Assembly (NCBI GenBank): GCA_903832085.1
Contig: CAIKZZ010000032.1
Location: forward strand, 7,275 to 71,274
Source: an uncultured Pseudomonadota bacterium
GTDB lineage: Bacteria; Pseudomonadota; Gammaproteobacteria; Steroidobacterales; Steroidobacteraceae
Reading direction: 5' to 3'
DNA length: 64,000 bases
The translations under genes and the position numbers were made by a program. The notes under the pieces are model-generated. The model made no database searches. It worked only from the letters and a program-made list of their open reading frames with translations, and was not told the origin of the DNA. Shown here one piece after another: positions 1 to 64,000 of this stretch. Positions within the stretch are counted from its first letter, which is position 1; each line of letters starts with the position of its first letter.

Positions 1-2
1 GC

Positions 3-905
3 TACGGGATCTTGTTGCGTGATGACGGCTTTGTATATGACGACGGCGTCATTGCACGCATCGCGGATGACCGTTTTCATGTCACCACCACCACCGGTGG
101 AGCTGCTCGCGTGTTTGCGCTCATGGAAGACTACTTACAGACCGAGTGGCCAGATCTTAAGGTCTGGATCACCTCGACCACCGAGCAGTGGTCAGTCGTT
201 GCAGTCCAAGGTCCGCGCTCACGCGACGTCATTGCTAAATTGGTCACCGACATTGATATCTCACATAACGCTATGCCGCACATGAGTGTGGCCAATGGCC
301 GTATATGCGGCATACCGATGATGCTCTTTCGTGTGAGCTTTACGGGCGAGCTTGGGTTTGAAGTCAACGTACCCGCCCACTACGGCAAAGCTGTGTGGGA
401 CGCACTCTACGAGGCAGGCCGTGAGTTTGGGATCACGCCCTATGGCACCGAGGCCATGCACGTACTGCGAGCTGAGAAAGGCTACATCATTGTCGGCCAA
501 GAAACTGACGGCACCGCAACGCCAGACGATGTGGGCTTAACCTGGGCCATCGGCAAAACCAAGCCCGACTTCCTCGGTAAACGTGCGATCGCGCGCCCCG
601 CCATGACTGCAACCGGTCGCAAGCAACTCGTTGGACTCCTGACACTGGATCCACAGGTACAACTTGAGGAAGGTGCGCAGGTGATCGCCACTCCCAAGCA
701 GCCGGTACCGATGACGCTCATCGGTCACGTGACCTCCTCGTACATGAGTTCGGTGCTGGGCCACTCGATCGCGCTGGCCATGATCAAAGACGGTCGTGCA
801 CGCATTGGGGAGACGCTCTACGTGCCGATGCCGGATGGGGATATCCCGGTCAAAGTCACAGCACCTGTGTTTTATGATGCTGAGGGAGTACGCCTCAATG
901 GTTAA
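3..905 (+). CDS. soxA: Sarcosine oxidase alpha subunit, C-terminal portion (5' end outside the window)
   Basis: The frame of track ORF 12..905 is open to the window edge. It has GcvT-type folate-binding domain motifs (FRVSFTGELGFEVNVP, YGTEAMHVLRAEKGY). A SoxG-like ORF follows directly, with its ATG overlapping the stop (atggttaa, 898-905). Confidence 0.8.
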   Translation, partial: YGILLRDDGFVYDDGVIARIADDRFHVTTTTGGAARVFALMEDYLQTEWPDLKVWITSTTEQWSVVAVQGPRSRDVIAKLVTDIDISHNAMPHMSVANGRICGIPMMLFRVSFTGELGFEVNVPAHYGKAVWDALYEAGREFGITPYGTEAMHVLRAEKGYIIVGQETDGTATPDDVGLTWAIGKTKPDFLGKRAIARPAMTATGRKQLVGLLTLDPQVQLEEGAQVIATPKQPVPMTLIGHVTSSYMSSVLGHSIALAMIKDGRARIGETLYVPMPDGDIPVKVTAPVFYDAEGVRLNG

Positions 906-1440
906 TGCCACCGCTGTCCTCCCCACCCTGCCTAGCAAGCACTGGTTGCGTGGCACAGCCCCCACGACACGCTTTAGTTTGCGCGGCAATGCAGCGGCAC
1001 AGCAGCTCGCTGGCCAGGCATTGGGTCTTACTTTGCCGGTTGAGGCCTGCCGTGCGCACAGCGCAGGTGAACGCGCGGCGCTCTGGTTAGGACCCGATGA
1101 GTATTTACTCATTGCGCCACTCATCGAGGGCGAGGCACTACGCGCGCAGCTAGCAGCGGCGCTCGCCCCCACGCCACACTCACTCGTCGATGTGAGTCAC
1201 CGCCAGATTGGGCTTGAGCTGTATGGCCCTCATGCAAGCTGGTTACTGAACGCGGGCTGTCCCTTGGATTTGGGGTTAGCGGCATTTCCGATTGGCATGT
1301 GCACCCGTTCGGTCTTTATGAAGACGGAGCTGCTGCTATGGCGTAAGGACGCAGACGTGTTTCATGTAGAGATCTGGCGCTCCTTTACCGAATATTTCAC
1401 GGGACTACTGTCCGAGGTCGCCCGCGAGCTGCCTGGGTGA
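898..1440 (+). CDS. soxG: Sarcosine oxidase gamma subunit
   Basis: Track ORF 796..1440. I place the start at the internal ATG 898 (MVNATAV...) because it overlaps the soxA stop. About 180 aa, with an ALWLGPDEYLLIAP-type motif, positioned after soxA. Confidence 0.75.
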   Translation: MVNATAVLPTLPSKHWLRGTAPTTRFSLRGNAAAQQLAGQALGLTLPVEACRAHSAGERAALWLGPDEYLLIAPLIEGEALRAQLAAALAPTPHSLVDVSHRQIGLELYGPHASWLLNAGCPLDLGLAAFPIGMCTRSVFMKTELLLWRKDADVFHVEIWRSFTEYFTGLLSEVARELPG

Positions 1441-2558
1441 GACAACTACTGCACACCACTTTGCTGTTGATACCAAGCCTTATGGGGCTTGGTATCACAG
1501 GATGCAGTGGCGGTGCAGAGGATGATAATCGTGACGGCAAAGCGCTCGCGATCTACAACTGGGCGGACTATATCGGCAAAAACACGGTCGCGAACTTTGA
1601 GCAGCGCACCGGCATCCATGTGGACTACGACACCTTTGACGTGGATGCGACACTGGAAGCAAAAATGCTCACCGGCGGCTCGGGCTACGACATAGTCAGC
1701 ACCTCCACCAATTACTTCAGCCGCCAGATCAAGGCCGGCGCCTATCTGCCTCTAAACAAAAACTTGCTGCCAAACTTGGCGAACATGGACCCGAAGGTGC
1801 TGGCACTGATGGCACGCTTTGATCCGGGCAATGCCCATGCCATCCCCTACCTGCATGCGGTCAGCGGCTTCGCCTACAACGTCAAAATGATTCGTGAGCG
1901 CATGCCGAATGCGCCCATCGACAGCCTCGACATGCTCTTTAAGCCCGAGATCGTCAGTCGCTTTGCAGACTGCGGCGTGAGCGTGCTCGATTCAGCCGAA
2001 GACGTGCTGCAGCTGGCACTCAACTACTTGCATCTGGATCCCAATTCCACGCGGCCTGAGGATTTCAAAGCAGCCGAACAGTTGATTCTGTCCATTCGGC
2101 CTTACATCAAAACCTTTGATTCCTCCGAATTCACAAACTCACTCGCCACGGGCGAGTTGTGCATTGCCATGAGCTGGTCTTCGGACTATGCGGTCTCAAT
2201 GGCACGCGCACGGGCCGCAGGCATCACGCTTGATCTTGCCTTTACGGTGCCCAAAGAAGGTGCCAACGTGACCTATAACGGCTTACTGATTCCATTTGAT
2301 GCACCACACCCACAATCAGCACACCAGTTCCTCAATTACATAATGGAGCCACGAGTGATTGCAGAGGTCACCAATGACACGCATTATGGCAATGACAACC
2401 GTGCCGCCGATGCCTTTGTTAAAGCCGATATCCTCAACGATGCGACGCTGTATCCCACACCCGAGATCATGAAGCGCCTGTATTTGACCAATGAGGTCAG
2501 TGCCGAGACCGAGCGCGTCCGCACTCGCAGCTGGACACGCATTAAGACAGCGCACTGA
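1437..2558 (+). CDS. Periplasmic amine/polyamine-binding lipoprotein of an ABC importer (PotF/PotD family)
   Basis: 373 aa. Signal peptide ends in the lipobox LGITGC. PotF/PotD-like sequence throughout (AIYNWADYIG..., C-terminal ERVRTRSWTRIK). The GTG start overlaps the soxG stop. Confidence 0.8.
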   Translation: MRQLLHTTLLLIPSLMGLGITGCSGGAEDDNRDGKALAIYNWADYIGKNTVANFEQRTGIHVDYDTFDVDATLEAKMLTGGSGYDIVSTSTNYFSRQIKAGAYLPLNKNLLPNLANMDPKVLALMARFDPGNAHAIPYLHAVSGFAYNVKMIRERMPNAPIDSLDMLFKPEIVSRFADCGVSVLDSAEDVLQLALNYLHLDPNSTRPEDFKAAEQLILSIRPYIKTFDSSEFTNSLATGELCIAMSWSSDYAVSMARARAAGITLDLAFTVPKEGANVTYNGLLIPFDAPHPQSAHQFLNYIMEPRVIAEVTNDTHYGNDNRAADAFVKADILNDATLYPTPEIMKRLYLTNEVSAETERVRTRSWTRIKTAH

Positions 2559-2597
2559 TTCTCGGCTGACACCGCTCTGCGTGACAGATCGCGCAAC

Positions 2598-3047
2598 TCA
2601 TGTGGTGGGCCCAGAGGACTGCAAGACAATCAAGTGTGAACGATTGGCGCCGCTCACAGTGCTGGCATCAATCGCTTGATCGAAGGTCACAAGACAACCA
2701 CCATGATGCACGGCGAGCGCAAGTAAATACGTGTCAGTGAGCTGCCGTGGACCGTGAATGCGACTTACATCAATCAACTGGTCGTCGAGTAGCGTGAGGT
2801 CGCATGCCCAGAAGGCGTGCTCGGACTGGCGTGTTGCGAGTCGCAAGCGCTCAACGACTTGGTGTGCGGGAAAGGGATTCAGATATCCGGGATGGCACAT
2901 GACGCGTACGCACCCATTTTGGGTAATCGCAGTTGAGGCCCAACCCGAGTGACCGTGCTTCCTAAACCATTGCATGGCCGCCGAGTGATGCAAGTGCCCA
3001 GCATCAAGCAGTGCGATCAGTACGTTGACGTCGAGTAACGCCCGCAT
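2598..3047 (-). CDS. vapC: PIN-domain ribonuclease toxin, VapC family
   Basis: Track ORF 2598..3050 begins with TTG. The ATG at 3047 shares one base with the vapB stop (TGATG). Acidic PIN motifs LLDVNVLIALLD (N-terminal) and LVTFDQAI (C-terminal). About 149 aa. Confidence 0.85.
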   Translation of the reverse strand: MRALLDVNVLIALLDAGHLHHSAAMQWFRKHGHSGWASTAITQNGCVRVMCHPGYLNPFPAHQVVERLRLATRQSEHAFWACDLTLLDDQLIDVSRIHGPRQLTDTYLLALAVHHGGCLVTFDQAIDASTVSGANRSHLIVLQSSGPTT

Positions 3048-3292
3048 CAATACGCGTCATCATCACGGAGTCGGTTAACCAACTCGAGCGTCACGACGCC
3101 GCCGCGCGCCGGAAATGGCCGAAAACCGTACACCGGTGGCTCTTCGTGCACCCCTGCTGAGGCACCGACTTGTCCCGTCAACGCCGCTCGGGCCCATCGG
3201 GACACCACCTCGCCGATCGTGGACCGCTCGCGCGCAGCACACTCCCGCGCGGCGACAAGCACATCATCTGCAATATCTAGTGTGGTTCGCAT
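3047..3292 (-). CDS. vapB: VapB-type antitoxin
   Basis: 81 aa beginning MRTTLDIADDVL, a characteristic N-terminus of antitoxins paired with PIN toxins. It lies immediately upstream of vapC and overlaps it. Confidence 0.8.
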   Translation of the reverse strand: MRTTLDIADDVLVAARECAARERSTIGEVVSRWARAALTGQVGASAGVHEEPPVYGFRPFPARGGVVTLELVNRLRDDDAY

Positions 3293-3724
3293 GCATCTGA
3301 TGCTAAAACATCACTTTATAGACAGTCAACCCCCCCCTCAACGTGGGGCGGGAGCCCAAACGGTCTGAGCCTCGGCACTGTGGGCCGCGATCGCCGACGC
3401 GTGGAGGCGCGTGGCGAATTCCGGGTCTGCACCGCCCTGTGTGCGGCGCCCGTCAGCATCGCTGTTGAAGGCGCCTCGATAGGCTCTTTGTAGGGTCGGT
3501 TTTCCATGGGTTTTCCATGGGCCATCCATCCGATGATGGGCGTCTTACGAGACTCTATATTCTGTCCCTGCTGACTACTGGGCACGTCTCGAGTCAATCG
3601 GTCACTCAAGCGACGCGGTGATCGCACGATGAGGTGTTAGGTAGCTGTTTTTTGCTCAGGATTTTTGTCAGCTATTAAAATCCACGCAAGTCTGTGACTT
3701 TGGCGACCTCGATATGCCCTTGTC

Positions 3725-3935
3725 AGCCCACAGATCAACACGCTAACCGAGGAGCTGGCCTGAGCGCAGTCACCCCAATGTTTGACTTTAAGCGCTGTGG
3801 AACGGACATTCGCGCCGCAAGACGCCTTTTGGGAGCCCGCCCAGCGAGTGGACCCCGGTATCCTGCGCGATGCGACACTTTACGCCACGCGTGAGAGCGT
3901 GCAGCGTCGCCGGTTGACGCTGACAACACCAATCA
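3725..3935 (+). pseudogene. Decayed 3' fragment of a PotF-family binding-protein gene (relic copy of the end of the 1437..2558 gene)
   Basis: Two frames together read ..QPTDQHAN.. and ..DAFWEP...DPGILRDATLYATRESVQRRRLTL.. These parallel ..HPQSAHQF.. and ..ADAFVKADILNDATLYPTPEIMKRLYLT.. of the intact gene. The nucleotide block 3860-3888 aligns with 2430-2458 (22 of 29 identical, hand count). Frame-breaking indels lie between the blocks. Confidence 0.5.
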
Positions 3936-4000
3936 CCCACACTCACGCACACTGTCTGCACTTAGCATGACGTTCAACAGCGGATCATTGGGGATTTTGT

Positions 4001-5203
4001 ATGAGCGCATCGATTGGTGGATCCACGGCTGCCGCAGAGCTTAAGAGCCTGGCGCCTGCCCCACACAGACCTCTCAACATCACCCCAAGCGAGCATCTTG
4101 CGCGCATGACAAAGGCGCGCGCACTGTGCGCAAGCTGCGGCGCCGATGCACTGCTCATCAATGCCGGCGCGAGTCTGCGGTATTTCACGGGAGTCAGCTG
4201 GGCAGCCAGCGAACGCTTAGTGGCCTTCGTGCTGCCGGTCGATGGCGAGCCGTTCATGATGTGTCCGGCATTTGAGCAAGGCTCACTACAAGCGAGCCTT
4301 GCCATCCCCATCGAGGCCACGCTCTGGCAGGAAGACGAATCCCCTACAGCCTTACTTGCCCAGCAACTAGCCGCTCGGAAGATCAGGACCTTGGCTGTGG
4401 ATCCAGCGCTCGCGTTTACCACCTACAATGCGCTGCATAACGCACTGCCTGCTCTTCAGTGCATGGACGCGGCAGGCATAGTCGATGGCTGCCGTGGTGA
4501 GAAATCAGCCACCGAACTTGCCTGTTTACACTATGCCAAAGCACTCACCCTTGATGTGCACCGGCGCGTCGCACGCATTTTGCACCAAGGTATCACCACC
4601 GGTGAGGTGCGGCGCTTCATTGATGCGGCGCACCGCGCCGCAGGGGCCGATGGTGGCTCAACGTTTTGTTTGGTTCAGTTTGGTATAGCCACCGCCTACC
4701 CACACGGCATACCCGGCGAGCAGGCACTGAATGAGAACGAGCTCGTGCTCATTGACACAGGTTGTCAGGTCAACGGCTACAACGCCGATATCACGCGCAC
4801 CTATGTGTTTGGCACACCCACTGCCGAGCATCGGCGCATTTGGGCGATCGAAAAAGAAGCGCAAGCCGCCGCGTTTGCTGCAGCTAAACCGGGCATACCC
4901 TGCGAACAGGTGGATGCAGCGGCGCGCGCGGTACTCAGTCGCTATGGCCTAGGCCCAGACTATGCACTTCCCGGGTTGCCGCACCGCACGGGTCATGGCG
5001 TTGGGCTGTCAGTACACGAAGGGCCGTATTTGGTTCGTGGCGATCGCACACCGCTGGCCAAAGGCATGTGCTTTTCCAATGAGCCGATGATCGTGCTCCC
5101 CGATCAGTTTGGTGTGCGCTTGGAGGATCATTTTTATATCACTGATAGCGGGGCCGCTTGGTTTACAGAGCCCTCCCACTCCATTGATCAGCCCTTCGGC
5201 TAA
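4001..5203 (+). CDS. M24-family metallopeptidase (Xaa-Pro dipeptidase / creatinase-like)
   Basis: 400 aa. Creatinase-type N-domain followed by a pita-bread catalytic domain with metal-ligand motifs (IDTGCQVNGYNADITRT, HRTGHGVGLSVHEGP, SNEPM, LEDHF). Confidence 0.8.
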   Translation: MSASIGGSTAAAELKSLAPAPHRPLNITPSEHLARMTKARALCASCGADALLINAGASLRYFTGVSWAASERLVAFVLPVDGEPFMMCPAFEQGSLQASLAIPIEATLWQEDESPTALLAQQLAARKIRTLAVDPALAFTTYNALHNALPALQCMDAAGIVDGCRGEKSATELACLHYAKALTLDVHRRVARILHQGITTGEVRRFIDAAHRAAGADGGSTFCLVQFGIATAYPHGIPGEQALNENELVLIDTGCQVNGYNADITRTYVFGTPTAEHRRIWAIEKEAQAAAFAAAKPGIPCEQVDAAARAVLSRYGLGPDYALPGLPHRTGHGVGLSVHEGPYLVRGDRTPLAKGMCFSNEPMIVLPDQFGVRLEDHFYITDSGAAWFTEPSHSIDQPFG

Positions 5204-5212
5204 AGATCCATC

Positions 5213-6319
5213 ATGCGTATCACCAGCATCAAAGCCTATCGAGTGGAGCTTGGTTTACATGAGGGCACCTACAACTGGTCGGGCGGTAAATCCGTCACCA
5301 CATTTGATAGCACCGTCGTGTGCGTGGCCACTGATGCCGGCATCAGTGGCTGGGGTGAGTCCTGCCCACTGGGGCCTGTGTATTTACCATCCTATGCGGC
5401 AGGCGTGCGCGCTGGACTTATCGAACTCGCGCCTCATCTGATTGGTGCTGATCCCACGCAGCTAGGTCCTCTGAATCAGCTGATGGACAAATGCTTAAAA
5501 GGACACCCTTACGTCAAATCCGCAATCGACGTCGCGTGCTGGGACATCTTAGGTCAGCTCACTGGCCAGAGTGTGTGCACACTGCTTGGTGGCCGTTGTG
5601 GTGACGCTGTCGTGTTGTATCGCGCGATCTCACGTGACACGCCACACGCCATGGCAGCGAAGGTGGCTGAATACCGTGCCGCTGGCTATACGCGCTTTCA
5701 GCTCAAAGTCGGCGACGATCCGGATCTTGACATCGAGCGCATCCGTGCAGTGTCTCAAAAACTGCAGTCCGGCGATCGACTCATCGCCGATGCCAACACC
5801 GGTTGGTTACCACACGAGGCACTACGCGTGATTCGGGGGGTGCGGGATATTGACGTGTACATCGAGCAACCCTGCGCGACCTATGAGGAGTGCTTAAGCG
5901 TCCGTCAGCACTGCGATCATCCCTTTGTGCTCGACGAAGTCATCAACGACACAGCAACTTTGTTGCGTGCACATGCCGATCGCGCCATGGACGTCGCCAA
6001 TTTAAAGATCTCTAAATTTGGTGGATTAACCAAAACAAAGCTTGCGCGCGATCTCGCGGTTGAGATGGGCGTTGCGATGACACTAGAGGACACTTGGGGT
6101 GGCGATATCGTCACAGCTGCAATCGCACACTTAGCGCATAGCACGCCCGAAGCGCTGCGCTTCACGAGCACCGACTTTAACTCCTATGTGACCTTAAAGA
6201 TCGCGGATGGCGCGCCGCAACGCGAGAATGGTCGCATGCGTGCGAGTACCGCACCGGGACTCGGTATTACGCCATGCATGGATGCGCTCGGAGCACCCGT
6301 GCTCACCATCGGCGCTTAA
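5213..6319 (+). CDS. Enolase-superfamily enzyme (mandelate racemase / muconate lactonizing enzyme family, MLE-like)
   Basis: 368 aa. Has FQLKVG, the metal ligands in IADAN / IEQP / VLDE, and the second catalytic Lys in NLKISKFGG. Substrate cannot be inferred; the pairing with an M24 peptidase is typical of racemase/epimerase members. Confidence 0.75.
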
Positions 6320-6342
6320 AATTACTCACTAAGCGCTGCGAT
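6254..6342. repeat. Direct repeat copy 1: live 3' end of the enolase-family gene plus 23 nt downstream
   Basis: Aligns without gaps to 7377..7465; 73 of 89 positions identical by hand count. Confidence 0.85.
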
Positions 6343-6425
6343 TTGGCTTAGTCACTGAGACCCTAAGGGGATTTCCTGGCAGGTTTGACGGCACTCAAAC
6401 TCTGCCGAGCTGCATAGGCGATGTC

Positions 6426-6680
6426 TCAGCTGGCCTTCCGTAGCTCTTCACGGAGCACTCTACGCAAAGTCTTCTCGAAGGGCTCTGCTTCACGACTCAC
6501 ATGCCCTGCCAAAGCGGCATTAATAAGAGATTGATAATTGCCGCCACCGGCCTGGTCCACTTGGTCCTTGAAGTAGGCAAGGATTTCATCATCCAGCCGA
6601 ATTGTAATGCGCGTTTTACCCTTGGGCTGAGTGACTACTGCTCCGCGCTTGGCGTTGGAAAAATCATATTGCTTCTTCAT
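6426..6680 (-). CDS. brnA: BrnA-family antitoxin (CopG/RHH-like)
   Basis: 84 aa. Has the RITIRLDDEILAYFK...GGNYQSLINAAL pattern typical of BrnA. It lies downstream of brnT, as in described brnTA operons. Confidence 0.85.
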   Translation of the reverse strand: MKKQYDFSNAKRGAVVTQPKGKTRITIRLDDEILAYFKDQVDQAGGGNYQSLINAALAGHVSREAEPFEKTLRRVLREELRKAS

Positions 6681-6709
6681 GGTGCTGCCTCATAACTACG
6701 CCGCTCAGC

Positions 6710-6949
6710 TCAGCTCGCTTTACGGGATGAAATCATTCGAATGTTGTCGCCGCGCTGGGCATAAACGATCACGAGTACATTCCCAACTGGATCAGCAGCC
6801 AGTGTGATGTATCGATCTTCACCCACGGAATCAGTGTCCGTTATGGTCAGCGCGAATGGATCTTCAAGTGCTACCGCAGCGTCAGCAAAGCGCACGCCGT
6901 GCTTCACCAAATTTGCGGCAGCCTTATCGGCATCCCATTCGCATTCCAT
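6710..6949 (-). CDS. brnT: BrnT-family ribonuclease toxin (DUF497)
   Basis: Track ORF 6710..6985. I place the start at ATG 6949 (MECEWDADKAAANLVKHGVRFADA...), matching the usual BrnT N-terminus FEWD..KA..N..KHG. The C-terminus is RMISSRKAS. Confidence 0.85.
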   Translation of the reverse strand: MECEWDADKAAANLVKHGVRFADAAVALEDPFALTITDTDSVGEDRYITLAADPVGNVLVIVYAQRGDNIRMISSRKAS

Positions 6950-6955
6950 GCCCGT

Positions 6956-6985
6956 ATTGTATGTACATATGTGCATACTTGTCAA
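6956..6985 (-). promoter_or_regulatory. Putative sigma70 promoter of brnTA with a palindromic spacer
   Basis: The minus strand reads TTGACA-(18 nt)-TACAAT-acgggc-ATG. The spacer contains the near-palindrome GTATGCACATATGTACATAC (2 mismatches). The -10 element ends 6 nt before the ATG. Confidence 0.5.
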
Positions 6986-7283
6986 TTGGATAGGAATGGC
7001 GCAATTGGCCCTGAGTCACTGCGCAGCTAGTGGGGTTTTTAAAGAGTTTAGATGCGGCTCAGAAACCGCCTGTCGGCTTAAGAAACGCAAAAAACACGTT
7101 TCTCAACCACTTGCATATATGTCTTTAACTGACACAGTCCAACCCGCGTGATCCCTCTATAAACCCTTGGCTGTATACAGGGCTTCCTACCCCCCCTGAG
7201 TCCCGTAACATCAATTTAAGGCCCCCTACTTACCGCACCGAGTACAACGTGGCGATTTGTTGTCGTTGCCCCATTCATGCCTG

Positions 7284-7376
7284 ATGTCCAGTGTCGGTAG
7301 CCAATGCCATGCACTGCGTATTGTGGATGTCAGCAGCACTTGGCGAATTGTGTATCGAACAGATAAGGACGCCTAA
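7284..7376 (+). pseudogene. Truncated RelE/HigB (Gp49-like) toxin fragment
   Basis: The frame reads MSSVGSQCHALRIVDVSSTWRIVYRTDKDA*. The segment ..ALRI.D.SS.WRIVYR.D.D. matches the central beta-strand motif of RelE/HigB/Gp49 toxins (..ELRI....WRI.Y..d.d.). It stops exactly where the relic host sequence begins (7377). Confidence 0.4.
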
Positions 7377-7465
7377 CCAGGACTTGGCATTACGCCATGC
7401 ATGGATACTTTCGGAGCACGAGTGATCACCATCGGCGCGTAAAATAGTTCACTACGCGCCGCTAT
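7377..7465. repeat. Direct repeat copy 2: relic 3' end of the enolase-family gene
   Basis: Reads [21 protein letters not shown] versus the live [21 protein letters not shown]. The similarity continues 23 nt past the stop codon. Confidence 0.85.
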
Positions 7466-7491
7466 CACGCGGTCGATTACCGGGGACCACC

Positions 7492-8181
7492 TCACCCTTC
7501 GATGAGGTGCGATGTTTGATTTAAGTTATCGCTACGCCAAAGGTAGAGCGCAAGCAACGGCTCTTCACCTGTCTGCATTGCATGTGGCGTGCCACTCGGA
7601 TGGTGCAGCAGCGTTCCTGGATGTCGCAAGACCCACTGATCTGACCCATGACGCCACAGCGCCGAGCCGGACAACGGCAAATAGAGCTCATCCGCTTCAT
7701 GACTATGCAGCGGATAGGTCACCCCGGGACCTAGGAGCAACACGCCACAGGCGAGGTGCTCGCAGGCAATCGGACCTGTCGTGCCCAAAAATTCGGTATA
7801 GCCGTAGTTCTCAAAGAAGATCTCACCGACTTGCGCCGGCGTATAAGAGCGCCGCCAAACGAGTTCATTGGACTCAGTGCGCAGCGCCGCCACAAACGCG
7901 CGACTCCACTTGGGCGCGAGCTCAAGTGCTGCGCTCAGATAGCGCTGTACTGGCACGCTGGCGGGACTTAAATTGCGCCGCTCAGGATGTTCCGGCCAAG
8001 CCATCATAAATGCATTTAAAAGCGCCTCATGGCGCGCGGCAAGCAACACGCGCGCCCGTGCCACAAGCTCCCCCGCATCAGCCGATGCGGGAGATGCGGG
8101 GCTTGCGAGCGCGTGCGGCGCCGCCAACACGGCGCCAGCGAGCGCACTGCAGAGCTTGCTAATGGCTGCGCGCCGGTGCAT
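7492..8181 (-). CDS. Cupin-domain protein with Tat-like signal peptide (possibly DMSP-lyase-like cupin family)
   Basis: 229 aa. Cupin metal motifs YPLHSHEADELYLPLSG and HHPSGTPHAM. The N-terminus MHRRAAISKLCSALAGAVLAAPHALA resembles a twin-arginine signal. It lies 4 nt downstream of the FAD/GcvT gene on the same strand. Confidence 0.55.
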   Translation of the reverse strand: MHRRAAISKLCSALAGAVLAAPHALASPASPASADAGELVARARVLLAARHEALLNAFMMAWPEHPERRNLSPASVPVQRYLSAALELAPKWSRAFVAALRTESNELVWRRSYTPAQVGEIFFENYGYTEFLGTTGPIACEHLACGVLLLGPGVTYPLHSHEADELYLPLSGSALWRHGSDQWVLRHPGTLLHHPSGTPHAMQTGEEPLLALYLWRSDNLNQTSHLIEG

Positions 8182-8184
8182 TAA

Positions 8185-10605
8185 TTAATCGCGCAATTTC
8201 AGATTATCCGGATCGTACAGCGGCTCTGTGGCCACGACCGCACGACGCCGCTCACCCAAGATTTCCACTTCAAGTTCTGTGCCCACGACCGCAAGGTCAG
8301 TGCGTACATAAGCAAGCGCGATGCTCTTCTTGATGCGATAGCCATAACCACCCGACGTCACAAGCCCCACCGGCTGATTATCGTGATAGACAATACAGAC
8401 CGCAGCAGCATCCGCATCGGTTGCGTCCACGATCAGTGGTACAAAGCGCTCCTTTGGACCTATGGCCGCCTCCCGCTTCAGGGCCTCCTGGCCGATAAAG
8501 CCACCGGCTTTGTCGAGCTTCACAAAGCGATCAAGGGACGCCATGAATGGCGTGTACTCAGTGGTCAAATCACCCTTCCATGCTCGATAGCCCTTCTCAA
8601 GTCGGAGACTGTCCATCGCATAGAGGCCGTAGTCATGGATACCAAACTCCTGACCTGCTTCCCAGATCAAATCGTAAACCGACAAAATGTGCTCGGATGG
8701 AATATGCAACTCCCAGCCAAGTTCACCCACGTAGTTCACGCGCAGTGCGATCGCTTTGGTGTACCCAATCTCAATGGTACGCACCGACAGCCAGGGGAAG
8801 GCCGCATTGTCGAGCGGCGCACTCGTGATTTTGGATAGCACATCGCGCGAACGCGGACCGACCACGATCAATGAGCCATAGTGCGCCGAGACATTGTTTA
8901 TCTGTACGCCGCTCTCGGGCAGATGCTCACGCAACCAGTGCTCATCATGACGCTCGCCCGCCGCGGCACTGATCATCCAGTAACGACCCTTACCTAAGTT
9001 CGTCACCGTCATCTCAGTGACGATTCCGCCATTGGGCGCACACAGATAGTTAAGCGCCGTGCGGCCCTCTTTAGGAACCACACCTGCCACCATGTGATTA
9101 ATCCACGCGCTCGCATCGGATCCCGTCACTTCAAATTTGGTAAAGCCGGGTAGATCGAGCACTGCCACGCGCTTTTCCACCGCCTCACATTCCCGCGCAA
9201 TCGCCTGATGCCAGGCAGGACGACGGAAGGAAACGACAGGCTCGGTCTTATCACCCTTGGCCGGAAAATATACCGCGCGTTCCCAACCACCGCGCGCGCC
9301 AAACACAGCTCCCTTATCTTTTAAGCGCGAGTAGGCAGGAGATGCTTTCGCTGGTCTGCCGCCCGGACGCTCTTCTGCTGGGTACCCCACACCGTATTCG
9401 TGCTGATAGGTCTCGATCGCTTTGGCGAGCGTGAACTTGTGATTCGCAAACTCAAGATAACGGCGCGAGTCGAGCGGCCACATGTCCCACTCGGGCTGAC
9501 CGTGCGCCACCCACTCCGCAATCGTTTTACCAGCGCCTCCCGCTTGCGCAATACCGAAGGTAAACGCACAGCAGTGGTAAAAGCCCGGCAGCCCAGGAGC
9601 CGGACCAATGAGCGGATTGCCATCGGGCGCATACGGAATAGGCCCGTTGATCACGGTCTTCACACCCACGGATCCTAAAATAGGCACTTGCTCACACGCA
9701 GCTTCTATGTATTTTTCCAAGCGCCCAAGATCATCATCGAACAATTGATTTGCAAACTCATCCGGAACGCCGTCCAACCAATGCGCGGTTGCTTGCCACT
9801 CGTAAGGTCCCAAAATCAGGCCCTGGCGCTCTTGGCGTAAGTAATAGCTGGTGTCCGGATCACGCACCAAGGGCAGACGTGCCTCGCCGCGAGCGACTAA
9901 CTCCGGAATATCCTCAGTGACCAAATACTGATGTGACAAGGTCACGATCGGTAAGTACTCACCAACCATGGCAGCGACTTCACCACCGCGATAGCCTGCA
10001 GCATTAATCACCTTCTCCGCCCGAATCGTGCCCTTGTTGGTGGTGATAATCCACTCACCCGATGGCGCGCGTTCAATCGCTGTCACCCGTGTGTTGCGGT
10101 GTATCTCAGCTCCCCCATCGCGTGCGCCCTTGGCAAGCGCTTGGGTCATTTGCGCAGGATCAATATCGCCATCATACGGATCATAAAGACCCGCCCTGAT
10201 GCCATCGGTCTTCAAAAAAGGATGCCGCTCCCTGATCTCGGCAGGCGTGAGCATCTGAAACTCGATGCCCTGCGCACGTGCCTGTGAGGTGACATGACGA
10301 AACTCATCCACACGATCTTCTGTATGCGCCAAGCGTATGCTACCGGTGATGTGGTAGTTAATCTCATAGCCCACGCGCTTGGCGAGCTCGGAATAAAGCT
10401 TCGTGCTATGACGCTGCAGCTTAATCAGGTTCCAGGATGTCGAGAAGTTCGGGCAGTTACCTGCGGCATGCCAGGTAGAGCCTGCCGTCAGCTCGTCACG
10501 CTCCAACAGCACACAGTCTTTCACTCCGAGCTGTGTCAAATGATAAAGAGCACTGCAGCCCACGGCTCCACCACCAATAATCACCACTTGCGCTTGCGTC
10601 TTCAT
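8185..10605 (-). CDS. FAD-dependent oxidoreductase fused to GcvT aminomethyltransferase domain (dimethylglycine/sarcosine dehydrogenase family)
   Basis: Track ORF 8185..10617. The ATG at 10605 (MKTQAQVVIIGGGAVGCS...) has GGAG about 10 nt upstream. DAO dinucleotide fold at the N-terminus, and the C-terminal GcvT motif YVGELGWELHIP. Confidence 0.8.
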   Translation of the reverse strand: MKTQAQVVIIGGGAVGCSALYHLTQLGVKDCVLLERDELTAGSTWHAAGNCPNFSTSWNLIKLQRHSTKLYSELAKRVGYEINYHITGSIRLAHTEDRVDEFRHVTSQARAQGIEFQMLTPAEIRERHPFLKTDGIRAGLYDPYDGDIDPAQMTQALAKGARDGGAEIHRNTRVTAIERAPSGEWIITTNKGTIRAEKVINAAGYRGGEVAAMVGEYLPIVTLSHQYLVTEDIPELVARGEARLPLVRDPDTSYYLRQERQGLILGPYEWQATAHWLDGVPDEFANQLFDDDLGRLEKYIEAACEQVPILGSVGVKTVINGPIPYAPDGNPLIGPAPGLPGFYHCCAFTFGIAQAGGAGKTIAEWVAHGQPEWDMWPLDSRRYLEFANHKFTLAKAIETYQHEYGVGYPAEERPGGRPAKASPAYSRLKDKGAVFGARGGWERAVYFPAKGDKTEPVVSFRRPAWHQAIARECEAVEKRVAVLDLPGFTKFEVTGSDASAWINHMVAGVVPKEGRTALNYLCAPNGGIVTEMTVTNLGKGRYWMISAAAGERHDEHWLREHLPESGVQINNVSAHYGSLIVVGPRSRDVLSKITSAPLDNAAFPWLSVRTIEIGYTKAIALRVNYVGELGWELHIPSEHILSVYDLIWEAGQEFGIHDYGLYAMDSLRLEKGYRAWKGDLTTEYTPFMASLDRFVKLDKAGGFIGQEALKREAAIGPKERFVPLIVDATDADAAAVCIVYHDNQPVGLVTSGGYGYRIKKSIALAYVRTDLAVVGTELEVEILGERRRAVVATEPLYDPDNLKLRD

Positions 10606-10643
10606 AGCGTCCACCACTCCAAAACTGTGAATTCTTTATAAAA

Positions 10644-13103
10644 TCAGGACTTGATTCGCGTATTCGTCGGGTCATACCAGGGACTGACCTGCACGCGCGC
10701 GGCATACCGCTTTGCTGCCACCTCCACTTCCCACGTGCCCGACTCCAACCACTCTTTGCTCACACCTGCATCACACGCCACATATCCCATACCGAGTGAC
10801 TGACCCAAGCGGTGCCCCCAGGCACCTGACTTGATCGAGCCCACGATGGTGCCATTACGCACGATCGGCTCCTCATGATACAAAAGCGGCGCCGTTTCAG
10901 AGGTATCAACCAGTGCCACTTGCACCAGACGCTTCGGCAGCGTTTTGACGCCCCGCTGCGGTAGCAACGCCTCTTTGCCCAAAAAGCCCTCCGGCTTGTC
11001 CCACGCAATGGTAAAGCCAAGGCCGGACTCGAGCGGCGTGTCCTCGTCCGCTATATCGTGACTCCAGTGACGATAGCCCTTCTCTACGCGACAGGCAGCC
11101 ATCGCATGATAGCCCGCATGCTTGAGCCCTAAGGGCTCACCAGCTTTTAAAATAGCCTCGTACACGCCCAAGATAAACTCCGCGGGCACATACAGCTCCC
11201 AACCAAGCTCACCTACATAGGTGATGCGACTCGCGCGCACTTTGGCATAACCAATTTCGATTTCACGCGAGACACCAAACGGATGCGCGGCATTGGACAG
11301 ATCAGCGCCCGAAACCGTCTCGAGTAACTCGCGACTCATGGGTCCCATGATGCCAAGCATCGCAACTCCGGAGGTCACATCCGTGACGCAGCAATGCGCG
11401 TCCGGATAACTCGCAATGCGAGCTTTGAGCCACGCCAGATCACGCGTCTGGCAGATAGCGGAGGTTACTACCATGAACTCATCTGGACTTAAGCGCGTCA
11501 TCGTCAGATCCGCTTCGATCCCGCCGCGCTCATTGAGCCACTGCGCATACACCACCTTGCCGACGGGCACATCCACGTTAGCGGTCGACATGTAATTTAA
11601 AATACGGCACGCATCTTTGCCTTGCACATGGAACTTGGCAAAGCTCGCCTGATCAAACAAGGCAACGCTATCGCGGACTGCCAAGCATTCTAGCCGGCAG
11701 GCGTCGAACCAATTTTGTCGGCCGTAGGAATACTCATACTCAGGCTTCGTGCCCGGTGCCGCGTACCAGTTCGGTCGCTCCCAACCAGCGGTTTCGCCCA
11801 TACAAGCGCCTGCAGCGACTAATCGATCATGCAAAGCAGAACGACGGGCGCCGCGTGCAGTCGTGTACTGGTAGTACGGCCAATGCATCGCATACAGTAA
11901 GCCCAGGGTCTCGACCGTGCGATCATGCAGATACTTTTTATTTGCCTGAAAAGGCATCACGCGACGGATATCGACATCACACAGATCCATCGGTGGCTTG
12001 CGGTCACGGATCCAGTCTGCGACCACCTTACCTGCGCCACCACTTGCCGCAATACCCACCGAGTTAAAGCCGGTCGCCACGAACAGATCCTTCACTTCGG
12101 GTGTCTCACCGATGTAATAGCGATCATCCGGCGTGAAGCTCTCCGGTCCATTAAAAAATAACTGAATGCCAGCATCTGCCAAGACGGGGACGCGTTTCAC
12201 AGCGGCGTTTAAAATCGGCTCAAAATGCTCATAGTCCTCAGGCAACGTATCAAAACAAAAATCAGGCGAAATGCCCTTCATGCCCCATGGCTTTGCCACG
12301 GGCTCAAAACAGCCCATCAATAATTTGCCAGCGTCCTCTTTGTAGTAGGCGCACTCATCTTGTACACGCAGCACAGGCAAGCCAGACGGCAGCCCCGCAA
12401 TCGGCTCGGTCACAATATAAAAATGCTCCGCCGCATGCAGCGGTACCGCAACACCAATGGCGGCAGCCAAACTGTGTGACCACATCCCGCCGGCAAGTAC
12501 GACGGTGTCGGCCGCGATATAGCCCTCGGCCGTCTCCACACCCACCGCGCGGCCGTTCTCTACCCGAATCCGTTCAACGGCAGTGTTCTCAAAAATCTTG
12601 GCGCCACGCATCTTCGCGCCCTTCGCAAGTGCATTGGTGGTGTCGATCGGATTGGTCTGACCATCTTTGGGCAAAAAGAGCCCACCGACCACGTCTTCCA
12701 TATTGAGTAGCGGCCAACGCTCTTTAATCTGCTCAGGCGTTAGCACATCGATCTGCAAACCAAAGGTTTTACCCATGGATGCGCCGCGCTTTAACTCCTC
12801 AAAGCGCGCTTCGGTCTTGGCCACACTCACGGAGCCATTTTGCTTAAAACCGGTGGCCTGCCCGGTCTCGGCTTCGAGCGAGTGATATAAATCTGCTGTG
12901 TACTTGGCGAGTTCCGTGAGATTGCGCGTGGCGCGCAATTGTCCCACGAGGCCCGCCGCGTGCCAGGTGGTGCCACAGGTCAGTTGCTTGCGCTCCAGTA
13001 GCGCGACATCGGTAATGCCGATTTTGGTCAAGTGATACGCGATCGAGCAGCCGGCAATGCCGCCACCAACGATCACCACATTCGCATGCTTAGGTATAGC
13101 CAT
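10644..13103 (-). CDS. Second FAD-dependent oxidoreductase + GcvT domain protein (dimethylglycine/sarcosine dehydrogenase family paralogue)
   Basis: 819 aa. Has VVIVGGGIAGCSIAYHL, TWHAAGL and YVGELGWELYVP. It is a paralogue of the adjacent gene. Confidence 0.8.
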   Translation of the reverse strand: MAIPKHANVVIVGGGIAGCSIAYHLTKIGITDVALLERKQLTCGTTWHAAGLVGQLRATRNLTELAKYTADLYHSLEAETGQATGFKQNGSVSVAKTEARFEELKRGASMGKTFGLQIDVLTPEQIKERWPLLNMEDVVGGLFLPKDGQTNPIDTTNALAKGAKMRGAKIFENTAVERIRVENGRAVGVETAEGYIAADTVVLAGGMWSHSLAAAIGVAVPLHAAEHFYIVTEPIAGLPSGLPVLRVQDECAYYKEDAGKLLMGCFEPVAKPWGMKGISPDFCFDTLPEDYEHFEPILNAAVKRVPVLADAGIQLFFNGPESFTPDDRYYIGETPEVKDLFVATGFNSVGIAASGGAGKVVADWIRDRKPPMDLCDVDIRRVMPFQANKKYLHDRTVETLGLLYAMHWPYYQYTTARGARRSALHDRLVAAGACMGETAGWERPNWYAAPGTKPEYEYSYGRQNWFDACRLECLAVRDSVALFDQASFAKFHVQGKDACRILNYMSTANVDVPVGKVVYAQWLNERGGIEADLTMTRLSPDEFMVVTSAICQTRDLAWLKARIASYPDAHCCVTDVTSGVAMLGIMGPMSRELLETVSGADLSNAAHPFGVSREIEIGYAKVRASRITYVGELGWELYVPAEFILGVYEAILKAGEPLGLKHAGYHAMAACRVEKGYRHWSHDIADEDTPLESGLGFTIAWDKPEGFLGKEALLPQRGVKTLPKRLVQVALVDTSETAPLLYHEEPIVRNGTIVGSIKSGAWGHRLGQSLGMGYVACDAGVSKEWLESGTWEVEVAAKRYAARVQVSPWYDPTNTRIKS

Positions 13104-13139
13104 TCACTCATCCTTCACTAAAAAGACGCTGCACTGTGA

Positions 13140-13772
13140 TCAATACCGCGGTGGCGCGATCACCCACAAGGACACCGAAACCTGTTTACCAGGATTCTGG
13201 GCTGTGAATGTTTCACCGCGACCAATCCGAAAGCTGTCCCCGGTGCGCAGTAAAAACTGACGCTCGCCGATCTTTAACTCAAGCTCACCCGAGAGCACGT
13301 AGCCGGACTGCTCCGCCATGCGCGACACCTGCTCATCGCCACTGCGTGCACCGGGCGCAAAGGTACTTAAAATTAACTCCGCCTCGCCATTGAGGCTCGG
13401 ACTTAAGAGCTCCTCTTCAATGCCTGTGCCTGGAAAATTTAAGCGCCGACGATTCTCGCGTCGTACCACATAGCCGTGCTCGGCCGGCACACGCGCATCG
13501 TAACCTTGAAAAAACCAGGCAATCTGTACATCGAGCGCATCACTGATGGCTTTGAGCGTGGAGATCGACACTTCCGAACGATCCCGCTCAATTTGGCTCA
13601 CATACCCCACCGACTTACCAATCAGCGTAGCAAGGGCCGTCAGCGTCATGCCGCGCGCCTCGCGCAGGTCACGAATCTGGCTGCCGAGCGGACTTAACTT
13701 GCGCGCACGTGGTCCTGCGACCCGTCGCGGACGGGCACTTAAACGACTGACTTTAGGGGGCGCCGTGGGCAT
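13140..13772 (-). CDS. XRE-family HTH transcriptional regulator with C-terminal cupin sensor domain
   Basis: 210 aa. HTH_3 motif LGSQIRDLREARGMTLTALATLIGKSVGYVSQIERD, followed by a cupin-like C-terminal domain. It is the first gene of the minus-strand dehydrogenase cluster. Confidence 0.8.
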   Translation of the reverse strand: MPTAPPKVSRLSARPRRVAGPRARKLSPLGSQIRDLREARGMTLTALATLIGKSVGYVSQIERDRSEVSISTLKAISDALDVQIAWFFQGYDARVPAEHGYVVRRENRRRLNFPGTGIEEELLSPSLNGEAELILSTFAPGARSGDEQVSRMAEQSGYVLSGELELKIGERQFLLRTGDSFRIGRGETFTAQNPGKQVSVSLWVIAPPRY

Positions 13773-13780
13773 GCGATGCC

Positions 13781-13847
13781 ATGAAATTTGGTACGACTTT
13801 CATTTTCACCGATATGAAATTTTAATGCAATTTTTCATATTCACCGA
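13781..13847. promoter_or_regulatory. Operator-like repeats in the divergent regulator / oxidoreductase intergenic region
   Basis: A 15-nt direct repeat TTTCAT(T/A)TTCACCGA occurs at 13798-13812 and 13833-13847 (14/15 identical). ATGAAA/TTTCAT half-sites lie at 13781, 13798, 13814 and 13833. Confidence 0.45.
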
Positions 13848-13936
13848 GACGCGCACCCCAAGCCAGTGCCAAAGTGATGCCTAAAACTTGAGCCTCGCAT
13901 ACGCCAAAGGGACGCGCGGACGCTACACTCACTCCC

Positions 13937-15031
13937 ATGAGCGCGCTACCCACAACGATGCACGGCGTATGGCTACTCGGCCACGGCGGCTACGAGCAAC
14001 TGAGCTTTCGCGAGGACTTACCAGTTCCGGTACCTAGCGATGACGAGGTACTCATTCAAGTCGGCGCCGCAGGGGTTAATAACACCGACATCAACACCCG
14101 CATCGGCTGGTACTCCAAAGAAGTAAGTTCCCCCACCACCGCGGAGGCCGCAGCGCAGGGCCTAGCACTCACCGCAGCAGCCACTGGCTGGAGCGGCGAT
14201 CGACCGCGCTTTCCGCGCATCCAAGGAGCGGATGCCTGTGGGCGGATTGTGGCCGTGGGCGCGCACGTGGATGTCGCACGCATCGGTGAGCGCGTGTTAG
14301 TCGAGCCTGTATTTACGAGCGAGCGCGCCGGCGCGTCCATGCGTTACTTCGGCTCCGAATGCGACGGCGGCTTTGCGGAGTATGCGATAGCGCCTGCGCG
14401 CCACGCCCATCGAATCATCAGTGGACTTACGGACGTCGAACTCGCTTCCTTCCCCTGCGCCTATGCGGCGGCTGAGAACATGCTTGAGCGCGCTGCCGTG
14501 CGCACGGGTGACATCGTGCTCGTGACGGGCGCCTCCGGTGGCGTTGGTTCTGCTGCCGTGCAACTTGCGCACCGGCGCGGCGCGCGCGTACTCGCACTGG
14601 CAGGCGCCGATAAAGAGCGAGGACTCCGTGCAATCGGCGCGCAAACAGTTCTGCCACGCGAGACACCACTACCGACCACCCTTGGCACGAATGCGGTTGA
14701 TGTGGTCATTGATGTGGTGGGCGGCGCAGGCTTCGGTCCGTTGCTCGAGGCCTTAAAGCCAGGCGGCCGCTACGCAACCGCAGGCGCAATCGCAGGACCC
14801 GTGGTGTCACTCGACTTACGCACCTTGTATTTAAAGGATCAAACGCTGTTCGGTTGCACGACGTTAAGCGATCACGTATTCGCGCAACTGATCCGTTACA
14901 TCGAACAAGGCGAGATTCGTCCACTGGTGGCCGCGACTCTTCCACTACGACAGATCGTCGAGGCACAGCAGCTTTTTTTGCGCAAAGCGCATTTAGGAAA
15001 AATCGTGCTGCAAGTCGCACACGGCGCTTGA
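13937..15031 (+). CDS. Zinc-type alcohol dehydrogenase / quinone oxidoreductase family (MDR superfamily)
   Basis: 364 aa. GroES-like N-domain and the Rossmann motif VLVTGASGGVGSAAVQLA. Confidence 0.75.
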   Translation: MSALPTTMHGVWLLGHGGYEQLSFREDLPVPVPSDDEVLIQVGAAGVNNTDINTRIGWYSKEVSSPTTAEAAAQGLALTAAATGWSGDRPRFPRIQGADACGRIVAVGAHVDVARIGERVLVEPVFTSERAGASMRYFGSECDGGFAEYAIAPARHAHRIISGLTDVELASFPCAYAAAENMLERAAVRTGDIVLVTGASGGVGSAAVQLAHRRGARVLALAGADKERGLRAIGAQTVLPRETPLPTTLGTNAVDVVIDVVGGAGFGPLLEALKPGGRYATAGAIAGPVVSLDLRTLYLKDQTLFGCTTLSDHVFAQLIRYIEQGEIRPLVAATLPLRQIVEAQQLFLRKAHLGKIVLQVAHGA

Positions 15032-15075
15032 TAATGAATCAAGCGCCGTGTGCGGCACGAAAGTCAAAAAACGTT

Positions 15076-16677
15076 TTAGCCGCGCTTGCCCGCTAACTCA
15101 ACGACATTGCTAGGTCCGCCTGTAGGCAACATCGCCTCGCGCGGCAACTTCACTGGCCACCGCTTGCGAATTTCTGCATCCACCGCCTCCGTCACGTGGC
15201 TTGGGTAGTGCGTCGCTAAAATGTCTTTGACCTTGCCCGCGGCACGCGCCGCCACATCAAGCCCACCTTGCTCATTCCACTCGTTCGGGCTCTTGCGATC
15301 GCCAACTGATGGATACAGATAATCGGTCTGCATCAGCTGCAGCGTCTGATCGGATCCTAAGAAGTGTCCAGGTCCGTTCAAGCACACGTCCTTGATGGTC
15401 TCAAACGACAACTTCTCGTCCGAGACATCAATACCTTTGATTGTGCGCAGCGCCGCCCCAATGATGTCGTTATCGATGATCAAGCTCTCGAGCGAATAGC
15501 CGAGTAAACTCGCATGCATGCCAGCGGATTCATAAATCATGTTGGCGCCGGCATTGCCAACCAGCGCATGATTTAAGCCTTTCTCAGCGCCTGCTTGCGC
15601 ATCGGGCAACTTCGAATCGGTCATGCCAGAGGCCGTGCCACCGGTGAGATTATAAAAGTGTGCCATCTGTCCTGCAGCAGCTGAGAGCAATGCTTGCTCT
15701 GGGCTGCCACCGGACATCGCGCCCGTGCGCAGGTCAGACACAAAGCACCAGGTGCCAAAAATCGCAGGATGCCCAGGCTTAATCGCATTGACATACACCA
15801 GACCCGCAAGCACTTCTGCCACTTCTTGCGCAAGCGCGCCGGCAAGCGCCGCTGGCGCTGTCGCGCCGGCTTGACCTGCCGAGAGCAGCAAGATCGGCAT
15901 ACCGCCTTCCACTGCCACTTCCATGCAACGACACGCGTCGGTTGCAAATTTCATGGGCGGCACCACAAAACAATTGGACTGACTGACAAACGGACGCTCG
16001 CGCCATTTGTCCTCGCCACCCGCGATCAAGTGCAGCATCTCAAGCGACGCTTTCACGTGATCCGGATGCACCCAACTGCTGCCAACATGCTTCGTGGTAC
16101 TTAACACCGAGGCGTAGCAGGTATTGAAGTCCATCTCAAAAGGATCTGGAATATCGCGTGGCACCACGGCGCGCTGAAAGAAGTGAATATGCTCCATCAC
16201 ATCGACGATGCGACCGATGTTGTACAAATCCGTGATCAACGATTCACGATACCCGAGATCGTGATCGACCATGTTGACGGCAGCGCCTGCTGTACCGAAG
16301 TACACGCGCTTGTCCCATGGCTCTAAATCAAACTTTGGATCCTGTCCGTGCAACACAAAGTGCCGCCCGGCCTTGGCGAGCGTGTCCTCTACCAATGCGC
16401 GTGGGAATAAGAGTCTGCCTGTGTCCGTGAGGGTGCAGCCAGCGCGCGTCAGCAGTTCAACGCCCGTCTCCGGCGCATCCGCAAGACCCACCTCTGACAA
16501 CAGTCGCAGCGCGATCTCATGAATCTTGAGCACATCAGCGTCCGACAGGGGCTTGTAGCGGCCACTTGCCATACCCGGGCGCACGGGCCGAATACTGTCG
16601 GGTAATGGGCCTGAACGCAGGGCGCGACGCGCATCGCGTCCGGACGGACGACGGCAACCCTTCTGTACTTCTGTCAC
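15076..16677 (-). CDS. Trimethylamine methyltransferase (MttB) superfamily protein, non-pyrrolysine type (quaternary-amine methyltransferase-like)
   Basis: 533 aa with no in-frame stop. Arg-rich N-terminus, then YKPLSDADVLKIHEIALRLLSEVG, as I recall for MttB-family members. No corrinoid-protein gene is visible nearby. Confidence 0.75.
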   Translation of the reverse strand: MTEVQKGCRRPSGRDARRALRSGPLPDSIRPVRPGMASGRYKPLSDADVLKIHEIALRLLSEVGLADAPETGVELLTRAGCTLTDTGRLLFPRALVEDTLAKAGRHFVLHGQDPKFDLEPWDKRVYFGTAGAAVNMVDHDLGYRESLITDLYNIGRIVDVMEHIHFFQRAVVPRDIPDPFEMDFNTCYASVLSTTKHVGSSWVHPDHVKASLEMLHLIAGGEDKWRERPFVSQSNCFVVPPMKFATDACRCMEVAVEGGMPILLLSAGQAGATAPAALAGALAQEVAEVLAGLVYVNAIKPGHPAIFGTWCFVSDLRTGAMSGGSPEQALLSAAAGQMAHFYNLTGGTASGMTDSKLPDAQAGAEKGLNHALVGNAGANMIYESAGMHASLLGYSLESLIIDNDIIGAALRTIKGIDVSDEKLSFETIKDVCLNGPGHFLGSDQTLQLMQTDYLYPSVGDRKSPNEWNEQGGLDVAARAAGKVKDILATHYPSHVTEAVDAEIRKRWPVKLPREAMLPTGGPSNVVELAGKRG

Positions 16678-16930
16678 GGCATGTCTCCCAAGACAATGGT
16701 TAGGACGGCCTGAAGGCCTACACTCACATCTCTATTATTGGGCAAGGTGTCACCCAAGGCCACAGAGGTGAAGCCTCGCATGTCGCGGACTGCCGGAGGA
16801 AAGAGTTTTTCTACCAGTTGGAAGCTTACCTTGTGGCTTTGGGGCGCCTGCGACCCCCGAGGCGCTCAATTAAAGACTCCAGTGAAAGACCCGCCCATCA
16901 CAAACCCAAGGTTGACTTACAATGCTGCAA

Positions 16931-16945
16931 TGCTGCAATGCAGCA
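16931..16945. promoter_or_regulatory. Perfect 7-1-7 palindrome TGCTGCA-A-TGCAGCA
   Basis: Read directly from the sequence. It overlaps a 2.5-copy tandem of CAATGCTG (16921-16945) in the 580-bp divergent region between mttB-like and the TonB-dependent receptor. Confidence 0.3.
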
Positions 16946-17259
16946 AGTTAGCCTCCGAACAACCAATGCGCGCGCGCCATAGTAAAGAGAATCCGATTCC
17001 GCAGCCGTTGGTTGCATTCACACGCCAAATGAGTGCCGTAAAGTAGCTTTAGGCTCGATGTGTTGCAAATACGCAACTTCCCACTTTCCCCTAAAGTGCG
17101 TTAATCTACCTGCACGAAACCGTACCTAAGCTTGCGTTGGGGCCGGTAAAGAACGCGTTGTGTGATGCCCGTTAAACGGCGTCACGTAACACCGCCGGAC
17201 GGGGTGCGGCTCACCCGCCTGTGGCGCATCGAGCCAATCATGTGTAAGAGGGGATTCTC

Positions 17260-19926
17260 TTGAAAGTAAATCAGAAGTTGACCTACGCGGTCATGGCCGT
17301 GTTGAGTGCACATACCGCTGGCGCGATTGCTGCACCTGCGGACGAAGCAAAAGCTAACAGCATGGAAATTGCCGATATCGTCGTGACCGCACAGCGCCGC
17401 TCGGAAAGCATCCAGAACGTTCCTATCACGATTCAAGCGCTCAGCAGCGACACACTGAGCCAGCTCAGCGTGTCCTCGTTTGATGACATGGTGAAGTACC
17501 TGCCTAACGTGTCGCTCGCAACCAACGGCCCCGCCCAGGGCAACGTGTTCATGCGCGGCCTCGCGCTGGGTAACGCCGGTACGCAGTCGTCCGGTACGAT
17601 CGGCGGCTTCCCCAACGTCGCGGTCTACCTGGATGACCAGTCCGGTCAGCTCCCAAGCCGCAACCTCGACATTATTGCCGCTGACCTTGAGCGCGTCGAA
17701 GTGCTCGAAGGCCCACAGGGCACCCTCTTTGGCGGCGGCGCGCAGGCCGGTGTGCTGCGTTACATCACCAATAAGCCCAAGCTGAATAAGTTTGAAGGCT
17801 CAGCGGAAGCAAGCTACAGCACCACAGCGCACGGCGACCCAAACACTGCCTTGAACGCGACCCTCAACTTGCCGCTCATCACGGACAAGTTGGCACTGCG
17901 TACGGTTATTTATAGCGATGACCGCGGTGGCTACATCGACAACGTACCATCCACGTTCACCCGTCGCGCAAGCGACTATGGCATCTACTACGGTGGCTAC
18001 GTCGATCCAAGCACCGGCAAGTCAGCCCCACCTCCCGGCTCGCCTGTCATCAACAACTACGCGATCGCTAAGAAGGCGCAAAACCCGGTCAAGTACCAGG
18101 GTATGCGCGCTCAGTTGCTGTTCCAGATTAATGACGACTGGAGCGTGCTGCTTGCACAGAGCTACCAGAATATGGAAGCCGATGGCGTGTTCTACCAGAT
18201 GCCCAAGAGTTCCGAAGGCGTGACACTGAATCCGTTGGAGACCACAGTCTTCAACAACGCGTTTGACAAGGACAAGTTCACCAACACCGCGTTGACCGTC
18301 AACGGCAAGGTCGGCGATTGGAAATTGGTGTACACGGGCGGTTACCTCGTCCGTAACATCGAGCAGGTTAACGACTACACCAACTACGCGCGTGGCGTGT
18401 ACGCGGACTACTATCAGTGCTACGGCGCGTATGCCGGTACACCGAAGTGCTTCTCACCTAGCTCAACCTGGCATGAGTTGGAGTCGAACACCCACCAGAC
18501 CCACGAGTTCCGCGTGTCATCACCAGATGACAAGCGCCTGCGTTTCGTCGGTGGCGCCTTCTATGAGAACTACAAGATCACTGACGACACGGCGTGGTCG
18601 TACAAGAGCGTTCCTACCTGCGTCAGCGGTGGCGATCCGTTGTGCTTCCAGAACGTGCAGCCGGTGCCTGGCTCGCCAGTGGCGAACCCAAACCCACGTA
18701 ACGACAATGTTGCCTTCTTCGAAGACACATTCCGTGACGTGAAGCAGACCGCGTTCTTCGGTTCGGTGGACTACGACATCATCCCGAAAGTACTGACCGC
18801 TACAGCCGGCACACGCCACTACGACTACAAGGAAGACTTCGGCGGTAGCGTAGTGAGCTCGTTTGGCTGCTTTAACTACGCCGCCACGGCCCCATCGGGT
18901 CCTTGCAACAACTTCGGCTATAGCGCCGGCTGGAAGCCTTCGGATAATGATCGCAACGCCGAGTTCAAAGGCTTCTCGAGCCGCTACAACCTTACCTGGC
19001 ACATCACCCCCGACTCGATGGTCTATGCCACGTATTCACAGGGCTACCGCCCAGGCGGCTTCAACCGCTCGTCGGGCTACGTCGCACCGAGTGCGACGGA
19101 AGTGGATGCCAACGGCAAGGCTGTATATCAGTTCATCAAGCCGCTGACTGTGTCACCTGACTACCTCACCAACAAAGAAATCGGCTTCAAGACCGAGTTC
19201 ATGAACCATCGCATTCAGTTGAATGGTTCAGCGTATGAGGAAACTTGGAAGGGCGTGCAGCTTGCGCTCTTTAACCCAGCGCTCTTTGGTAACACGACCT
19301 TCGGTGTGAACGGTGCTGACTACCGCGTGAAGGGTTTTGAACTGCAGTTGACGGCTCGTGTCACGCAGGGCCTCACCTTGACGGGTTCAGGCTCATGGAA
19401 CCAGAGTGAGCAGATCACCTCGCCAAATCTTGTCAACAACAACCCAGCCAGCAAGGACTTTGGTCAGCCGATCACGGAAGAAATCGGACCGAACGGTCAG
19501 GTCACTCAGATCGTCAACACCTTTGGCGTGGCGGGCGTACCAACCGCGTTCTCACCACCGTTGCAGTTCAACCTGCGCGCGCGCTACGACTGGGAGATCG
19601 GCGACTACGCCGCGTTCTGGCAGTTGGGCGGCAATCATGTGGGCCATTCGTACAGCAACTCGAACACGGACACGAGCCTTGATGGCGCCGCGAACGAAGC
19701 GCTGGGCATTCCTGTCACCACGACCACGTGGCGCTTTGAGATGCCAGCCTACTCGACCTACGACGCCGCGCTGGGCGTTGGTAAGGACGCTTGGATGGTA
19801 CAGATCTACGGCCAGAACCTGACCAACGTGAATGTCTCGGTGTACACGGGCACGCCGCAGTTCATCGAAACGGAAGTGCCGCTACGTCCGCGCGTCTTGG
19901 GTCTGAAGCTGAATGTGAAGTTCTAA
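17260..19926 (+). CDS. TonB-dependent outer-membrane receptor (TBDR-1)
   Basis: 888 aa. TTG start with AAGAGGGG upstream. Signal peptide, plug/TonB-box region DIVVTAQRRSESIQNVPITIQAL, and a terminal ...LKLNVKF with C-terminal Phe. Confidence 0.9.
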   Translation: MKVNQKLTYAVMAVLSAHTAGAIAAPADEAKANSMEIADIVVTAQRRSESIQNVPITIQALSSDTLSQLSVSSFDDMVKYLPNVSLATNGPAQGNVFMRGLALGNAGTQSSGTIGGFPNVAVYLDDQSGQLPSRNLDIIAADLERVEVLEGPQGTLFGGGAQAGVLRYITNKPKLNKFEGSAEASYSTTAHGDPNTALNATLNLPLITDKLALRTVIYSDDRGGYIDNVPSTFTRRASDYGIYYGGYVDPSTGKSAPPPGSPVINNYAIAKKAQNPVKYQGMRAQLLFQINDDWSVLLAQSYQNMEADGVFYQMPKSSEGVTLNPLETTVFNNAFDKDKFTNTALTVNGKVGDWKLVYTGGYLVRNIEQVNDYTNYARGVYADYYQCYGAYAGTPKCFSPSSTWHELESNTHQTHEFRVSSPDDKRLRFVGGAFYENYKITDDTAWSYKSVPTCVSGGDPLCFQNVQPVPGSPVANPNPRNDNVAFFEDTFRDVKQTAFFGSVDYDIIPKVLTATAGTRHYDYKEDFGGSVVSSFGCFNYAATAPSGPCNNFGYSAGWKPSDNDRNAEFKGFSSRYNLTWHITPDSMVYATYSQGYRPGGFNRSSGYVAPSATEVDANGKAVYQFIKPLTVSPDYLTNKEIGFKTEFMNHRIQLNGSAYEETWKGVQLALFNPALFGNTTFGVNGADYRVKGFELQLTARVTQGLTLTGSGSWNQSEQITSPNLVNNNPASKDFGQPITEEIGPNGQVTQIVNTFGVAGVPTAFSPPLQFNLRARYDWEIGDYAAFWQLGGNHVGHSYSNSNTDTSLDGAANEALGIPVTTTTWRFEMPAYSTYDAALGVGKDAWMVQIYGQNLTNVNVSVYTGTPQFIETEVPLRPRVLGLKLNVKF

Positions 19927-19981
19927 GACCATCGACCGCACCGGCCACGCCTCAAGGTGGCCGGATTGCAGTAGACTTAAA

Positions 19982-20009
19982 GGCGGGCAGCGATGCCCGC
20001 CTTTTTTTT
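19982..20009 (+). terminator. Rho-independent terminator after TBDR-1
   Basis: GGCGGGC-agcgat-GCCCGCC followed by T8. It is preceded by a second 8-bp stem (CCGGCCAC/GTGGCCGG, 19941-19964). Confidence 0.8.
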
Positions 20010-20020
20010 GGACGTTTCTC

Positions 20021-22072
20021 ATGCAAACCCTGGCCTCCAGACAACCATCGCCCATCGAACGTGAGATCGGGCGCCTACAAGCGAGCCTGCAAGCAGGTCG
20101 CTTTGATGAAGCACGTGTCGGGGCAGAGGCAATTCTTGCGATCCACCCCCATAACCGCGATGCCTTGTATGTGTTTGCGGTCAGCCTACGCTACCTCAAC
20201 ACAATCACTGATGCCCTAACGGCGCTCGAGCGTCTCGAGCGCGCTCACCCCAACTTTAGTCGCCTATATCAAGAGCGCGGCCATTGTTATATTGCGCTGA
20301 AGGATGCCAGCCGCGCGGTTGATGCCTTCATCCAAGCGGTGAATCTCAACCCGGCACTACCGGCAAGTTGGAACAAGCTCACCACGCTCCACCAGATGCT
20401 CGGACAAACAGAGAATGCGCGCCTCGCCGCCCAGCATGTGGCGACACTCTCGCGGCTACCACCCGAGATCGTGACGGCGACAGGCTTGTATTCAGATGGT
20501 GATTTTGCGATTGCAGAAGCCATTGCTAGGCGCTATCTGCTAGAACACGGCGATCATGTCGAAGCCATGCGTTTGCTCGCGCGCATTGGGCTTGCACTCG
20601 ATGTACTGGACGATGGCGAGATATTGCTCGAGGCCGTGCTAAAACTAGCTCCTGATTACACGGCCGCACGCCTGGACTATGCCACGGCACTCCTGCGGCG
20701 CCACAAGCACGCCCAAGCACGTACCGAGATGGAAACGCTGCTCGCGAGCGAGCCTGAAAATCGCACCTACCTAATGACCTATGCGAGCGTGCTCGTCGGC
20801 TTAGGGGAACACGATCAGGCTCTGGCTATCTATCAACGATTGCTTAACGACATCCAACCGCCAGCAAGCAAAGACGGGCAAACAACAGATAAGTACCATC
20901 CATTCCGGGAAGAGGCATTGCTACACCTATCGGTCGCACACTGCTTAAAGACGCTGGGCCGCCAGGCAGAAGCGGTGGAAGCCTATCGGGCCGCAGCGAC
21001 CGCCCGCGCAGACTTCGGCGATGCCTACTGGAGCCTCGCTAACTTAAAAACCTATACCTTTGATGAAAGTGAAATCGTTCGCATGCGCGCGTCAGAGGCC
21101 GCAGCCACCACGCAGCTCACTGATCGGTATCACTTGTGCTTTGCGCTCGGCAAGTGCCTTGAGGACACGGGCGACTATGCCGAGTCGTTCCAATTTTACG
21201 ACCGCGGTAATGCGCTTAAACGCTCGGAACATGCTTATGACGTCAGCATCATTGAGCGCAATACACGCGCCCAAATTGAGGTCTGTAGGCCAGCTCTTTT
21301 TAAGCGCCTCGCGCACGCGGGCGCACCCGCAGCAGATCCCATATTTATCGTGGGCTTGCCGCGCTCCGGCTCAACACTCCTTGAGCAGATCCTCGCCTCG
21401 CACTCACAAGTGGATGGCACGGCAGAACTTGCCGATATACAGCGTATTGTGCTTGAGCTGCAGGGTCGGCAGATGGAAGCGGATGATCTGCGTTATCCGG
21501 CAGTCCTTGCAGACATTGCGCCCGAGGAGCTGCTGCGTTTTGGCAATCAGTATTTAAACGATACCCGCGCATACCGGACTGGTAAGCCGTACTTCATTGA
21601 CAAGATGCCGAATAATTTTCGGCATGTAGGCCTTATTCACCTCATTCTACCCAACGCCAAGATTATTGATGCGCGCCGTGATCCGGTGGCCTGTTGCTTT
21701 AGTAACTTTAAGCAGTTATTCGCGTCGGGCCAAGAATTTACCTACAGCATTGATGACATTGCGCGCTATTACCGCACCTATGTCGAACTGATGGCGCACT
21801 GGGATCAGGTACTGCCTGGGCGCGTGCTCAGAGTTCAGCATGAAGATGTGGTCAATGATTTGGAAGGCAACGTCCGGCGCATCTTGGACTACTGCGGCTT
21901 GCCGTTCGAACAAGGCTGCCTTGAGTTTCATAAAACGAAGCGCAGTATTCGCACCGCAAGCTCTGAGCAAGTCCGCCAACCCATTTTTCGGGACAGCCTT
22001 GACCAATGGCAGCATTTTGAGCCTTGGCTTGGGCCATTGAAAGCAGCCCTTGGGGATCTAGTCACGCGTTAA
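20021..22072 (+). CDS. TPR-repeat protein fused to a PAPS-dependent sulfotransferase domain (paralogue 1)
   Basis: 683 aa. The N-terminal ~400 aa are TPR-like helical repeats. The C-terminal domain has the 5'-PSB motif GLPRSGSTLLEQIL and the 3'-PB-like RDPVACCFSNFKQLF. Confidence 0.75.
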   Translation: MQTLASRQPSPIEREIGRLQASLQAGRFDEARVGAEAILAIHPHNRDALYVFAVSLRYLNTITDALTALERLERAHPNFSRLYQERGHCYIALKDASRAVDAFIQAVNLNPALPASWNKLTTLHQMLGQTENARLAAQHVATLSRLPPEIVTATGLYSDGDFAIAEAIARRYLLEHGDHVEAMRLLARIGLALDVLDDGEILLEAVLKLAPDYTAARLDYATALLRRHKHAQARTEMETLLASEPENRTYLMTYASVLVGLGEHDQALAIYQRLLNDIQPPASKDGQTTDKYHPFREEALLHLSVAHCLKTLGRQAEAVEAYRAAATARADFGDAYWSLANLKTYTFDESEIVRMRASEAAATTQLTDRYHLCFALGKCLEDTGDYAESFQFYDRGNALKRSEHAYDVSIIERNTRAQIEVCRPALFKRLAHAGAPAADPIFIVGLPRSGSTLLEQILASHSQVDGTAELADIQRIVLELQGRQMEADDLRYPAVLADIAPEELLRFGNQYLNDTRAYRTGKPYFIDKMPNNFRHVGLIHLILPNAKIIDARRDPVACCFSNFKQLFASGQEFTYSIDDIARYYRTYVELMAHWDQVLPGRVLRVQHEDVVNDLEGNVRRILDYCGLPFEQGCLEFHKTKRSIRTASSEQVRQPIFRDSLDQWQHFEPWLGPLKAALGDLVTR

Positions 22073-22139
22073 GCTAAGCGCGCATCCAAATTCTGTCTCG
22101 ATCACACATTCTTGCACGGATCACAGTGGCTCTCACGCA

Positions 22140-24155
22140 ATGACCACCCAAAGATCAGACTCTGCAGCTGCAGCCCCAACGAAATCTCCTATCGAACACG
22201 GGGTGTTACACGCGCGCGAGTGTTTAGGGCAGCAGCGCTATGCCGAGGCGCTAGATATCACTGAGACGCTACTGCCGCAGGTGCCAGAAAATCGCGATCT
22301 TTTGTATATGGCTGCGGTCAGTCAGCGCTGCCTGGGGCGTGTCGCTGATGCACTCAACACCCTGCTCAGACTAGAAAGCGCGCACCCAAACTATGGGCGG
22401 ACGTATCAGGAGCGCGGCCACTGCTATCGCACGGTGGGCGAGAATGACACGGCCATTGAATGCTACAGCCAAGCGGTGATGCGTAACCCCACCCTGCACG
22501 CCAGCTGGAGTGGCCTTGCCGATCTAGAGCGTGCTCGTGGCAAAAATACTGAGGCGCAGATTGCGGCGAACCATGTTGCGATGATTGCCAAGTTACCGCG
22601 GGAAGTAGCCTATGCCACCAATGAGTTTCATGAAGGGGATGTCGCGACTGCTGAGCATGTGATCCGTACGTTTTTGCAAAAAAATGGCAATCACATTGAA
22701 GCCATGCGCTTACTTGCCCAGATCGGCATCAAACACGATGTGCTGGATGATGCGGAGTTCTTACTCGAGAGCATTTTGGTGTTCTCACCTGACTACCACG
22801 CAGTACGTCTTGAATACGCAACCGTCCTCAGTAAACGTCACAAGTACGCGCGTGCATTAGACGAGTGTCAGCGACTCTTAAAAACCGAGCCCGCACACCG
22901 CGGCTATCGAGCAGCGCACGCCAATGCCTTGGTCGGCATGGGTCGGCACGAAGAGGCGCTCGTCGTGTATCAAAAGATGGTGGCTGAGGCGCCGAATGCC
23001 CCGGACCTGCATTTATCGGTCGCCCATGCCCAAAAAACGCTAGGCCAGCAAGAGAAAGCGATCGCCTCCTACCGCGCGGCAGCCAGGGTCTACCCGGGCT
23101 TTGGCGACGCCTACTGGAGTCTTGCGAATCTTAAAACGTACCGCTTTAGCGATGCGCAGATGGCCACCATGCGCGAGCACGAGGCCGACCCTTCAGGGCG
23201 CTTGGTTGATCGCTATCACTTGTGCTTTGCGCTCGGTAAAGCGCTCGAAGATCGCCAACAGTATGCCGAGTCCTTTGCGTTTTATGAGCGCGGCAATGCG
23301 CTCAAATTAACTGAAGTGCGCTATCAGGCGAGCTTTGTGGAGCACTTAGTCGATCGTCAGCTCGCGCTGGCCTCACGTGATTTTTTTGATGCCCGCCAAC
23401 ACATGGGCATCAAAAATCCAGACCCGATCTTCATCGTCGGCCTGCCGCGCGCAGGTTCGACCTTGCTTGAGCAGATCCTCGCCTCACACTCGCAGGTGGA
23501 AGGCACCATGGAACTTGCCGATATTCCACGGCTCGTGCATCAGCTACAGGATCGTCATCAAAATGATGCCAATCCTCGCTACCCCGGCATCCTTGCGGAA
23601 TTAACCCCTGAGCACTACGCTGCTTTTGGCGAGAAGTATCTAAAAGACACGAGGGTGTTCCGAACGGACAAGCCTTTCTTTATAGACAAGATGCCCAATA
23701 ATTTTCGGCACATTGGCCTCATTCATTTGATGTTACCTAATGCCAAAATCATTGATGCGCGCCGCGATCCCATGGCCTGCTGCTTTAGTAACTTCAAACA
23801 GCTCTTTGCCTCAGGCCAAGAATTCACCTACAGCTTGTCCGACATTGGACGGTACTACCGCGACTATGTGCGCCTCATGCAGCACTGGGACACAGTCCTG
23901 CCACACACAGTGCTCCGCGTACAGCACGAGGACGTGGTCAATGATTTGGACGGCAGCGTGCGCCGTATCCTGGAGCACTGCGGGTTGCCCTTCGAAAGTG
24001 CCTGCCTTGAGTTTCACAAAAATGAACGCAGCGTACGCACCGCGAGTTCCGAACAGGTCCGCCAGCCCATCTACCGGGAAGGCCTGGACCAATGGCGGCA
24101 TTTTGAGCCCTGGCTTGGGCCCCTCCGAGTCGCCTTAGGCCCGCTCGCTGTCTAA
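22140..24155 (+). CDS. TPR-repeat protein fused to a sulfotransferase domain (paralogue 2)
   Basis: 671 aa, collinear with the preceding gene (GLPRAGSTLLEQIL, RDPMACCFSNFKQLF, identical ...LEFHK..RS.RTASSEQVRQPI... tail). Confidence 0.75.
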   Translation: MTTQRSDSAAAAPTKSPIEHGVLHARECLGQQRYAEALDITETLLPQVPENRDLLYMAAVSQRCLGRVADALNTLLRLESAHPNYGRTYQERGHCYRTVGENDTAIECYSQAVMRNPTLHASWSGLADLERARGKNTEAQIAANHVAMIAKLPREVAYATNEFHEGDVATAEHVIRTFLQKNGNHIEAMRLLAQIGIKHDVLDDAEFLLESILVFSPDYHAVRLEYATVLSKRHKYARALDECQRLLKTEPAHRGYRAAHANALVGMGRHEEALVVYQKMVAEAPNAPDLHLSVAHAQKTLGQQEKAIASYRAAARVYPGFGDAYWSLANLKTYRFSDAQMATMREHEADPSGRLVDRYHLCFALGKALEDRQQYAESFAFYERGNALKLTEVRYQASFVEHLVDRQLALASRDFFDARQHMGIKNPDPIFIVGLPRAGSTLLEQILASHSQVEGTMELADIPRLVHQLQDRHQNDANPRYPGILAELTPEHYAAFGEKYLKDTRVFRTDKPFFIDKMPNNFRHIGLIHLMLPNAKIIDARRDPMACCFSNFKQLFASGQEFTYSLSDIGRYYRDYVRLMQHWDTVLPHTVLRVQHEDVVNDLDGSVRRILEHCGLPFESACLEFHKNERSVRTASSEQVRQPIYREGLDQWRHFEPWLGPLRVALGPLAV

Positions 24156-24310
24156 GATGACACGATCCGGCGGTGGTGCACGGGCGCGACACGCGGGGCT
24201 ACGTGCCACATCGTGTCTTTTCCATGCTTTAGTGTTCTTTTAACCCCACAGTTGTCATATAGTCGCCATAACGCCGCAATCGTGCGGTGATTTTTTGAAC
24301 TGCCTCGAGG

Positions 24311-26863
24311 ATGCCCCCTATGCTCAGCAATCGTAAGCTCACCTCCGCCATCGTCACCATTTTGAGCATGCAAGCGGCAGGCACCCATGTGGCGCATGCG
24401 GCGTCTGGGTCCTCCGGCCTCGACGAGATTGCAGACATTGTAGTGACGGCGCAGCGCCGTTCAGAGAGTATTCAGAACGTCCCAATCACCATGCAAGCGC
24501 TCACGGCCGAGACGTTGCAGAACCTGCAGATCGAGACCTTCGATGATTTTGTCAAATACGTACCGAACGTCACGGTCTCAAGCGTTGGCCCCGCCCAAGG
24601 CCAGATCTACATGCGGGGACTCGCGACCACTGGCATCTCCGGCCAGTCAGGCGGCACGAACGGCAGCTTTCCCAACGTGGCTGTGTATCTGGACGATCAA
24701 TCAGGCCAGCTACCTGGTCGCAACTTAGATATCTATGCGGCTGATCTTGAGCGCATTGAGGTCCTGGAAGGGCCGCAAGGCACGCTCTTTGGCGCTGGCG
24801 CACAAGCGGGCGTGGTGCGCTACATCACTAACAAGCCAAAGATTAACGTGACGGAAGGGGCAGTCAATGCCGGCTACGCCATCACCTCCCACGGCGCGCC
24901 TAGCGTCAACGGGGATGTCACGATCAATCTGCCGCTGATCACTGACAAGCTTGCCGCACGCCTCGTGATTTACAACGACTCGCGTGGCGGTTACATCAAT
25001 AACGTGCCGAGCACCTTTACGCGCCAGAATGTCGATGCCGGTATCGTCAATTATTTTGGCGGCGTGGTGCCACCGAACAGCCAGTCGCTGTCCAATAACA
25101 ACATTGCGGGCAACGCGATCAACCCCGTCACGTACAAAGGCCTGCGGGCCTCGGCGTTGTACGCTATCAACTCCGACTGGAACCTGCTGCTAGCACAGTC
25201 CTATCAGGACATGCGCGCCGATGGCGTGTTCTCCGTCATGCCCTACTCATCCACTGGCGCACTATTACCCGATCTGTCGGTCGAGATGTACAACCCCTCG
25301 TACGACATCGATAAATTCAGCGACACATCGTGGACCTTGAATGGCCGCATCGGTGCACTCAAGCTCGTGTACACCGGTGGCTACCTCACCCGCAAAATTG
25401 ATCAGGTGCAGGACTACACCAACTACACTCGCGGACCGTTGGGTGATTACTATAACTGCCGCCTCGCTGGCACCAATGGTGCGAGCGATCCAGGACAGTG
25501 CTTCTCCCCAAGCGGCATCTGGCACGATACACAGTCAGATACGCACCAGAGCCACGAGCTACGCTTAAGCACACCAGATGATTGGCGGGTGCGCGCCATT
25601 GGTGGCGTGTTCTGGGAAGACTTCGTCATTCATGACACTGGTAACTGGACCTACACCGATGCGCAGGCAGGCTTTGGTGTCCCGATCCAACCGCCAGCAG
25701 TGGCGGGCGTGAATGACCCGAGCCCGCGCGCGCTGGGCGTTGGCTTCTTAAACGACATCACGCGCGGCTACAAGCAAAAGGCGGTCTTCGGTTCGGTGGA
25801 CTTCGACATCATCCCGAAAAAACTCACCCTCACGTTGGGAACTCGCTGGTTCTCGACCGACAACTACGAGCGCGGCGCTGACCAGTTTGCCTACGGCTCG
25901 TGCCGGTATACGGCAACCTCGCCTGGCGAAACCTGCAAAGGCGGCGCCACGAATCTCAATGCCATCGTCAACAGCGACGGCAGCGTGGGGCTGCAAAAGA
26001 CCTACTCGGGCTTTAAGAGCCGTGCGAATTTAAGCTACAAGCTCACCGACGATGCCATGGTGTACTACACCTGGTCGCAGGGCTTTAGGCCCGGCGGCTT
26101 TAACCGCGGCCAAGGCGTGATACCAGCGACTTCACCCTATGCGGGCCTCTGGAACCAGCCGTACACCTACTCACCAGATACGCTGGTCAACTCAGAACTC
26201 GGCTGGAAGACGCAGTGGCTCGATCACCGCCTGCAGTTCAACGGCGCGATCTATCAGGAAAAATGGACCAACGTTCAGATCAGTATTTTTAATCCGAACT
26301 TGTTTGGAAATTTAACCTTCAGCACCAATGGCCCGAACTACCAGGTCAAGGGGATTGAGTCGGAAGTGATTTTCCGCGTTGTGCGCGGCCTCACGGTAAC
26401 CGCATCGGCCTCTTGGAACAGCGGTGAGCTGAATAACAGCCCGGCCCTCATTGGCAACGATGGCAAACCCATCGCCGCCAATTTGCAGCCCTTTGGTGCC
26501 ACGGGTAGCCCACTCGCCATGTCGCCACCGATTCAGGGCAACCTGCGGTTGCGTTATGAATTTGCGTTAGGTGACTACGAAGCGTTCTGGCAGCTTGCAG
26601 GACTCCATCAGGGACACTCCTACTCGAGCACCGATCGGGTTTCTAACGACTACCAAGGCAACTCGATCGCCTATGAAAATCCTGCCTACTCCTCGTTTGA
26701 TGTGGCAGCGGGTGTGTCTAAAGATCACTGGGGTGCCCAGATTTATGGCAGCAACATCAGTGATACGCGGGCGTTCTTGTACTCAAACTTCAATCAGCAG
26801 ATCAAGATGACCACGGTCAATCGACCACGCACTATGGGACTGAAGTTCAGCTACAAGTTCTAA
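24311..26863 (+). CDS. TonB-dependent outer-membrane receptor (TBDR-2, paralogue of TBDR-1)
   Basis: 850 aa. Has DIVVTAQRRSESIQNVPITMQAL, identical in the first 18 residues to TBDR-1. Ends ...LKFSYKF. The start could be ATG 24311 or 24320. Confidence 0.9.
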   Translation: MPPMLSNRKLTSAIVTILSMQAAGTHVAHAASGSSGLDEIADIVVTAQRRSESIQNVPITMQALTAETLQNLQIETFDDFVKYVPNVTVSSVGPAQGQIYMRGLATTGISGQSGGTNGSFPNVAVYLDDQSGQLPGRNLDIYAADLERIEVLEGPQGTLFGAGAQAGVVRYITNKPKINVTEGAVNAGYAITSHGAPSVNGDVTINLPLITDKLAARLVIYNDSRGGYINNVPSTFTRQNVDAGIVNYFGGVVPPNSQSLSNNNIAGNAINPVTYKGLRASALYAINSDWNLLLAQSYQDMRADGVFSVMPYSSTGALLPDLSVEMYNPSYDIDKFSDTSWTLNGRIGALKLVYTGGYLTRKIDQVQDYTNYTRGPLGDYYNCRLAGTNGASDPGQCFSPSGIWHDTQSDTHQSHELRLSTPDDWRVRAIGGVFWEDFVIHDTGNWTYTDAQAGFGVPIQPPAVAGVNDPSPRALGVGFLNDITRGYKQKAVFGSVDFDIIPKKLTLTLGTRWFSTDNYERGADQFAYGSCRYTATSPGETCKGGATNLNAIVNSDGSVGLQKTYSGFKSRANLSYKLTDDAMVYYTWSQGFRPGGFNRGQGVIPATSPYAGLWNQPYTYSPDTLVNSELGWKTQWLDHRLQFNGAIYQEKWTNVQISIFNPNLFGNLTFSTNGPNYQVKGIESEVIFRVVRGLTVTASASWNSGELNNSPALIGNDGKPIAANLQPFGATGSPLAMSPPIQGNLRLRYEFALGDYEAFWQLAGLHQGHSYSSTDRVSNDYQGNSIAYENPAYSSFDVAAGVSKDHWGAQIYGSNISDTRAFLYSNFNQQIKMTTVNRPRTMGLKFSYKF

Positions 26864-26890
26864 GTCTTGGTGTAAAGCCTAGAAATAAAC

Positions 26891-26915
26891 ACGGGGCGTA
26901 AGCCCCGTTTTTATT
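26891..26915 (+). terminator. Rho-independent terminator after TBDR-2
   Basis: ACGGGGC-gtaa-GCCCCGT followed by TTTTATT. Confidence 0.8.
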
Positions 26916-27040
26916 GTGCTTGTCACGGCCCGTCGTGAGACACGTGACACCTGACGCCCTTAAGTTGAGCTCGCGCACCGCTTACCTGCAGACGCGCGAG
27001 GCCCACGCTGAGAGACAACGTAACGGGCAAAGCCCGCCGA

Positions 27041-28225
27041 TCAGGCAGGCTTACCTGTCATATCCAAGTGCAAGGCAGTATCCGTATACGGGAACTTGGC
27101 GATGTATTCTTCATTGAGCTCAACCCCAAGTCCTGGGTCTGTGGGCGGAATGATGTAGCCCTCCTCCCAACGAATCGGCTTTTTTAAGATCGCGGCATGA
27201 AAGCCATCCCAGCGCTCAATACTTTCTTGAATCAAGAAATTCGGACTGCAGGTGGCGAGTTGCACGTTCGCCGCCCCCACAATGGGCCCGCAGTACAAAT
27301 GCGGCGCGATCTGCACGTGATAGACCTCGGCCATGCTGGCGATTTTCTTCGCCTCCAGAATGCCACCCACCCGACCTAAATTCATTTGCAAGATAGCGGC
27401 GGAGCCTGCATTCAGCAAGCGCGCAAAATCATACTTGGTTGTCAAACGCTCACCGGTCGCAATCGGAATGCTTGTACCGCGTGCGACTTTCGCCATTTCC
27501 TCGGGCGCATCGGGCGGGACCGGCTCTTCAAACCAAAGCGGGTCGTATTTTTCCAAACGCCGCGCCAAACGAATAGCGCCAGCCGCCGTCATCTGTCCGT
27601 GCGTCCCAAACAAGAGATCCGCTTTATTGCCCACCGCCTCGCGCAATTGCTTACAAAAGCGCTCGGATAGCGCCAGTGCGTCCAATGACAACTGACGCCC
27701 ATCAAATGCCGTGTAAGGGCCTGCCGGGTCAAACTTGATGGCTGTAAAGCCTTGCTTGACGAGCTCCACGGCCCGCGTCGCTGACAAGTCCGGATCCTGA
27801 TACACATCCACTGTGTCACCGGGACGTGCGTAGATGTACGTGTAGGAGCGCAAGCGCTCGTGCACCTTGCCGCCTAACAAGTTATAGACCGGCTGATTGG
27901 CTTCCTTGCCAATGATGTCCCAGCACGCCATCTCAAGCGCACTCATGACACCCATCAACGTCAAATCCGGATGCTGGGTAAAGCCGGCCGAATACACGCG
28001 CCGCCACATGTGCTCAATACGGTGCGGATCCTCGCCCTGCATATAGCGGGCAAAGGTGTCCTCAATCATTTGCGCGACGAGGTGCGGTGCAAAGGGCACG
28101 CAGTAAGCCTCGCCCACGCCCGATACGCCACTATCTGTGGTGAGCTTCACGAACACAAAATACCGGCCGCCGTAATGCGGCGGCGGGTTGCCCACAACAA
28201 AGGTCTTAATGTCTTTGAGTTTCAT
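27041..28225 (-). CDS. Enolase-superfamily acid-sugar-type dehydratase (mandelate racemase/galactonate dehydratase-like)
   Basis: 394 aa. The N-terminus MKLKDIKTFVVGNPPPHYGGRYFVFVKLTTDSGVSGVGEAY is typical of this subgroup. Also has PLWFEEPVPPD and IATGERL. Confidence 0.7.
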   Translation of the reverse strand: MKLKDIKTFVVGNPPPHYGGRYFVFVKLTTDSGVSGVGEAYCVPFAPHLVAQMIEDTFARYMQGEDPHRIEHMWRRVYSAGFTQHPDLTLMGVMSALEMACWDIIGKEANQPVYNLLGGKVHERLRSYTYIYARPGDTVDVYQDPDLSATRAVELVKQGFTAIKFDPAGPYTAFDGRQLSLDALALSERFCKQLREAVGNKADLLFGTHGQMTAAGAIRLARRLEKYDPLWFEEPVPPDAPEEMAKVARGTSIPIATGERLTTKYDFARLLNAGSAAILQMNLGRVGGILEAKKIASMAEVYHVQIAPHLYCGPIVGAANVQLATCSPNFLIQESIERWDGFHAAILKKPIRWEEGYIIPPTDPGLGVELNEEYIAKFPYTDTALHLDMTGKPA

Positions 28226-28234
28226 GACAATCCT

Positions 28235-29668
28235 TTAGGCGGCATAGAAGCCGTTGATGGCTTTGACCTCGAGGAACTCGATCAAGCCGTGCTTGCCCCA
28301 CTCGCGACCGTTGCCCGATTGCTTAAAGCCACCAAAAGGCGTCTCATAATCTTGGGACGCGCCATTTAAGTACACGCTACCAGCACGCAAGCGCCGCGCC
28401 ACAGTGCGCGCTTTGTCCATATCCCCACTTTGCACGTAAGCTGCAAGCCCGTAGGGCGTGTCATTGGCAATAGCAATCGCCTCATCCAGCGTCTTAAACG
28501 GAATGATGACGAGCACCGGCCCGAAGATCTCTTCACGCGCGATCGTCATCTGGTTATTCACGTCAGCAAAAATGGTGGGCTTGACGTAATAGCCGGTTTC
28601 AAAGCCAGCGGGCTTACCCAGTCCGCCGATGAGCACACGCGCGCCTTCCTTGATACCGATCTCGATCAGCTTTTGGATTTTGTCGAACTGCAACTTCGAC
28701 ACCACAGGGCCTAAGTGATTACCAGGCTGCGTGGGATCGCCCACCTTCACCTTGCTGGCAACGGCAGTCGCAATCTCAAGCACGCGCTCGTACACCGACT
28801 CTTCCACCAGCATGCGCGTGGGCGCATTGCACGATTGTCCGGTGTTGTTAAAGCAATGCAGCACACTGCGCTTGACGCAGGATTCCAGATTCGCATCAGC
28901 AAACACGATATTGGCGGACTTGCCGCCTAACTCTTGCGAGACGCGCTTGACCGTGTCAGCAGCGGCTTTGGCGACACTCACGCCCGCGCGGGTTGAACCC
29001 GTGAATGACACCATATCCACCAACGGATGCGCACTTAAAGCCGCTCCCACGATGGGGCCCGTGCCGTGGACCATATTAAAGACACCCGCCGGAAACCCTG
29101 CTTCATCAATAAACTCAGCAAATAGCTGCGCCGACAGCGGACTTTGCTCGCTGGCTTTGAGGACCACAGTGCAACCGGCCACCAGGGCGGGTGCAATCTT
29201 GGCCACCAATTGATTGATGGGCCAGTTCCACGGCGTGATCAGGCCACACACACCGATCGCTTCACGCACCACGTTGGCCGCTTTACCGGTGCGCTCTTCC
29301 CACTCCATGTGCTTCGCTGCATCAATGGTGGTTTGAATATGGCCAGGACCACAGGCAGCTTGTGAGCTATTTGACAAATCATAAGGCGCGCCCATCTCAG
29401 TGCTGATGGCGCTCACCATCTCAGCGTAGCGGCGCTCAAAAATCGTCTTGACCTTCGCCACGAGCGCAATGCGCTCAGCCAACGGCAGCGCCGAATAGGC
29501 AGGAAACGCGTGACTCGCTGCCTCAACGGCCAAGTTCACATCGGCTTCCGAACCCATGCTGAGCTCAGCCACCACGCGCTCTGTTGCCGGATTAATCACG
29601 GCGAAGGGGGCAGAAGCAACCATGGAGGGGACAAAGCGGCCATTGATGTAATGATTCAGACGATTCAC
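28235..29668 (-). CDS. NAD(P)+-dependent aldehyde dehydrogenase
   Basis: 477 aa. Catalytic motifs ELGGKSANIVF and NTGQSCNAPTR. Confidence 0.85.
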   Translation of the reverse strand: MNRLNHYINGRFVPSMVASAPFAVINPATERVVAELSMGSEADVNLAVEAASHAFPAYSALPLAERIALVAKVKTIFERRYAEMVSAISTEMGAPYDLSNSSQAACGPGHIQTTIDAAKHMEWEERTGKAANVVREAIGVCGLITPWNWPINQLVAKIAPALVAGCTVVLKASEQSPLSAQLFAEFIDEAGFPAGVFNMVHGTGPIVGAALSAHPLVDMVSFTGSTRAGVSVAKAAADTVKRVSQELGGKSANIVFADANLESCVKRSVLHCFNNTGQSCNAPTRMLVEESVYERVLEIATAVASKVKVGDPTQPGNHLGPVVSKLQFDKIQKLIEIGIKEGARVLIGGLGKPAGFETGYYVKPTIFADVNNQMTIAREEIFGPVLVIIPFKTLDEAIAIANDTPYGLAAYVQSGDMDKARTVARRLRAGSVYLNGASQDYETPFGGFKQSGNGREWGKHGLIEFLEVKAINGFYAA

Positions 29669-29742
29669 GGGGACACTTCCTGTTCAATATAAAGTTAGTA
29701 ACACTGCTCACCGCGCGAGTGCGCGCGACGATTTCAAAACAT

Positions 29743-29922
29743 TCACTTGAGCGTTCGAGCCAAGTCTTTAATCACGGTGGAAGCCGTTTTCACACAGGCG
29801 AAAGGCAGCAAGCCGTGCAATAACGCAGCCACTGCACCAAACAGCATTTTAAGGGAAATCCCCCAGGCACGGATCAAATGCTGAACATATCCGACTTTAG
29901 CTTCACGCAAGTGAGCAAACAT
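29743..29922 (-). CDS. Small hydrophobic hypothetical protein (59 aa; absent from the ORF track, apparently too short for it)
   Basis: My own translation is MFAHLREAKVGYVQHLIRAWGISLKMLFGAVAALLHGLLPFACVKTASTVIKDLARTLK*. AGGA lies about 12 nt upstream. It resembles a small conserved protein family (..GY..H......G......G....LHGLLPF.F..T.S..I..L) that I recall as DUF6356; that family number is from memory and unverified. Confidence 0.45.
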   Translation of the reverse strand: MFAHLREAKVGYVQHLIRAWGISLKMLFGAVAALLHGLLPFACVKTASTVIKDLARTLK

Positions 29923-29999
29923 CGTTTTTAACCTGTCCTTTAATTTCTCTTACCAGTCCAGCCCACCACTGCCACCATTGGGCTTTTGAGACACCGCAC

Positions 30000-30968
30000 C
30001 TAGTGTGTCGGTTCCAAAAAGAGATTGAGATCCCGCGCCACCACCGCGGGCGCCTCCCAAAACGCGTTGTGGCCATAGGAGGGATACACGATGACTTGGG
30101 CTTTAGGCAGCGCACGGCGCAAGGAATCCCGATCCGCGCTACCAAAGATGGGGTCTTTAGCACCCCACATCAAGAGCGTGGGCGCTGTCAGGCGCGGTAG
30201 CGTACTTTGTAGATCAAGGCCCGTGACCCCCTGATCCAGAATCGCAAGCCAGACCTTGACTGGAATCTGCGCTGCATCGCGCCGTTCCCGGCGCAAAAAG
30301 TCTGGATCCACTGGCGTGGGGGATGCGTACCACTCGATCATAAACGGCGACTCCGGATCAATCGGATCGTTAAGCGTCTGGATTGGTCCCCGAAAATCAA
30401 GTGGCGCGGGATCCGTCTTTTTGCGCGCAGCGCGTTTCTCGGCCTCACTCGGCCCACCGGTTGATGAAATCAGCACGACTTTATGCACGCGCTCCGGCCA
30501 GTACTCGGCAATGGTCTGGGCAATAATGCTGCCTAACGAATGACCAACGACATCAGCGGACTGAATATGAAGCGCATCCAGCAAGAGCTTGATGTCGTAA
30601 GCGAAATCCACGCGTGCATAGCAACACTCGGGCTTCGCAGACGCGCCATGACCACGAATGTCCACCACGATCAAACGAAAACGTGGATTCAAATACGGGA
30701 TGAGTGGCACCCAGTCGCGCGCATTATCCGTGTAACCGTGGATGAGCACCACGGGCTGCCCCTCAGGGTTGCCCATCTCAACGACACCGAGCGTCATGCC
30801 ATTGGGCAGCGGAATGGCTTTTTTCAAGGCATCCCAAGTATCAAGATTAATCGCTTGCCCCGTTGGGACCGCGCTCTGACCGGTACTCGCCTGCACGCTG
30901 ATCGAGAGCAGGCACACAAGCACAGACAGCATCGCTGTGCGCCACGAGACACGACTCAACCATTGCAT
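30000..30968 (-). CDS. Secreted alpha/beta-fold hydrolase
   Basis: Track ORF 30000..30986 starts with TTG. The ATG at 30968 gives a signal peptide (MQWLSRVSWRTAMLSVLVCLLSISVQAST). Has VVLIHGYTDN and the nucleophile elbow GHSLGS. Confidence 0.75.
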   Translation of the reverse strand: MQWLSRVSWRTAMLSVLVCLLSISVQASTGQSAVPTGQAINLDTWDALKKAIPLPNGMTLGVVEMGNPEGQPVVLIHGYTDNARDWVPLIPYLNPRFRLIVVDIRGHGASAKPECCYARVDFAYDIKLLLDALHIQSADVVGHSLGSIIAQTIAEYWPERVHKVVLISSTGGPSEAEKRAARKKTDPAPLDFRGPIQTLNDPIDPESPFMIEWYASPTPVDPDFLRRERRDAAQIPVKVWLAILDQGVTGLDLQSTLPRLTAPTLLMWGAKDPIFGSADRDSLRRALPKAQVIVYPSYGHNAFWEAPAVVARDLNLFLEPTH

Positions 30969-30982
30969 CGCGATGACTCCAC

Positions 30983-32311
30983 TCAACTAGGAGATGGCGC
31001 GCCGACCTTGACCCCGGTGGCGCGTTCCTGATCGGCGACCAACGAACGCGCCGACCAGAAATAATGAAACGTCGCCCACAGGCCCGTGGGCACGAGGCAC
31101 AACATAGCAAGGCGCAAGGACTCACCGGTCGCCACGTGATGCGGCGCAAAGGAATCGCTTAAGAACCCCACAAGTTGCGGCGCGATGATCAAATTACCCA
31201 CGTTGGCGACGAATAAAGTGGCCGCACAGAACTGACCGCGCATCCGCGGCTCTGCCAAATTAAGTAGCAAGCCAAAGCACGGACCAATATAAAAATAAAT
31301 CGCTGGGATAAACACCCAGAACAAGGGCGTGATCACTTTTAAATCATGCGACATATAGATAAAGAACGATGCGATCGTCCCGATACCCACCCACGTGCCC
31401 ATGAGCCACACGATACGCCGAGGATCCATCATGGACTTGCGCGTGAGCAACCACCCGGTAAACACCGTTGCAGCGGAACCGCCGTACAGATGAATATTGG
31501 CAGTCACATCACCTGCTTGACCGGACGTGAGATCGTAATTGCGCATCAAAAATGCAGGCGTCCACCACATCAAGCCCCAACCCCACAGCGCCGTGAGGGC
31601 ACTCGCTAGCATCACGTGCACAGCAGAACGCTGGGTCCACAAGTAGCGCATGGACTCCACAAACGATGGCGTGGTCTCACCGATCTGTTTGGCATCTAAG
31701 CGGCCGCGCTTGGGTTCTTTGACAGTAAAATAAATCAGCACACCCACAAACAGCCCAGGTGCGCCCAACCATAAAAAGGCGGCTCGCCAACCCATGCTAT
31801 CGGCAATGTGACCTGCGATGGACGCCGCTGCCCAAGCACCGATGGGCGCACCGAGCGAAAAAATGGTGGAAGCCATCGGCCGATGCGAGACCGGGAAGTA
31901 ATCGGAAATAATGGAATTCGCACCAGGCGTGCCACCGGCCTCACCCACGCCCACACCGATGCGGGACAGGAGTAGCTGCCAGTAGTTCGCGGCGAGCCCA
32001 CAAAACACGGTCATCACCGACCAGGCCACCAGACACACACTGATGATGTTGCGGCGATTGTTCTTATCGATCAGATAGGAGAGTGGAAAGCCCATCACGA
32101 CATAAAAGAGCGCCAACGACACACCGGTCAAAAAGCCTATACCGCTGTCGGTCAGGTGCAGTTCCAACCGAATGGGCTCCAAAACAGTTGAGATCATGTA
32201 CCGATCGGTAATACTCAAGGTGTACACCAAGCACATCATGAACAGCACATACCAACGCGTCAGTGCCGCGGGCGGATTGCGCTCATCGGAGGGCGAGTGC
32301 TGCCGAGTCAT
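30983..32311 (-). CDS. MFS transporter
   Basis: Multiple hydrophobic spans and the MFS motif ..LSRIGVGVGEAG.. The likely start is ATG 32311 (MTRQHSPSDE...) rather than the track start 32371. Confidence 0.75.
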   Translation of the reverse strand: MTRQHSPSDERNPPAALTRWYVLFMMCLVYTLSITDRYMISTVLEPIRLELHLTDSGIGFLTGVSLALFYVVMGFPLSYLIDKNNRRNIISVCLVAWSVMTVFCGLAANYWQLLLSRIGVGVGEAGGTPGANSIISDYFPVSHRPMASTIFSLGAPIGAWAAASIAGHIADSMGWRAAFLWLGAPGLFVGVLIYFTVKEPKRGRLDAKQIGETTPSFVESMRYLWTQRSAVHVMLASALTALWGWGLMWWTPAFLMRNYDLTSGQAGDVTANIHLYGGSAATVFTGWLLTRKSMMDPRRIVWLMGTWVGIGTIASFFIYMSHDLKVITPLFWVFIPAIYFYIGPCFGLLLNLAEPRMRGQFCAATLFVANVGNLIIAPQLVGFLSDSFAPHHVATGESLRLAMLCLVPTGLWATFHYFWSARSLVADQERATGVKVGAPSPS

Positions 32312-32559
32312 GGACGTCCTTTGGTTCACCGTGGTCGATCCCCCACAAAGCGGCATCTTGGCACACAGCACGGCGCTTGTGCGGGGTGTAGGCTGGCCAA
32401 TGTAAAGGGAAGCTTTCCGTCAGGGCACTATTTTTGACTTGCGTACCCACAAACCCCCCGATACCCTGCTCACATCGGGTTAGTTCGTGCCGATGATGCA
32501 ACTAATCCACTGATTTATAACGTTTTTTTTAAAAACAACTACCACGTACGAGGCCTCAA

Positions 32560-33534
32560 GTGAACAACGCACGGATCGGATTTATCGGTTTAGGCAATGT
32601 GGGCAGCAAACTCGCGGGCAATTTGCTACACCACGGGATTGACCTGACGGTATTGGACCTAAATACCGAGCTCGTGGCGGAGTTTGTAAAAAAGGGCGCC
32701 AAAGCTGCCACCTCACCCAAAGATCTGACGGAGAAGACGGATATCGTCATCACCTGCCTACCCTCACCAGCCGCCTCGGCCGATGTCATGGAGCGAGCCG
32801 ATGGCATTCTCGCCGGCATGAGCGCGGGCAAAATCTGGATCGAGATGAGCACAACCGATGCGGAAGAAATTCAGCGCCTCGCCCCCAAAGTGGAAGCCAA
32901 AGGCGGCACCGCGATGGAGTGCCCAGTGTCGGGCGGCTGCCACCGCGCCGCCACCGGCAATATCGCCATCTTTGCGGGCGGCCCACGCGCCTCGTTTGAG
33001 AAGGTGCTGCCGACGCTGTCCATCCTCGGGCGCGAGATTTTGCACACAGGTCCACTGGGCACCGCCTCGAAACTAAAAGTCATGACCAACTATCTGTGCA
33101 CCGTGCATTTGGTGGCGCTGGCCGAAGCGCTATCGACCTGCAAGGTGTTGGGACTGGACATGAACACCACCTATGAGGCGATCCGGATTTCCTCGGGTAA
33201 CTCATTCGTGCACGAAACAGAGTCGCAAGTGATTTTGAATGGCAGCCGCGACATTAACTTCACGATGGATCTCGTGATCAAGGATGTGGGCTTGTTTGAC
33301 TCGCTCGCTAAAGCGCACCAGGTGCCGCTGGAGCTATCGCCACTGATCTTAAATATTTTCAAAGACGGGCAACGCCGCTACGGTCCACGGGAGTTTTCAC
33401 CCAACATCATTCGACGCCTCGAAGACGCCTGCAATATCAAAGTATTGGGAGTGGGCTTTCCAGCCGAGATGAGCGACTCACAGCCAAAGGTCCCAGGCTA
33501 CGAAGTCGTGCCTAAAAATCGCGCTGTGCACTAA
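32560..33534 (+). CDS. NAD(P)-dependent oxidoreductase, 3-hydroxyisobutyrate/6-phosphogluconate dehydrogenase family
   Basis: 324 aa, GTG start, dinucleotide fold RIGFIGLGNVGSKLAGNL. Confidence 0.75.
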   Translation: MNNARIGFIGLGNVGSKLAGNLLHHGIDLTVLDLNTELVAEFVKKGAKAATSPKDLTEKTDIVITCLPSPAASADVMERADGILAGMSAGKIWIEMSTTDAEEIQRLAPKVEAKGGTAMECPVSGGCHRAATGNIAIFAGGPRASFEKVLPTLSILGREILHTGPLGTASKLKVMTNYLCTVHLVALAEALSTCKVLGLDMNTTYEAIRISSGNSFVHETESQVILNGSRDINFTMDLVIKDVGLFDSLAKAHQVPLELSPLILNIFKDGQRRYGPREFSPNIIRRLEDACNIKVLGVGFPAEMSDSQPKVPGYEVVPKNRAVH

Positions 33535-33543
33535 AGGCCTTGG

Positions 33544-33580
33544 GACGACGCGGCGCGGGCAAGTCCTGCGCTGCGTCGTC
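33544..33580. terminator. Stem-loop between convergent genes (possible bidirectional terminator)
   Basis: GACGACGC (33544-33551) pairs with GCGTCGTC (33573-33580), with a GC-rich interior. There is no clear T-tract. Confidence 0.35.
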
Positions 33581-33638
33581 TATCCAATTCGTATTGTGGT
33601 ACTGCCGACGGGGACTCCCAACACAGACCTCAGCCACT

Positions 33639-34547
33639 CTAGTGGTAGCCCGCACACGCCTTCACGACGTAATCAATAAACGCGCTCACACGCCGGTTGT
33701 CACGCTTTTCCTGCCGGCAAATGAGACCCCAACCACCAGGGCATTGCACCGAATGGCTGACTGGCTGCACCAGGCGTCCAAGGCGCAGGTCCTCCTCCAC
33801 AAAAGGACCATTCACGAGCACCGCCGCACGACCCTCTAAGACAATTTCGAGCGCCACTGCCAAGGTGTCCACGACGATGCGCGGATGCGCGGTGTAATCA
33901 ACCTGAGCCGATTCAAACCAGATATCCCAATTTCGCGCCTCGGTATAAATACTGACCAAGGGCAGCGCTAGTAAGTCTTTAGGCGTTGGGTGGCTGCCGA
34001 GCGTCGCACGCAAGGCCGGCGTACAGACCGGAAACAACCGATAATCAAACAGCGGCGTCCAATGAAATCCGGGGCCTGGCGGGTTCTCGGCATACACCAA
34101 ACCCACATCGGCGAGTGACTCGTCAAAGTCCCACTCGAACGAGCAGGTACTCAGCAGCAGATTAATCTCCGGATACTGCTGCGTGAAGCTAGGAATGCGC
34201 CGCGCCAACCAGCGCACCGAGGCTGTCACATAGGTCTGCACGCGCAGCGGCTGATCGACACGCGCCCGACGCACGGTTTCAGCGCCTTCAATCAGTAATT
34301 CCAAGGCCTTGCGCACGTAAGGGTACAAGAGCTCGCCCTCGGCGCTGGGTGCAATTTTGCGGCCTTCCCTCGAAAAGAGCGCCACCCCTAAATCCGCTTC
34401 CAGCAACTGCAACTGGTGGCTGATCGCCGGATGCGTCACACACAGTTCGTCCGCTGCCTCCCGGACACTTTGACGACGGGTGGTGACTTCAAAGCCTTTG
34501 AGAGCATTGAGTGGCGGCAATTTACGCAAATCTATTTTATTTGACAC
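33639..34547 (-). CDS. LysR-family transcriptional regulator (GcvA-like)
   Basis: 302 aa. HTH LPPLNALKGFEVTTRRQSVREAADELCVTHPAISHQLQLLE. Divergent from the GMC oxidoreductase gene. Confidence 0.85.
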   Translation of the reverse strand: MSNKIDLRKLPPLNALKGFEVTTRRQSVREAADELCVTHPAISHQLQLLEADLGVALFSREGRKIAPSAEGELLYPYVRKALELLIEGAETVRRARVDQPLRVQTYVTASVRWLARRIPSFTQQYPEINLLLSTCSFEWDFDESLADVGLVYAENPPGPGFHWTPLFDYRLFPVCTPALRATLGSHPTPKDLLALPLVSIYTEARNWDIWFESAQVDYTAHPRIVVDTLAVALEIVLEGRAAVLVNGPFVEEDLRLGRLVQPVSHSVQCPGGWGLICRQEKRDNRRVSAFIDYVVKACAGYH

Positions 34548-34691
34548 TCAACACCTGCAACGACTGGACTCCAACAAACGGGGACTGGGGAGTATCATAG
34601 GACGCGATCACAAGCGCGTAAGCGTAGCAGGCTGTGCGCCGAATGCCAGCCTCAAGGACAACCAAGAGGCGACAGCCCAGAGACTATTGCC

Positions 34692-36332
34692 ATGACCACA
34701 CAAACTGAATTTGACTACATCATCGTGGGTGCCGGCTCGGCAGGCTGCGTACTCGCCAATCGCTTAAGTGCATCGGGCGCGCACCGCGTGCTACTGCTAG
34801 AAGCCGGCGGCTCGGATCGCAGCCCGTGGATTCAGGTGCCCATCGGCTACGGCAAAACCTTCACCGATCCTCGTTACAACTGGATGTATAACGTCGCTCC
34901 CGACCCAGGACTCGGTGGTCGCACCGGCTATTGGCCGCGCGGCAAAGTCTTAGGTGGCTCTAGCTCCATTAATGCGATGGTCTTTATCCGCGGAGCGCAG
35001 GCTGATTTTAATGACTGGGAACGCGCCGGCAATCCAGGCTGGGGTTGGAACGATGTACTCCCGTACTTTAAAAAATCTGAAACCCACTTTTTAGGTGAAA
35101 CCGCTTACCACGGTGGCCAAGGACCCGTCTACGTCTCAGACCCAACCGCCAAAGTCCATACACTGTGTCACCGTTTCCTCGACACCTGCACGCACTTAGG
35201 GATTCCGCCAAATGCCGATTTTAATGGCGAGACGCTGTATGGCGCTGGCATCTGGCCACTGAACATCAAAAACGGACTGCGCGAGTCCACGGCCAACTGT
35301 TACCTGCGTCCAGCCATGGCACGGCGCAATTTAACGGTGCGGACCCACGCACACGCGACCCGCATTGTATTTGCAGAGCGCCGTGCCGTTGGCATCGAGT
35401 ATCTAGAAGGGACCACTCGCCACAGCGCGCGCGCAACACGCGAAGTGATTCTCTCGGCAGGGGCTGTGAATTCACCCCAGTTGCTGCAACTGTCTGGTGT
35501 CGGTGACCCCACACGACTTGCCGAATTTAATTTGCCACTCACTCACGATCTGCCTGCCGTAGGACAAGGACTCCAAGATCATGTCGCTGTGTCCTACTAC
35601 TATAAGTCCCGAATCCCGACCTTAAATAACGAGCTGTATCCCTTGTGGGGCAAAGTCTGGGCGGGTATGCGTTATGTGTTTAACCGCTCAGGACCCTTGT
35701 CACTCAGCGTCAACCAAGCGGGTGCGTTCTTAAAAAGCCGTCCAGGTCTGGATGCCCCCAACATGCAGATTTATTTTAATCCGTTAAGTTACACCAACAC
35801 CTCGCTCAAGCGGCGGCTGTTGAGTCCGGATCCGTATGCTGCGTTTTTGATGTCCTTCAACACCTGCCGACCGACCAGTCGCGGCAGTATTACCATTCAA
35901 TCGGCTGATCCACTCGCAGCTCCACTCATTCAGCCCAATGTCCTATCCACACCCGAGGACATCGCAGATGTGCAGGAAGGCGCACGCCTGTTACGCACCT
36001 TGACTGCAGCTCGGCCACTTTCGGACATCGTCGAGTCAGAATACACGCCAGGCCCCGCCTGCCAATCGGAAGCACAAATCTTGGAAGACTTTAGAGCGCG
36101 CGCGGGCACCGTGTATCACGCCTCTTGCACCTGCGCGATGGGCGCTGATCCTGCGACCTCGGTAGTCAACGCCCGCTTACAAGTGCATGGTCTTGAAGCC
36201 TTACGGGTGGTCGATGCGTCCGTGTTCCCTTACGTGACCTCCGGCAACACCAACGCGCCCACCATGATGGTGGCCGAACGGGCCGCTGATCTGATCTTGA
36301 ACAACCACGAATACAGCACAGCACACCCATGA
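34692..36332 (+). CDS. GMC-family FAD oxidoreductase (choline dehydrogenase-like)
   Basis: 546 aa. Has FDYIIVGAGSAGCVLANRLS, GGSSSINAMVF, and a C-terminal active-site region ...VYHASCTCAMG... Confidence 0.85.
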   Translation: MTTQTEFDYIIVGAGSAGCVLANRLSASGAHRVLLLEAGGSDRSPWIQVPIGYGKTFTDPRYNWMYNVAPDPGLGGRTGYWPRGKVLGGSSSINAMVFIRGAQADFNDWERAGNPGWGWNDVLPYFKKSETHFLGETAYHGGQGPVYVSDPTAKVHTLCHRFLDTCTHLGIPPNADFNGETLYGAGIWPLNIKNGLRESTANCYLRPAMARRNLTVRTHAHATRIVFAERRAVGIEYLEGTTRHSARATREVILSAGAVNSPQLLQLSGVGDPTRLAEFNLPLTHDLPAVGQGLQDHVAVSYYYKSRIPTLNNELYPLWGKVWAGMRYVFNRSGPLSLSVNQAGAFLKSRPGLDAPNMQIYFNPLSYTNTSLKRRLLSPDPYAAFLMSFNTCRPTSRGSITIQSADPLAAPLIQPNVLSTPEDIADVQEGARLLRTLTAARPLSDIVESEYTPGPACQSEAQILEDFRARAGTVYHASCTCAMGADPATSVVNARLQVHGLEALRVVDASVFPYVTSGNTNAPTMMVAERAADLILNNHEYSTAHP

Positions 36333-36949
36333 CCCAGCAAGGCACTGCAACGGTTCGGTTTCGGCAAATGAAAGACGGCACTCAAGCCGACTACCAGCTG
36401 CTCGAGCACGCGGAAACCGCCTATGTGCAGGCACTGCCTGATCGCGTGCTGGCAGCGCTCAAAAAATTAGAGTCTGAGTCGCTGCAGGGCTATCCCGTGA
36501 ATCGCTATCAGCATTCACTACAAACCGCCACGCGAGCACTGCGGGATAGCGCTGACATTGAACTACTTGTGGCAGCATTGCTGCACGATATAGGCGACGA
36601 TTTGGCACCACACAGCCATGCGGATGTGGCGGCTGCTATCTTAAAGCCTTATGTACGACCAGAAGTGACTTGGATCGTGGCACAGCACGGACTTTTCCAG
36701 AGCTACTATTTTGCACACCACTTAGGCAAAGACCGTCACGGTCGTGACCGCTACCGCGATCATCCGTGGTTTAACGCCTGTGCTGATTTTTGCGAACGCT
36801 GGGATCAGGCCTCATTTGATCCTGATTACCCCACCGAGCCGCTGGCCACTTTTGAGCCGTGGGTGCGCGAGGTGCTCACGCGCCCAGCGTTTGATCCGCG
36901 CTTTACCGGCGATCAAACAGCGTCAGTTCAGGACCCGACAAAGCCTTAA
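36329..36949 (+). CDS. HD-domain protein resembling the PhnZ/TmpB-type mixed-valent diiron oxygenases
   Basis: 206 aa. The ATGA start overlaps the GMC stop. The ligand-like series is H (YQHSLQTA), HD (ALLHDIGD), H (PHSHADV), H (VAQHG) and D (ERWDQ), in the order and spacing I recall for PhnZ. Confidence 0.55.
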   Translation: MTQQGTATVRFRQMKDGTQADYQLLEHAETAYVQALPDRVLAALKKLESESLQGYPVNRYQHSLQTATRALRDSADIELLVAALLHDIGDDLAPHSHADVAAAILKPYVRPEVTWIVAQHGLFQSYYFAHHLGKDRHGRDRYRDHPWFNACADFCERWDQASFDPDYPTEPLATFEPWVREVLTRPAFDPRFTGDQTASVQDPTKP

Positions 36950-37761
36950 GCCGCTGGCTGAGTATGCTTATCTGCGCGGCGTGCCATGACAGCGGCAATC
37001 AGCACACACGCCCCCACTGCGGCAATGATTAGTGTTGCGAGTGCATTCACATCCGGACTGACTCCCAATTTCACCTTCGCATAAATAATCATCGGCAAGG
37101 TACTTGCCCGTGGGCCCGATACAAAAGTTGAGATCACCAGATCATCCAGTGACAAGGTAAAACTCAGCAGCCAACTCGACACCAGTGCGGGGCGAATAAT
37201 CGGCAAGGTTATATCCCAGAATGCCTCCAGCGGTCTTGCCCCTAAATCCATCGCCGCATCCTCAAGCGCGACATCGGCGCTTTGCAGACGCGCCTGCACG
37301 GTAATAGCTACATACGCGGTACAAAACGCCACGTGCGATAGCACGATGGTCAACATACCGCGGTGTGGCCAACCGAATAGTTGCAGCATCGACACAAACA
37401 GCAGTAATTGCGTGATGCCGGTAATAATCTCTGGCATCACGAGCGGCGCATGCACCATGCCCGTCAACAGCAAGCGACCACGAAAGCGCGCAAAGCGCAC
37501 TAAGGCGATGGCAGCGAGCGTGCCGAGCACTAGCGCGAGAGTTGAGGCAATGACGGCGATTAGTAAGGATAAGCGGGCAGCATGCAGAATCTGCGTGTTG
37601 TGGGCTAACGCCACATACCAATTGGTGGAAAACCCACCCCACACGCTTGCTAGTGCCGAGGCGTTGAATGAATACGCAATGAGGACCAGCATTGGTATAT
37701 ACAAAAAAGCAACGCCGATACCGAATACCGTCATCAGAAAAGGTGACACGCGCCTAGTCAT
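36946..37761 (-). CDS. ABC transporter permease (PotC/PotI-like)
   Basis: 271 aa, six hydrophobic spans, EAA-like loop ALEDAAMDLGARPLEAFWDITLP. Confidence 0.85.
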   Translation of the reverse strand: MTRRVSPFLMTVFGIGVAFLYIPMLVLIAYSFNASALASVWGGFSTNWYVALAHNTQILHAARLSLLIAVIASTLALVLGTLAAIALVRFARFRGRLLLTGMVHAPLVMPEIITGITQLLLFVSMLQLFGWPHRGMLTIVLSHVAFCTAYVAITVQARLQSADVALEDAAMDLGARPLEAFWDITLPIIRPALVSSWLLSFTLSLDDLVISTFVSGPRASTLPMIIYAKVKLGVSPDVNALATLIIAAVGACVLIAAVMARRADKHTQPAA

Positions 37762-37763
37762 CT

Positions 37764-38750
37764 TCAGTGTTCCAGCTGCTTGATGCGCGCGTGCTGATAC
37801 AGCGCCAGAGGGCCGGCGAGGACCACCAAAAAGGCTACCGACACGGCAGCCGCAACCGGCCAGTCGTGGTTGCTAAAAAACTCATCCCACAACACGCGCC
37901 CAATCATCAGGTTATCCGGCCCACCGAGGAGCGCTGGAATCACGTACTCACCAATCGCGGGGATAAAAACCAACATCGAGCCTGCGATCACGCCAGGCAT
38001 CGATAGCGGCAAGGTCACATCGACAAAGGCGCGCCAGGGTCTACTGCCCAAATCCGATGCCGCCTCAAGCAGCGTCATGTCGAGCTTTTCTAAAGTGGCA
38101 TACAGCGGTAAAACCATAAAAGGCAAATACGAATACACGATTCCTAAGTACACCGCGAGCGTTGTGCGCATGATCTTCAGTGGCTGATCAATCACGTGCA
38201 GCCACAACAGTACGGTGTTAAGTAAGCCGTTGTCCCGAATCACTCCCTCAAGCGCATAGACCCGCAGCAAGAAGGACGTCCAAAACGGCAGAATGATGAT
38301 TAAGAGCAAAATGCTTTGGGTGGATTTTTTGGCACGTGCCATCGCGTACGCCATGGGATAACCCAGCGCCAAACACGCCAAGGTCGCAAAAAACGCCGTC
38401 TTCAACGAATACAAATACGAGATCGCATAGACCCCGTCGGTCAAAAGATAACGATAGTTTTTAAGGTGCAAGACCAAATGCCCGCCGCCCCCCACCACCG
38501 TCTGCCACAGCGCACTAAAAGGCGGGATGGACAGACTTGCTTCAGAGAAGCTGATCTTGAGGGCAAAGACGAACGGGATTAGAAAAAACACTGCCAGAAA
38601 CACCAGTGGCGGCGCCACAATCAGCCCGCGTCCGGCCCACATCGCGGCTTTAAGCCAAAAAGGTGCCGCCCGTACCCCATCGACGGGAATCTCACCCCGC
38701 GAGGCGGCGGGCAGGTTATTCTTCTTGTCGATCGCGGTGTGGGTGCTCAC
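37764..38750 (-). CDS. ABC transporter permease (PotB/PotH-like)
   Basis: Track ORF extends to 38834. I prefer GTG 38750 (VSTHTAIDKK...), which has AGGA about 11 nt upstream and gives ~328 aa. EAA loop LLEAASDLGSRPWRAFVDVTLP. The start is uncertain. Confidence 0.8.
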   Translation of the reverse strand: MSTHTAIDKKNNLPAASRGEIPVDGVRAAPFWLKAAMWAGRGLIVAPPLVFLAVFFLIPFVFALKISFSEASLSIPPFSALWQTVVGGGGHLVLHLKNYRYLLTDGVYAISYLYSLKTAFFATLACLALGYPMAYAMARAKKSTQSILLLIIILPFWTSFLLRVYALEGVIRDNGLLNTVLLWLHVIDQPLKIMRTTLAVYLGIVYSYLPFMVLPLYATLEKLDMTLLEAASDLGSRPWRAFVDVTLPLSMPGVIAGSMLVFIPAIGEYVIPALLGGPDNLMIGRVLWDEFFSNHDWPVAAAVSVAFLVVLAGPLALYQHARIKQLEH

Positions 38751-38847
38751 GCGCCGAAGTGTCCTTGTCAGCAGGCAAAGGGCATACAACGAGTCTGCAC
38801 CAGAGTCGTACAATCCGAAAGGCCATCCCTGCACAAAACGCTATCCC

Positions 38848-40542
38848 ATGACCGAGCCTTTAGATCTACCTGCCGATCTGCTGACAGCCGAATCCACCGG
38901 TCAGCGGCCGCGTGCGGCGCATGCTCGCCAGCGCCAGCACCTGATCGATGCTTGCATCTCGGCACTGCACGTACACGGGCCCTCAAATACCACGGTTGAA
39001 AAGGTCGTGGCCATCGCCGGCATGTCACCCGGGATTGTGCGTTTTTACTTTGCCTCCAAAGCCGCCATGCTGGTGGCATCCTTGGAGCACTTATCACGCG
39101 AGTTTGAGGAGCAACTGCTGCTGCCGGTGGCAGCACTGAAGCACACGCCAGTACTCGCTCTCACCCGTTTGGTGGAACTGTACTTAGGACCTGAGCTCGC
39201 CAGTACCCGCAAAGTGTCGGTGTGGTACTCGTTCTGGGGAGAAGCAAGCTCGCGTCAAGAGTATTACGACATCTGCGGCAAGCGCGATGCGCGCTTTGAA
39301 GCACTGGTCGGCGAACTCATTAAGGCGCTGATTGTGGATACACGTAGCGTCCATCTGGATGCCGATGGGATTGCGCTCGGATTCATTGGCGTGCTTGAGA
39401 TCCTCTGGCAAGGTTACGCATTTCAGTCAGAGCAAGCCATTGATCGCGCGGCCGCTAAGCGCCGCTGTATGGCCTATTTAAATTCGGTTTTTCCAGATCA
39501 GTTCGGGTTAAGCGCACGCAGTCAGGCGACTCACAGCGCTTTACCCGCGAGCGCCTACAGCAACGCCGCACTCTTTGCACTTGAGCGCAGCGAGTTATAT
39601 GCACATGCTAGTCACTGTGTGGGACTTAACTCTGACATTCCATCAGCAGGCGATTACTTGACGCTTGATGCGCCAATGACGCGCGCACTCGTACTACGCG
39701 ATGCCAATGGCGCGCTGCATGCCTATGCCAATCACTGCGCAGTGCGCCCCCATGCACTCGTGACAGCACGACACGGCAAGCTCACGGATCACACGTTGCT
39801 CTGCCCCAGCCACGGGCACGCCCATACTCTTGCAACCGATCCGAGGCTACCAAACGCCACCGTTTTACGACCCCTGATGCTCAACGTGGTGGGCGGTCTA
39901 CTCTTGGTGAGCAGCAGTGAGCAAGCCCCGCCACTGGCTGGAGCCGCACTCGCGGCAGCATCACGCGAGTGGACTTTGCTGCCGGCGATTCCTGATGTTG
40001 AGATTGCAGCTGACTGGAAAGTGCTGGTCGAAGGCTGGCTGGCAAACGATGAGTGGAGCGCAGACCCTAGGTCTGCAATGGCCGCGATGACAGTCAATAC
40101 TGTGCTGGATTCGACTAGCAGCCGCATGCAATTGAGATCTTTCAGTGCCAAACGGCGCGAGTCGCTCGTCAAGCACCTAGAGCCTTCCGAGACATACTGC
40201 AGTTTTATCGCACCCAATCAGCTCATTGAACTCATGCCAGCGGGCTTGAGTATCACGCAACTGCTGCCCGTGGCACCGGGTCGATGCCGCGTACGGACGT
40301 GGCTCTACCGGCCCACCACACCCACCCGCTATGATCGGGCACTCGCGTATCTCAACCGTCGCCTGCAAAGGCAGCAACTGGCCCACGATGGGGCACTTGC
40401 TGAGTCCATCCAACAAGGACTGGAGGCCGGACTCGGCGCAGCAAGTGCTTACTCACGATCAAGCGCCCCATTGATGGCATTTCACCATATGATTAGTACC
40501 CTCATCACCGGCAGCCGCCGCCCTTTTGGAGAGACCCCATGA
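38848..40542 (+). CDS. BetI-like TetR-family regulator fused to a Rieske-oxygenase-alpha-like domain with degenerate metal ligands
   Basis: Track ORF starts at 38527 but overlaps the permease gene; ATG 38848 (MTEPLDL...) gives 564 aa. The first ~215 aa are TetR/BetI-like (TTVEKVVAIAGMSPGIVRFYFASKAAML; WYSFWGEASS). The remainder is collinear with the neighbouring Rieske oxygenases (LPASAY.., LVLRDANGALHAYANHCAVRPHAL...CPSHGH, DWKVLVEGWLANDEW). Confidence 0.7.
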   Translation: MTEPLDLPADLLTAESTGQRPRAAHARQRQHLIDACISALHVHGPSNTTVEKVVAIAGMSPGIVRFYFASKAAMLVASLEHLSREFEEQLLLPVAALKHTPVLALTRLVELYLGPELASTRKVSVWYSFWGEASSRQEYYDICGKRDARFEALVGELIKALIVDTRSVHLDADGIALGFIGVLEILWQGYAFQSEQAIDRAAAKRRCMAYLNSVFPDQFGLSARSQATHSALPASAYSNAALFALERSELYAHASHCVGLNSDIPSAGDYLTLDAPMTRALVLRDANGALHAYANHCAVRPHALVTARHGKLTDHTLLCPSHGHAHTLATDPRLPNATVLRPLMLNVVGGLLLVSSSEQAPPLAGAALAAASREWTLLPAIPDVEIAADWKVLVEGWLANDEWSADPRSAMAAMTVNTVLDSTSSRMQLRSFSAKRRESLVKHLEPSETYCSFIAPNQLIELMPAGLSITQLLPVAPGRCRVRTWLYRPTTPTRYDRALAYLNRRLQRQQLAHDGALAESIQQGLEAGLGAASAYSRSSAPLMAFHHMISTLITGSRRPFGETP

Positions 40543-42029
40543 CCACCCTCAGCACCAAAGACTGGCACGGCCGCGCCGCTGCACTGACCTACCCCACCGG
40601 ACACTACATTGATGGCGCGCACGTCCCCAGCACTGGCAAGCGCTTTACGGTGACAAACCCTGCGACCAACCAACCCTTGTGCGAAGTCGCCGCGGGTGGT
40701 GCGCAGGAAATTGATCTCGCAGTGGCCTCTGGCAAGCGGGCTTTTCGTTCAGGATCTTGGCGGCGTATGGCGCCACGTGACCGCCTCGCGGTGTTGTCAC
40801 GCTTTGCGCAATTAATTGAGAAAAATGCCGAGCGCTTCGCGCTGCTTGACACGCTGTGCATGGGTAAGCCTATCAACGACATGCTCTGCATCGACATCCC
40901 ACAAGCGGTCCTGACCTTCACCTACTTTGCGGAACTGTCGGACAAGATCGACGGTTCAGTCACCGCCACCGCCTCGGATGCCTTTCATTACATCCTGCGT
41001 GAGCCACTCGGCGTCGTGGGCTGCATCGTGCCGTGGAACTATCCGCTACTGATGGCTTCCTGGAAAATCGCTCCCGCTCTTGCTGCGGGTAACTCAGTGG
41101 TGTTAAAGCCCGCCGAACAATCCCCACTATCAGCGCTCTTGATGGCGGAGCTCTTTGTAGAGGCAGGCGCGCCAGCGGGCGTCCTTAACGTCGTCAATGG
41201 CATGGGCGAGTCTGCGGGAGCGGCGCTTGCGCTGCACACTGATGTGGCCAAGATTGCGTTTACCGGATCCACCGAAATTGGCAAGCTGATGCTGACCTAT
41301 GCGGGTCAGTCCAACATGAAGCGCGTGAGTCTTGAGTGTGGCGGTAAATCGCCGCAGATTTTCTTAGGCGATGTGGGTGATTTGGATCGTGCGGTGACCT
41401 ATGCGATCAACGGCATCTTTGGCAACATGGGTGAGGTCTGCAATGCAGGCTCACGGCTACTCATCGATCAATCCATCGTGGAGGAGTTCGTGGCGCGCTT
41501 TGTCGCCAAAGGCAAAACCGCGTTTGTGGCGGGTGATCCACTGGATCCTGCCACCAACTTAGGCCCCCTCGTCACTGCCTCGCATCGTGCGCGTGTGCTC
41601 GACTACATCGGCACCGGTAAGCGGGAGGGTGCGCGCCTTGAGTTCGGCGGCGATGCGCCAGCACTGCCTGGCAGCTATGTGAATCCGACGTTGTTTTCGG
41701 GTGTCACCAACCAGATGGCCATTGCGCGCGAGGAAATCTTTGGACCCGTGGCATCGGCCATTGCAGTCAATGGCATCGACGAGGCGATCGCGATCGCAAA
41801 CGACTCGATCTATGGCCTTGCGGCATCTGTCTGGACGCAAGACTTAAGCACTGCACACAAGGCCGTTCGGGATCTAGAGGCGGGCGTGATCTGGGTCAAT
41901 TGCTTTGATCATGGCGACATGACGCAGCCCTTCGGCGGCTACAAGCAATCGGGTCATGGTCGCGACAAATGCTTAGAAAGCTTACTTGGCTACACGCAGA
42001 CAAAATCCGCTTGGATCCACTTAGGCTAG
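40539..42029 (+). CDS. NAD(P)+-dependent aldehyde dehydrogenase (betaine-/aminoaldehyde dehydrogenase-like)
   Basis: 496 aa. The ATGA start overlaps the preceding stop. Has LECGGKSPQIF and GEVCNAGSR. Confidence 0.85.
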   Translation: MTTLSTKDWHGRAAALTYPTGHYIDGAHVPSTGKRFTVTNPATNQPLCEVAAGGAQEIDLAVASGKRAFRSGSWRRMAPRDRLAVLSRFAQLIEKNAERFALLDTLCMGKPINDMLCIDIPQAVLTFTYFAELSDKIDGSVTATASDAFHYILREPLGVVGCIVPWNYPLLMASWKIAPALAAGNSVVLKPAEQSPLSALLMAELFVEAGAPAGVLNVVNGMGESAGAALALHTDVAKIAFTGSTEIGKLMLTYAGQSNMKRVSLECGGKSPQIFLGDVGDLDRAVTYAINGIFGNMGEVCNAGSRLLIDQSIVEEFVARFVAKGKTAFVAGDPLDPATNLGPLVTASHRARVLDYIGTGKREGARLEFGGDAPALPGSYVNPTLFSGVTNQMAIAREEIFGPVASAIAVNGIDEAIAIANDSIYGLAASVWTQDLSTAHKAVRDLEAGVIWVNCFDHGDMTQPFGGYKQSGHGRDKCLESLLGYTQTKSAWIHLG

Positions 42030-42064
42030 TAAGACTACAGACTTCTAAGGGCTACTCAAGGCAC

Positions 42065-43228
42065 TTAAGGTCGCGACAGTTCCGCCTTCAACCATGCGTG
42101 TAGGCGGAACACGTCGTACTCTTCTGGCATGAGCATGCCGGCGTGATGCACGCGGGCATGCAGACCTGCTTGATTTAATTCGCACACGGCTGCGTCCTCC
42201 GTCATCACTTGCTCGGAGAACGCCCACACGTTTGCGATATCTACCGCTGGGTCTGCCAACGTGGCTCGCGGAAACAACCACTCGATCTCAAGTTCGGTGG
42301 TCTCAGGTCCTAGTGGCAGCAAACGGGTAGAGCGCACGTGATCCACATGTGCCACCAGATAATGCGACGGCAGACTCGTCATGTAGTGATAACCGATGCG
42401 CCGCTCCTCCGAAGTCAACTCCGCAAACTCGTGCCCCAAGGACTGTCCATCCACGCTCCACGTCGCGGCCCCAGCACGCAAACCCCCTTTATATAAGGGC
42501 TCCGTCGTCGCGGTATGCGTAGCCCAGTTTGGATCATCGCGTTCTTCCATGATGCCGCGCTTGTAGATCGGTACGAGCTGACTTAACGCTGGGTGTACAG
42601 ACGGGCAATGCAGGCACTCGTTGTAATTTTCCCAAAAGATTTTCCAATTACAGCGCAGGATTTTTTTCGTGCGATGTCCAACAATAAGATCCTCTAATGG
42701 CCAGTGCTGCAGGGTCTGCGCATTGCCATTAAAATGATTTGCCACCGCACCTTTCACATGGCTTAGATTTGCGTACACGAAGCCGCGCCACTCGGTTAGC
42801 GCAATGGGATACAGCGCTGTGTGCTCCATATCGATGTAATGCTCGCGTCCCGAACTCGGGATGCGCGCCAACTCACCGCTCAAGCGATAGCTCCAAGCAT
42901 GATACGGGCACGTAATCGATTTATTGGCGAACGTTCCTGAAGGCTCACTACACAAGAGTGCGCCACGGTGCCGGCAGGTGTTGTAGTAAGCACGTAGTGC
43001 GCCGTGGCTGTCGCGCACCACCAAGATGGGCTGCGTGCCAAGCGTATAGGTGCGAAAGGAGCCGTTGTCGGGCCAACTCGATGCCCGCCCCAGATACACC
43101 CAGTTGCGATACCAGATCGCGTTCAGCTCCTGCTGATACTGAGCCTCATCAAAATACCAGCTTGCCGGCAGACTCGGCTCCGGGGATTTAAGACCCGTAA
43201 ACGCGCCACTGGTTGGATCTTGCGCCAC
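42065..43228 (-). CDS. Rieske [2Fe-2S] non-haem-iron oxygenase, alpha subunit type (GbcA/CntA/Stc2-like)
   Basis: 387 aa. Rieske motif CRHRGALL...CPYHAWSY and mononuclear iron motif NWKIFWENYNECLHCPSVH. Confidence 0.85.
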   Translation of the reverse strand: MAQDPTSGAFTGLKSPEPSLPASWYFDEAQYQQELNAIWYRNWVYLGRASSWPDNGSFRTYTLGTQPILVVRDSHGALRAYYNTCRHRGALLCSEPSGTFANKSITCPYHAWSYRLSGELARIPSSGREHYIDMEHTALYPIALTEWRGFVYANLSHVKGAVANHFNGNAQTLQHWPLEDLIVGHRTKKILRCNWKIFWENYNECLHCPSVHPALSQLVPIYKRGIMEERDDPNWATHTATTEPLYKGGLRAGAATWSVDGQSLGHEFAELTSEERRIGYHYMTSLPSHYLVAHVDHVRSTRLLPLGPETTELEIEWLFPRATLADPAVDIANVWAFSEQVMTEDAAVCELNQAGLHARVHHAGMLMPEEYDVFRLHAWLKAELSRP

Positions 43229-43231
43229 GCC

Positions 43232-44431
43232 TTAACCGACAGTGCGCTCAACGAAGGATTGAGGCGCGCAAGGCTCACGTGTCTCAGGGATTTTCTCACG
43301 CAATAAATCGTGAAAGCGTAGCAGCCAACGCTCGATCGAGGACAATGGTCCTGGCGTATAGGATGGCGACTCAAGGCCCCGCTGTACCCGCTCACACAGC
43401 CAACGGTCTTCCTTGTTCACTTCGTTGTTGATGCGACTGCCCAAGCGACGCAAGACATGCATCTCGCGCCGCGCGTCGGGCAGCCCAAAAATCGCATAGC
43501 GGGTCACGCACTTACCTGGTCCACGCGGGAGCACTTGAAAAAAATCCATCTGCTCAGGGTAGACATCAATCCCAATGTTGGGGAGCATGCTGTAAAAGCG
43601 CCAGCAGCGCTGATGATCCTTTGGCAAATGATCCACCAAACCCGGCAGCAAGGTCTGGTAGTAGCGCTCGCTCCAACGCGACGAGGGCTGCTCACGGATC
43701 CAACTCGTGCCGCGCGCAACGAGTCCTGCGCCCCGCTGATCCAGATAATCGGGCGTGAACATCCGATTCAATCCCGGGTGTCCAATGGGCACGTGATAGG
43801 ACTCAAGATAATTGTCGATGGCGATTTTCCAGTCAACCGGCCACTCATCTTCCATAATTGGCGTGAGCGGCACCAGTTCCTCAAAGCGGTAGGGCGCCAG
43901 TTCCTCAGCAAAAGGTGCCCAACCATCGGCCACCGATTGAGCGGGTTTGCTCGGCGTTGTGCAAACGAACACAAAGCCTAGGTAAATTTCCGTGTGCACT
44001 GACTTTAAGCCGTTGGCGCTTTTATCAAAATCCACAAAGGTGTCGCGACTCGGCACGCCGATGAGCGCGCCATCAAGTCCATAGGACCAGCCGTGATACG
44101 GGCACACCATCGGCCCCGCGCAATGGCCGGCGCCGTCAAGCAAGCGCGCGCCGCGGTGACGACAGACGTTGTGATGGGCGCGTATATGACCTTCGCGATC
44201 GCGCACCACAAGAATGCTGTCGGCGCCCAACTCAAGCGTGATGTAATCGCCAGGCTTTGGGATCGAACTCGTGTGGCAGGCAATCTGCCAACTCGGCCGC
44301 AATATCCGCTCAAGCTCCAAGCGCGTGAGCGTCGCGTGGTTATAGACCCACGCGGGCAAGGCTATAGGGCCGGCAGTCACCCCAGGACTACCCGAAGGCG
44401 AGGCTTTGAACTGGTTCGGCGCGGTTGCCAT
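43232..44431 (-). CDS. Rieske [2Fe-2S] non-haem-iron oxygenase, alpha subunit type (second paralogue)
   Basis: Has CRHRGARLLDG...CPYHGWSYGLDG and DWKIAIDNYLESYHVPIGH. The start is either ATG 44431 (MATAPNQF...) or the track start 44494. Confidence 0.85.
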   Translation of the reverse strand: MATAPNQFKASPSGSPGVTAGPIALPAWVYNHATLTRLELERILRPSWQIACHTSSIPKPGDYITLELGADSILVVRDREGHIRAHHNVCRHRGARLLDGAGHCAGPMVCPYHGWSYGLDGALIGVPSRDTFVDFDKSANGLKSVHTEIYLGFVFVCTTPSKPAQSVADGWAPFAEELAPYRFEELVPLTPIMEDEWPVDWKIAIDNYLESYHVPIGHPGLNRMFTPDYLDQRGAGLVARGTSWIREQPSSRWSERYYQTLLPGLVDHLPKDHQRCWRFYSMLPNIGIDVYPEQMDFFQVLPRGPGKCVTRYAIFGLPDARREMHVLRRLGSRINNEVNKEDRWLCERVQRGLESPSYTPGPLSSIERWLLRFHDLLREKIPETREPCAPQSFVERTVG

Positions 44432-44519
44432 CGCTGTCTCAATTTGTGTGTTTATACAATAAGACAATGTACTCGCGACGCTATAGAGAGGCAAGTCGTT
44501 CGTGTAATACAGAAATAAT

Positions 44520-44630
44520 TAAACTATATAAATCAACGTTTTATATAAATACATGGGCCTTTTTATCGACGAAGAGTAGCCCTTTCAAGGGGGCTTTATA
44601 AGCTATTTTTATATACCCATATAAATTTTT
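44520..44630. promoter_or_regulatory. Strikingly AT-rich divergent promoter region with three (T/C)ATATAAAT repeats
   Basis: TATATAAAT at 44525-44533 and 44542-44550, and CATATAAAT at 44618-44626. A small hairpin AGCCC-tttcaag-GGGCT lies between them. The region sits between the Rieske operon and the class-III aminotransferase. Confidence 0.4.
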
Positions 44631-44697
44631 GTGACGGGCTAAAGTGCAAGTGCTAGCCTTTTAGCTTGCCGCCATACCGGCCGGCTCGGGACCTGTC

Positions 44698-46023
44698 ATG
44701 CCACGCGACCTCACCAAAAGCCATCAACAGTGGCAAAAAGCTGTCACCAAACTCCCGCTCGGGGTGGCCTCCAATTTTCGCTACTGGGGCGAGGAGCGCA
44801 CCATCTACGTCAAGCACGGCCGTGGCGCACGATTGACGGATATCGACGACAACGTGTACGTGGACTACCGCCTCGGCTACGGGCCTGCGATCTTAGGCTA
44901 CGCCCACCCCGAGGTGGATGCCGCCGCGCATGAGGGCATGAGCGTGGGTGGCGTCTTTGCGCTATCCACCGAACGCGAGTACACGGTCGCAGCACAGATC
45001 TCCAAAATGGTGCCGGCAGCGGAGCTGGTGCGCTTTTCTAACTCGGGCACCGAAGCGGTCATGGCGGGTTTGCGCCTCGCACGCGCGTACACCCAGCGCG
45101 ATGATTACATCATTCTGGAAGGCAGCTACCACGGGCTCTTTGATGCGGCCATGTGGTACACCCCGATGGAAGAATGGAGCCAGCGAGGCGAGCCGGAAGT
45201 GCGCCCCTATAGCGAGGGAATTCCACTCGGCGTTAGGGGCTTTGCACATTTTGTGCAAGCGAATGATGCCAACCAACTCGAAGACACCTTCAAGCGCACG
45301 GCCGGTAAAATTGCCTGTTTGCTGCTCGAGCCAATTATGGGCAACTGTCTAGGCATTGCGGCGGAACCTGAGTACTTAAAGGCCGCACGCGCACTGTGCG
45401 ACAAGTACGGCACGGTGCTGCTCATTGATGAGGTAAAAACCGGCTTTCGCGTCGCCCGCGGCGGCGTGCAGGAGCTGTATGGCATCAAAGCGGATCTATG
45501 CACGTTTGCCAAGGCCGTGGCCAATGGCTATCCGATCTCCGTACTCGCCGGCCGCGAAGACATCATGCGTAAGCTCGGTCGTGGGGTGGCCCATGGCGGC
45601 ACCTACACCGCCCACTCGGTCTCGCTCGCAGCAGCCGAGGCTTGCCTGCGCATCTTAGATGAAACCGATGCCTTGAGCCGCATTGCGAGCTACGGCACAC
45701 GCCTAGCCCTGGGCATGAGCACGATTTTGGATGCGCGCGGCATCCCGCACAGCTTTGTCGGCCATCCGTCCATGATGGGCCTGTATTTTGGCGCCGAGCC
45801 GCCACGCAATTACCGCACCTGGAAAGGCAGTGACTATGCTTTTTACGATGCCATGGCTCAGGTACTGCACGATGAGGGCGTGCTGTGCGAGCCGGACTCG
45901 CGCGAACCGTGGTTTATCTCAGCGGCACATGACGAGAGCTGTCTCGGCGACACCCTGCGTGGTTTTGAGGTCGCCGTGGACATGACCCTCGCCGCCCGCG
46001 GCCAGGGCACAGGCGCGGCTTAA
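44698..46023 (+). CDS. Class-III PLP aminotransferase (glutamate-1-semialdehyde aminomutase-like / omega-aminotransferase)
   Basis: 441 aa. Has FSNSGTEAVMAGLRLAR and the PLP-lysine region LLIDEVKTGFRVARGG. Confidence 0.8.
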   Translation: MPRDLTKSHQQWQKAVTKLPLGVASNFRYWGEERTIYVKHGRGARLTDIDDNVYVDYRLGYGPAILGYAHPEVDAAAHEGMSVGGVFALSTEREYTVAAQISKMVPAAELVRFSNSGTEAVMAGLRLARAYTQRDDYIILEGSYHGLFDAAMWYTPMEEWSQRGEPEVRPYSEGIPLGVRGFAHFVQANDANQLEDTFKRTAGKIACLLLEPIMGNCLGIAAEPEYLKAARALCDKYGTVLLIDEVKTGFRVARGGVQELYGIKADLCTFAKAVANGYPISVLAGREDIMRKLGRGVAHGGTYTAHSVSLAAAEACLRILDETDALSRIASYGTRLALGMSTILDARGIPHSFVGHPSMMGLYFGAEPPRNYRTWKGSDYAFYDAMAQVLHDEGVLCEPDSREPWFISAAHDESCLGDTLRGFEVAVDMTLAARGQGTGAA

Positions 46024-46101
46024 GCGCAGAGTATTCGCGGTGGGCCCCGAGGTCAGTTAGCATCAAGCCATCCCCCATCCCCGTGGGCACTTGAGGAGCG
46101 C

Positions 46102-47247
46102 GTGATCGCAACCACACCACCCTCGCTGAACCCGCAGCCTTGGACCGACCCACAGGCTGTTCCCCAAGTGGAACTGCGCAGTCTCACCAAAGACTACGAG
46201 GGCGTGGTTGCTGTGCGCGAGGTGACGCTATCCATTTACAAGGGTGAGATCTTTAGCATTGTGGGCGCTTCGGGCTGTGGCAAGACCACACTCTTACGCA
46301 TGCTGGCGGGCTTTGTGGAGCCCTCGTCGGGGCAGATTTTATTGGAAGGCGTCGATGTCAGCGCCATGCCGCCCTATGAGCGTCCCGTGAACATGATGTT
46401 CCAGTCCTATGCACTCTTTCCACACATGACGGTGGCGGAAAACGTCGGCTATGGCTTGCGGCGCTTACACCTTGATCAAGCGACACGCAGCAAGCGGATC
46501 GAGGAGGCGCTCGAGATGGTACAGCTTGGGGCTCTACAAAAGCGCAAACCACATCAGCTCTCCGGTGGTCAGCGTCAGCGCGTGGCGCTTGCCCGCGCAC
46601 TCATCCGCCGACCCACACTCTTGTTGCTGGACGAGCCCTTAAGTGCGCTCGATAAAAAGCTGCGCGAGAGCACGCAGTTTGAGCTGATGGATTTGCAGTA
46701 CCAGCTTGGCATCACCTTTGTGGTCGTGACCCACGACCAAGACGAGGCCATGACGCTCGCGAGTCGTATCGCCGTCATGGACCGTGGTGAAGTCATCCAG
46801 GTGGGCACGCCAGCGCAAGTGTATGAGTTTCCGAAAACACGCTTTGTGGCGGACTTTTTTGGCAATGCCAACTTGTTTGAGTGCACGGTGCGTCGCACTG
46901 TCGGCGGACTCGTGCAGGTCCACTCAGCCGAACTACAAGCCGATCTATGGGTCGATGATCAGCGTGCGACCTACGCGCCAGGTCAATCGGTGTGTGTGGC
47001 GGTAAGACCTGAAAAATTGCACTTAAGCAAAGAGCCGCTGACAGTGCCGCAGGGCAACCAAGTGGCGGGTACGGTTTGGGAACTCGGCTATCTGGGCAAT
47101 CGCTCCGTCTATCAGATCAAGACGCCAACGGGTAAGCTCTTAACCGCCTTTCGACAAAACGAGCGCCGCACCCTCACGTGGGCGATTGATTGGAGCGATG
47201 CGGTCTACGTGAGCTGGGCGGCTGATGCCGCAGTCATTGTGACCTAA
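46102..47247 (+). CDS. ABC transporter ATP-binding protein (PotA/PotG-like)
   Basis: 381 aa. GTG start with GAGGAG upstream. Walker A GASGCGKTT, signature LSGGQRQRVALARAL, Walker B LLLDEPLSALD, and a TOBE-like C-terminal domain. Confidence 0.9.
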   Translation: MIATTPPSLNPQPWTDPQAVPQVELRSLTKDYEGVVAVREVTLSIYKGEIFSIVGASGCGKTTLLRMLAGFVEPSSGQILLEGVDVSAMPPYERPVNMMFQSYALFPHMTVAENVGYGLRRLHLDQATRSKRIEEALEMVQLGALQKRKPHQLSGGQRQRVALARALIRRPTLLLLDEPLSALDKKLRESTQFELMDLQYQLGITFVVVTHDQDEAMTLASRIAVMDRGEVIQVGTPAQVYEFPKTRFVADFFGNANLFECTVRRTVGGLVQVHSAELQADLWVDDQRATYAPGQSVCVAVRPEKLHLSKEPLTVPQGNQVAGTVWELGYLGNRSVYQIKTPTGKLLTAFRQNERRTLTWAIDWSDAVYVSWAADAAVIVT

Positions 47248-47351
47248 GACAGATCCGTACAAGAAAAAGCACACATCGATAGTATGCATCACACGCGCGC
47301 CACACTCGCAGAACCAGGGCGGCCAACGAGCCGCACGCAGGGGAATGATTG

Positions 47352-49901
47352 ATGTCAAAGAAAATCAGCGGACAGATCCTAAACGCCCGACCATCATGGC
47401 GCTTGCCACGCGTGCCATACGGCGTGCTCGCTGGGTGCACGGCAAGCTTGAGTCTGATGAGCGTGAGCGCGCTCGGCGCTGACAACACCGGTGTGCTGCA
47501 AGATATTGTGGTCACCGCCACGCGTCATGAAGCGAGTTTGAGCACCGTGCCTATCAGCGTGAGCGCCATGAGCCAGGAAATGCTGGATCAAAAAGGCATC
47601 AAGGACTTTCAGGACGTGGTGCGCTTTACCCCGGGCGTGACGATCGACAACACCGGAACCAATGCGATTTCGATCCGTGGCATCTCCTCCTCTGGTGGCA
47701 GCGGCACCACCGGCTTGTATGTCGATTACACGCCCATCCAGATGCGGGCGCTAGGCTATAACCCCGATGACACCTTGCCAAAAACATTTGATTTAGATCG
47801 CATTGAAGTACTACGCGGTCCGCAGGGCACGCTCTTCGGCTCAGGTTCCGAGGGTGGCACGGTGCGCTATATCATGACGCAGCCCAGTGTCAGCACCGCA
47901 TCGACCTATGCGCGCACAGAATTATCGTTCACCAAAAACGGTGATCCAAGCTATGAAGCAGGACTTGCGCACGGTGGCCCGCTCATTGATGACGTGCTCG
48001 GCTATCGCGCGAGCATCTGGTATCGCAAAGACGGTGGCTGGATCAATCGTGTCGATAGCACGAGCGGCGCACTGACGGAAAAAAACGCGAACTACGCGGA
48101 CACTGTCAGCGCACGACTCGCCTTGCTGATTAAGCCCAATGAGCGCCTTCGAATCACGCCCAGCGTGACGTATCAGAATTCACGCAAGCACGATGAGTCC
48201 ACCTACTGGACTGCTTACTCACAGCCGGATGCAGGCGTTTTTAATAACGCGACACCTGAACGCATGCCAGTGCCCGATGAGTACTACCTGCCGGCGCTGA
48301 AGATAGAAGCGGATATCGGTAAAACAACGTTGGTTTCGAACAGCTCCTATTACAATCGCTACGAACAAAGCGGCTATCAAGGCACCGTCTATGATTTGGG
48401 GTATTACCAAAACCAGGGCTGGCTGATCGGCCAGTGCGGATCTGCCTCCTCCAGCCAAACCACGCCGTGCTCTTGGTATCCCTTGCTTGATGGGAAAGGC
48501 ACGCATTTGCCAGCCGGTTTTAGTGGGTACTCCACGCCCAACACGATGACGAATGCACAAGAGACCTGGACGCAGGAAGTGCGCCTGCAGTCGAATAACC
48601 CAGACAGCAAACTGGTCTGGACGGTAGGCGCTTTTTGGTCCGTGTCACGCGAGACGAGCACCGAGCAATTGAATGACTCGCAAATCATTCCATTTTGGCA
48701 GGCACTCTTTGGTATCAGCCCACTCGATTACTTTGGGCCGTACTACGCGTGCAATGGTCAGGGAGTAGCTGGCCAAACAACTCCCAACTGCTCGATCTAT
48801 TACAACAAAAACACCGCACACGACCGTCAACTCGCGGGCTTCGGTGAAGCCTCCTATGCACTCACCGATCGCTTGAAAGTCACGCTCGGCGGTCGGATCG
48901 CCAAACTCGGCTTCAGCCTGTCACATCATGGCGACGGCCTTGAAAACTATGGCCCGAACGACGCCGCAGCCCAACAAAGTGAGACCGCATTCACTCCCAA
49001 AGTGGGCCTATCATTCCAAGCCGATCCCAGACACTTGTACTACGCGACCTACGCCAAGGGCTTTCGGCCGGGCGGCGGCAATGCGCCGCTGCCCCCCTAC
49101 TGCGAGGGCGATGGCGGACTGAATCAGACCGGCTACACCACAGGCGCACCTCTGACCTACAAATCAGATACCACGCAAAGCTATGAGATCGGCAGCAAAA
49201 ATAATTTCAATAACCGCGTCAAGATTGCGACCAGCCTGTACTACATCAAGTGGGCCAATATTCAGCAAAACGTCTATGTGGCCTACAACTGCGGCCTGCA
49301 GTTCACTGACAACTTAGGCTCGGCCGTGGCCAAGGGTTTTGATGTGCAAGCGGAAATGATCTTAGGCGCAGGCTTTACGCTGGATGCGGCGCTAGGCTAC
49401 ACCTCGGCTCGCTACGACGAGTCGACCACAGCGCCAAAGCCACTCTTGGTACAGGCGGGTGATGCCATTTCGGGTGAAGCTGCCATCAATGGTGGGCCGG
49501 GCACCAACCCCCCATGGACACTGTCTTTAGGTGCGCAGTACGATTTTGCAATACACGAAAAAGATGCATTTATTAGGGTCGATTGGGCTTACACGGCCCG
49601 CAACACCTGGTTGGCTGCGATTCAAGACCCCGCCACCGCGCAGTACACACCCAATACCTACGCGCTCTCATCGACCGCGTTTGCCTCAGTGCGCGCTGGG
49701 ATTAACGTAGGCCACTGGCAGCTCGCGGCCTTTATCGACAATGCATTTAATTCGCACACGACCACGAACTACCAGCAACAGACACTGGATCCTTACAATC
49801 CCAATTATTTGGCGAATCCCTACACACCAACGTCTGTCCAGCGAAATGAGTACACATTCAGACCGCGCACGATTGGTGTAACGGTAACTATGAAGCTCTG
49901 A
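47352..49901 (+). CDS. TonB-dependent outer-membrane receptor (TBDR-3, distinct lineage from TBDR-1/2)
   Basis: About 849 aa. Signal peptide, plug region DIVVTATRHEASLSTVPISVSAMS, LDRIEVLRGPQGTLFGSGS, and beta-barrel-like repeats. Confidence 0.85.
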   Translation: MSKKISGQILNARPSWRLPRVPYGVLAGCTASLSLMSVSALGADNTGVLQDIVVTATRHEASLSTVPISVSAMSQEMLDQKGIKDFQDVVRFTPGVTIDNTGTNAISIRGISSSGGSGTTGLYVDYTPIQMRALGYNPDDTLPKTFDLDRIEVLRGPQGTLFGSGSEGGTVRYIMTQPSVSTASTYARTELSFTKNGDPSYEAGLAHGGPLIDDVLGYRASIWYRKDGGWINRVDSTSGALTEKNANYADTVSARLALLIKPNERLRITPSVTYQNSRKHDESTYWTAYSQPDAGVFNNATPERMPVPDEYYLPALKIEADIGKTTLVSNSSYYNRYEQSGYQGTVYDLGYYQNQGWLIGQCGSASSSQTTPCSWYPLLDGKGTHLPAGFSGYSTPNTMTNAQETWTQEVRLQSNNPDSKLVWTVGAFWSVSRETSTEQLNDSQIIPFWQALFGISPLDYFGPYYACNGQGVAGQTTPNCSIYYNKNTAHDRQLAGFGEASYALTDRLKVTLGGRIAKLGFSLSHHGDGLENYGPNDAAAQQSETAFTPKVGLSFQADPRHLYYATYAKGFRPGGGNAPLPPYCEGDGGLNQTGYTTGAPLTYKSDTTQSYEIGSKNNFNNRVKIATSLYYIKWANIQQNVYVAYNCGLQFTDNLGSAVAKGFDVQAEMILGAGFTLDAALGYTSARYDESTTAPKPLLVQAGDAISGEAAINGGPGTNPPWTLSLGAQYDFAIHEKDAFIRVDWAYTARNTWLAAIQDPATAQYTPNTYALSSTAFASVRAGINVGHWQLAAFIDNAFNSHTTTNYQQQTLDPYNPNYLANPYTPTSVQRNEYTFRPRTIGVTVTMKL

Positions 49902-49902
49902 G

Positions 49903-51072
49903 CTACAGGCTGGCGCAGAAACGACGGATGCGCTGGGCCGCTTCGAGTAACTGCGCCTCATCGGTGGCATAGCAGACACGCACAAAATGTGCTGTCTGCT
50001 CGCCAAAGGCGGCTCCATCAAGCACAGACACGCCTTCAGCCTCATACAGACGGATCGCAAAGTCCCCCGCTGAAATGCCGGTGGCGCGGACATCGAGCAG
50101 CATGAACATACCCGCATCCGGCAAGACGACCTTGATTTTTGCAACCCCCTGCAAGGCCGCATAAAAGGTATCGCGGCGCGCCTGACAAAAAGCACGTGTC
50201 GCGGCCTCGGCTTGCACGCGCAACTGCACCGCCACCAATGCGGCTTCCTGTATAAATCCTGGCAAACCATAGGTCATACACAGCGCAACCATCTCAGCGT
50301 GTTGTATGAGCGCTTTCGGTCCCACCAACCAGCCACAACGCCAGCCGGTCATCGCATGGGTTTTGGATAAGCTCGCCACGGTCAAGGTCTGCTCGGGCAA
50401 ACGCGCGCCGATGCTCGGTACACGTCCGTTTGGGGCAAGTCCCGCATACACCTCATCCGACACCACCCACAGTGAGTGCCGTTCGGCCAAGACAGCAATT
50501 GCCTCCACCTCGGCGTTTGTTAAAATCACGCCACTGGGATTACTTGGGGTTGCTAAAAAAATCGCGCGCGTACGCGGCGTGATAGCACGCGCCAAGGCGT
50601 CCAGATCTGGATGAAAGTGCAAACTCGCCGGCGCAGGGACTTTGACCAATGTGGCACCACCTAACTGCAAGGTCGCAGGATAGGTCGCATACATCGGATC
50701 AAAGGTAATCACCTCATCCCCGGGTGCTGAGATCAGCATCGCGGCCACACACAAACCAGCCTGTGCGCCGTTCACAAAAATCACGTTCTCATGCGTCACC
50801 GATTGTCCGGTGCGCTCACGGTGTGCGGCTGCAATCGCGGCACGCAAACTGTCGCGACCCGCACTTTCCGTGTAGTGCGTGTCATTGGCACGCAAGCGTT
50901 CGATAGCTTTATCAATTACCGGTTGCGGTGTATTCAGGTCAGGATCACCCACACTCAGAGGAATCACGTCTTTGCCGGCAGCCACATCGGCACGCGAGCG
51001 CCAATGCAAAGCCCACGGATCCGCACCCTCGTGCGCGATGCGAGAGACGAGCGGCGAGAAGGGGGGCGTCAT
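49903..51072 (-). CDS. Class-I/II PLP aminotransferase, AruH (arginine:pyruvate transaminase)-like
   Basis: 389 aa. Has LSVGDPDLNTPQPV, NPSGV and SLSKTHAMTGWRCGW. It is collinear with P. aeruginosa AruH as I remember it. The ATGA start overlaps the upstream TPP enzyme gene. Confidence 0.65.
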   Translation of the reverse strand: MTPPFSPLVSRIAHEGADPWALHWRSRADVAAGKDVIPLSVGDPDLNTPQPVIDKAIERLRANDTHYTESAGRDSLRAAIAAAHRERTGQSVTHENVIFVNGAQAGLCVAAMLISAPGDEVITFDPMYATYPATLQLGGATLVKVPAPASLHFHPDLDALARAITPRTRAIFLATPSNPSGVILTNAEVEAIAVLAERHSLWVVSDEVYAGLAPNGRVPSIGARLPEQTLTVASLSKTHAMTGWRCGWLVGPKALIQHAEMVALCMTYGLPGFIQEAALVAVQLRVQAEAATRAFCQARRDTFYAALQGVAKIKVVLPDAGMFMLLDVRATGISAGDFAIRLYEAEGVSVLDGAAFGEQTAHFVRVCYATDEAQLLEAAQRIRRFCASL

Positions 51073-52661
51073 GCGAATGCCTCTGGAATGATTTCAAGTA
51101 GCAGCACTTGCCGCTTCGCCCCAAAGGCTTTGAGTGCGTCGATTAACGCATCCGCGGAGCGGATCGTCTGATGAGCATAACCATAGGCTTTGGCAATGCA
51201 GGCAAAGTCCGGCTCGCGCACGTCCACGCCCTCTGGATCAATACCCACGGCCTCCATGGAGGTTTTGATTTCTCCATAACCGTGGTTATTCCAAATGATG
51301 ACGGCGGTCCAAGCATTCACATCGCGCAGAACCGCAAACTCACCTAACGAAAACTGCAAGCCACCGTCGCCCACGAGGCACAGTACCGGTCGATCCGGGG
51401 CGGCAAGTCCCGCGCCCGTCGAGGCTGGCAGCGCATAGCCTAAGGTGCCGTAACCGGTCGCCGAATTAAACCAAGACCCAGGCGTTGCGGCATTAAACCC
51501 AAGATTACCGGCATACACGAGTTGCGTGGAATCACCCACCATGAGTGCATTAGGCAACGTATCGCGCATGCGATTGAGCAACATCACCTGGGTCTGCATC
51601 GCGCCCGACAGCTCCGCAAACGCGGCGACACATGTGGCGCTCGCGCGTTTGCTACCAGCACTGTCGGCTTGAGCCCCCACATCGGCAGCCATCAACAGGC
51701 GCAGCGTTTCAACCGCATCGCCACACAAGGATACCGTGGGAGTGACGCTGCGCGTGAGTTGCTGCGCATCCACATCAATGCGTATGAGATGATTCGGCGT
51801 CGGAAAATCGCTCACCGAATACATATCAAAATCAGTCGGCCCAAACTCTGTGCCTACGGCAAGGACCACGTCCGCCTCGTGAATCAGGCGACGCACAGAC
51901 GCAAGCGAAGGACTCATCGGCACCGCGAGTGGATGCATGCAGCCGAGTAGACCACGGGCATTGGCGGTCATTACACACGGCGCATCCAGTTGTTCGATCA
52001 GCCAGGTGAGCTCAGCGACCGCGCCACGCGCACCACCACCTGCAATGACCACGGGGCGTTGTGCGGTTTTTAAAAGCGCAGCAGCAGCGGTTAGGTGCGT
52101 CGCCTCAGGGGTGCGGCGCGTGAAGATGGGACGAGGCAAATTCAAGTGACTTGCGTCGCTAGCCAATACATCAAGACCAATCTCAATATAGACCGGTCGC
52201 GGCCGATCGGATGCAAAAAGAGCAAACGCGGCTTCGAGAGCTGCGGGTAATTCATCGGCGTGATGGATCACAAAGCACAGCGCCGATACGCCGCGTGCAA
52301 GCGCCGCTTGATCTGGCAACTCGTGTAAAAACCCGCGACCGCTACCGGCTTCACCGCACTTGTTCTGACTCGACACCACCAGCATAGGGATAGAGTCGCC
52401 ATAGGCCTGACCCATACTTGTTAAAATATTGGTCAGTCCTGGACCTGTGATCGTAAAACACACGCCCACTTGACCCGACAGACGCGCATACCCGTCCGCC
52501 ATAAACCCAAGGCCCTGCTCGTGGCGAGCAGCGACATGGCGGATGGGACTTTGGGCAAGCCCCCGGTACAGTTCGAGGTTATGCACTCCGGGGATGCCAA
52601 ACACATGGGTCACGCCCTGCGCGTGCAGCGCCTCGATCAGATATGCCCCCAGCTTCTTCAT
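51069..52661 (-). CDS. Thiamine-diphosphate enzyme, AruI (5-guanidino-2-oxopentanoate decarboxylase)-like
   Basis: Track ORF extends to 52694; I prefer ATG 52661 (MKKLGAYLIEAL...). Has FGIPGVHNLELYRGL and the TPP-binding motif LVGDGGLQFSLGEF...NN. Confidence 0.65.
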   Translation of the reverse strand: MKKLGAYLIEALHAQGVTHVFGIPGVHNLELYRGLAQSPIRHVAARHEQGLGFMADGYARLSGQVGVCFTITGPGLTNILTSMGQAYGDSIPMLVVSSQNKCGEAGSGRGFLHELPDQAALARGVSALCFVIHHADELPAALEAAFALFASDRPRPVYIEIGLDVLASDASHLNLPRPIFTRRTPEATHLTAAAALLKTAQRPVVIAGGGARGAVAELTWLIEQLDAPCVMTANARGLLGCMHPLAVPMSPSLASVRRLIHEADVVLAVGTEFGPTDFDMYSVSDFPTPNHLIRIDVDAQQLTRSVTPTVSLCGDAVETLRLLMAADVGAQADSAGSKRASATCVAAFAELSGAMQTQVMLLNRMRDTLPNALMVGDSTQLVYAGNLGFNAATPGSWFNSATGYGTLGYALPASTGAGLAAPDRPVLCLVGDGGLQFSLGEFAVLRDVNAWTAVIIWNNHGYGEIKTSMEAVGIDPEGVDVREPDFACIAKAYGYAHQTIRSADALIDALKAFGAKRQVLLLEIIPEAFA

Positions 52662-52797
52662 AGACCCTGCCTTGTCTGACGGTGACGCACCCACCCGGCC
52701 GGCGCGGCCGGCGCGCCCACCCCGCCGACTCGTGCGACGGTGGTGTAAATATTATAATGGAGATAATATGCCGAGATTGAACTAAAGGTAAGCCGCA

Positions 52798-53697
52798 ATG
52801 AACCACGATGTCATGATCACCTGCGCCGTCACTGGGGATGACAGCAAAGTCACCAAAAGCCCCTACTGCGCCGTGACCCCAGCCGAAATCGCCGCCACTG
52901 CGATTGAGGCTGCCCAAGCCGGGGCCGCTATCGTTCACATCCACGTGCGCGACCCGGAAACCGCCTCCTTCAGCATGGAAACCCGCCACTACCGCGAGGT
53001 CGTGCGCCTCATTCGCGCCAGCACCACGGATGTCATTATCAACTTAACCTGCGGCATGGGCGGCTATATTGTGGCCGGCGATAACGGGCTTGCCGACACG
53101 CCGGGACCCGGTAGCGACTTTTGTAGCCAAGAAGACCGTATGCGGCACGTCATTGATCTGTGCGAGGAAGGGCTCTACCGCCCCGACATCTGCACACTCG
53201 ATTGCGGCACGCTTAACTTTGGGGACGGCAATCGCGCCTATGTCTCAACGCCAAACTACTTGCGCAAGGGCGCACAGATCTGCAAAGACTTAGGTGTTAA
53301 ACCGGAATTTGAGATTTTTGACACCGGCAATCTGTGGTTCGTTAAACAAATGATCAAAGAAGGCTTGGTGGACTCACCGAGCCTCATTCAGCTGTGCATG
53401 GGGATCGCGTGGGGCATGCCTGCCGACACATCACACCTGCTAGCTCTAATTAATTCCATGCCGGCTGATGCAGTGTGGAGCTCTTTTGGCATCAGCCGTA
53501 TGCAGATGCCTTGGGTCGCGCAGTCTGTCTTAAACGGTGGCAACGTACGCGTCGGCCTTGAGGACAACCTGTATCTGTCCAAAGGCGTCTATGCCAGCAA
53601 TGCGCAGCTTGTGACCAAAGCGCGTGGGATTATTGAAGCGTTAGGCGCCCGCGTGATTACCGCCGCGGATGTGCGCGAGCGACTCAAACTGCGTTAA
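52798..53697 (+). CDS. Beta-keto acid cleavage enzyme (BKACE / DUF849, 3-keto-5-aminohexanoate cleavage family)
   Basis: 299 aa. The N-terminus VMITCAVTGD...VTPAEIAATAIEAAQAGAAIVHIHVRD is characteristic of BKACE. Confidence 0.85.
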   Translation: MNHDVMITCAVTGDDSKVTKSPYCAVTPAEIAATAIEAAQAGAAIVHIHVRDPETASFSMETRHYREVVRLIRASTTDVIINLTCGMGGYIVAGDNGLADTPGPGSDFCSQEDRMRHVIDLCEEGLYRPDICTLDCGTLNFGDGNRAYVSTPNYLRKGAQICKDLGVKPEFEIFDTGNLWFVKQMIKEGLVDSPSLIQLCMGIAWGMPADTSHLLALINSMPADAVWSSFGISRMQMPWVAQSVLNGGNVRVGLEDNLYLSKGVYASNAQLVTKARGIIEALGARVITAADVRERLKLR

Positions 53698-53706
53698 CAC
53701 CACACC

Positions 53707-54183
53707 ATGTCTGAACTCACTGTTTATAAGACTGCTGTATTGCCCGAATGGATTGATTACAACGGGCATCTGCGCGATGCGTACTACGTCGTCATCGGGA
53801 GCCTCGCAACCGATGGGCTGATGGACCGACTCGGTCTCGATGAGGCCTATCGCAGGCACACACAGTGCACCTTGTATTCGGTGGAACTACATATGCACTG
53901 GCTACACGAAGTCAAAGCGGCGGATCACTTGGAAGTGGATGCCCATTTACTTGCCACCGACGCAAAGCGCTTGCACGTGGGGCTTGATATCCGTGTCGTG
54001 GGCCAAACCTTAGTGGCTGCAACGGCTGAGTTCATGCTGCTGCACATCCGCCAAGGCGATACCCCGGGTACTGCACCCTTCCCCGCCGACGTTTTACAGC
54101 GCGTTGAGGCGTACAAAGCCCTTGCAGGCAATACCCCTTGGGCGGGACCTGCATCGCGCGCACTGATGCTCAAACGCGGATGA
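53707..54183 (+). CDS. Hotdog-fold acyl-CoA thioesterase (4HBT/YbgC-like)
   Basis: 158 aa with a ..WIDYNGHLRDAYY.. motif. It sits after a BKACE gene, like the betainyl-CoA thioesterase of carnitine loci. Confidence 0.65.
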   Translation: MSELTVYKTAVLPEWIDYNGHLRDAYYVVIGSLATDGLMDRLGLDEAYRRHTQCTLYSVELHMHWLHEVKAADHLEVDAHLLATDAKRLHVGLDIRVVGQTLVAATAEFMLLHIRQGDTPGTAPFPADVLQRVEAYKALAGNTPWAGPASRALMLKRG

Positions 54184-56237
54184 CCCACGAACTGCAACGG
54201 CTGCTCAGGCCCTCGCGTATCGCGCTCATCGGCGGCGCGTGGACCGACTGGGTGGCCGCTGCTGGCCGCAGTATTGGTTACCAAGGCGAAACCTGGCGCA
54301 TCCATCCAACCCGCACATCCAGCGCCGATGTGCAGTATTTTCGGTCAGTCGATGAGCTGCCGGGCTCCCCCGATGCCGCGTTCGTTGCCGCACCCGCTGC
54401 CGATGTGCCGGCAATCGCCGCCCAACTTGCGCGCAAAAAAGCAGGCGGTTTTGTGTGCTTCGCCTCTGGCTTTGACGAAACCGGCACATCGGGTGGCGCC
54501 GACTTAACACAGCAACTCGTACTCAATGCCGGTGCCGTTCCGTACACGGGACCGAACTGCTATGGGCTCGTGAACTTTTTTGATCGTGTGGCGCTTTGGC
54601 CCGACCAAGTCGTGGGACCACCACTAGAACGCGGGGTGGCCATCATCACCCAAAGCGGCACGTTGGGCCTCACCCTCATGTTCAACCACCGCTCCTTACC
54701 GATCGGTTATCTGATCACGGTCGGTAATCAAACACGCATTACGGTTGCGGATCTGATTGACACCCTGAGCGATGATCCACGCGTCACTGCATTTGGTTTG
54801 TACCTCGAGAGCGTCAAAGATGCGACGCGCTTTACCGCCGCGATCGCCAAAGCCCGCGCCGCCGGCAAACCGGTGGCGCTTGTGAAAGCCGGTCGCACGG
54901 AAGCCTCCGCGCGTACTGCCGCCACCCATACCGGTGCCATGACGGGGGCGGATGCGGTGTTTGATGCGTTTTGTCGCGATGCAGGTATCGCCCGCTGCGA
55001 AACACTCGCCACCCTCGTTGAGACTTTGAAGATTTTTCATCTAGGCGGCCCGCTGCGCGGTAGACGCATCATGGTGATCGGCGCCTCCGGGGGCGACATG
55101 GCGATGACCTCTGATGTGTCACGCAACTTAAATCTCAACTTCGCACCCGTCACTGCTGCCACCAAAAAAACGCTCACCGAGATCTTAGGTGAGCGCGTCA
55201 CCATCAGTAATCCCTTTGATTTTCACACCTACATTTGGTTTGACCAACCAAAATTACGGCAGCTGTTCACGACGCTCTTCCAAGCCGATTACGACGCACT
55301 CGCCTTCATGCTCGATTGTCCGCCCGCGGATCGTGCAGACACCTCGGCCTTTGATATGCCGATTGATGAATTTATTGCGGTAGCAAAAGACTATCCGACG
55401 CGTGCCGCCATGCTCGCCTCCCTGCCTGAGACCTTGTATGAGGGAGTCCGTGGCCGCTGCTTGAGTGGCGGCGTGGTCCCAGCCCAAGGCCAGCGCGAGA
55501 CGCTCGAGGCATTTGCACTTGCGGCTGACGTGGGCGAGTGCTGGCAACGTGGCACCATGCCAGACTTGATCTTAGCGCCACCTGTCAGCGGCATAGCCCA
55601 TCAGTTAACTGAAGATGCTGCTAAACATGCGCTGCATGCGCATGGATTGCCCATTCCAAGTGCGCGTGTAGTCGACATCGCTGCTGCGGCCACAGCCGCG
55701 AGTGCAATCGGCTTTCCGGTGGCGATTAAAGTGGCAAGCGCGAGCATTGCCCACAAATCTGACGTCGGCGGCGTGTGTTTGAATATAAAAACACCCGAGG
55801 AAGCCACGGCCGCAGCACAGCGCTTACGCTTGCTGAGCTCTACCGTACTCGTTGAGCAGATGATTACCGACTCAGTGGCCGAGGTGCTCGTGGGCATCAC
55901 GGTAGATCCGCAGTTTGGGCAAGTGCTGGTGCTCGGCACGGGCGGCGTGCTCACGGAGCTTTTACACGACAGCACGAGTCTGTTGCCACCTTTTACCGTT
56001 AAGCGCATCGAAGCGGCATTGGCAGGCCTTAAAGTCGCGCGCCTCTTGGCTGGGTTTCGTGGCAAACCGGCTGGCGACACTCCTGCTCTTATTGAAGCAG
56101 TCCTTGCGATTACGCGCTACGCCAGCGAGACGCGCCACACCTTGGTTGAATTGGATGTAAACCCTATCATCGTCAGACCCAAAGGGCTCGGCGTGGTCGC
56201 GGTGGATGCCCTCATACGTTTAACTCACGGAGACTGA
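54180..56237 (+). CDS. ADP-forming acyl-CoA synthetase family protein (CoA-binding + ATP-grasp domains)
   Basis: Track ORF starts at 54138. ATG 54180 overlaps the thioesterase stop (ATGA). N-terminal CoA-binding fold (RIALIGGAW...), central ligase-CoA domain, and a C-terminal ATP-grasp (FPVAIKVAS..IAHKSDVGGV). Confidence 0.7.
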   Translation: MTHELQRLLRPSRIALIGGAWTDWVAAAGRSIGYQGETWRIHPTRTSSADVQYFRSVDELPGSPDAAFVAAPAADVPAIAAQLARKKAGGFVCFASGFDETGTSGGADLTQQLVLNAGAVPYTGPNCYGLVNFFDRVALWPDQVVGPPLERGVAIITQSGTLGLTLMFNHRSLPIGYLITVGNQTRITVADLIDTLSDDPRVTAFGLYLESVKDATRFTAAIAKARAAGKPVALVKAGRTEASARTAATHTGAMTGADAVFDAFCRDAGIARCETLATLVETLKIFHLGGPLRGRRIMVIGASGGDMAMTSDVSRNLNLNFAPVTAATKKTLTEILGERVTISNPFDFHTYIWFDQPKLRQLFTTLFQADYDALAFMLDCPPADRADTSAFDMPIDEFIAVAKDYPTRAAMLASLPETLYEGVRGRCLSGGVVPAQGQRETLEAFALAADVGECWQRGTMPDLILAPPVSGIAHQLTEDAAKHALHAHGLPIPSARVVDIAAAATAASAIGFPVAIKVASASIAHKSDVGGVCLNIKTPEEATAAAQRLRLLSSTVLVEQMITDSVAEVLVGITVDPQFGQVLVLGTGGVLTELLHDSTSLLPPFTVKRIEAALAGLKVARLLAGFRGKPAGDTPALIEAVLAITRYASETRHTLVELDVNPIIVRPKGLGVVAVDALIRLTHGD

Positions 56238-56238
56238 C

Positions 56239-64000: not shown

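Follow-up and report, generated by a model that had tools for sequence, protein, structure and literature searches.

Regulators in which an enzyme fold acts as the sensor wire the chemistry of a pathway straight to transcription, and few examples of them, e.g. the MocR/GabR-type proteins, are known. In the latter regulators, a GntR DNA-binding domain is joined to an aminotransferase-like domain, which serves as the effector sensor. In the TetR family, the described protein closest to the one reported here is BetI, a choline-responsive repressor of the bet genes and regulator of quaternary-amine metabolism of about 195 aa, which is composed of the TetR_N and TetR_C_6 domains without an extra domain and is found in a betIBA context. 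Among the enzymes, the closest described systems are the group V Rieske oxygenases, viz. CntA (carnitine monooxygenase, 6Y8J), Stc2 (stachydrine demethylase, 3VCA) and GbcA. In CntA, Tyr203 is the pi-cation residue that contacts the quaternary ammonium and it defines group Va, while the bridging Glu205 contacts the Rieske centre of the neighbouring subunit (PMC7948474). Parts of an oxygenase system have also been reused in transcriptional control in tetralin catabolism, where such a role is reported for ThnY, a reductase-like Fe-S flavoprotein, and for the Rieske ferredoxin ThnA3 (PMC3771892).

The gene described here lies in a 64,000-nt stretch of DNA, which is referred to as the window. Its product combines a TetR regulator with an entire alpha-subunit fold of a Rieske oxygenase, and this fusion is genuine, ancient and conserved. 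The reading frame is open from 38527 to 40542, and the ATG at 38848 gives a product of 564 aa (MTEPLDL...). The stop codon of this frame and the start codon of the aldehyde dehydrogenase gene share the sequence ATGA at 40539-40542, and the overlap given in the preliminary description is thereby verified. The coordinates of this gene, its domains and its neighbours are listed in Table 1. Four Pfam domains, viz. TetR_N, TetR_C_6, Rieske and Ring_hydroxyl_A, are found in the product, each above its gathering score, with the Ring_hydroxyl_A match extending over residues 428-553 (42.9 bits, cut-off 24.9) and covering only the profile positions 78-206. The sequence strings on which the earlier reading was based (LPASAY, LVLRDANGALHAYANHC, CAVRPH, CPSHGH and DWKVLVEGWLANDEWSADPRS) are all present. 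The AF2 model of the protein has a mean pLDDT of 84.3 and contains helices at residues 23-43, 50-57 and 61-67 in the TetR_N region; the TetR structures matched in the PDB are 3e7q and 2w53. A Foldseek search with the model gave Stc2 and CntA as the best matches (E~1e-14, target TM 0.55-0.66), a profile search of the oxygenase-like half against the PDB matched CntA with E=7e-38 over positions 6-306, and TPADO was also among the matches of this half. The possibility that the C-terminal part has no significant match to the Rieske family is refuted by these Pfam, Foldseek and profile results. The TetR_C_6 core is closed by a junction motif, YLxSVFPxxF, which is common to the intact fusions described below. 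The assignment of the regulator to the BetI type holds for the C-terminal domain of its TetR part, which TetR_C_6 matches, but not at the level of the NCBIfam BetI equivalogs TIGR03384 and NF001978, where the scores are far below the cut-offs (73.1 bits vs 201.3 and 65.2 vs 118, respectively). The GbcA equivalog NF058607 likewise gives 54.5 bits against a cut-off of 670, and over residues 226-329 only.

Table 1. Positions in the window of the fusion gene, its domains and key residues, the neighbouring genes and the candidate operator.
Feature	Position	Strand	Remarks
PotC-like ABC permease	36946-37761	-	Pfam BPD_transp_1; divergent from fusion gene
PotB-like ABC permease	37764-~38750	-	Pfam BPD_transp_1; divergent from fusion gene
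Candidate operator/promoter block, potB-fusion intergenic	38789-38823	.	low confidence
Fusion gene: TetR regulator with non-catalytic Rieske-oxygenase alpha-subunit-like domain	38848-40542	+	564 aa plus stop
TetR_N helix-turn-helix DNA-binding domain, residues 32-77	38941-39078	+	PF00440, 27.6 bits, cut-off 24
TetR_C_6 (BetI-type) regulatory core, residues 104-215	39157-39492	+	PF13977, 40.9 bits, cut-off 27
Inter-domain linker, residues 216-232	39493-39543	+	pLDDT <50 at 222-228; length varies among fusions
Rieske-like domain, residues ~233-345	39544-39882	+	Pfam Rieske at 256-326, 26.6 bits, cut-off 20.3
C297, first Rieske Cys	39736-39738	+	invariant, 120/120
V299, canonical first-His position	39742-39744	+	no His in window protein
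H302, His shifted to +5 (C-x4-H)	39751-39753	+	invariant, 120/120
C319, second Rieske Cys	39802-39804	+	invariant, 120/120
H322, second Rieske His	39811-39813	+	invariant, 120/120
Catalytic-domain-like part, residues 346-564	39883-40539	+	Ring_hydroxyl_A; without 2-His iron site
W397, equivalent to CntA Tyr203	40036-40038	+	Trp in 114/120
A399, bridging-Glu position	40042-40044	+	Glu in 104/120 relatives
Aldehyde dehydrogenase	40539-42029	+	Pfam Aldedh, E=1.6e-162; translationally coupled (ATGA) to fusion gene
OX387, genuine Rieske oxygenase alpha subunit	42065-43228	-	Pfam Rieske and Ring_hydroxyl_A, all ligands
OX420, genuine Rieske oxygenase alpha subunit	43232-44431/44494	-	Pfam Rieske and Ring_hydroxyl_A, all ligands
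Class-III aminotransferase (AT3)	44698-46023	+	Pfam; conserved cluster member
PotA-like ABC ATPase	46102-47247	+	Pfam; conserved cluster member

The ligand columns were scored by aligning the protein with the neighbouring OX420 and OX387 and with its 120 closest relatives, to which all residue counts refer; the full-length relatives number at least 120. Both mononuclear-iron His columns are occupied by A, G, P or gaps in all 120 relatives, and the absence of these His residues noted earlier for the window protein is thus confirmed for the family; the Asp column of this site (D514 in the window protein) reads A in 32, E in 31 and D in 20 of the relatives and is not conserved. The window protein lacks a 2-His-1-carboxylate mononuclear iron site, and therefore it cannot act as an oxygenase, either to hydroxylate or to demethylate. 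As none of the 120 closest relatives has kept the iron ligands either, the label of pseudo-enzyme is justified. The Rieske site, which reads C297-A-V299 ... C319-P-S-H322 instead of the canonical C-x-H ... C-x2-H, has probably undergone a rearrangement and not a mere degeneration, as C297, H302, C319 and H322 are each invariant in 120/120. In the preliminary description the first Rieske motif was read as C-A-V and the second (CPSHGH) as retained; C319 and H322 are indeed kept and V299 does replace the first His, but H302 at the +5 position was overlooked, and the conservation of this site was thereby understated. Not all of the Rieske and Fe(II) ligands are conserved across the family: residue 299 is Q in 44, E in 37, H in 15, A in 9, V in 6 and R in 5 relatives, i.e. 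the first His is kept in 15 of 120 only; in one subclade H322 is changed to Asp, which is also a metal ligand; and none of the four Cys/His residues is left in the representative P0204. The oxygenase-like domain probably still binds metal. However, a His at +5 is already found in relatives with a canonical site (CRHRAH in 18 of 22 intact fusions and CPHRGH in CntA), and as it was inherited from the ancestral enzyme, its invariance need not mean that it serves as a ligand. If the C-x4-H set does bind a cluster, then it would constitute a new Rieske-type ligand spacing.

In the catalytic-like part, the A-D-W-K helix (388-391), E395, W397, L398, P456-N457 and an ESxQxG motif (519-524) are kept, and the interface helix (ADWK...E.WLE) is the most conserved stretch of this domain. 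The aromatic residue at CntA position 203, by which group Va is recognised, is present as W397, with OX420, OX387 and the intact fusions having Tyr at this position; the bridging glutamate (CntA E205), in contrast, is absent from the window protein, which has A399. Most of the remaining CntA pocket residues (Y225, Y295, Y315 and F319) are unconserved in the degenerate-fusion family, and the window protein itself departs from the family consensus at T449 (W in 81/120) and F432 (W in 108/120).

A relative of the fusion protein is encoded in 342 species-level genomes, mostly Steroidobacterales MAGs, as found in the phylogenetic survey that had been suggested earlier. The degenerate fusions form a long-branch monophyletic clade (bootstrap 98) within a superclade that includes OX420 and a large sister family of intact TetR-oxygenase fusions of 590-656 aa (e.g. 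P0165 and P0361). All seven cofactor ligands are invariant in this sister family, viz. C-x-H...C-x2-H, E-x-Y-H-x4-H and Asp. Its members, which occur in Steroidobacteraceae too, are named by NCBI either 'SRPBCC family protein' or 'Rieske 2Fe-2S domain-containing protein'. They are like the window protein in their TetR subtype, junction motif and oxygenase superclade, but differ from its family in having the full ligand set and in that a separate oxygenase next door is mostly absent. By these shared features the intact and degenerate fusions are clearly homologous, and the intact ones may be true enzyme-repressors. Intermediate forms also exist, some of which have lost the catalytic iron only, and the natural series from the full set, through loss of the iron, to the rearranged Rieske site makes the route from enzyme to sensor testable. 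These proteins make up a large family, not described before, that ranges from putative fully equipped enzyme-repressors to dead forms. The short matches P0124 and P0136 each retain the last residues of the TetR domain at their start and are fragments, and among the short matches examined individually there was no evidence of a stand-alone pseudo-oxygenase. A recent duplication of the neighbouring oxygenases is ruled out as the origin of the C-terminal half by its identity of 24% to OX420 and 19% to OX387 and by the long branch. In the literature searched, no description was found of a TetR-Rieske fusion, or of a Rieske oxygenase alpha-subunit serving as the sensor of a regulator; the earlier statement that no such fusion was known stands in this respect, but the intact sister fusions indicate that the fusion is not unique.

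The synteny around the fusion gene is nearly fixed. A PotB orthologue is located divergently upstream in all 76 loci with enough flank, the aldehyde dehydrogenase gene immediately downstream in 50 of 78 and AT3 downstream in 65 of 69, while an OX420 orthologue is found on the opposite strand at a distance of 3.5 kb or less in 70 of 73 loci (OX387 in 12 of 73). The best PDB matches of OX387 and OX420 are Stc2 and CntA. The oxygenase-like half (residues 12-340 of this half) aligns with residues 45-408 of OX420 at 25% identity (E=2e-22), and with OX387 in the Rieske part only (E=1e-11); the collinearity that had been claimed with both neighbours thus extends over the full length in OX420, but not in OX387. 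The potBC-type permease genes are most likely the regulatory target of the fusion protein. No gene for an FNR-type reductase is encoded within the window. An Rfam scan gave a single match, PYLIS_3 inside an mttB-like gene, which is unrelated to the fusion.

The sequence between potB and the fusion gene weakly suggests that an operator is located there. An imperfect palindrome, ACGAGTCTG-cac-CAGAGTCGT (38789-38809), abuts a -10-like TACAAT (38809-38814); it has one site in the whole window, in which no second copy of it or of its core was found, and none of 100 shuffles gave two or more matches. An identical 34-nt run is shared by the related locus L168, whose whole intergenic region is 85% identical, and the AGTCTGC...GAAGGG blocks upstream of the fusion gene are common to the closest clade only. 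A scan of 38600-38950 for the sigma-70 consensus found no promoter. A family-wide operator search, in which k-mers were counted and motifs sought by EM, recovered mostly potB or fusion coding sequence; in the larger clade, the start codons of these two genes are just ~25-30 nt apart, and no common operator motif was defined there. Another 'palindrome', TTCTTGCGCGCAAGAA, was rejected as a product of the symmetry forced in the motif search. The OX420-AT3 intergenic region contains AT-rich repeats, which are different from the candidate palindrome.

We favour, with modest confidence, the interpretation that the fusion protein is a TetR-type repressor acting on a gene cluster for the uptake and breakdown of amines, and that it senses through its non-catalytic, probably metal-binding, group-V Rieske-oxygenase domain. 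It would be a one-component repressor, in which a DNA-binding and regulatory core of ~200 aa carries a whole non-catalytic alpha-subunit of the group-V (quaternary-ammonium) type. This alpha-subunit would serve as the effector-sensing module for a quaternary or methylated amine attacked by the neighbouring oxygenases, and it has probably retained a metal centre, for which a rearranged [2Fe-2S] cluster is the likeliest candidate. The ligand signal would be passed to the TetR core, leading to its release from an operator between potB and the fusion gene, and this release would derepress potBC uptake and the operon that the fusion gene forms with that of the aldehyde dehydrogenase, perhaps together with the oxygenase and aminotransferase genes. 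In this scheme the protein descends from TetR-oxygenase fusions that possessed all cofactor ligands; in its lineage catalysis is performed by OX420, a paralogue encoded separately, and the copy in the fusion has been reduced to a sensor. The sensing function, the effector, the cluster content and the operator are what we infer in this scheme. The purifying selection on a dead domain and the retention of an aromatic residue at the quaternary-ammonium position fit a sensor role, and the Glu found at the bridging position in 104/120 relatives hints at a trimer interface. However, the TetR core is better conserved and has its own BetI-type ligand domain, where the effector might bind, in which case the oxygenase-like half would do something else.

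Several other explanations of this gene have to be considered. Nothing favours the explanation that neighbouring TetR and oxygenase genes were merged by a sequencing or assembly frameshift, and its probability is negligible; annotation pipelines name many members merely 'TetR/AcrR repressor of bet genes'. The same fused ORF (median 558 aa) is found in 84 of 85 independent loci, over 80 independent assemblies, produced in many different studies, contain it as an unbroken frame of some 520-600 aa, an identical (100%) protein (P0001) is called on six other contigs, and the junction motif is conserved in the intact fusions as well; the artefact is thereby refuted and the gene is a single real one, as originally read. 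The oxygenase half could also be a functionless and tolerated relic of a bifunctional enzyme-repressor, with the TetR core regulating alone. The mean identity to the family is 74% in the TetR part (residues 22-219), where almost all residues of TetR_N are invariant in the 120 relatives, and 32-38% in the oxygenase-like half. The dN/dS values for the TetR, Rieske-like and catalytic-like parts are 0.063, 0.222 and 0.255 in 25 independent pairs, and 0.067, 0.238 and 0.271 between the window and L168, the controls being 0.085 and 0.048 for OX420 and 0.054 and 0.022 for the aldehyde dehydrogenase. The low identity, the dN/dS of the C-terminal half, which is ~3-4x that of the TetR half and of the genuine oxygenase, and an in-frame stop within this half in one MAG (L010) are all in keeping with a relic. 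However, dN/dS values of 0.22-0.27 are far below 1, both in the pairs and in the window lineage, ~30 positions of this half are invariant or nearly so, frame and length are kept in the 84 of 85 loci, and the AF2 model is confident. The domain is dead but is kept by purifying selection and is not decaying, and a relic is very improbable.

It is also conceivable, although unlikely, that the protein is a redox, iron or oxygen sensor, in which the oxidation state or occupancy of a [2Fe-2S] cluster (Cys297, His302, Cys319, His322), and not a ligand, controls DNA binding; this would tie the expression of iron- and O2-dependent oxygenases to the supply of electrons, iron or oxygen. The four potential ligands are invariant in 120/120 despite the lost catalytic site, the His-to-Asp change in one subclade preserves the ligating chemistry, the Glu at the CntA Glu205 position is kept in 104/120 without an iron to receive electrons, and ThnY/ThnA3 (PMC3771892) provide a loose precedent. 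However, in 15/120 sequences, among them the window protein, the first His has given way to Ala or Val, which do not ligate metal, so that a C-x4-H geometry would be needed, all four residues are lost in P0204, the aromaticity at the pi-cation position is left unexplained, and a structural Zn site would account for the same conservation. Alternatively, the oxygenase-like half could be a module for oligomerisation or partner binding, forming alpha3-type trimers or mixed trimers with OX420 or OX387, by which several TetR dimers would be brought together so as to bind DNA cooperatively or with looping, or the repressor would be sequestered by the enzyme when substrate is present. This we consider quite unlikely, although the closest solved relatives, CntA and Stc2, are head-to-tail alpha3 trimers, the conservation of the catalytic-like domain is highest in the interface helix, and a genuine oxygenase of the OX420 superclade is nearly always encoded close by. 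The identity of about 24% to OX420 makes mixed trimers less likely, the window protein has no bridging Glu, and an invariant Cys/His set is not needed in a pure scaffold. A more far-reaching and doubtful proposal is that the TetR-Rieske fusions are an unrecognised class of regulators with the pathway's own oxygenase as the sensor. In this case the intact members would be PutA-like, self-regulating enzyme-repressors that report substrate turnover or electron supply to DNA, and the window family would be their non-catalytic descendant, with a redox-active [2Fe-2S] of unprecedented C-x4-H...C-x2-H(D) spacing, integrating amine binding and redox state, possibly as a trimer of dimers.

On the favoured interpretation of a ligand-sensing repressor, the Rieske oxygenase alpha-subunit would be a new fold in a sensor role, as far as the literature searched goes. 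The fusion family also marks a conserved cluster for the uptake and catabolism of amines or quaternary amines in the abundant Steroidobacterales of soil and peat, and it could supply biosensor parts for quaternary amines. Compared with BetI, which is its best NCBIfam match, the fusion protein has the same TetR_N and TetR_C_6 architecture, but it is 564 aa long and its genetic context is another one. The MocR/GabR regulators may be regarded as an analogous case, in which a whole enzyme fold has likewise been recruited as a sensor on a DNA-binding domain; however, the DNA-binding family and the enzyme fold are different ones, and the PLP cofactor is kept there, whereas the catalytic metal site is lost here. 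ThnY and ThnA3 are reported to be separate proteins acting via a LysR activator (PMC3771892), with no DNA-binding fusion and no involvement of the alpha-subunit. With the group V enzymes, viz. CntA, Stc2 and GbcA, the fusion family has in common the whole alpha-subunit fold, the NWK/DWK helix and the ESVQRGL motif, and the aromatic Tyr203 of CntA is matched by W397 and its Glu205 in most family members. It differs from them in that His208 and His213 of CntA have no equivalents and the Asp323 position is unconserved, so that there is no mononuclear iron, in that most members lack the first Rieske His, and in its DNA-binding domain and its evolution, which is about three times faster than that of the genuine enzyme.

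The forward-strand reading frame is open from 38527 to 40542 and, from the ATG at 38848, encodes a product of 564 aa; its stop codon TGA and the start codon ATG of the following gene overlap in an ATGA (40539-40542). The preliminary description, whose quoted strings are all found in the sequence, had taken the first part of this product for a BetI-type TetR repressor and the remainder to be collinear with two bona fide Rieske oxygenases encoded nearby. The TetR assignment holds, as TetR_N and TetR_C_6 both exceed their Pfam gathering scores, as do Rieske and Ring_hydroxyl_A. However, the best NCBIfam match, BetI, reaches only 73 bits against a cut-off of 201, and the match to GbcA is 54 bits against 670 (residues 226-329 only), which places the protein outside both of these curated families. 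The C-terminal half aligns end to end with OX420 (25% identity, E=2e-22), and both neighbouring oxygenases, OX420 (43232-44494) and OX387 (42065-43228), are ordinary Rieske oxygenase alpha-subunits. The AF2 model of the protein is confident (mean pLDDT 84.3), with low confidence limited to the N-terminal tail, the linker 222-228, residues 408-412 and the C-terminal end.

The fusion is real and conserved, and the possibility that it is an assembly artefact, viz. two genes joined by a frameshift, is refuted. Six further metagenome contigs encode the identical protein, and the fusion frame is uninterrupted in 84 of 85 loci (given as 83 fetched plus the window; median 558 aa). In the protein search at least 120 full-length relatives of 516-605 aa share the same domains at 46-55% identity, and one further relative shows 86% identity. 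Among species-representative genomes, 342 carry a relative; the best 80 of these are without exception MAGs, which carry the labels Steroidobacteraceae, Steroidobacterales, Gammaproteobacteria or just Proteobacteria/Pseudomonadota, and throughout these 80 the identity is at most 52%, therefore the window's own organism is absent from the species representatives. In one MAG (L010:9914-11560) a single in-frame stop lies in the oxygenase-like part (…APL*LAV…) with the remaining frame intact; this is due to a sequencing error or else marks a lineage in which the sensor domain was truncated. The described placement of the gene between Pot-type permease genes and an ATGA-coupled aldehyde dehydrogenase is also borne out; the neighbour counts in the table cover only loci with enough flank.

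Table. Features of the fusion protein, its relatives and the surrounding genes (family counts, n=120)
Feature	Position	Strand	Details
TetR_N	residues 32-77	+	Pfam
TetR_C_6	residues 104-215	+	Pfam
Rieske	residues 256-326	+	Pfam
Ring_hydroxyl_A	residues 428-553	+	Pfam; profile positions 78-206 only
First Rieske Cys	C297		family C 120
Canonical first Rieske His	V299		family Q44, E37, H15, A9, V6, R5
+4/+5 after first Cys	P301-H302		family P 118, H 120
Second Rieske Cys	C319		family C 120
Second Rieske His	H322		family H 120
Both mononuclear-iron His	absent		family A/G/P or deleted in all 120
CntA Tyr203 column	W397		family W 114; Tyr in OX420, OX387 and nearly all intact fusions
CntA Glu205 column	A399		family E 104; E in OX420 and OX387
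ESVQRGL motif	S520, Q522		family S 115, Q 119; common to neighbours and intact fusions
PotB-like permease			divergent, upstream of fusion, 76/76 loci
Aldehyde dehydrogenase			directly downstream of fusion, 50/78 loci
OX420 orthologue		opposite to fusion	within 3.5 kb, 70/73 loci
Class-III aminotransferase			around fusion; downstream, 65/69 loci
OX387 orthologue			12/73 loci
Pot-type ABC transporter genes			around fusion
GMC oxidoreductase			around fusion
TonB receptor			around fusion
HD-domain protein	36329-36949	+	around fusion
LysR regulator	33639-34547		around fusion
Second of two aldehyde dehydrogenases	28235-29668		both around fusion
MttB-family methyltransferase	15076-16677		further off; Pfam MTTB, E=2e-110
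PYLIS_3 match (Rfam)	15525-15624	-	45 bits, inside MttB-family gene
BKACE enzyme	52798-53697		further off
ADP-forming CoA ligase	54138-56237		further off
Enoyl-CoA hydratase	56239-57015		further off
Two enolase-superfamily proteins			within window
Candidate operator	38789-38809		imperfect palindrome ACGAGTCTG-cac-CAGAGTCGT
OX420-aminotransferase spacer	44495-44697		AT-rich, 49% GC
Perfect inverted repeat	44525-44547		TATATAAA-N7-TTTATATA
Repeat pair	44638-44665		GCTAAAGTGCAAG/CTAGCCTTTTAGC
Intact fusions (examples)	loci L085-L097		outside window; P0162, P0163, P0165, P0184, P0205, P0207, P0234, P0236, P0361

With the predicted model, the top Foldseek ranks against the PDB are the stachydrine demethylase Stc2, the carnitine monooxygenase CntA and terephthalate dioxygenase (E~1e-14, target TM 0.55-0.66), and when a profile was built from 39 C-terminal domains, its best match was CntA (E=7e-38, over nearly the full length), followed by Stc2. 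In CntA, the iron ligands are His208, His213 and Asp323, Glu205 is the bridging residue between subunits, and Tyr203, the group Va signature, makes a pi-cation contact with the quaternary ammonium (PMC7948474). Compared with CntA, the degenerate domain keeps an aromatic residue at this ammonium-gripping position and has lost the iron His pair, while the pocket residues Y225, Y295, Y315 and F319 showed no conservation when mapped onto the 120 relatives. Taken together, the fold and profile matches and the residue mapping show that the domain descends from quaternary-ammonium oxygenases.

To read the ligand columns, the 120 relatives were aligned to both neighbouring oxygenases. The preliminary description had proposed that the cofactor ligands are partly lost, with a first Rieske motif reading CAV, a second (CPSHGH) retained and an iron motif devoid of His. 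The last two points hold for all 120 aligned relatives, and since the iron His are absent in every member, the catalytic iron site has been lost family-wide, the D514 that the window protein happens to have in the Asp ligand column (A32/E31/D20 in the family) notwithstanding. The first point stands as regards V299, but the CAV reading left out H302 at +5, which is invariant. The family thus keeps a Cys/His/Cys/His(Asp) tetrad with its first His shifted; in a more distant subclade (C...RPH...C-x-x-D-G) Asp replaces H322, and in one distant representative all four Rieske-motif residues are gone. The +5 His is older than the degenerate family, as 18 of 22 intact fusions (those with all ligands) read C-R-H-R-A-H and CntA reads C-P-H-R-G-H. 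The +5 position is that of the disulfide Cys in bc1/b6f Rieske proteins (CTHLGC...CPCHGS). Since this Cys is packed onto the second loop of the cluster, a His in its place could plausibly come within reach of the iron, and a cluster may still be bound. A redox or iron sensor built on this retained metal site would agree with the conserved tetrad and would have to accommodate the members in which it is altered or gone; we regard it as unlikely.

Compared with the family, the TetR part averages 74% identity, the Rieske-like part 38% and the catalytic-like part 32%; for neighbouring genes, the range across the same loci is 60-87%. The dN/dS values (Nei-Gojobori) for 25 independent pairs and, in brackets, for the window versus its closest relative L168 are 0.063 (0.067), 0.222 (0.238) and 0.255 (0.271) for these three parts, and for the controls 0.085 (0.048) for OX420, 0.054 (0.022) for the aldehyde dehydrogenase and 0.048 (0.024) for the aminotransferase. 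Constraint on the oxygenase-like half is thus some three to four times weaker, yet this half is clearly not neutral. Selection maintains this non-catalytic domain, and that it is a tolerated relic, as the relaxation might suggest, is highly improbable. A module for oligomerisation or partner binding would suit the Glu contacting the neighbouring subunit's Rieske centre in CntA, which most degenerate members keep but the window protein does not (A399); this we consider rather doubtful. Somewhat favoured is a TetR repressor of the amine cluster, in which the non-catalytic group-V Rieske-oxygenase domain would sense the effector, presumably an amine of the kind that the cluster handles. This sensor reading and those of a redox/iron sensor or an oligomerisation module are not mutually exclusive.

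When the C-terminal domain by itself served as query in an exhaustive search, 1336 representatives matched at E<=1e-3 (128 at E<=1e-10), and the proteins with a full TetR N-terminus among the top 150 form a graded series. The iron His pair is absent in 19 with only C-x4-H, in nine where this motif has an Asp variant (8) or is fully lost (1), and in six with canonical C-x-H, and it is intact (E-x-Y-H-x4-H) in 11 with canonical C-x-H. A search with the intact fusion P0165 found at least 120 proteins, 590-656 aa long, that have each of the four Pfam domains; the matches listed belong to Alpha- and Gammaproteobacteria, Steroidobacteraceae among them, and their names, if any, do not go beyond 'SRPBCC family protein' and 'Rieske 2Fe-2S domain-containing protein'. 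As all seven cofactor ligands are invariant in 22 of them, these may be true enzyme-repressors; in the intermediates P0156, P0220 and P0225 the catalytic iron site is the sole loss. The TetR subtype and the YLxSVFPxxF junction are common to the intact fusions and the window family, which points to a single ancestral fusion. When the oxygenase domains are arranged by neighbour joining, all members of the degenerate family form one clade (bootstrap 98), whose sister is an intermediate form (78). Both fall within a superclade of weak support (59), together with the intact fusions, the OX420 orthologues and some free oxygenases, and OX387 lies far from it. Identity to OX420 is 37-46% for the intact-fusion domain versus 24-25% for the degenerate one. 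Among the intact-fusion loci with long flanks, seven have no separate oxygenase nearby, one has a separate oxygenase directly downstream and another two distant ones; this pattern, from a small sample, fits a division of labour, with catalysis lost from the fused copy in the presence of a free OX420-type enzyme. The dN/dS of OX387 exceeds that of OX420 (0.15 vs 0.05, window vs L168), and OX387, being found in few related loci, looks like an accessory paralogue confined to the clade closest to the window.

The genes around the fusion and further off in the window, together with two amine oxidases and a GCV_T protein present in relatives, suggest that a methylated or quaternary amine, possibly an aminophosphonate, is taken up and broken down; no reductase partner is encoded within the window. 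The BKACE, CoA ligase, enoyl-CoA hydratase, second aldehyde dehydrogenase and two enolase-superfamily genes (52798-57015, 27041-29668) are typical of carnitine/quaternary-amine breakdown, and the window has the appearance of a single large island of amine catabolism. With this the PYLIS_3 match, the pyrrolysine insertion element of mttB in Rfam, is in accord, though it probably reflects coding-sequence conservation rather than a functional element. The HD-domain gene overlaps the GMC oxidoreductase gene (ATGA) and adjoins potC in most related loci; its product's sole, weak PDB sequence relatives are PhnZ (E=4e-5) and TmpB (E=4e-3), C-P-bond-cleaving diiron oxygenases. This hints at (trimethyl)aminoalkylphosphonates as possible substrates of the cluster, Rieske oxygenases then standing in for the usual 2-oxoglutarate hydroxylase.

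The candidate operator, in the 97-nt potB-fusion spacer, is the sole copy of its palindrome in the window and abuts a -10-like TACAAT. A 34-nt run over both is identical in L168, where the whole spacer is 85% identical, so this footprint is weak. The closest clade has AGTCTGC and GAAGGG blocks in common at fixed spacing; in the larger clade, where the spacer is almost nil, no common motif was found in the potB-fusion region. The repeats between OX420 and the aminotransferase, which are unlike this palindrome, may serve the LysR regulator or another factor as binding sites.

The literature searched, including a 2025 review, yielded no account of any regulator joined to a Rieske oxygenase; annotation pipelines detect the domains, and a curated family for the fusion is absent. 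Further interest lies in the fact that intact, intermediate and degenerate fusions occur side by side in nature. The recruitment of an enzyme fold as a sensor domain is a known principle, as in MocR/GabR, and therefore it is not the principle that is new here, but this variant of it.
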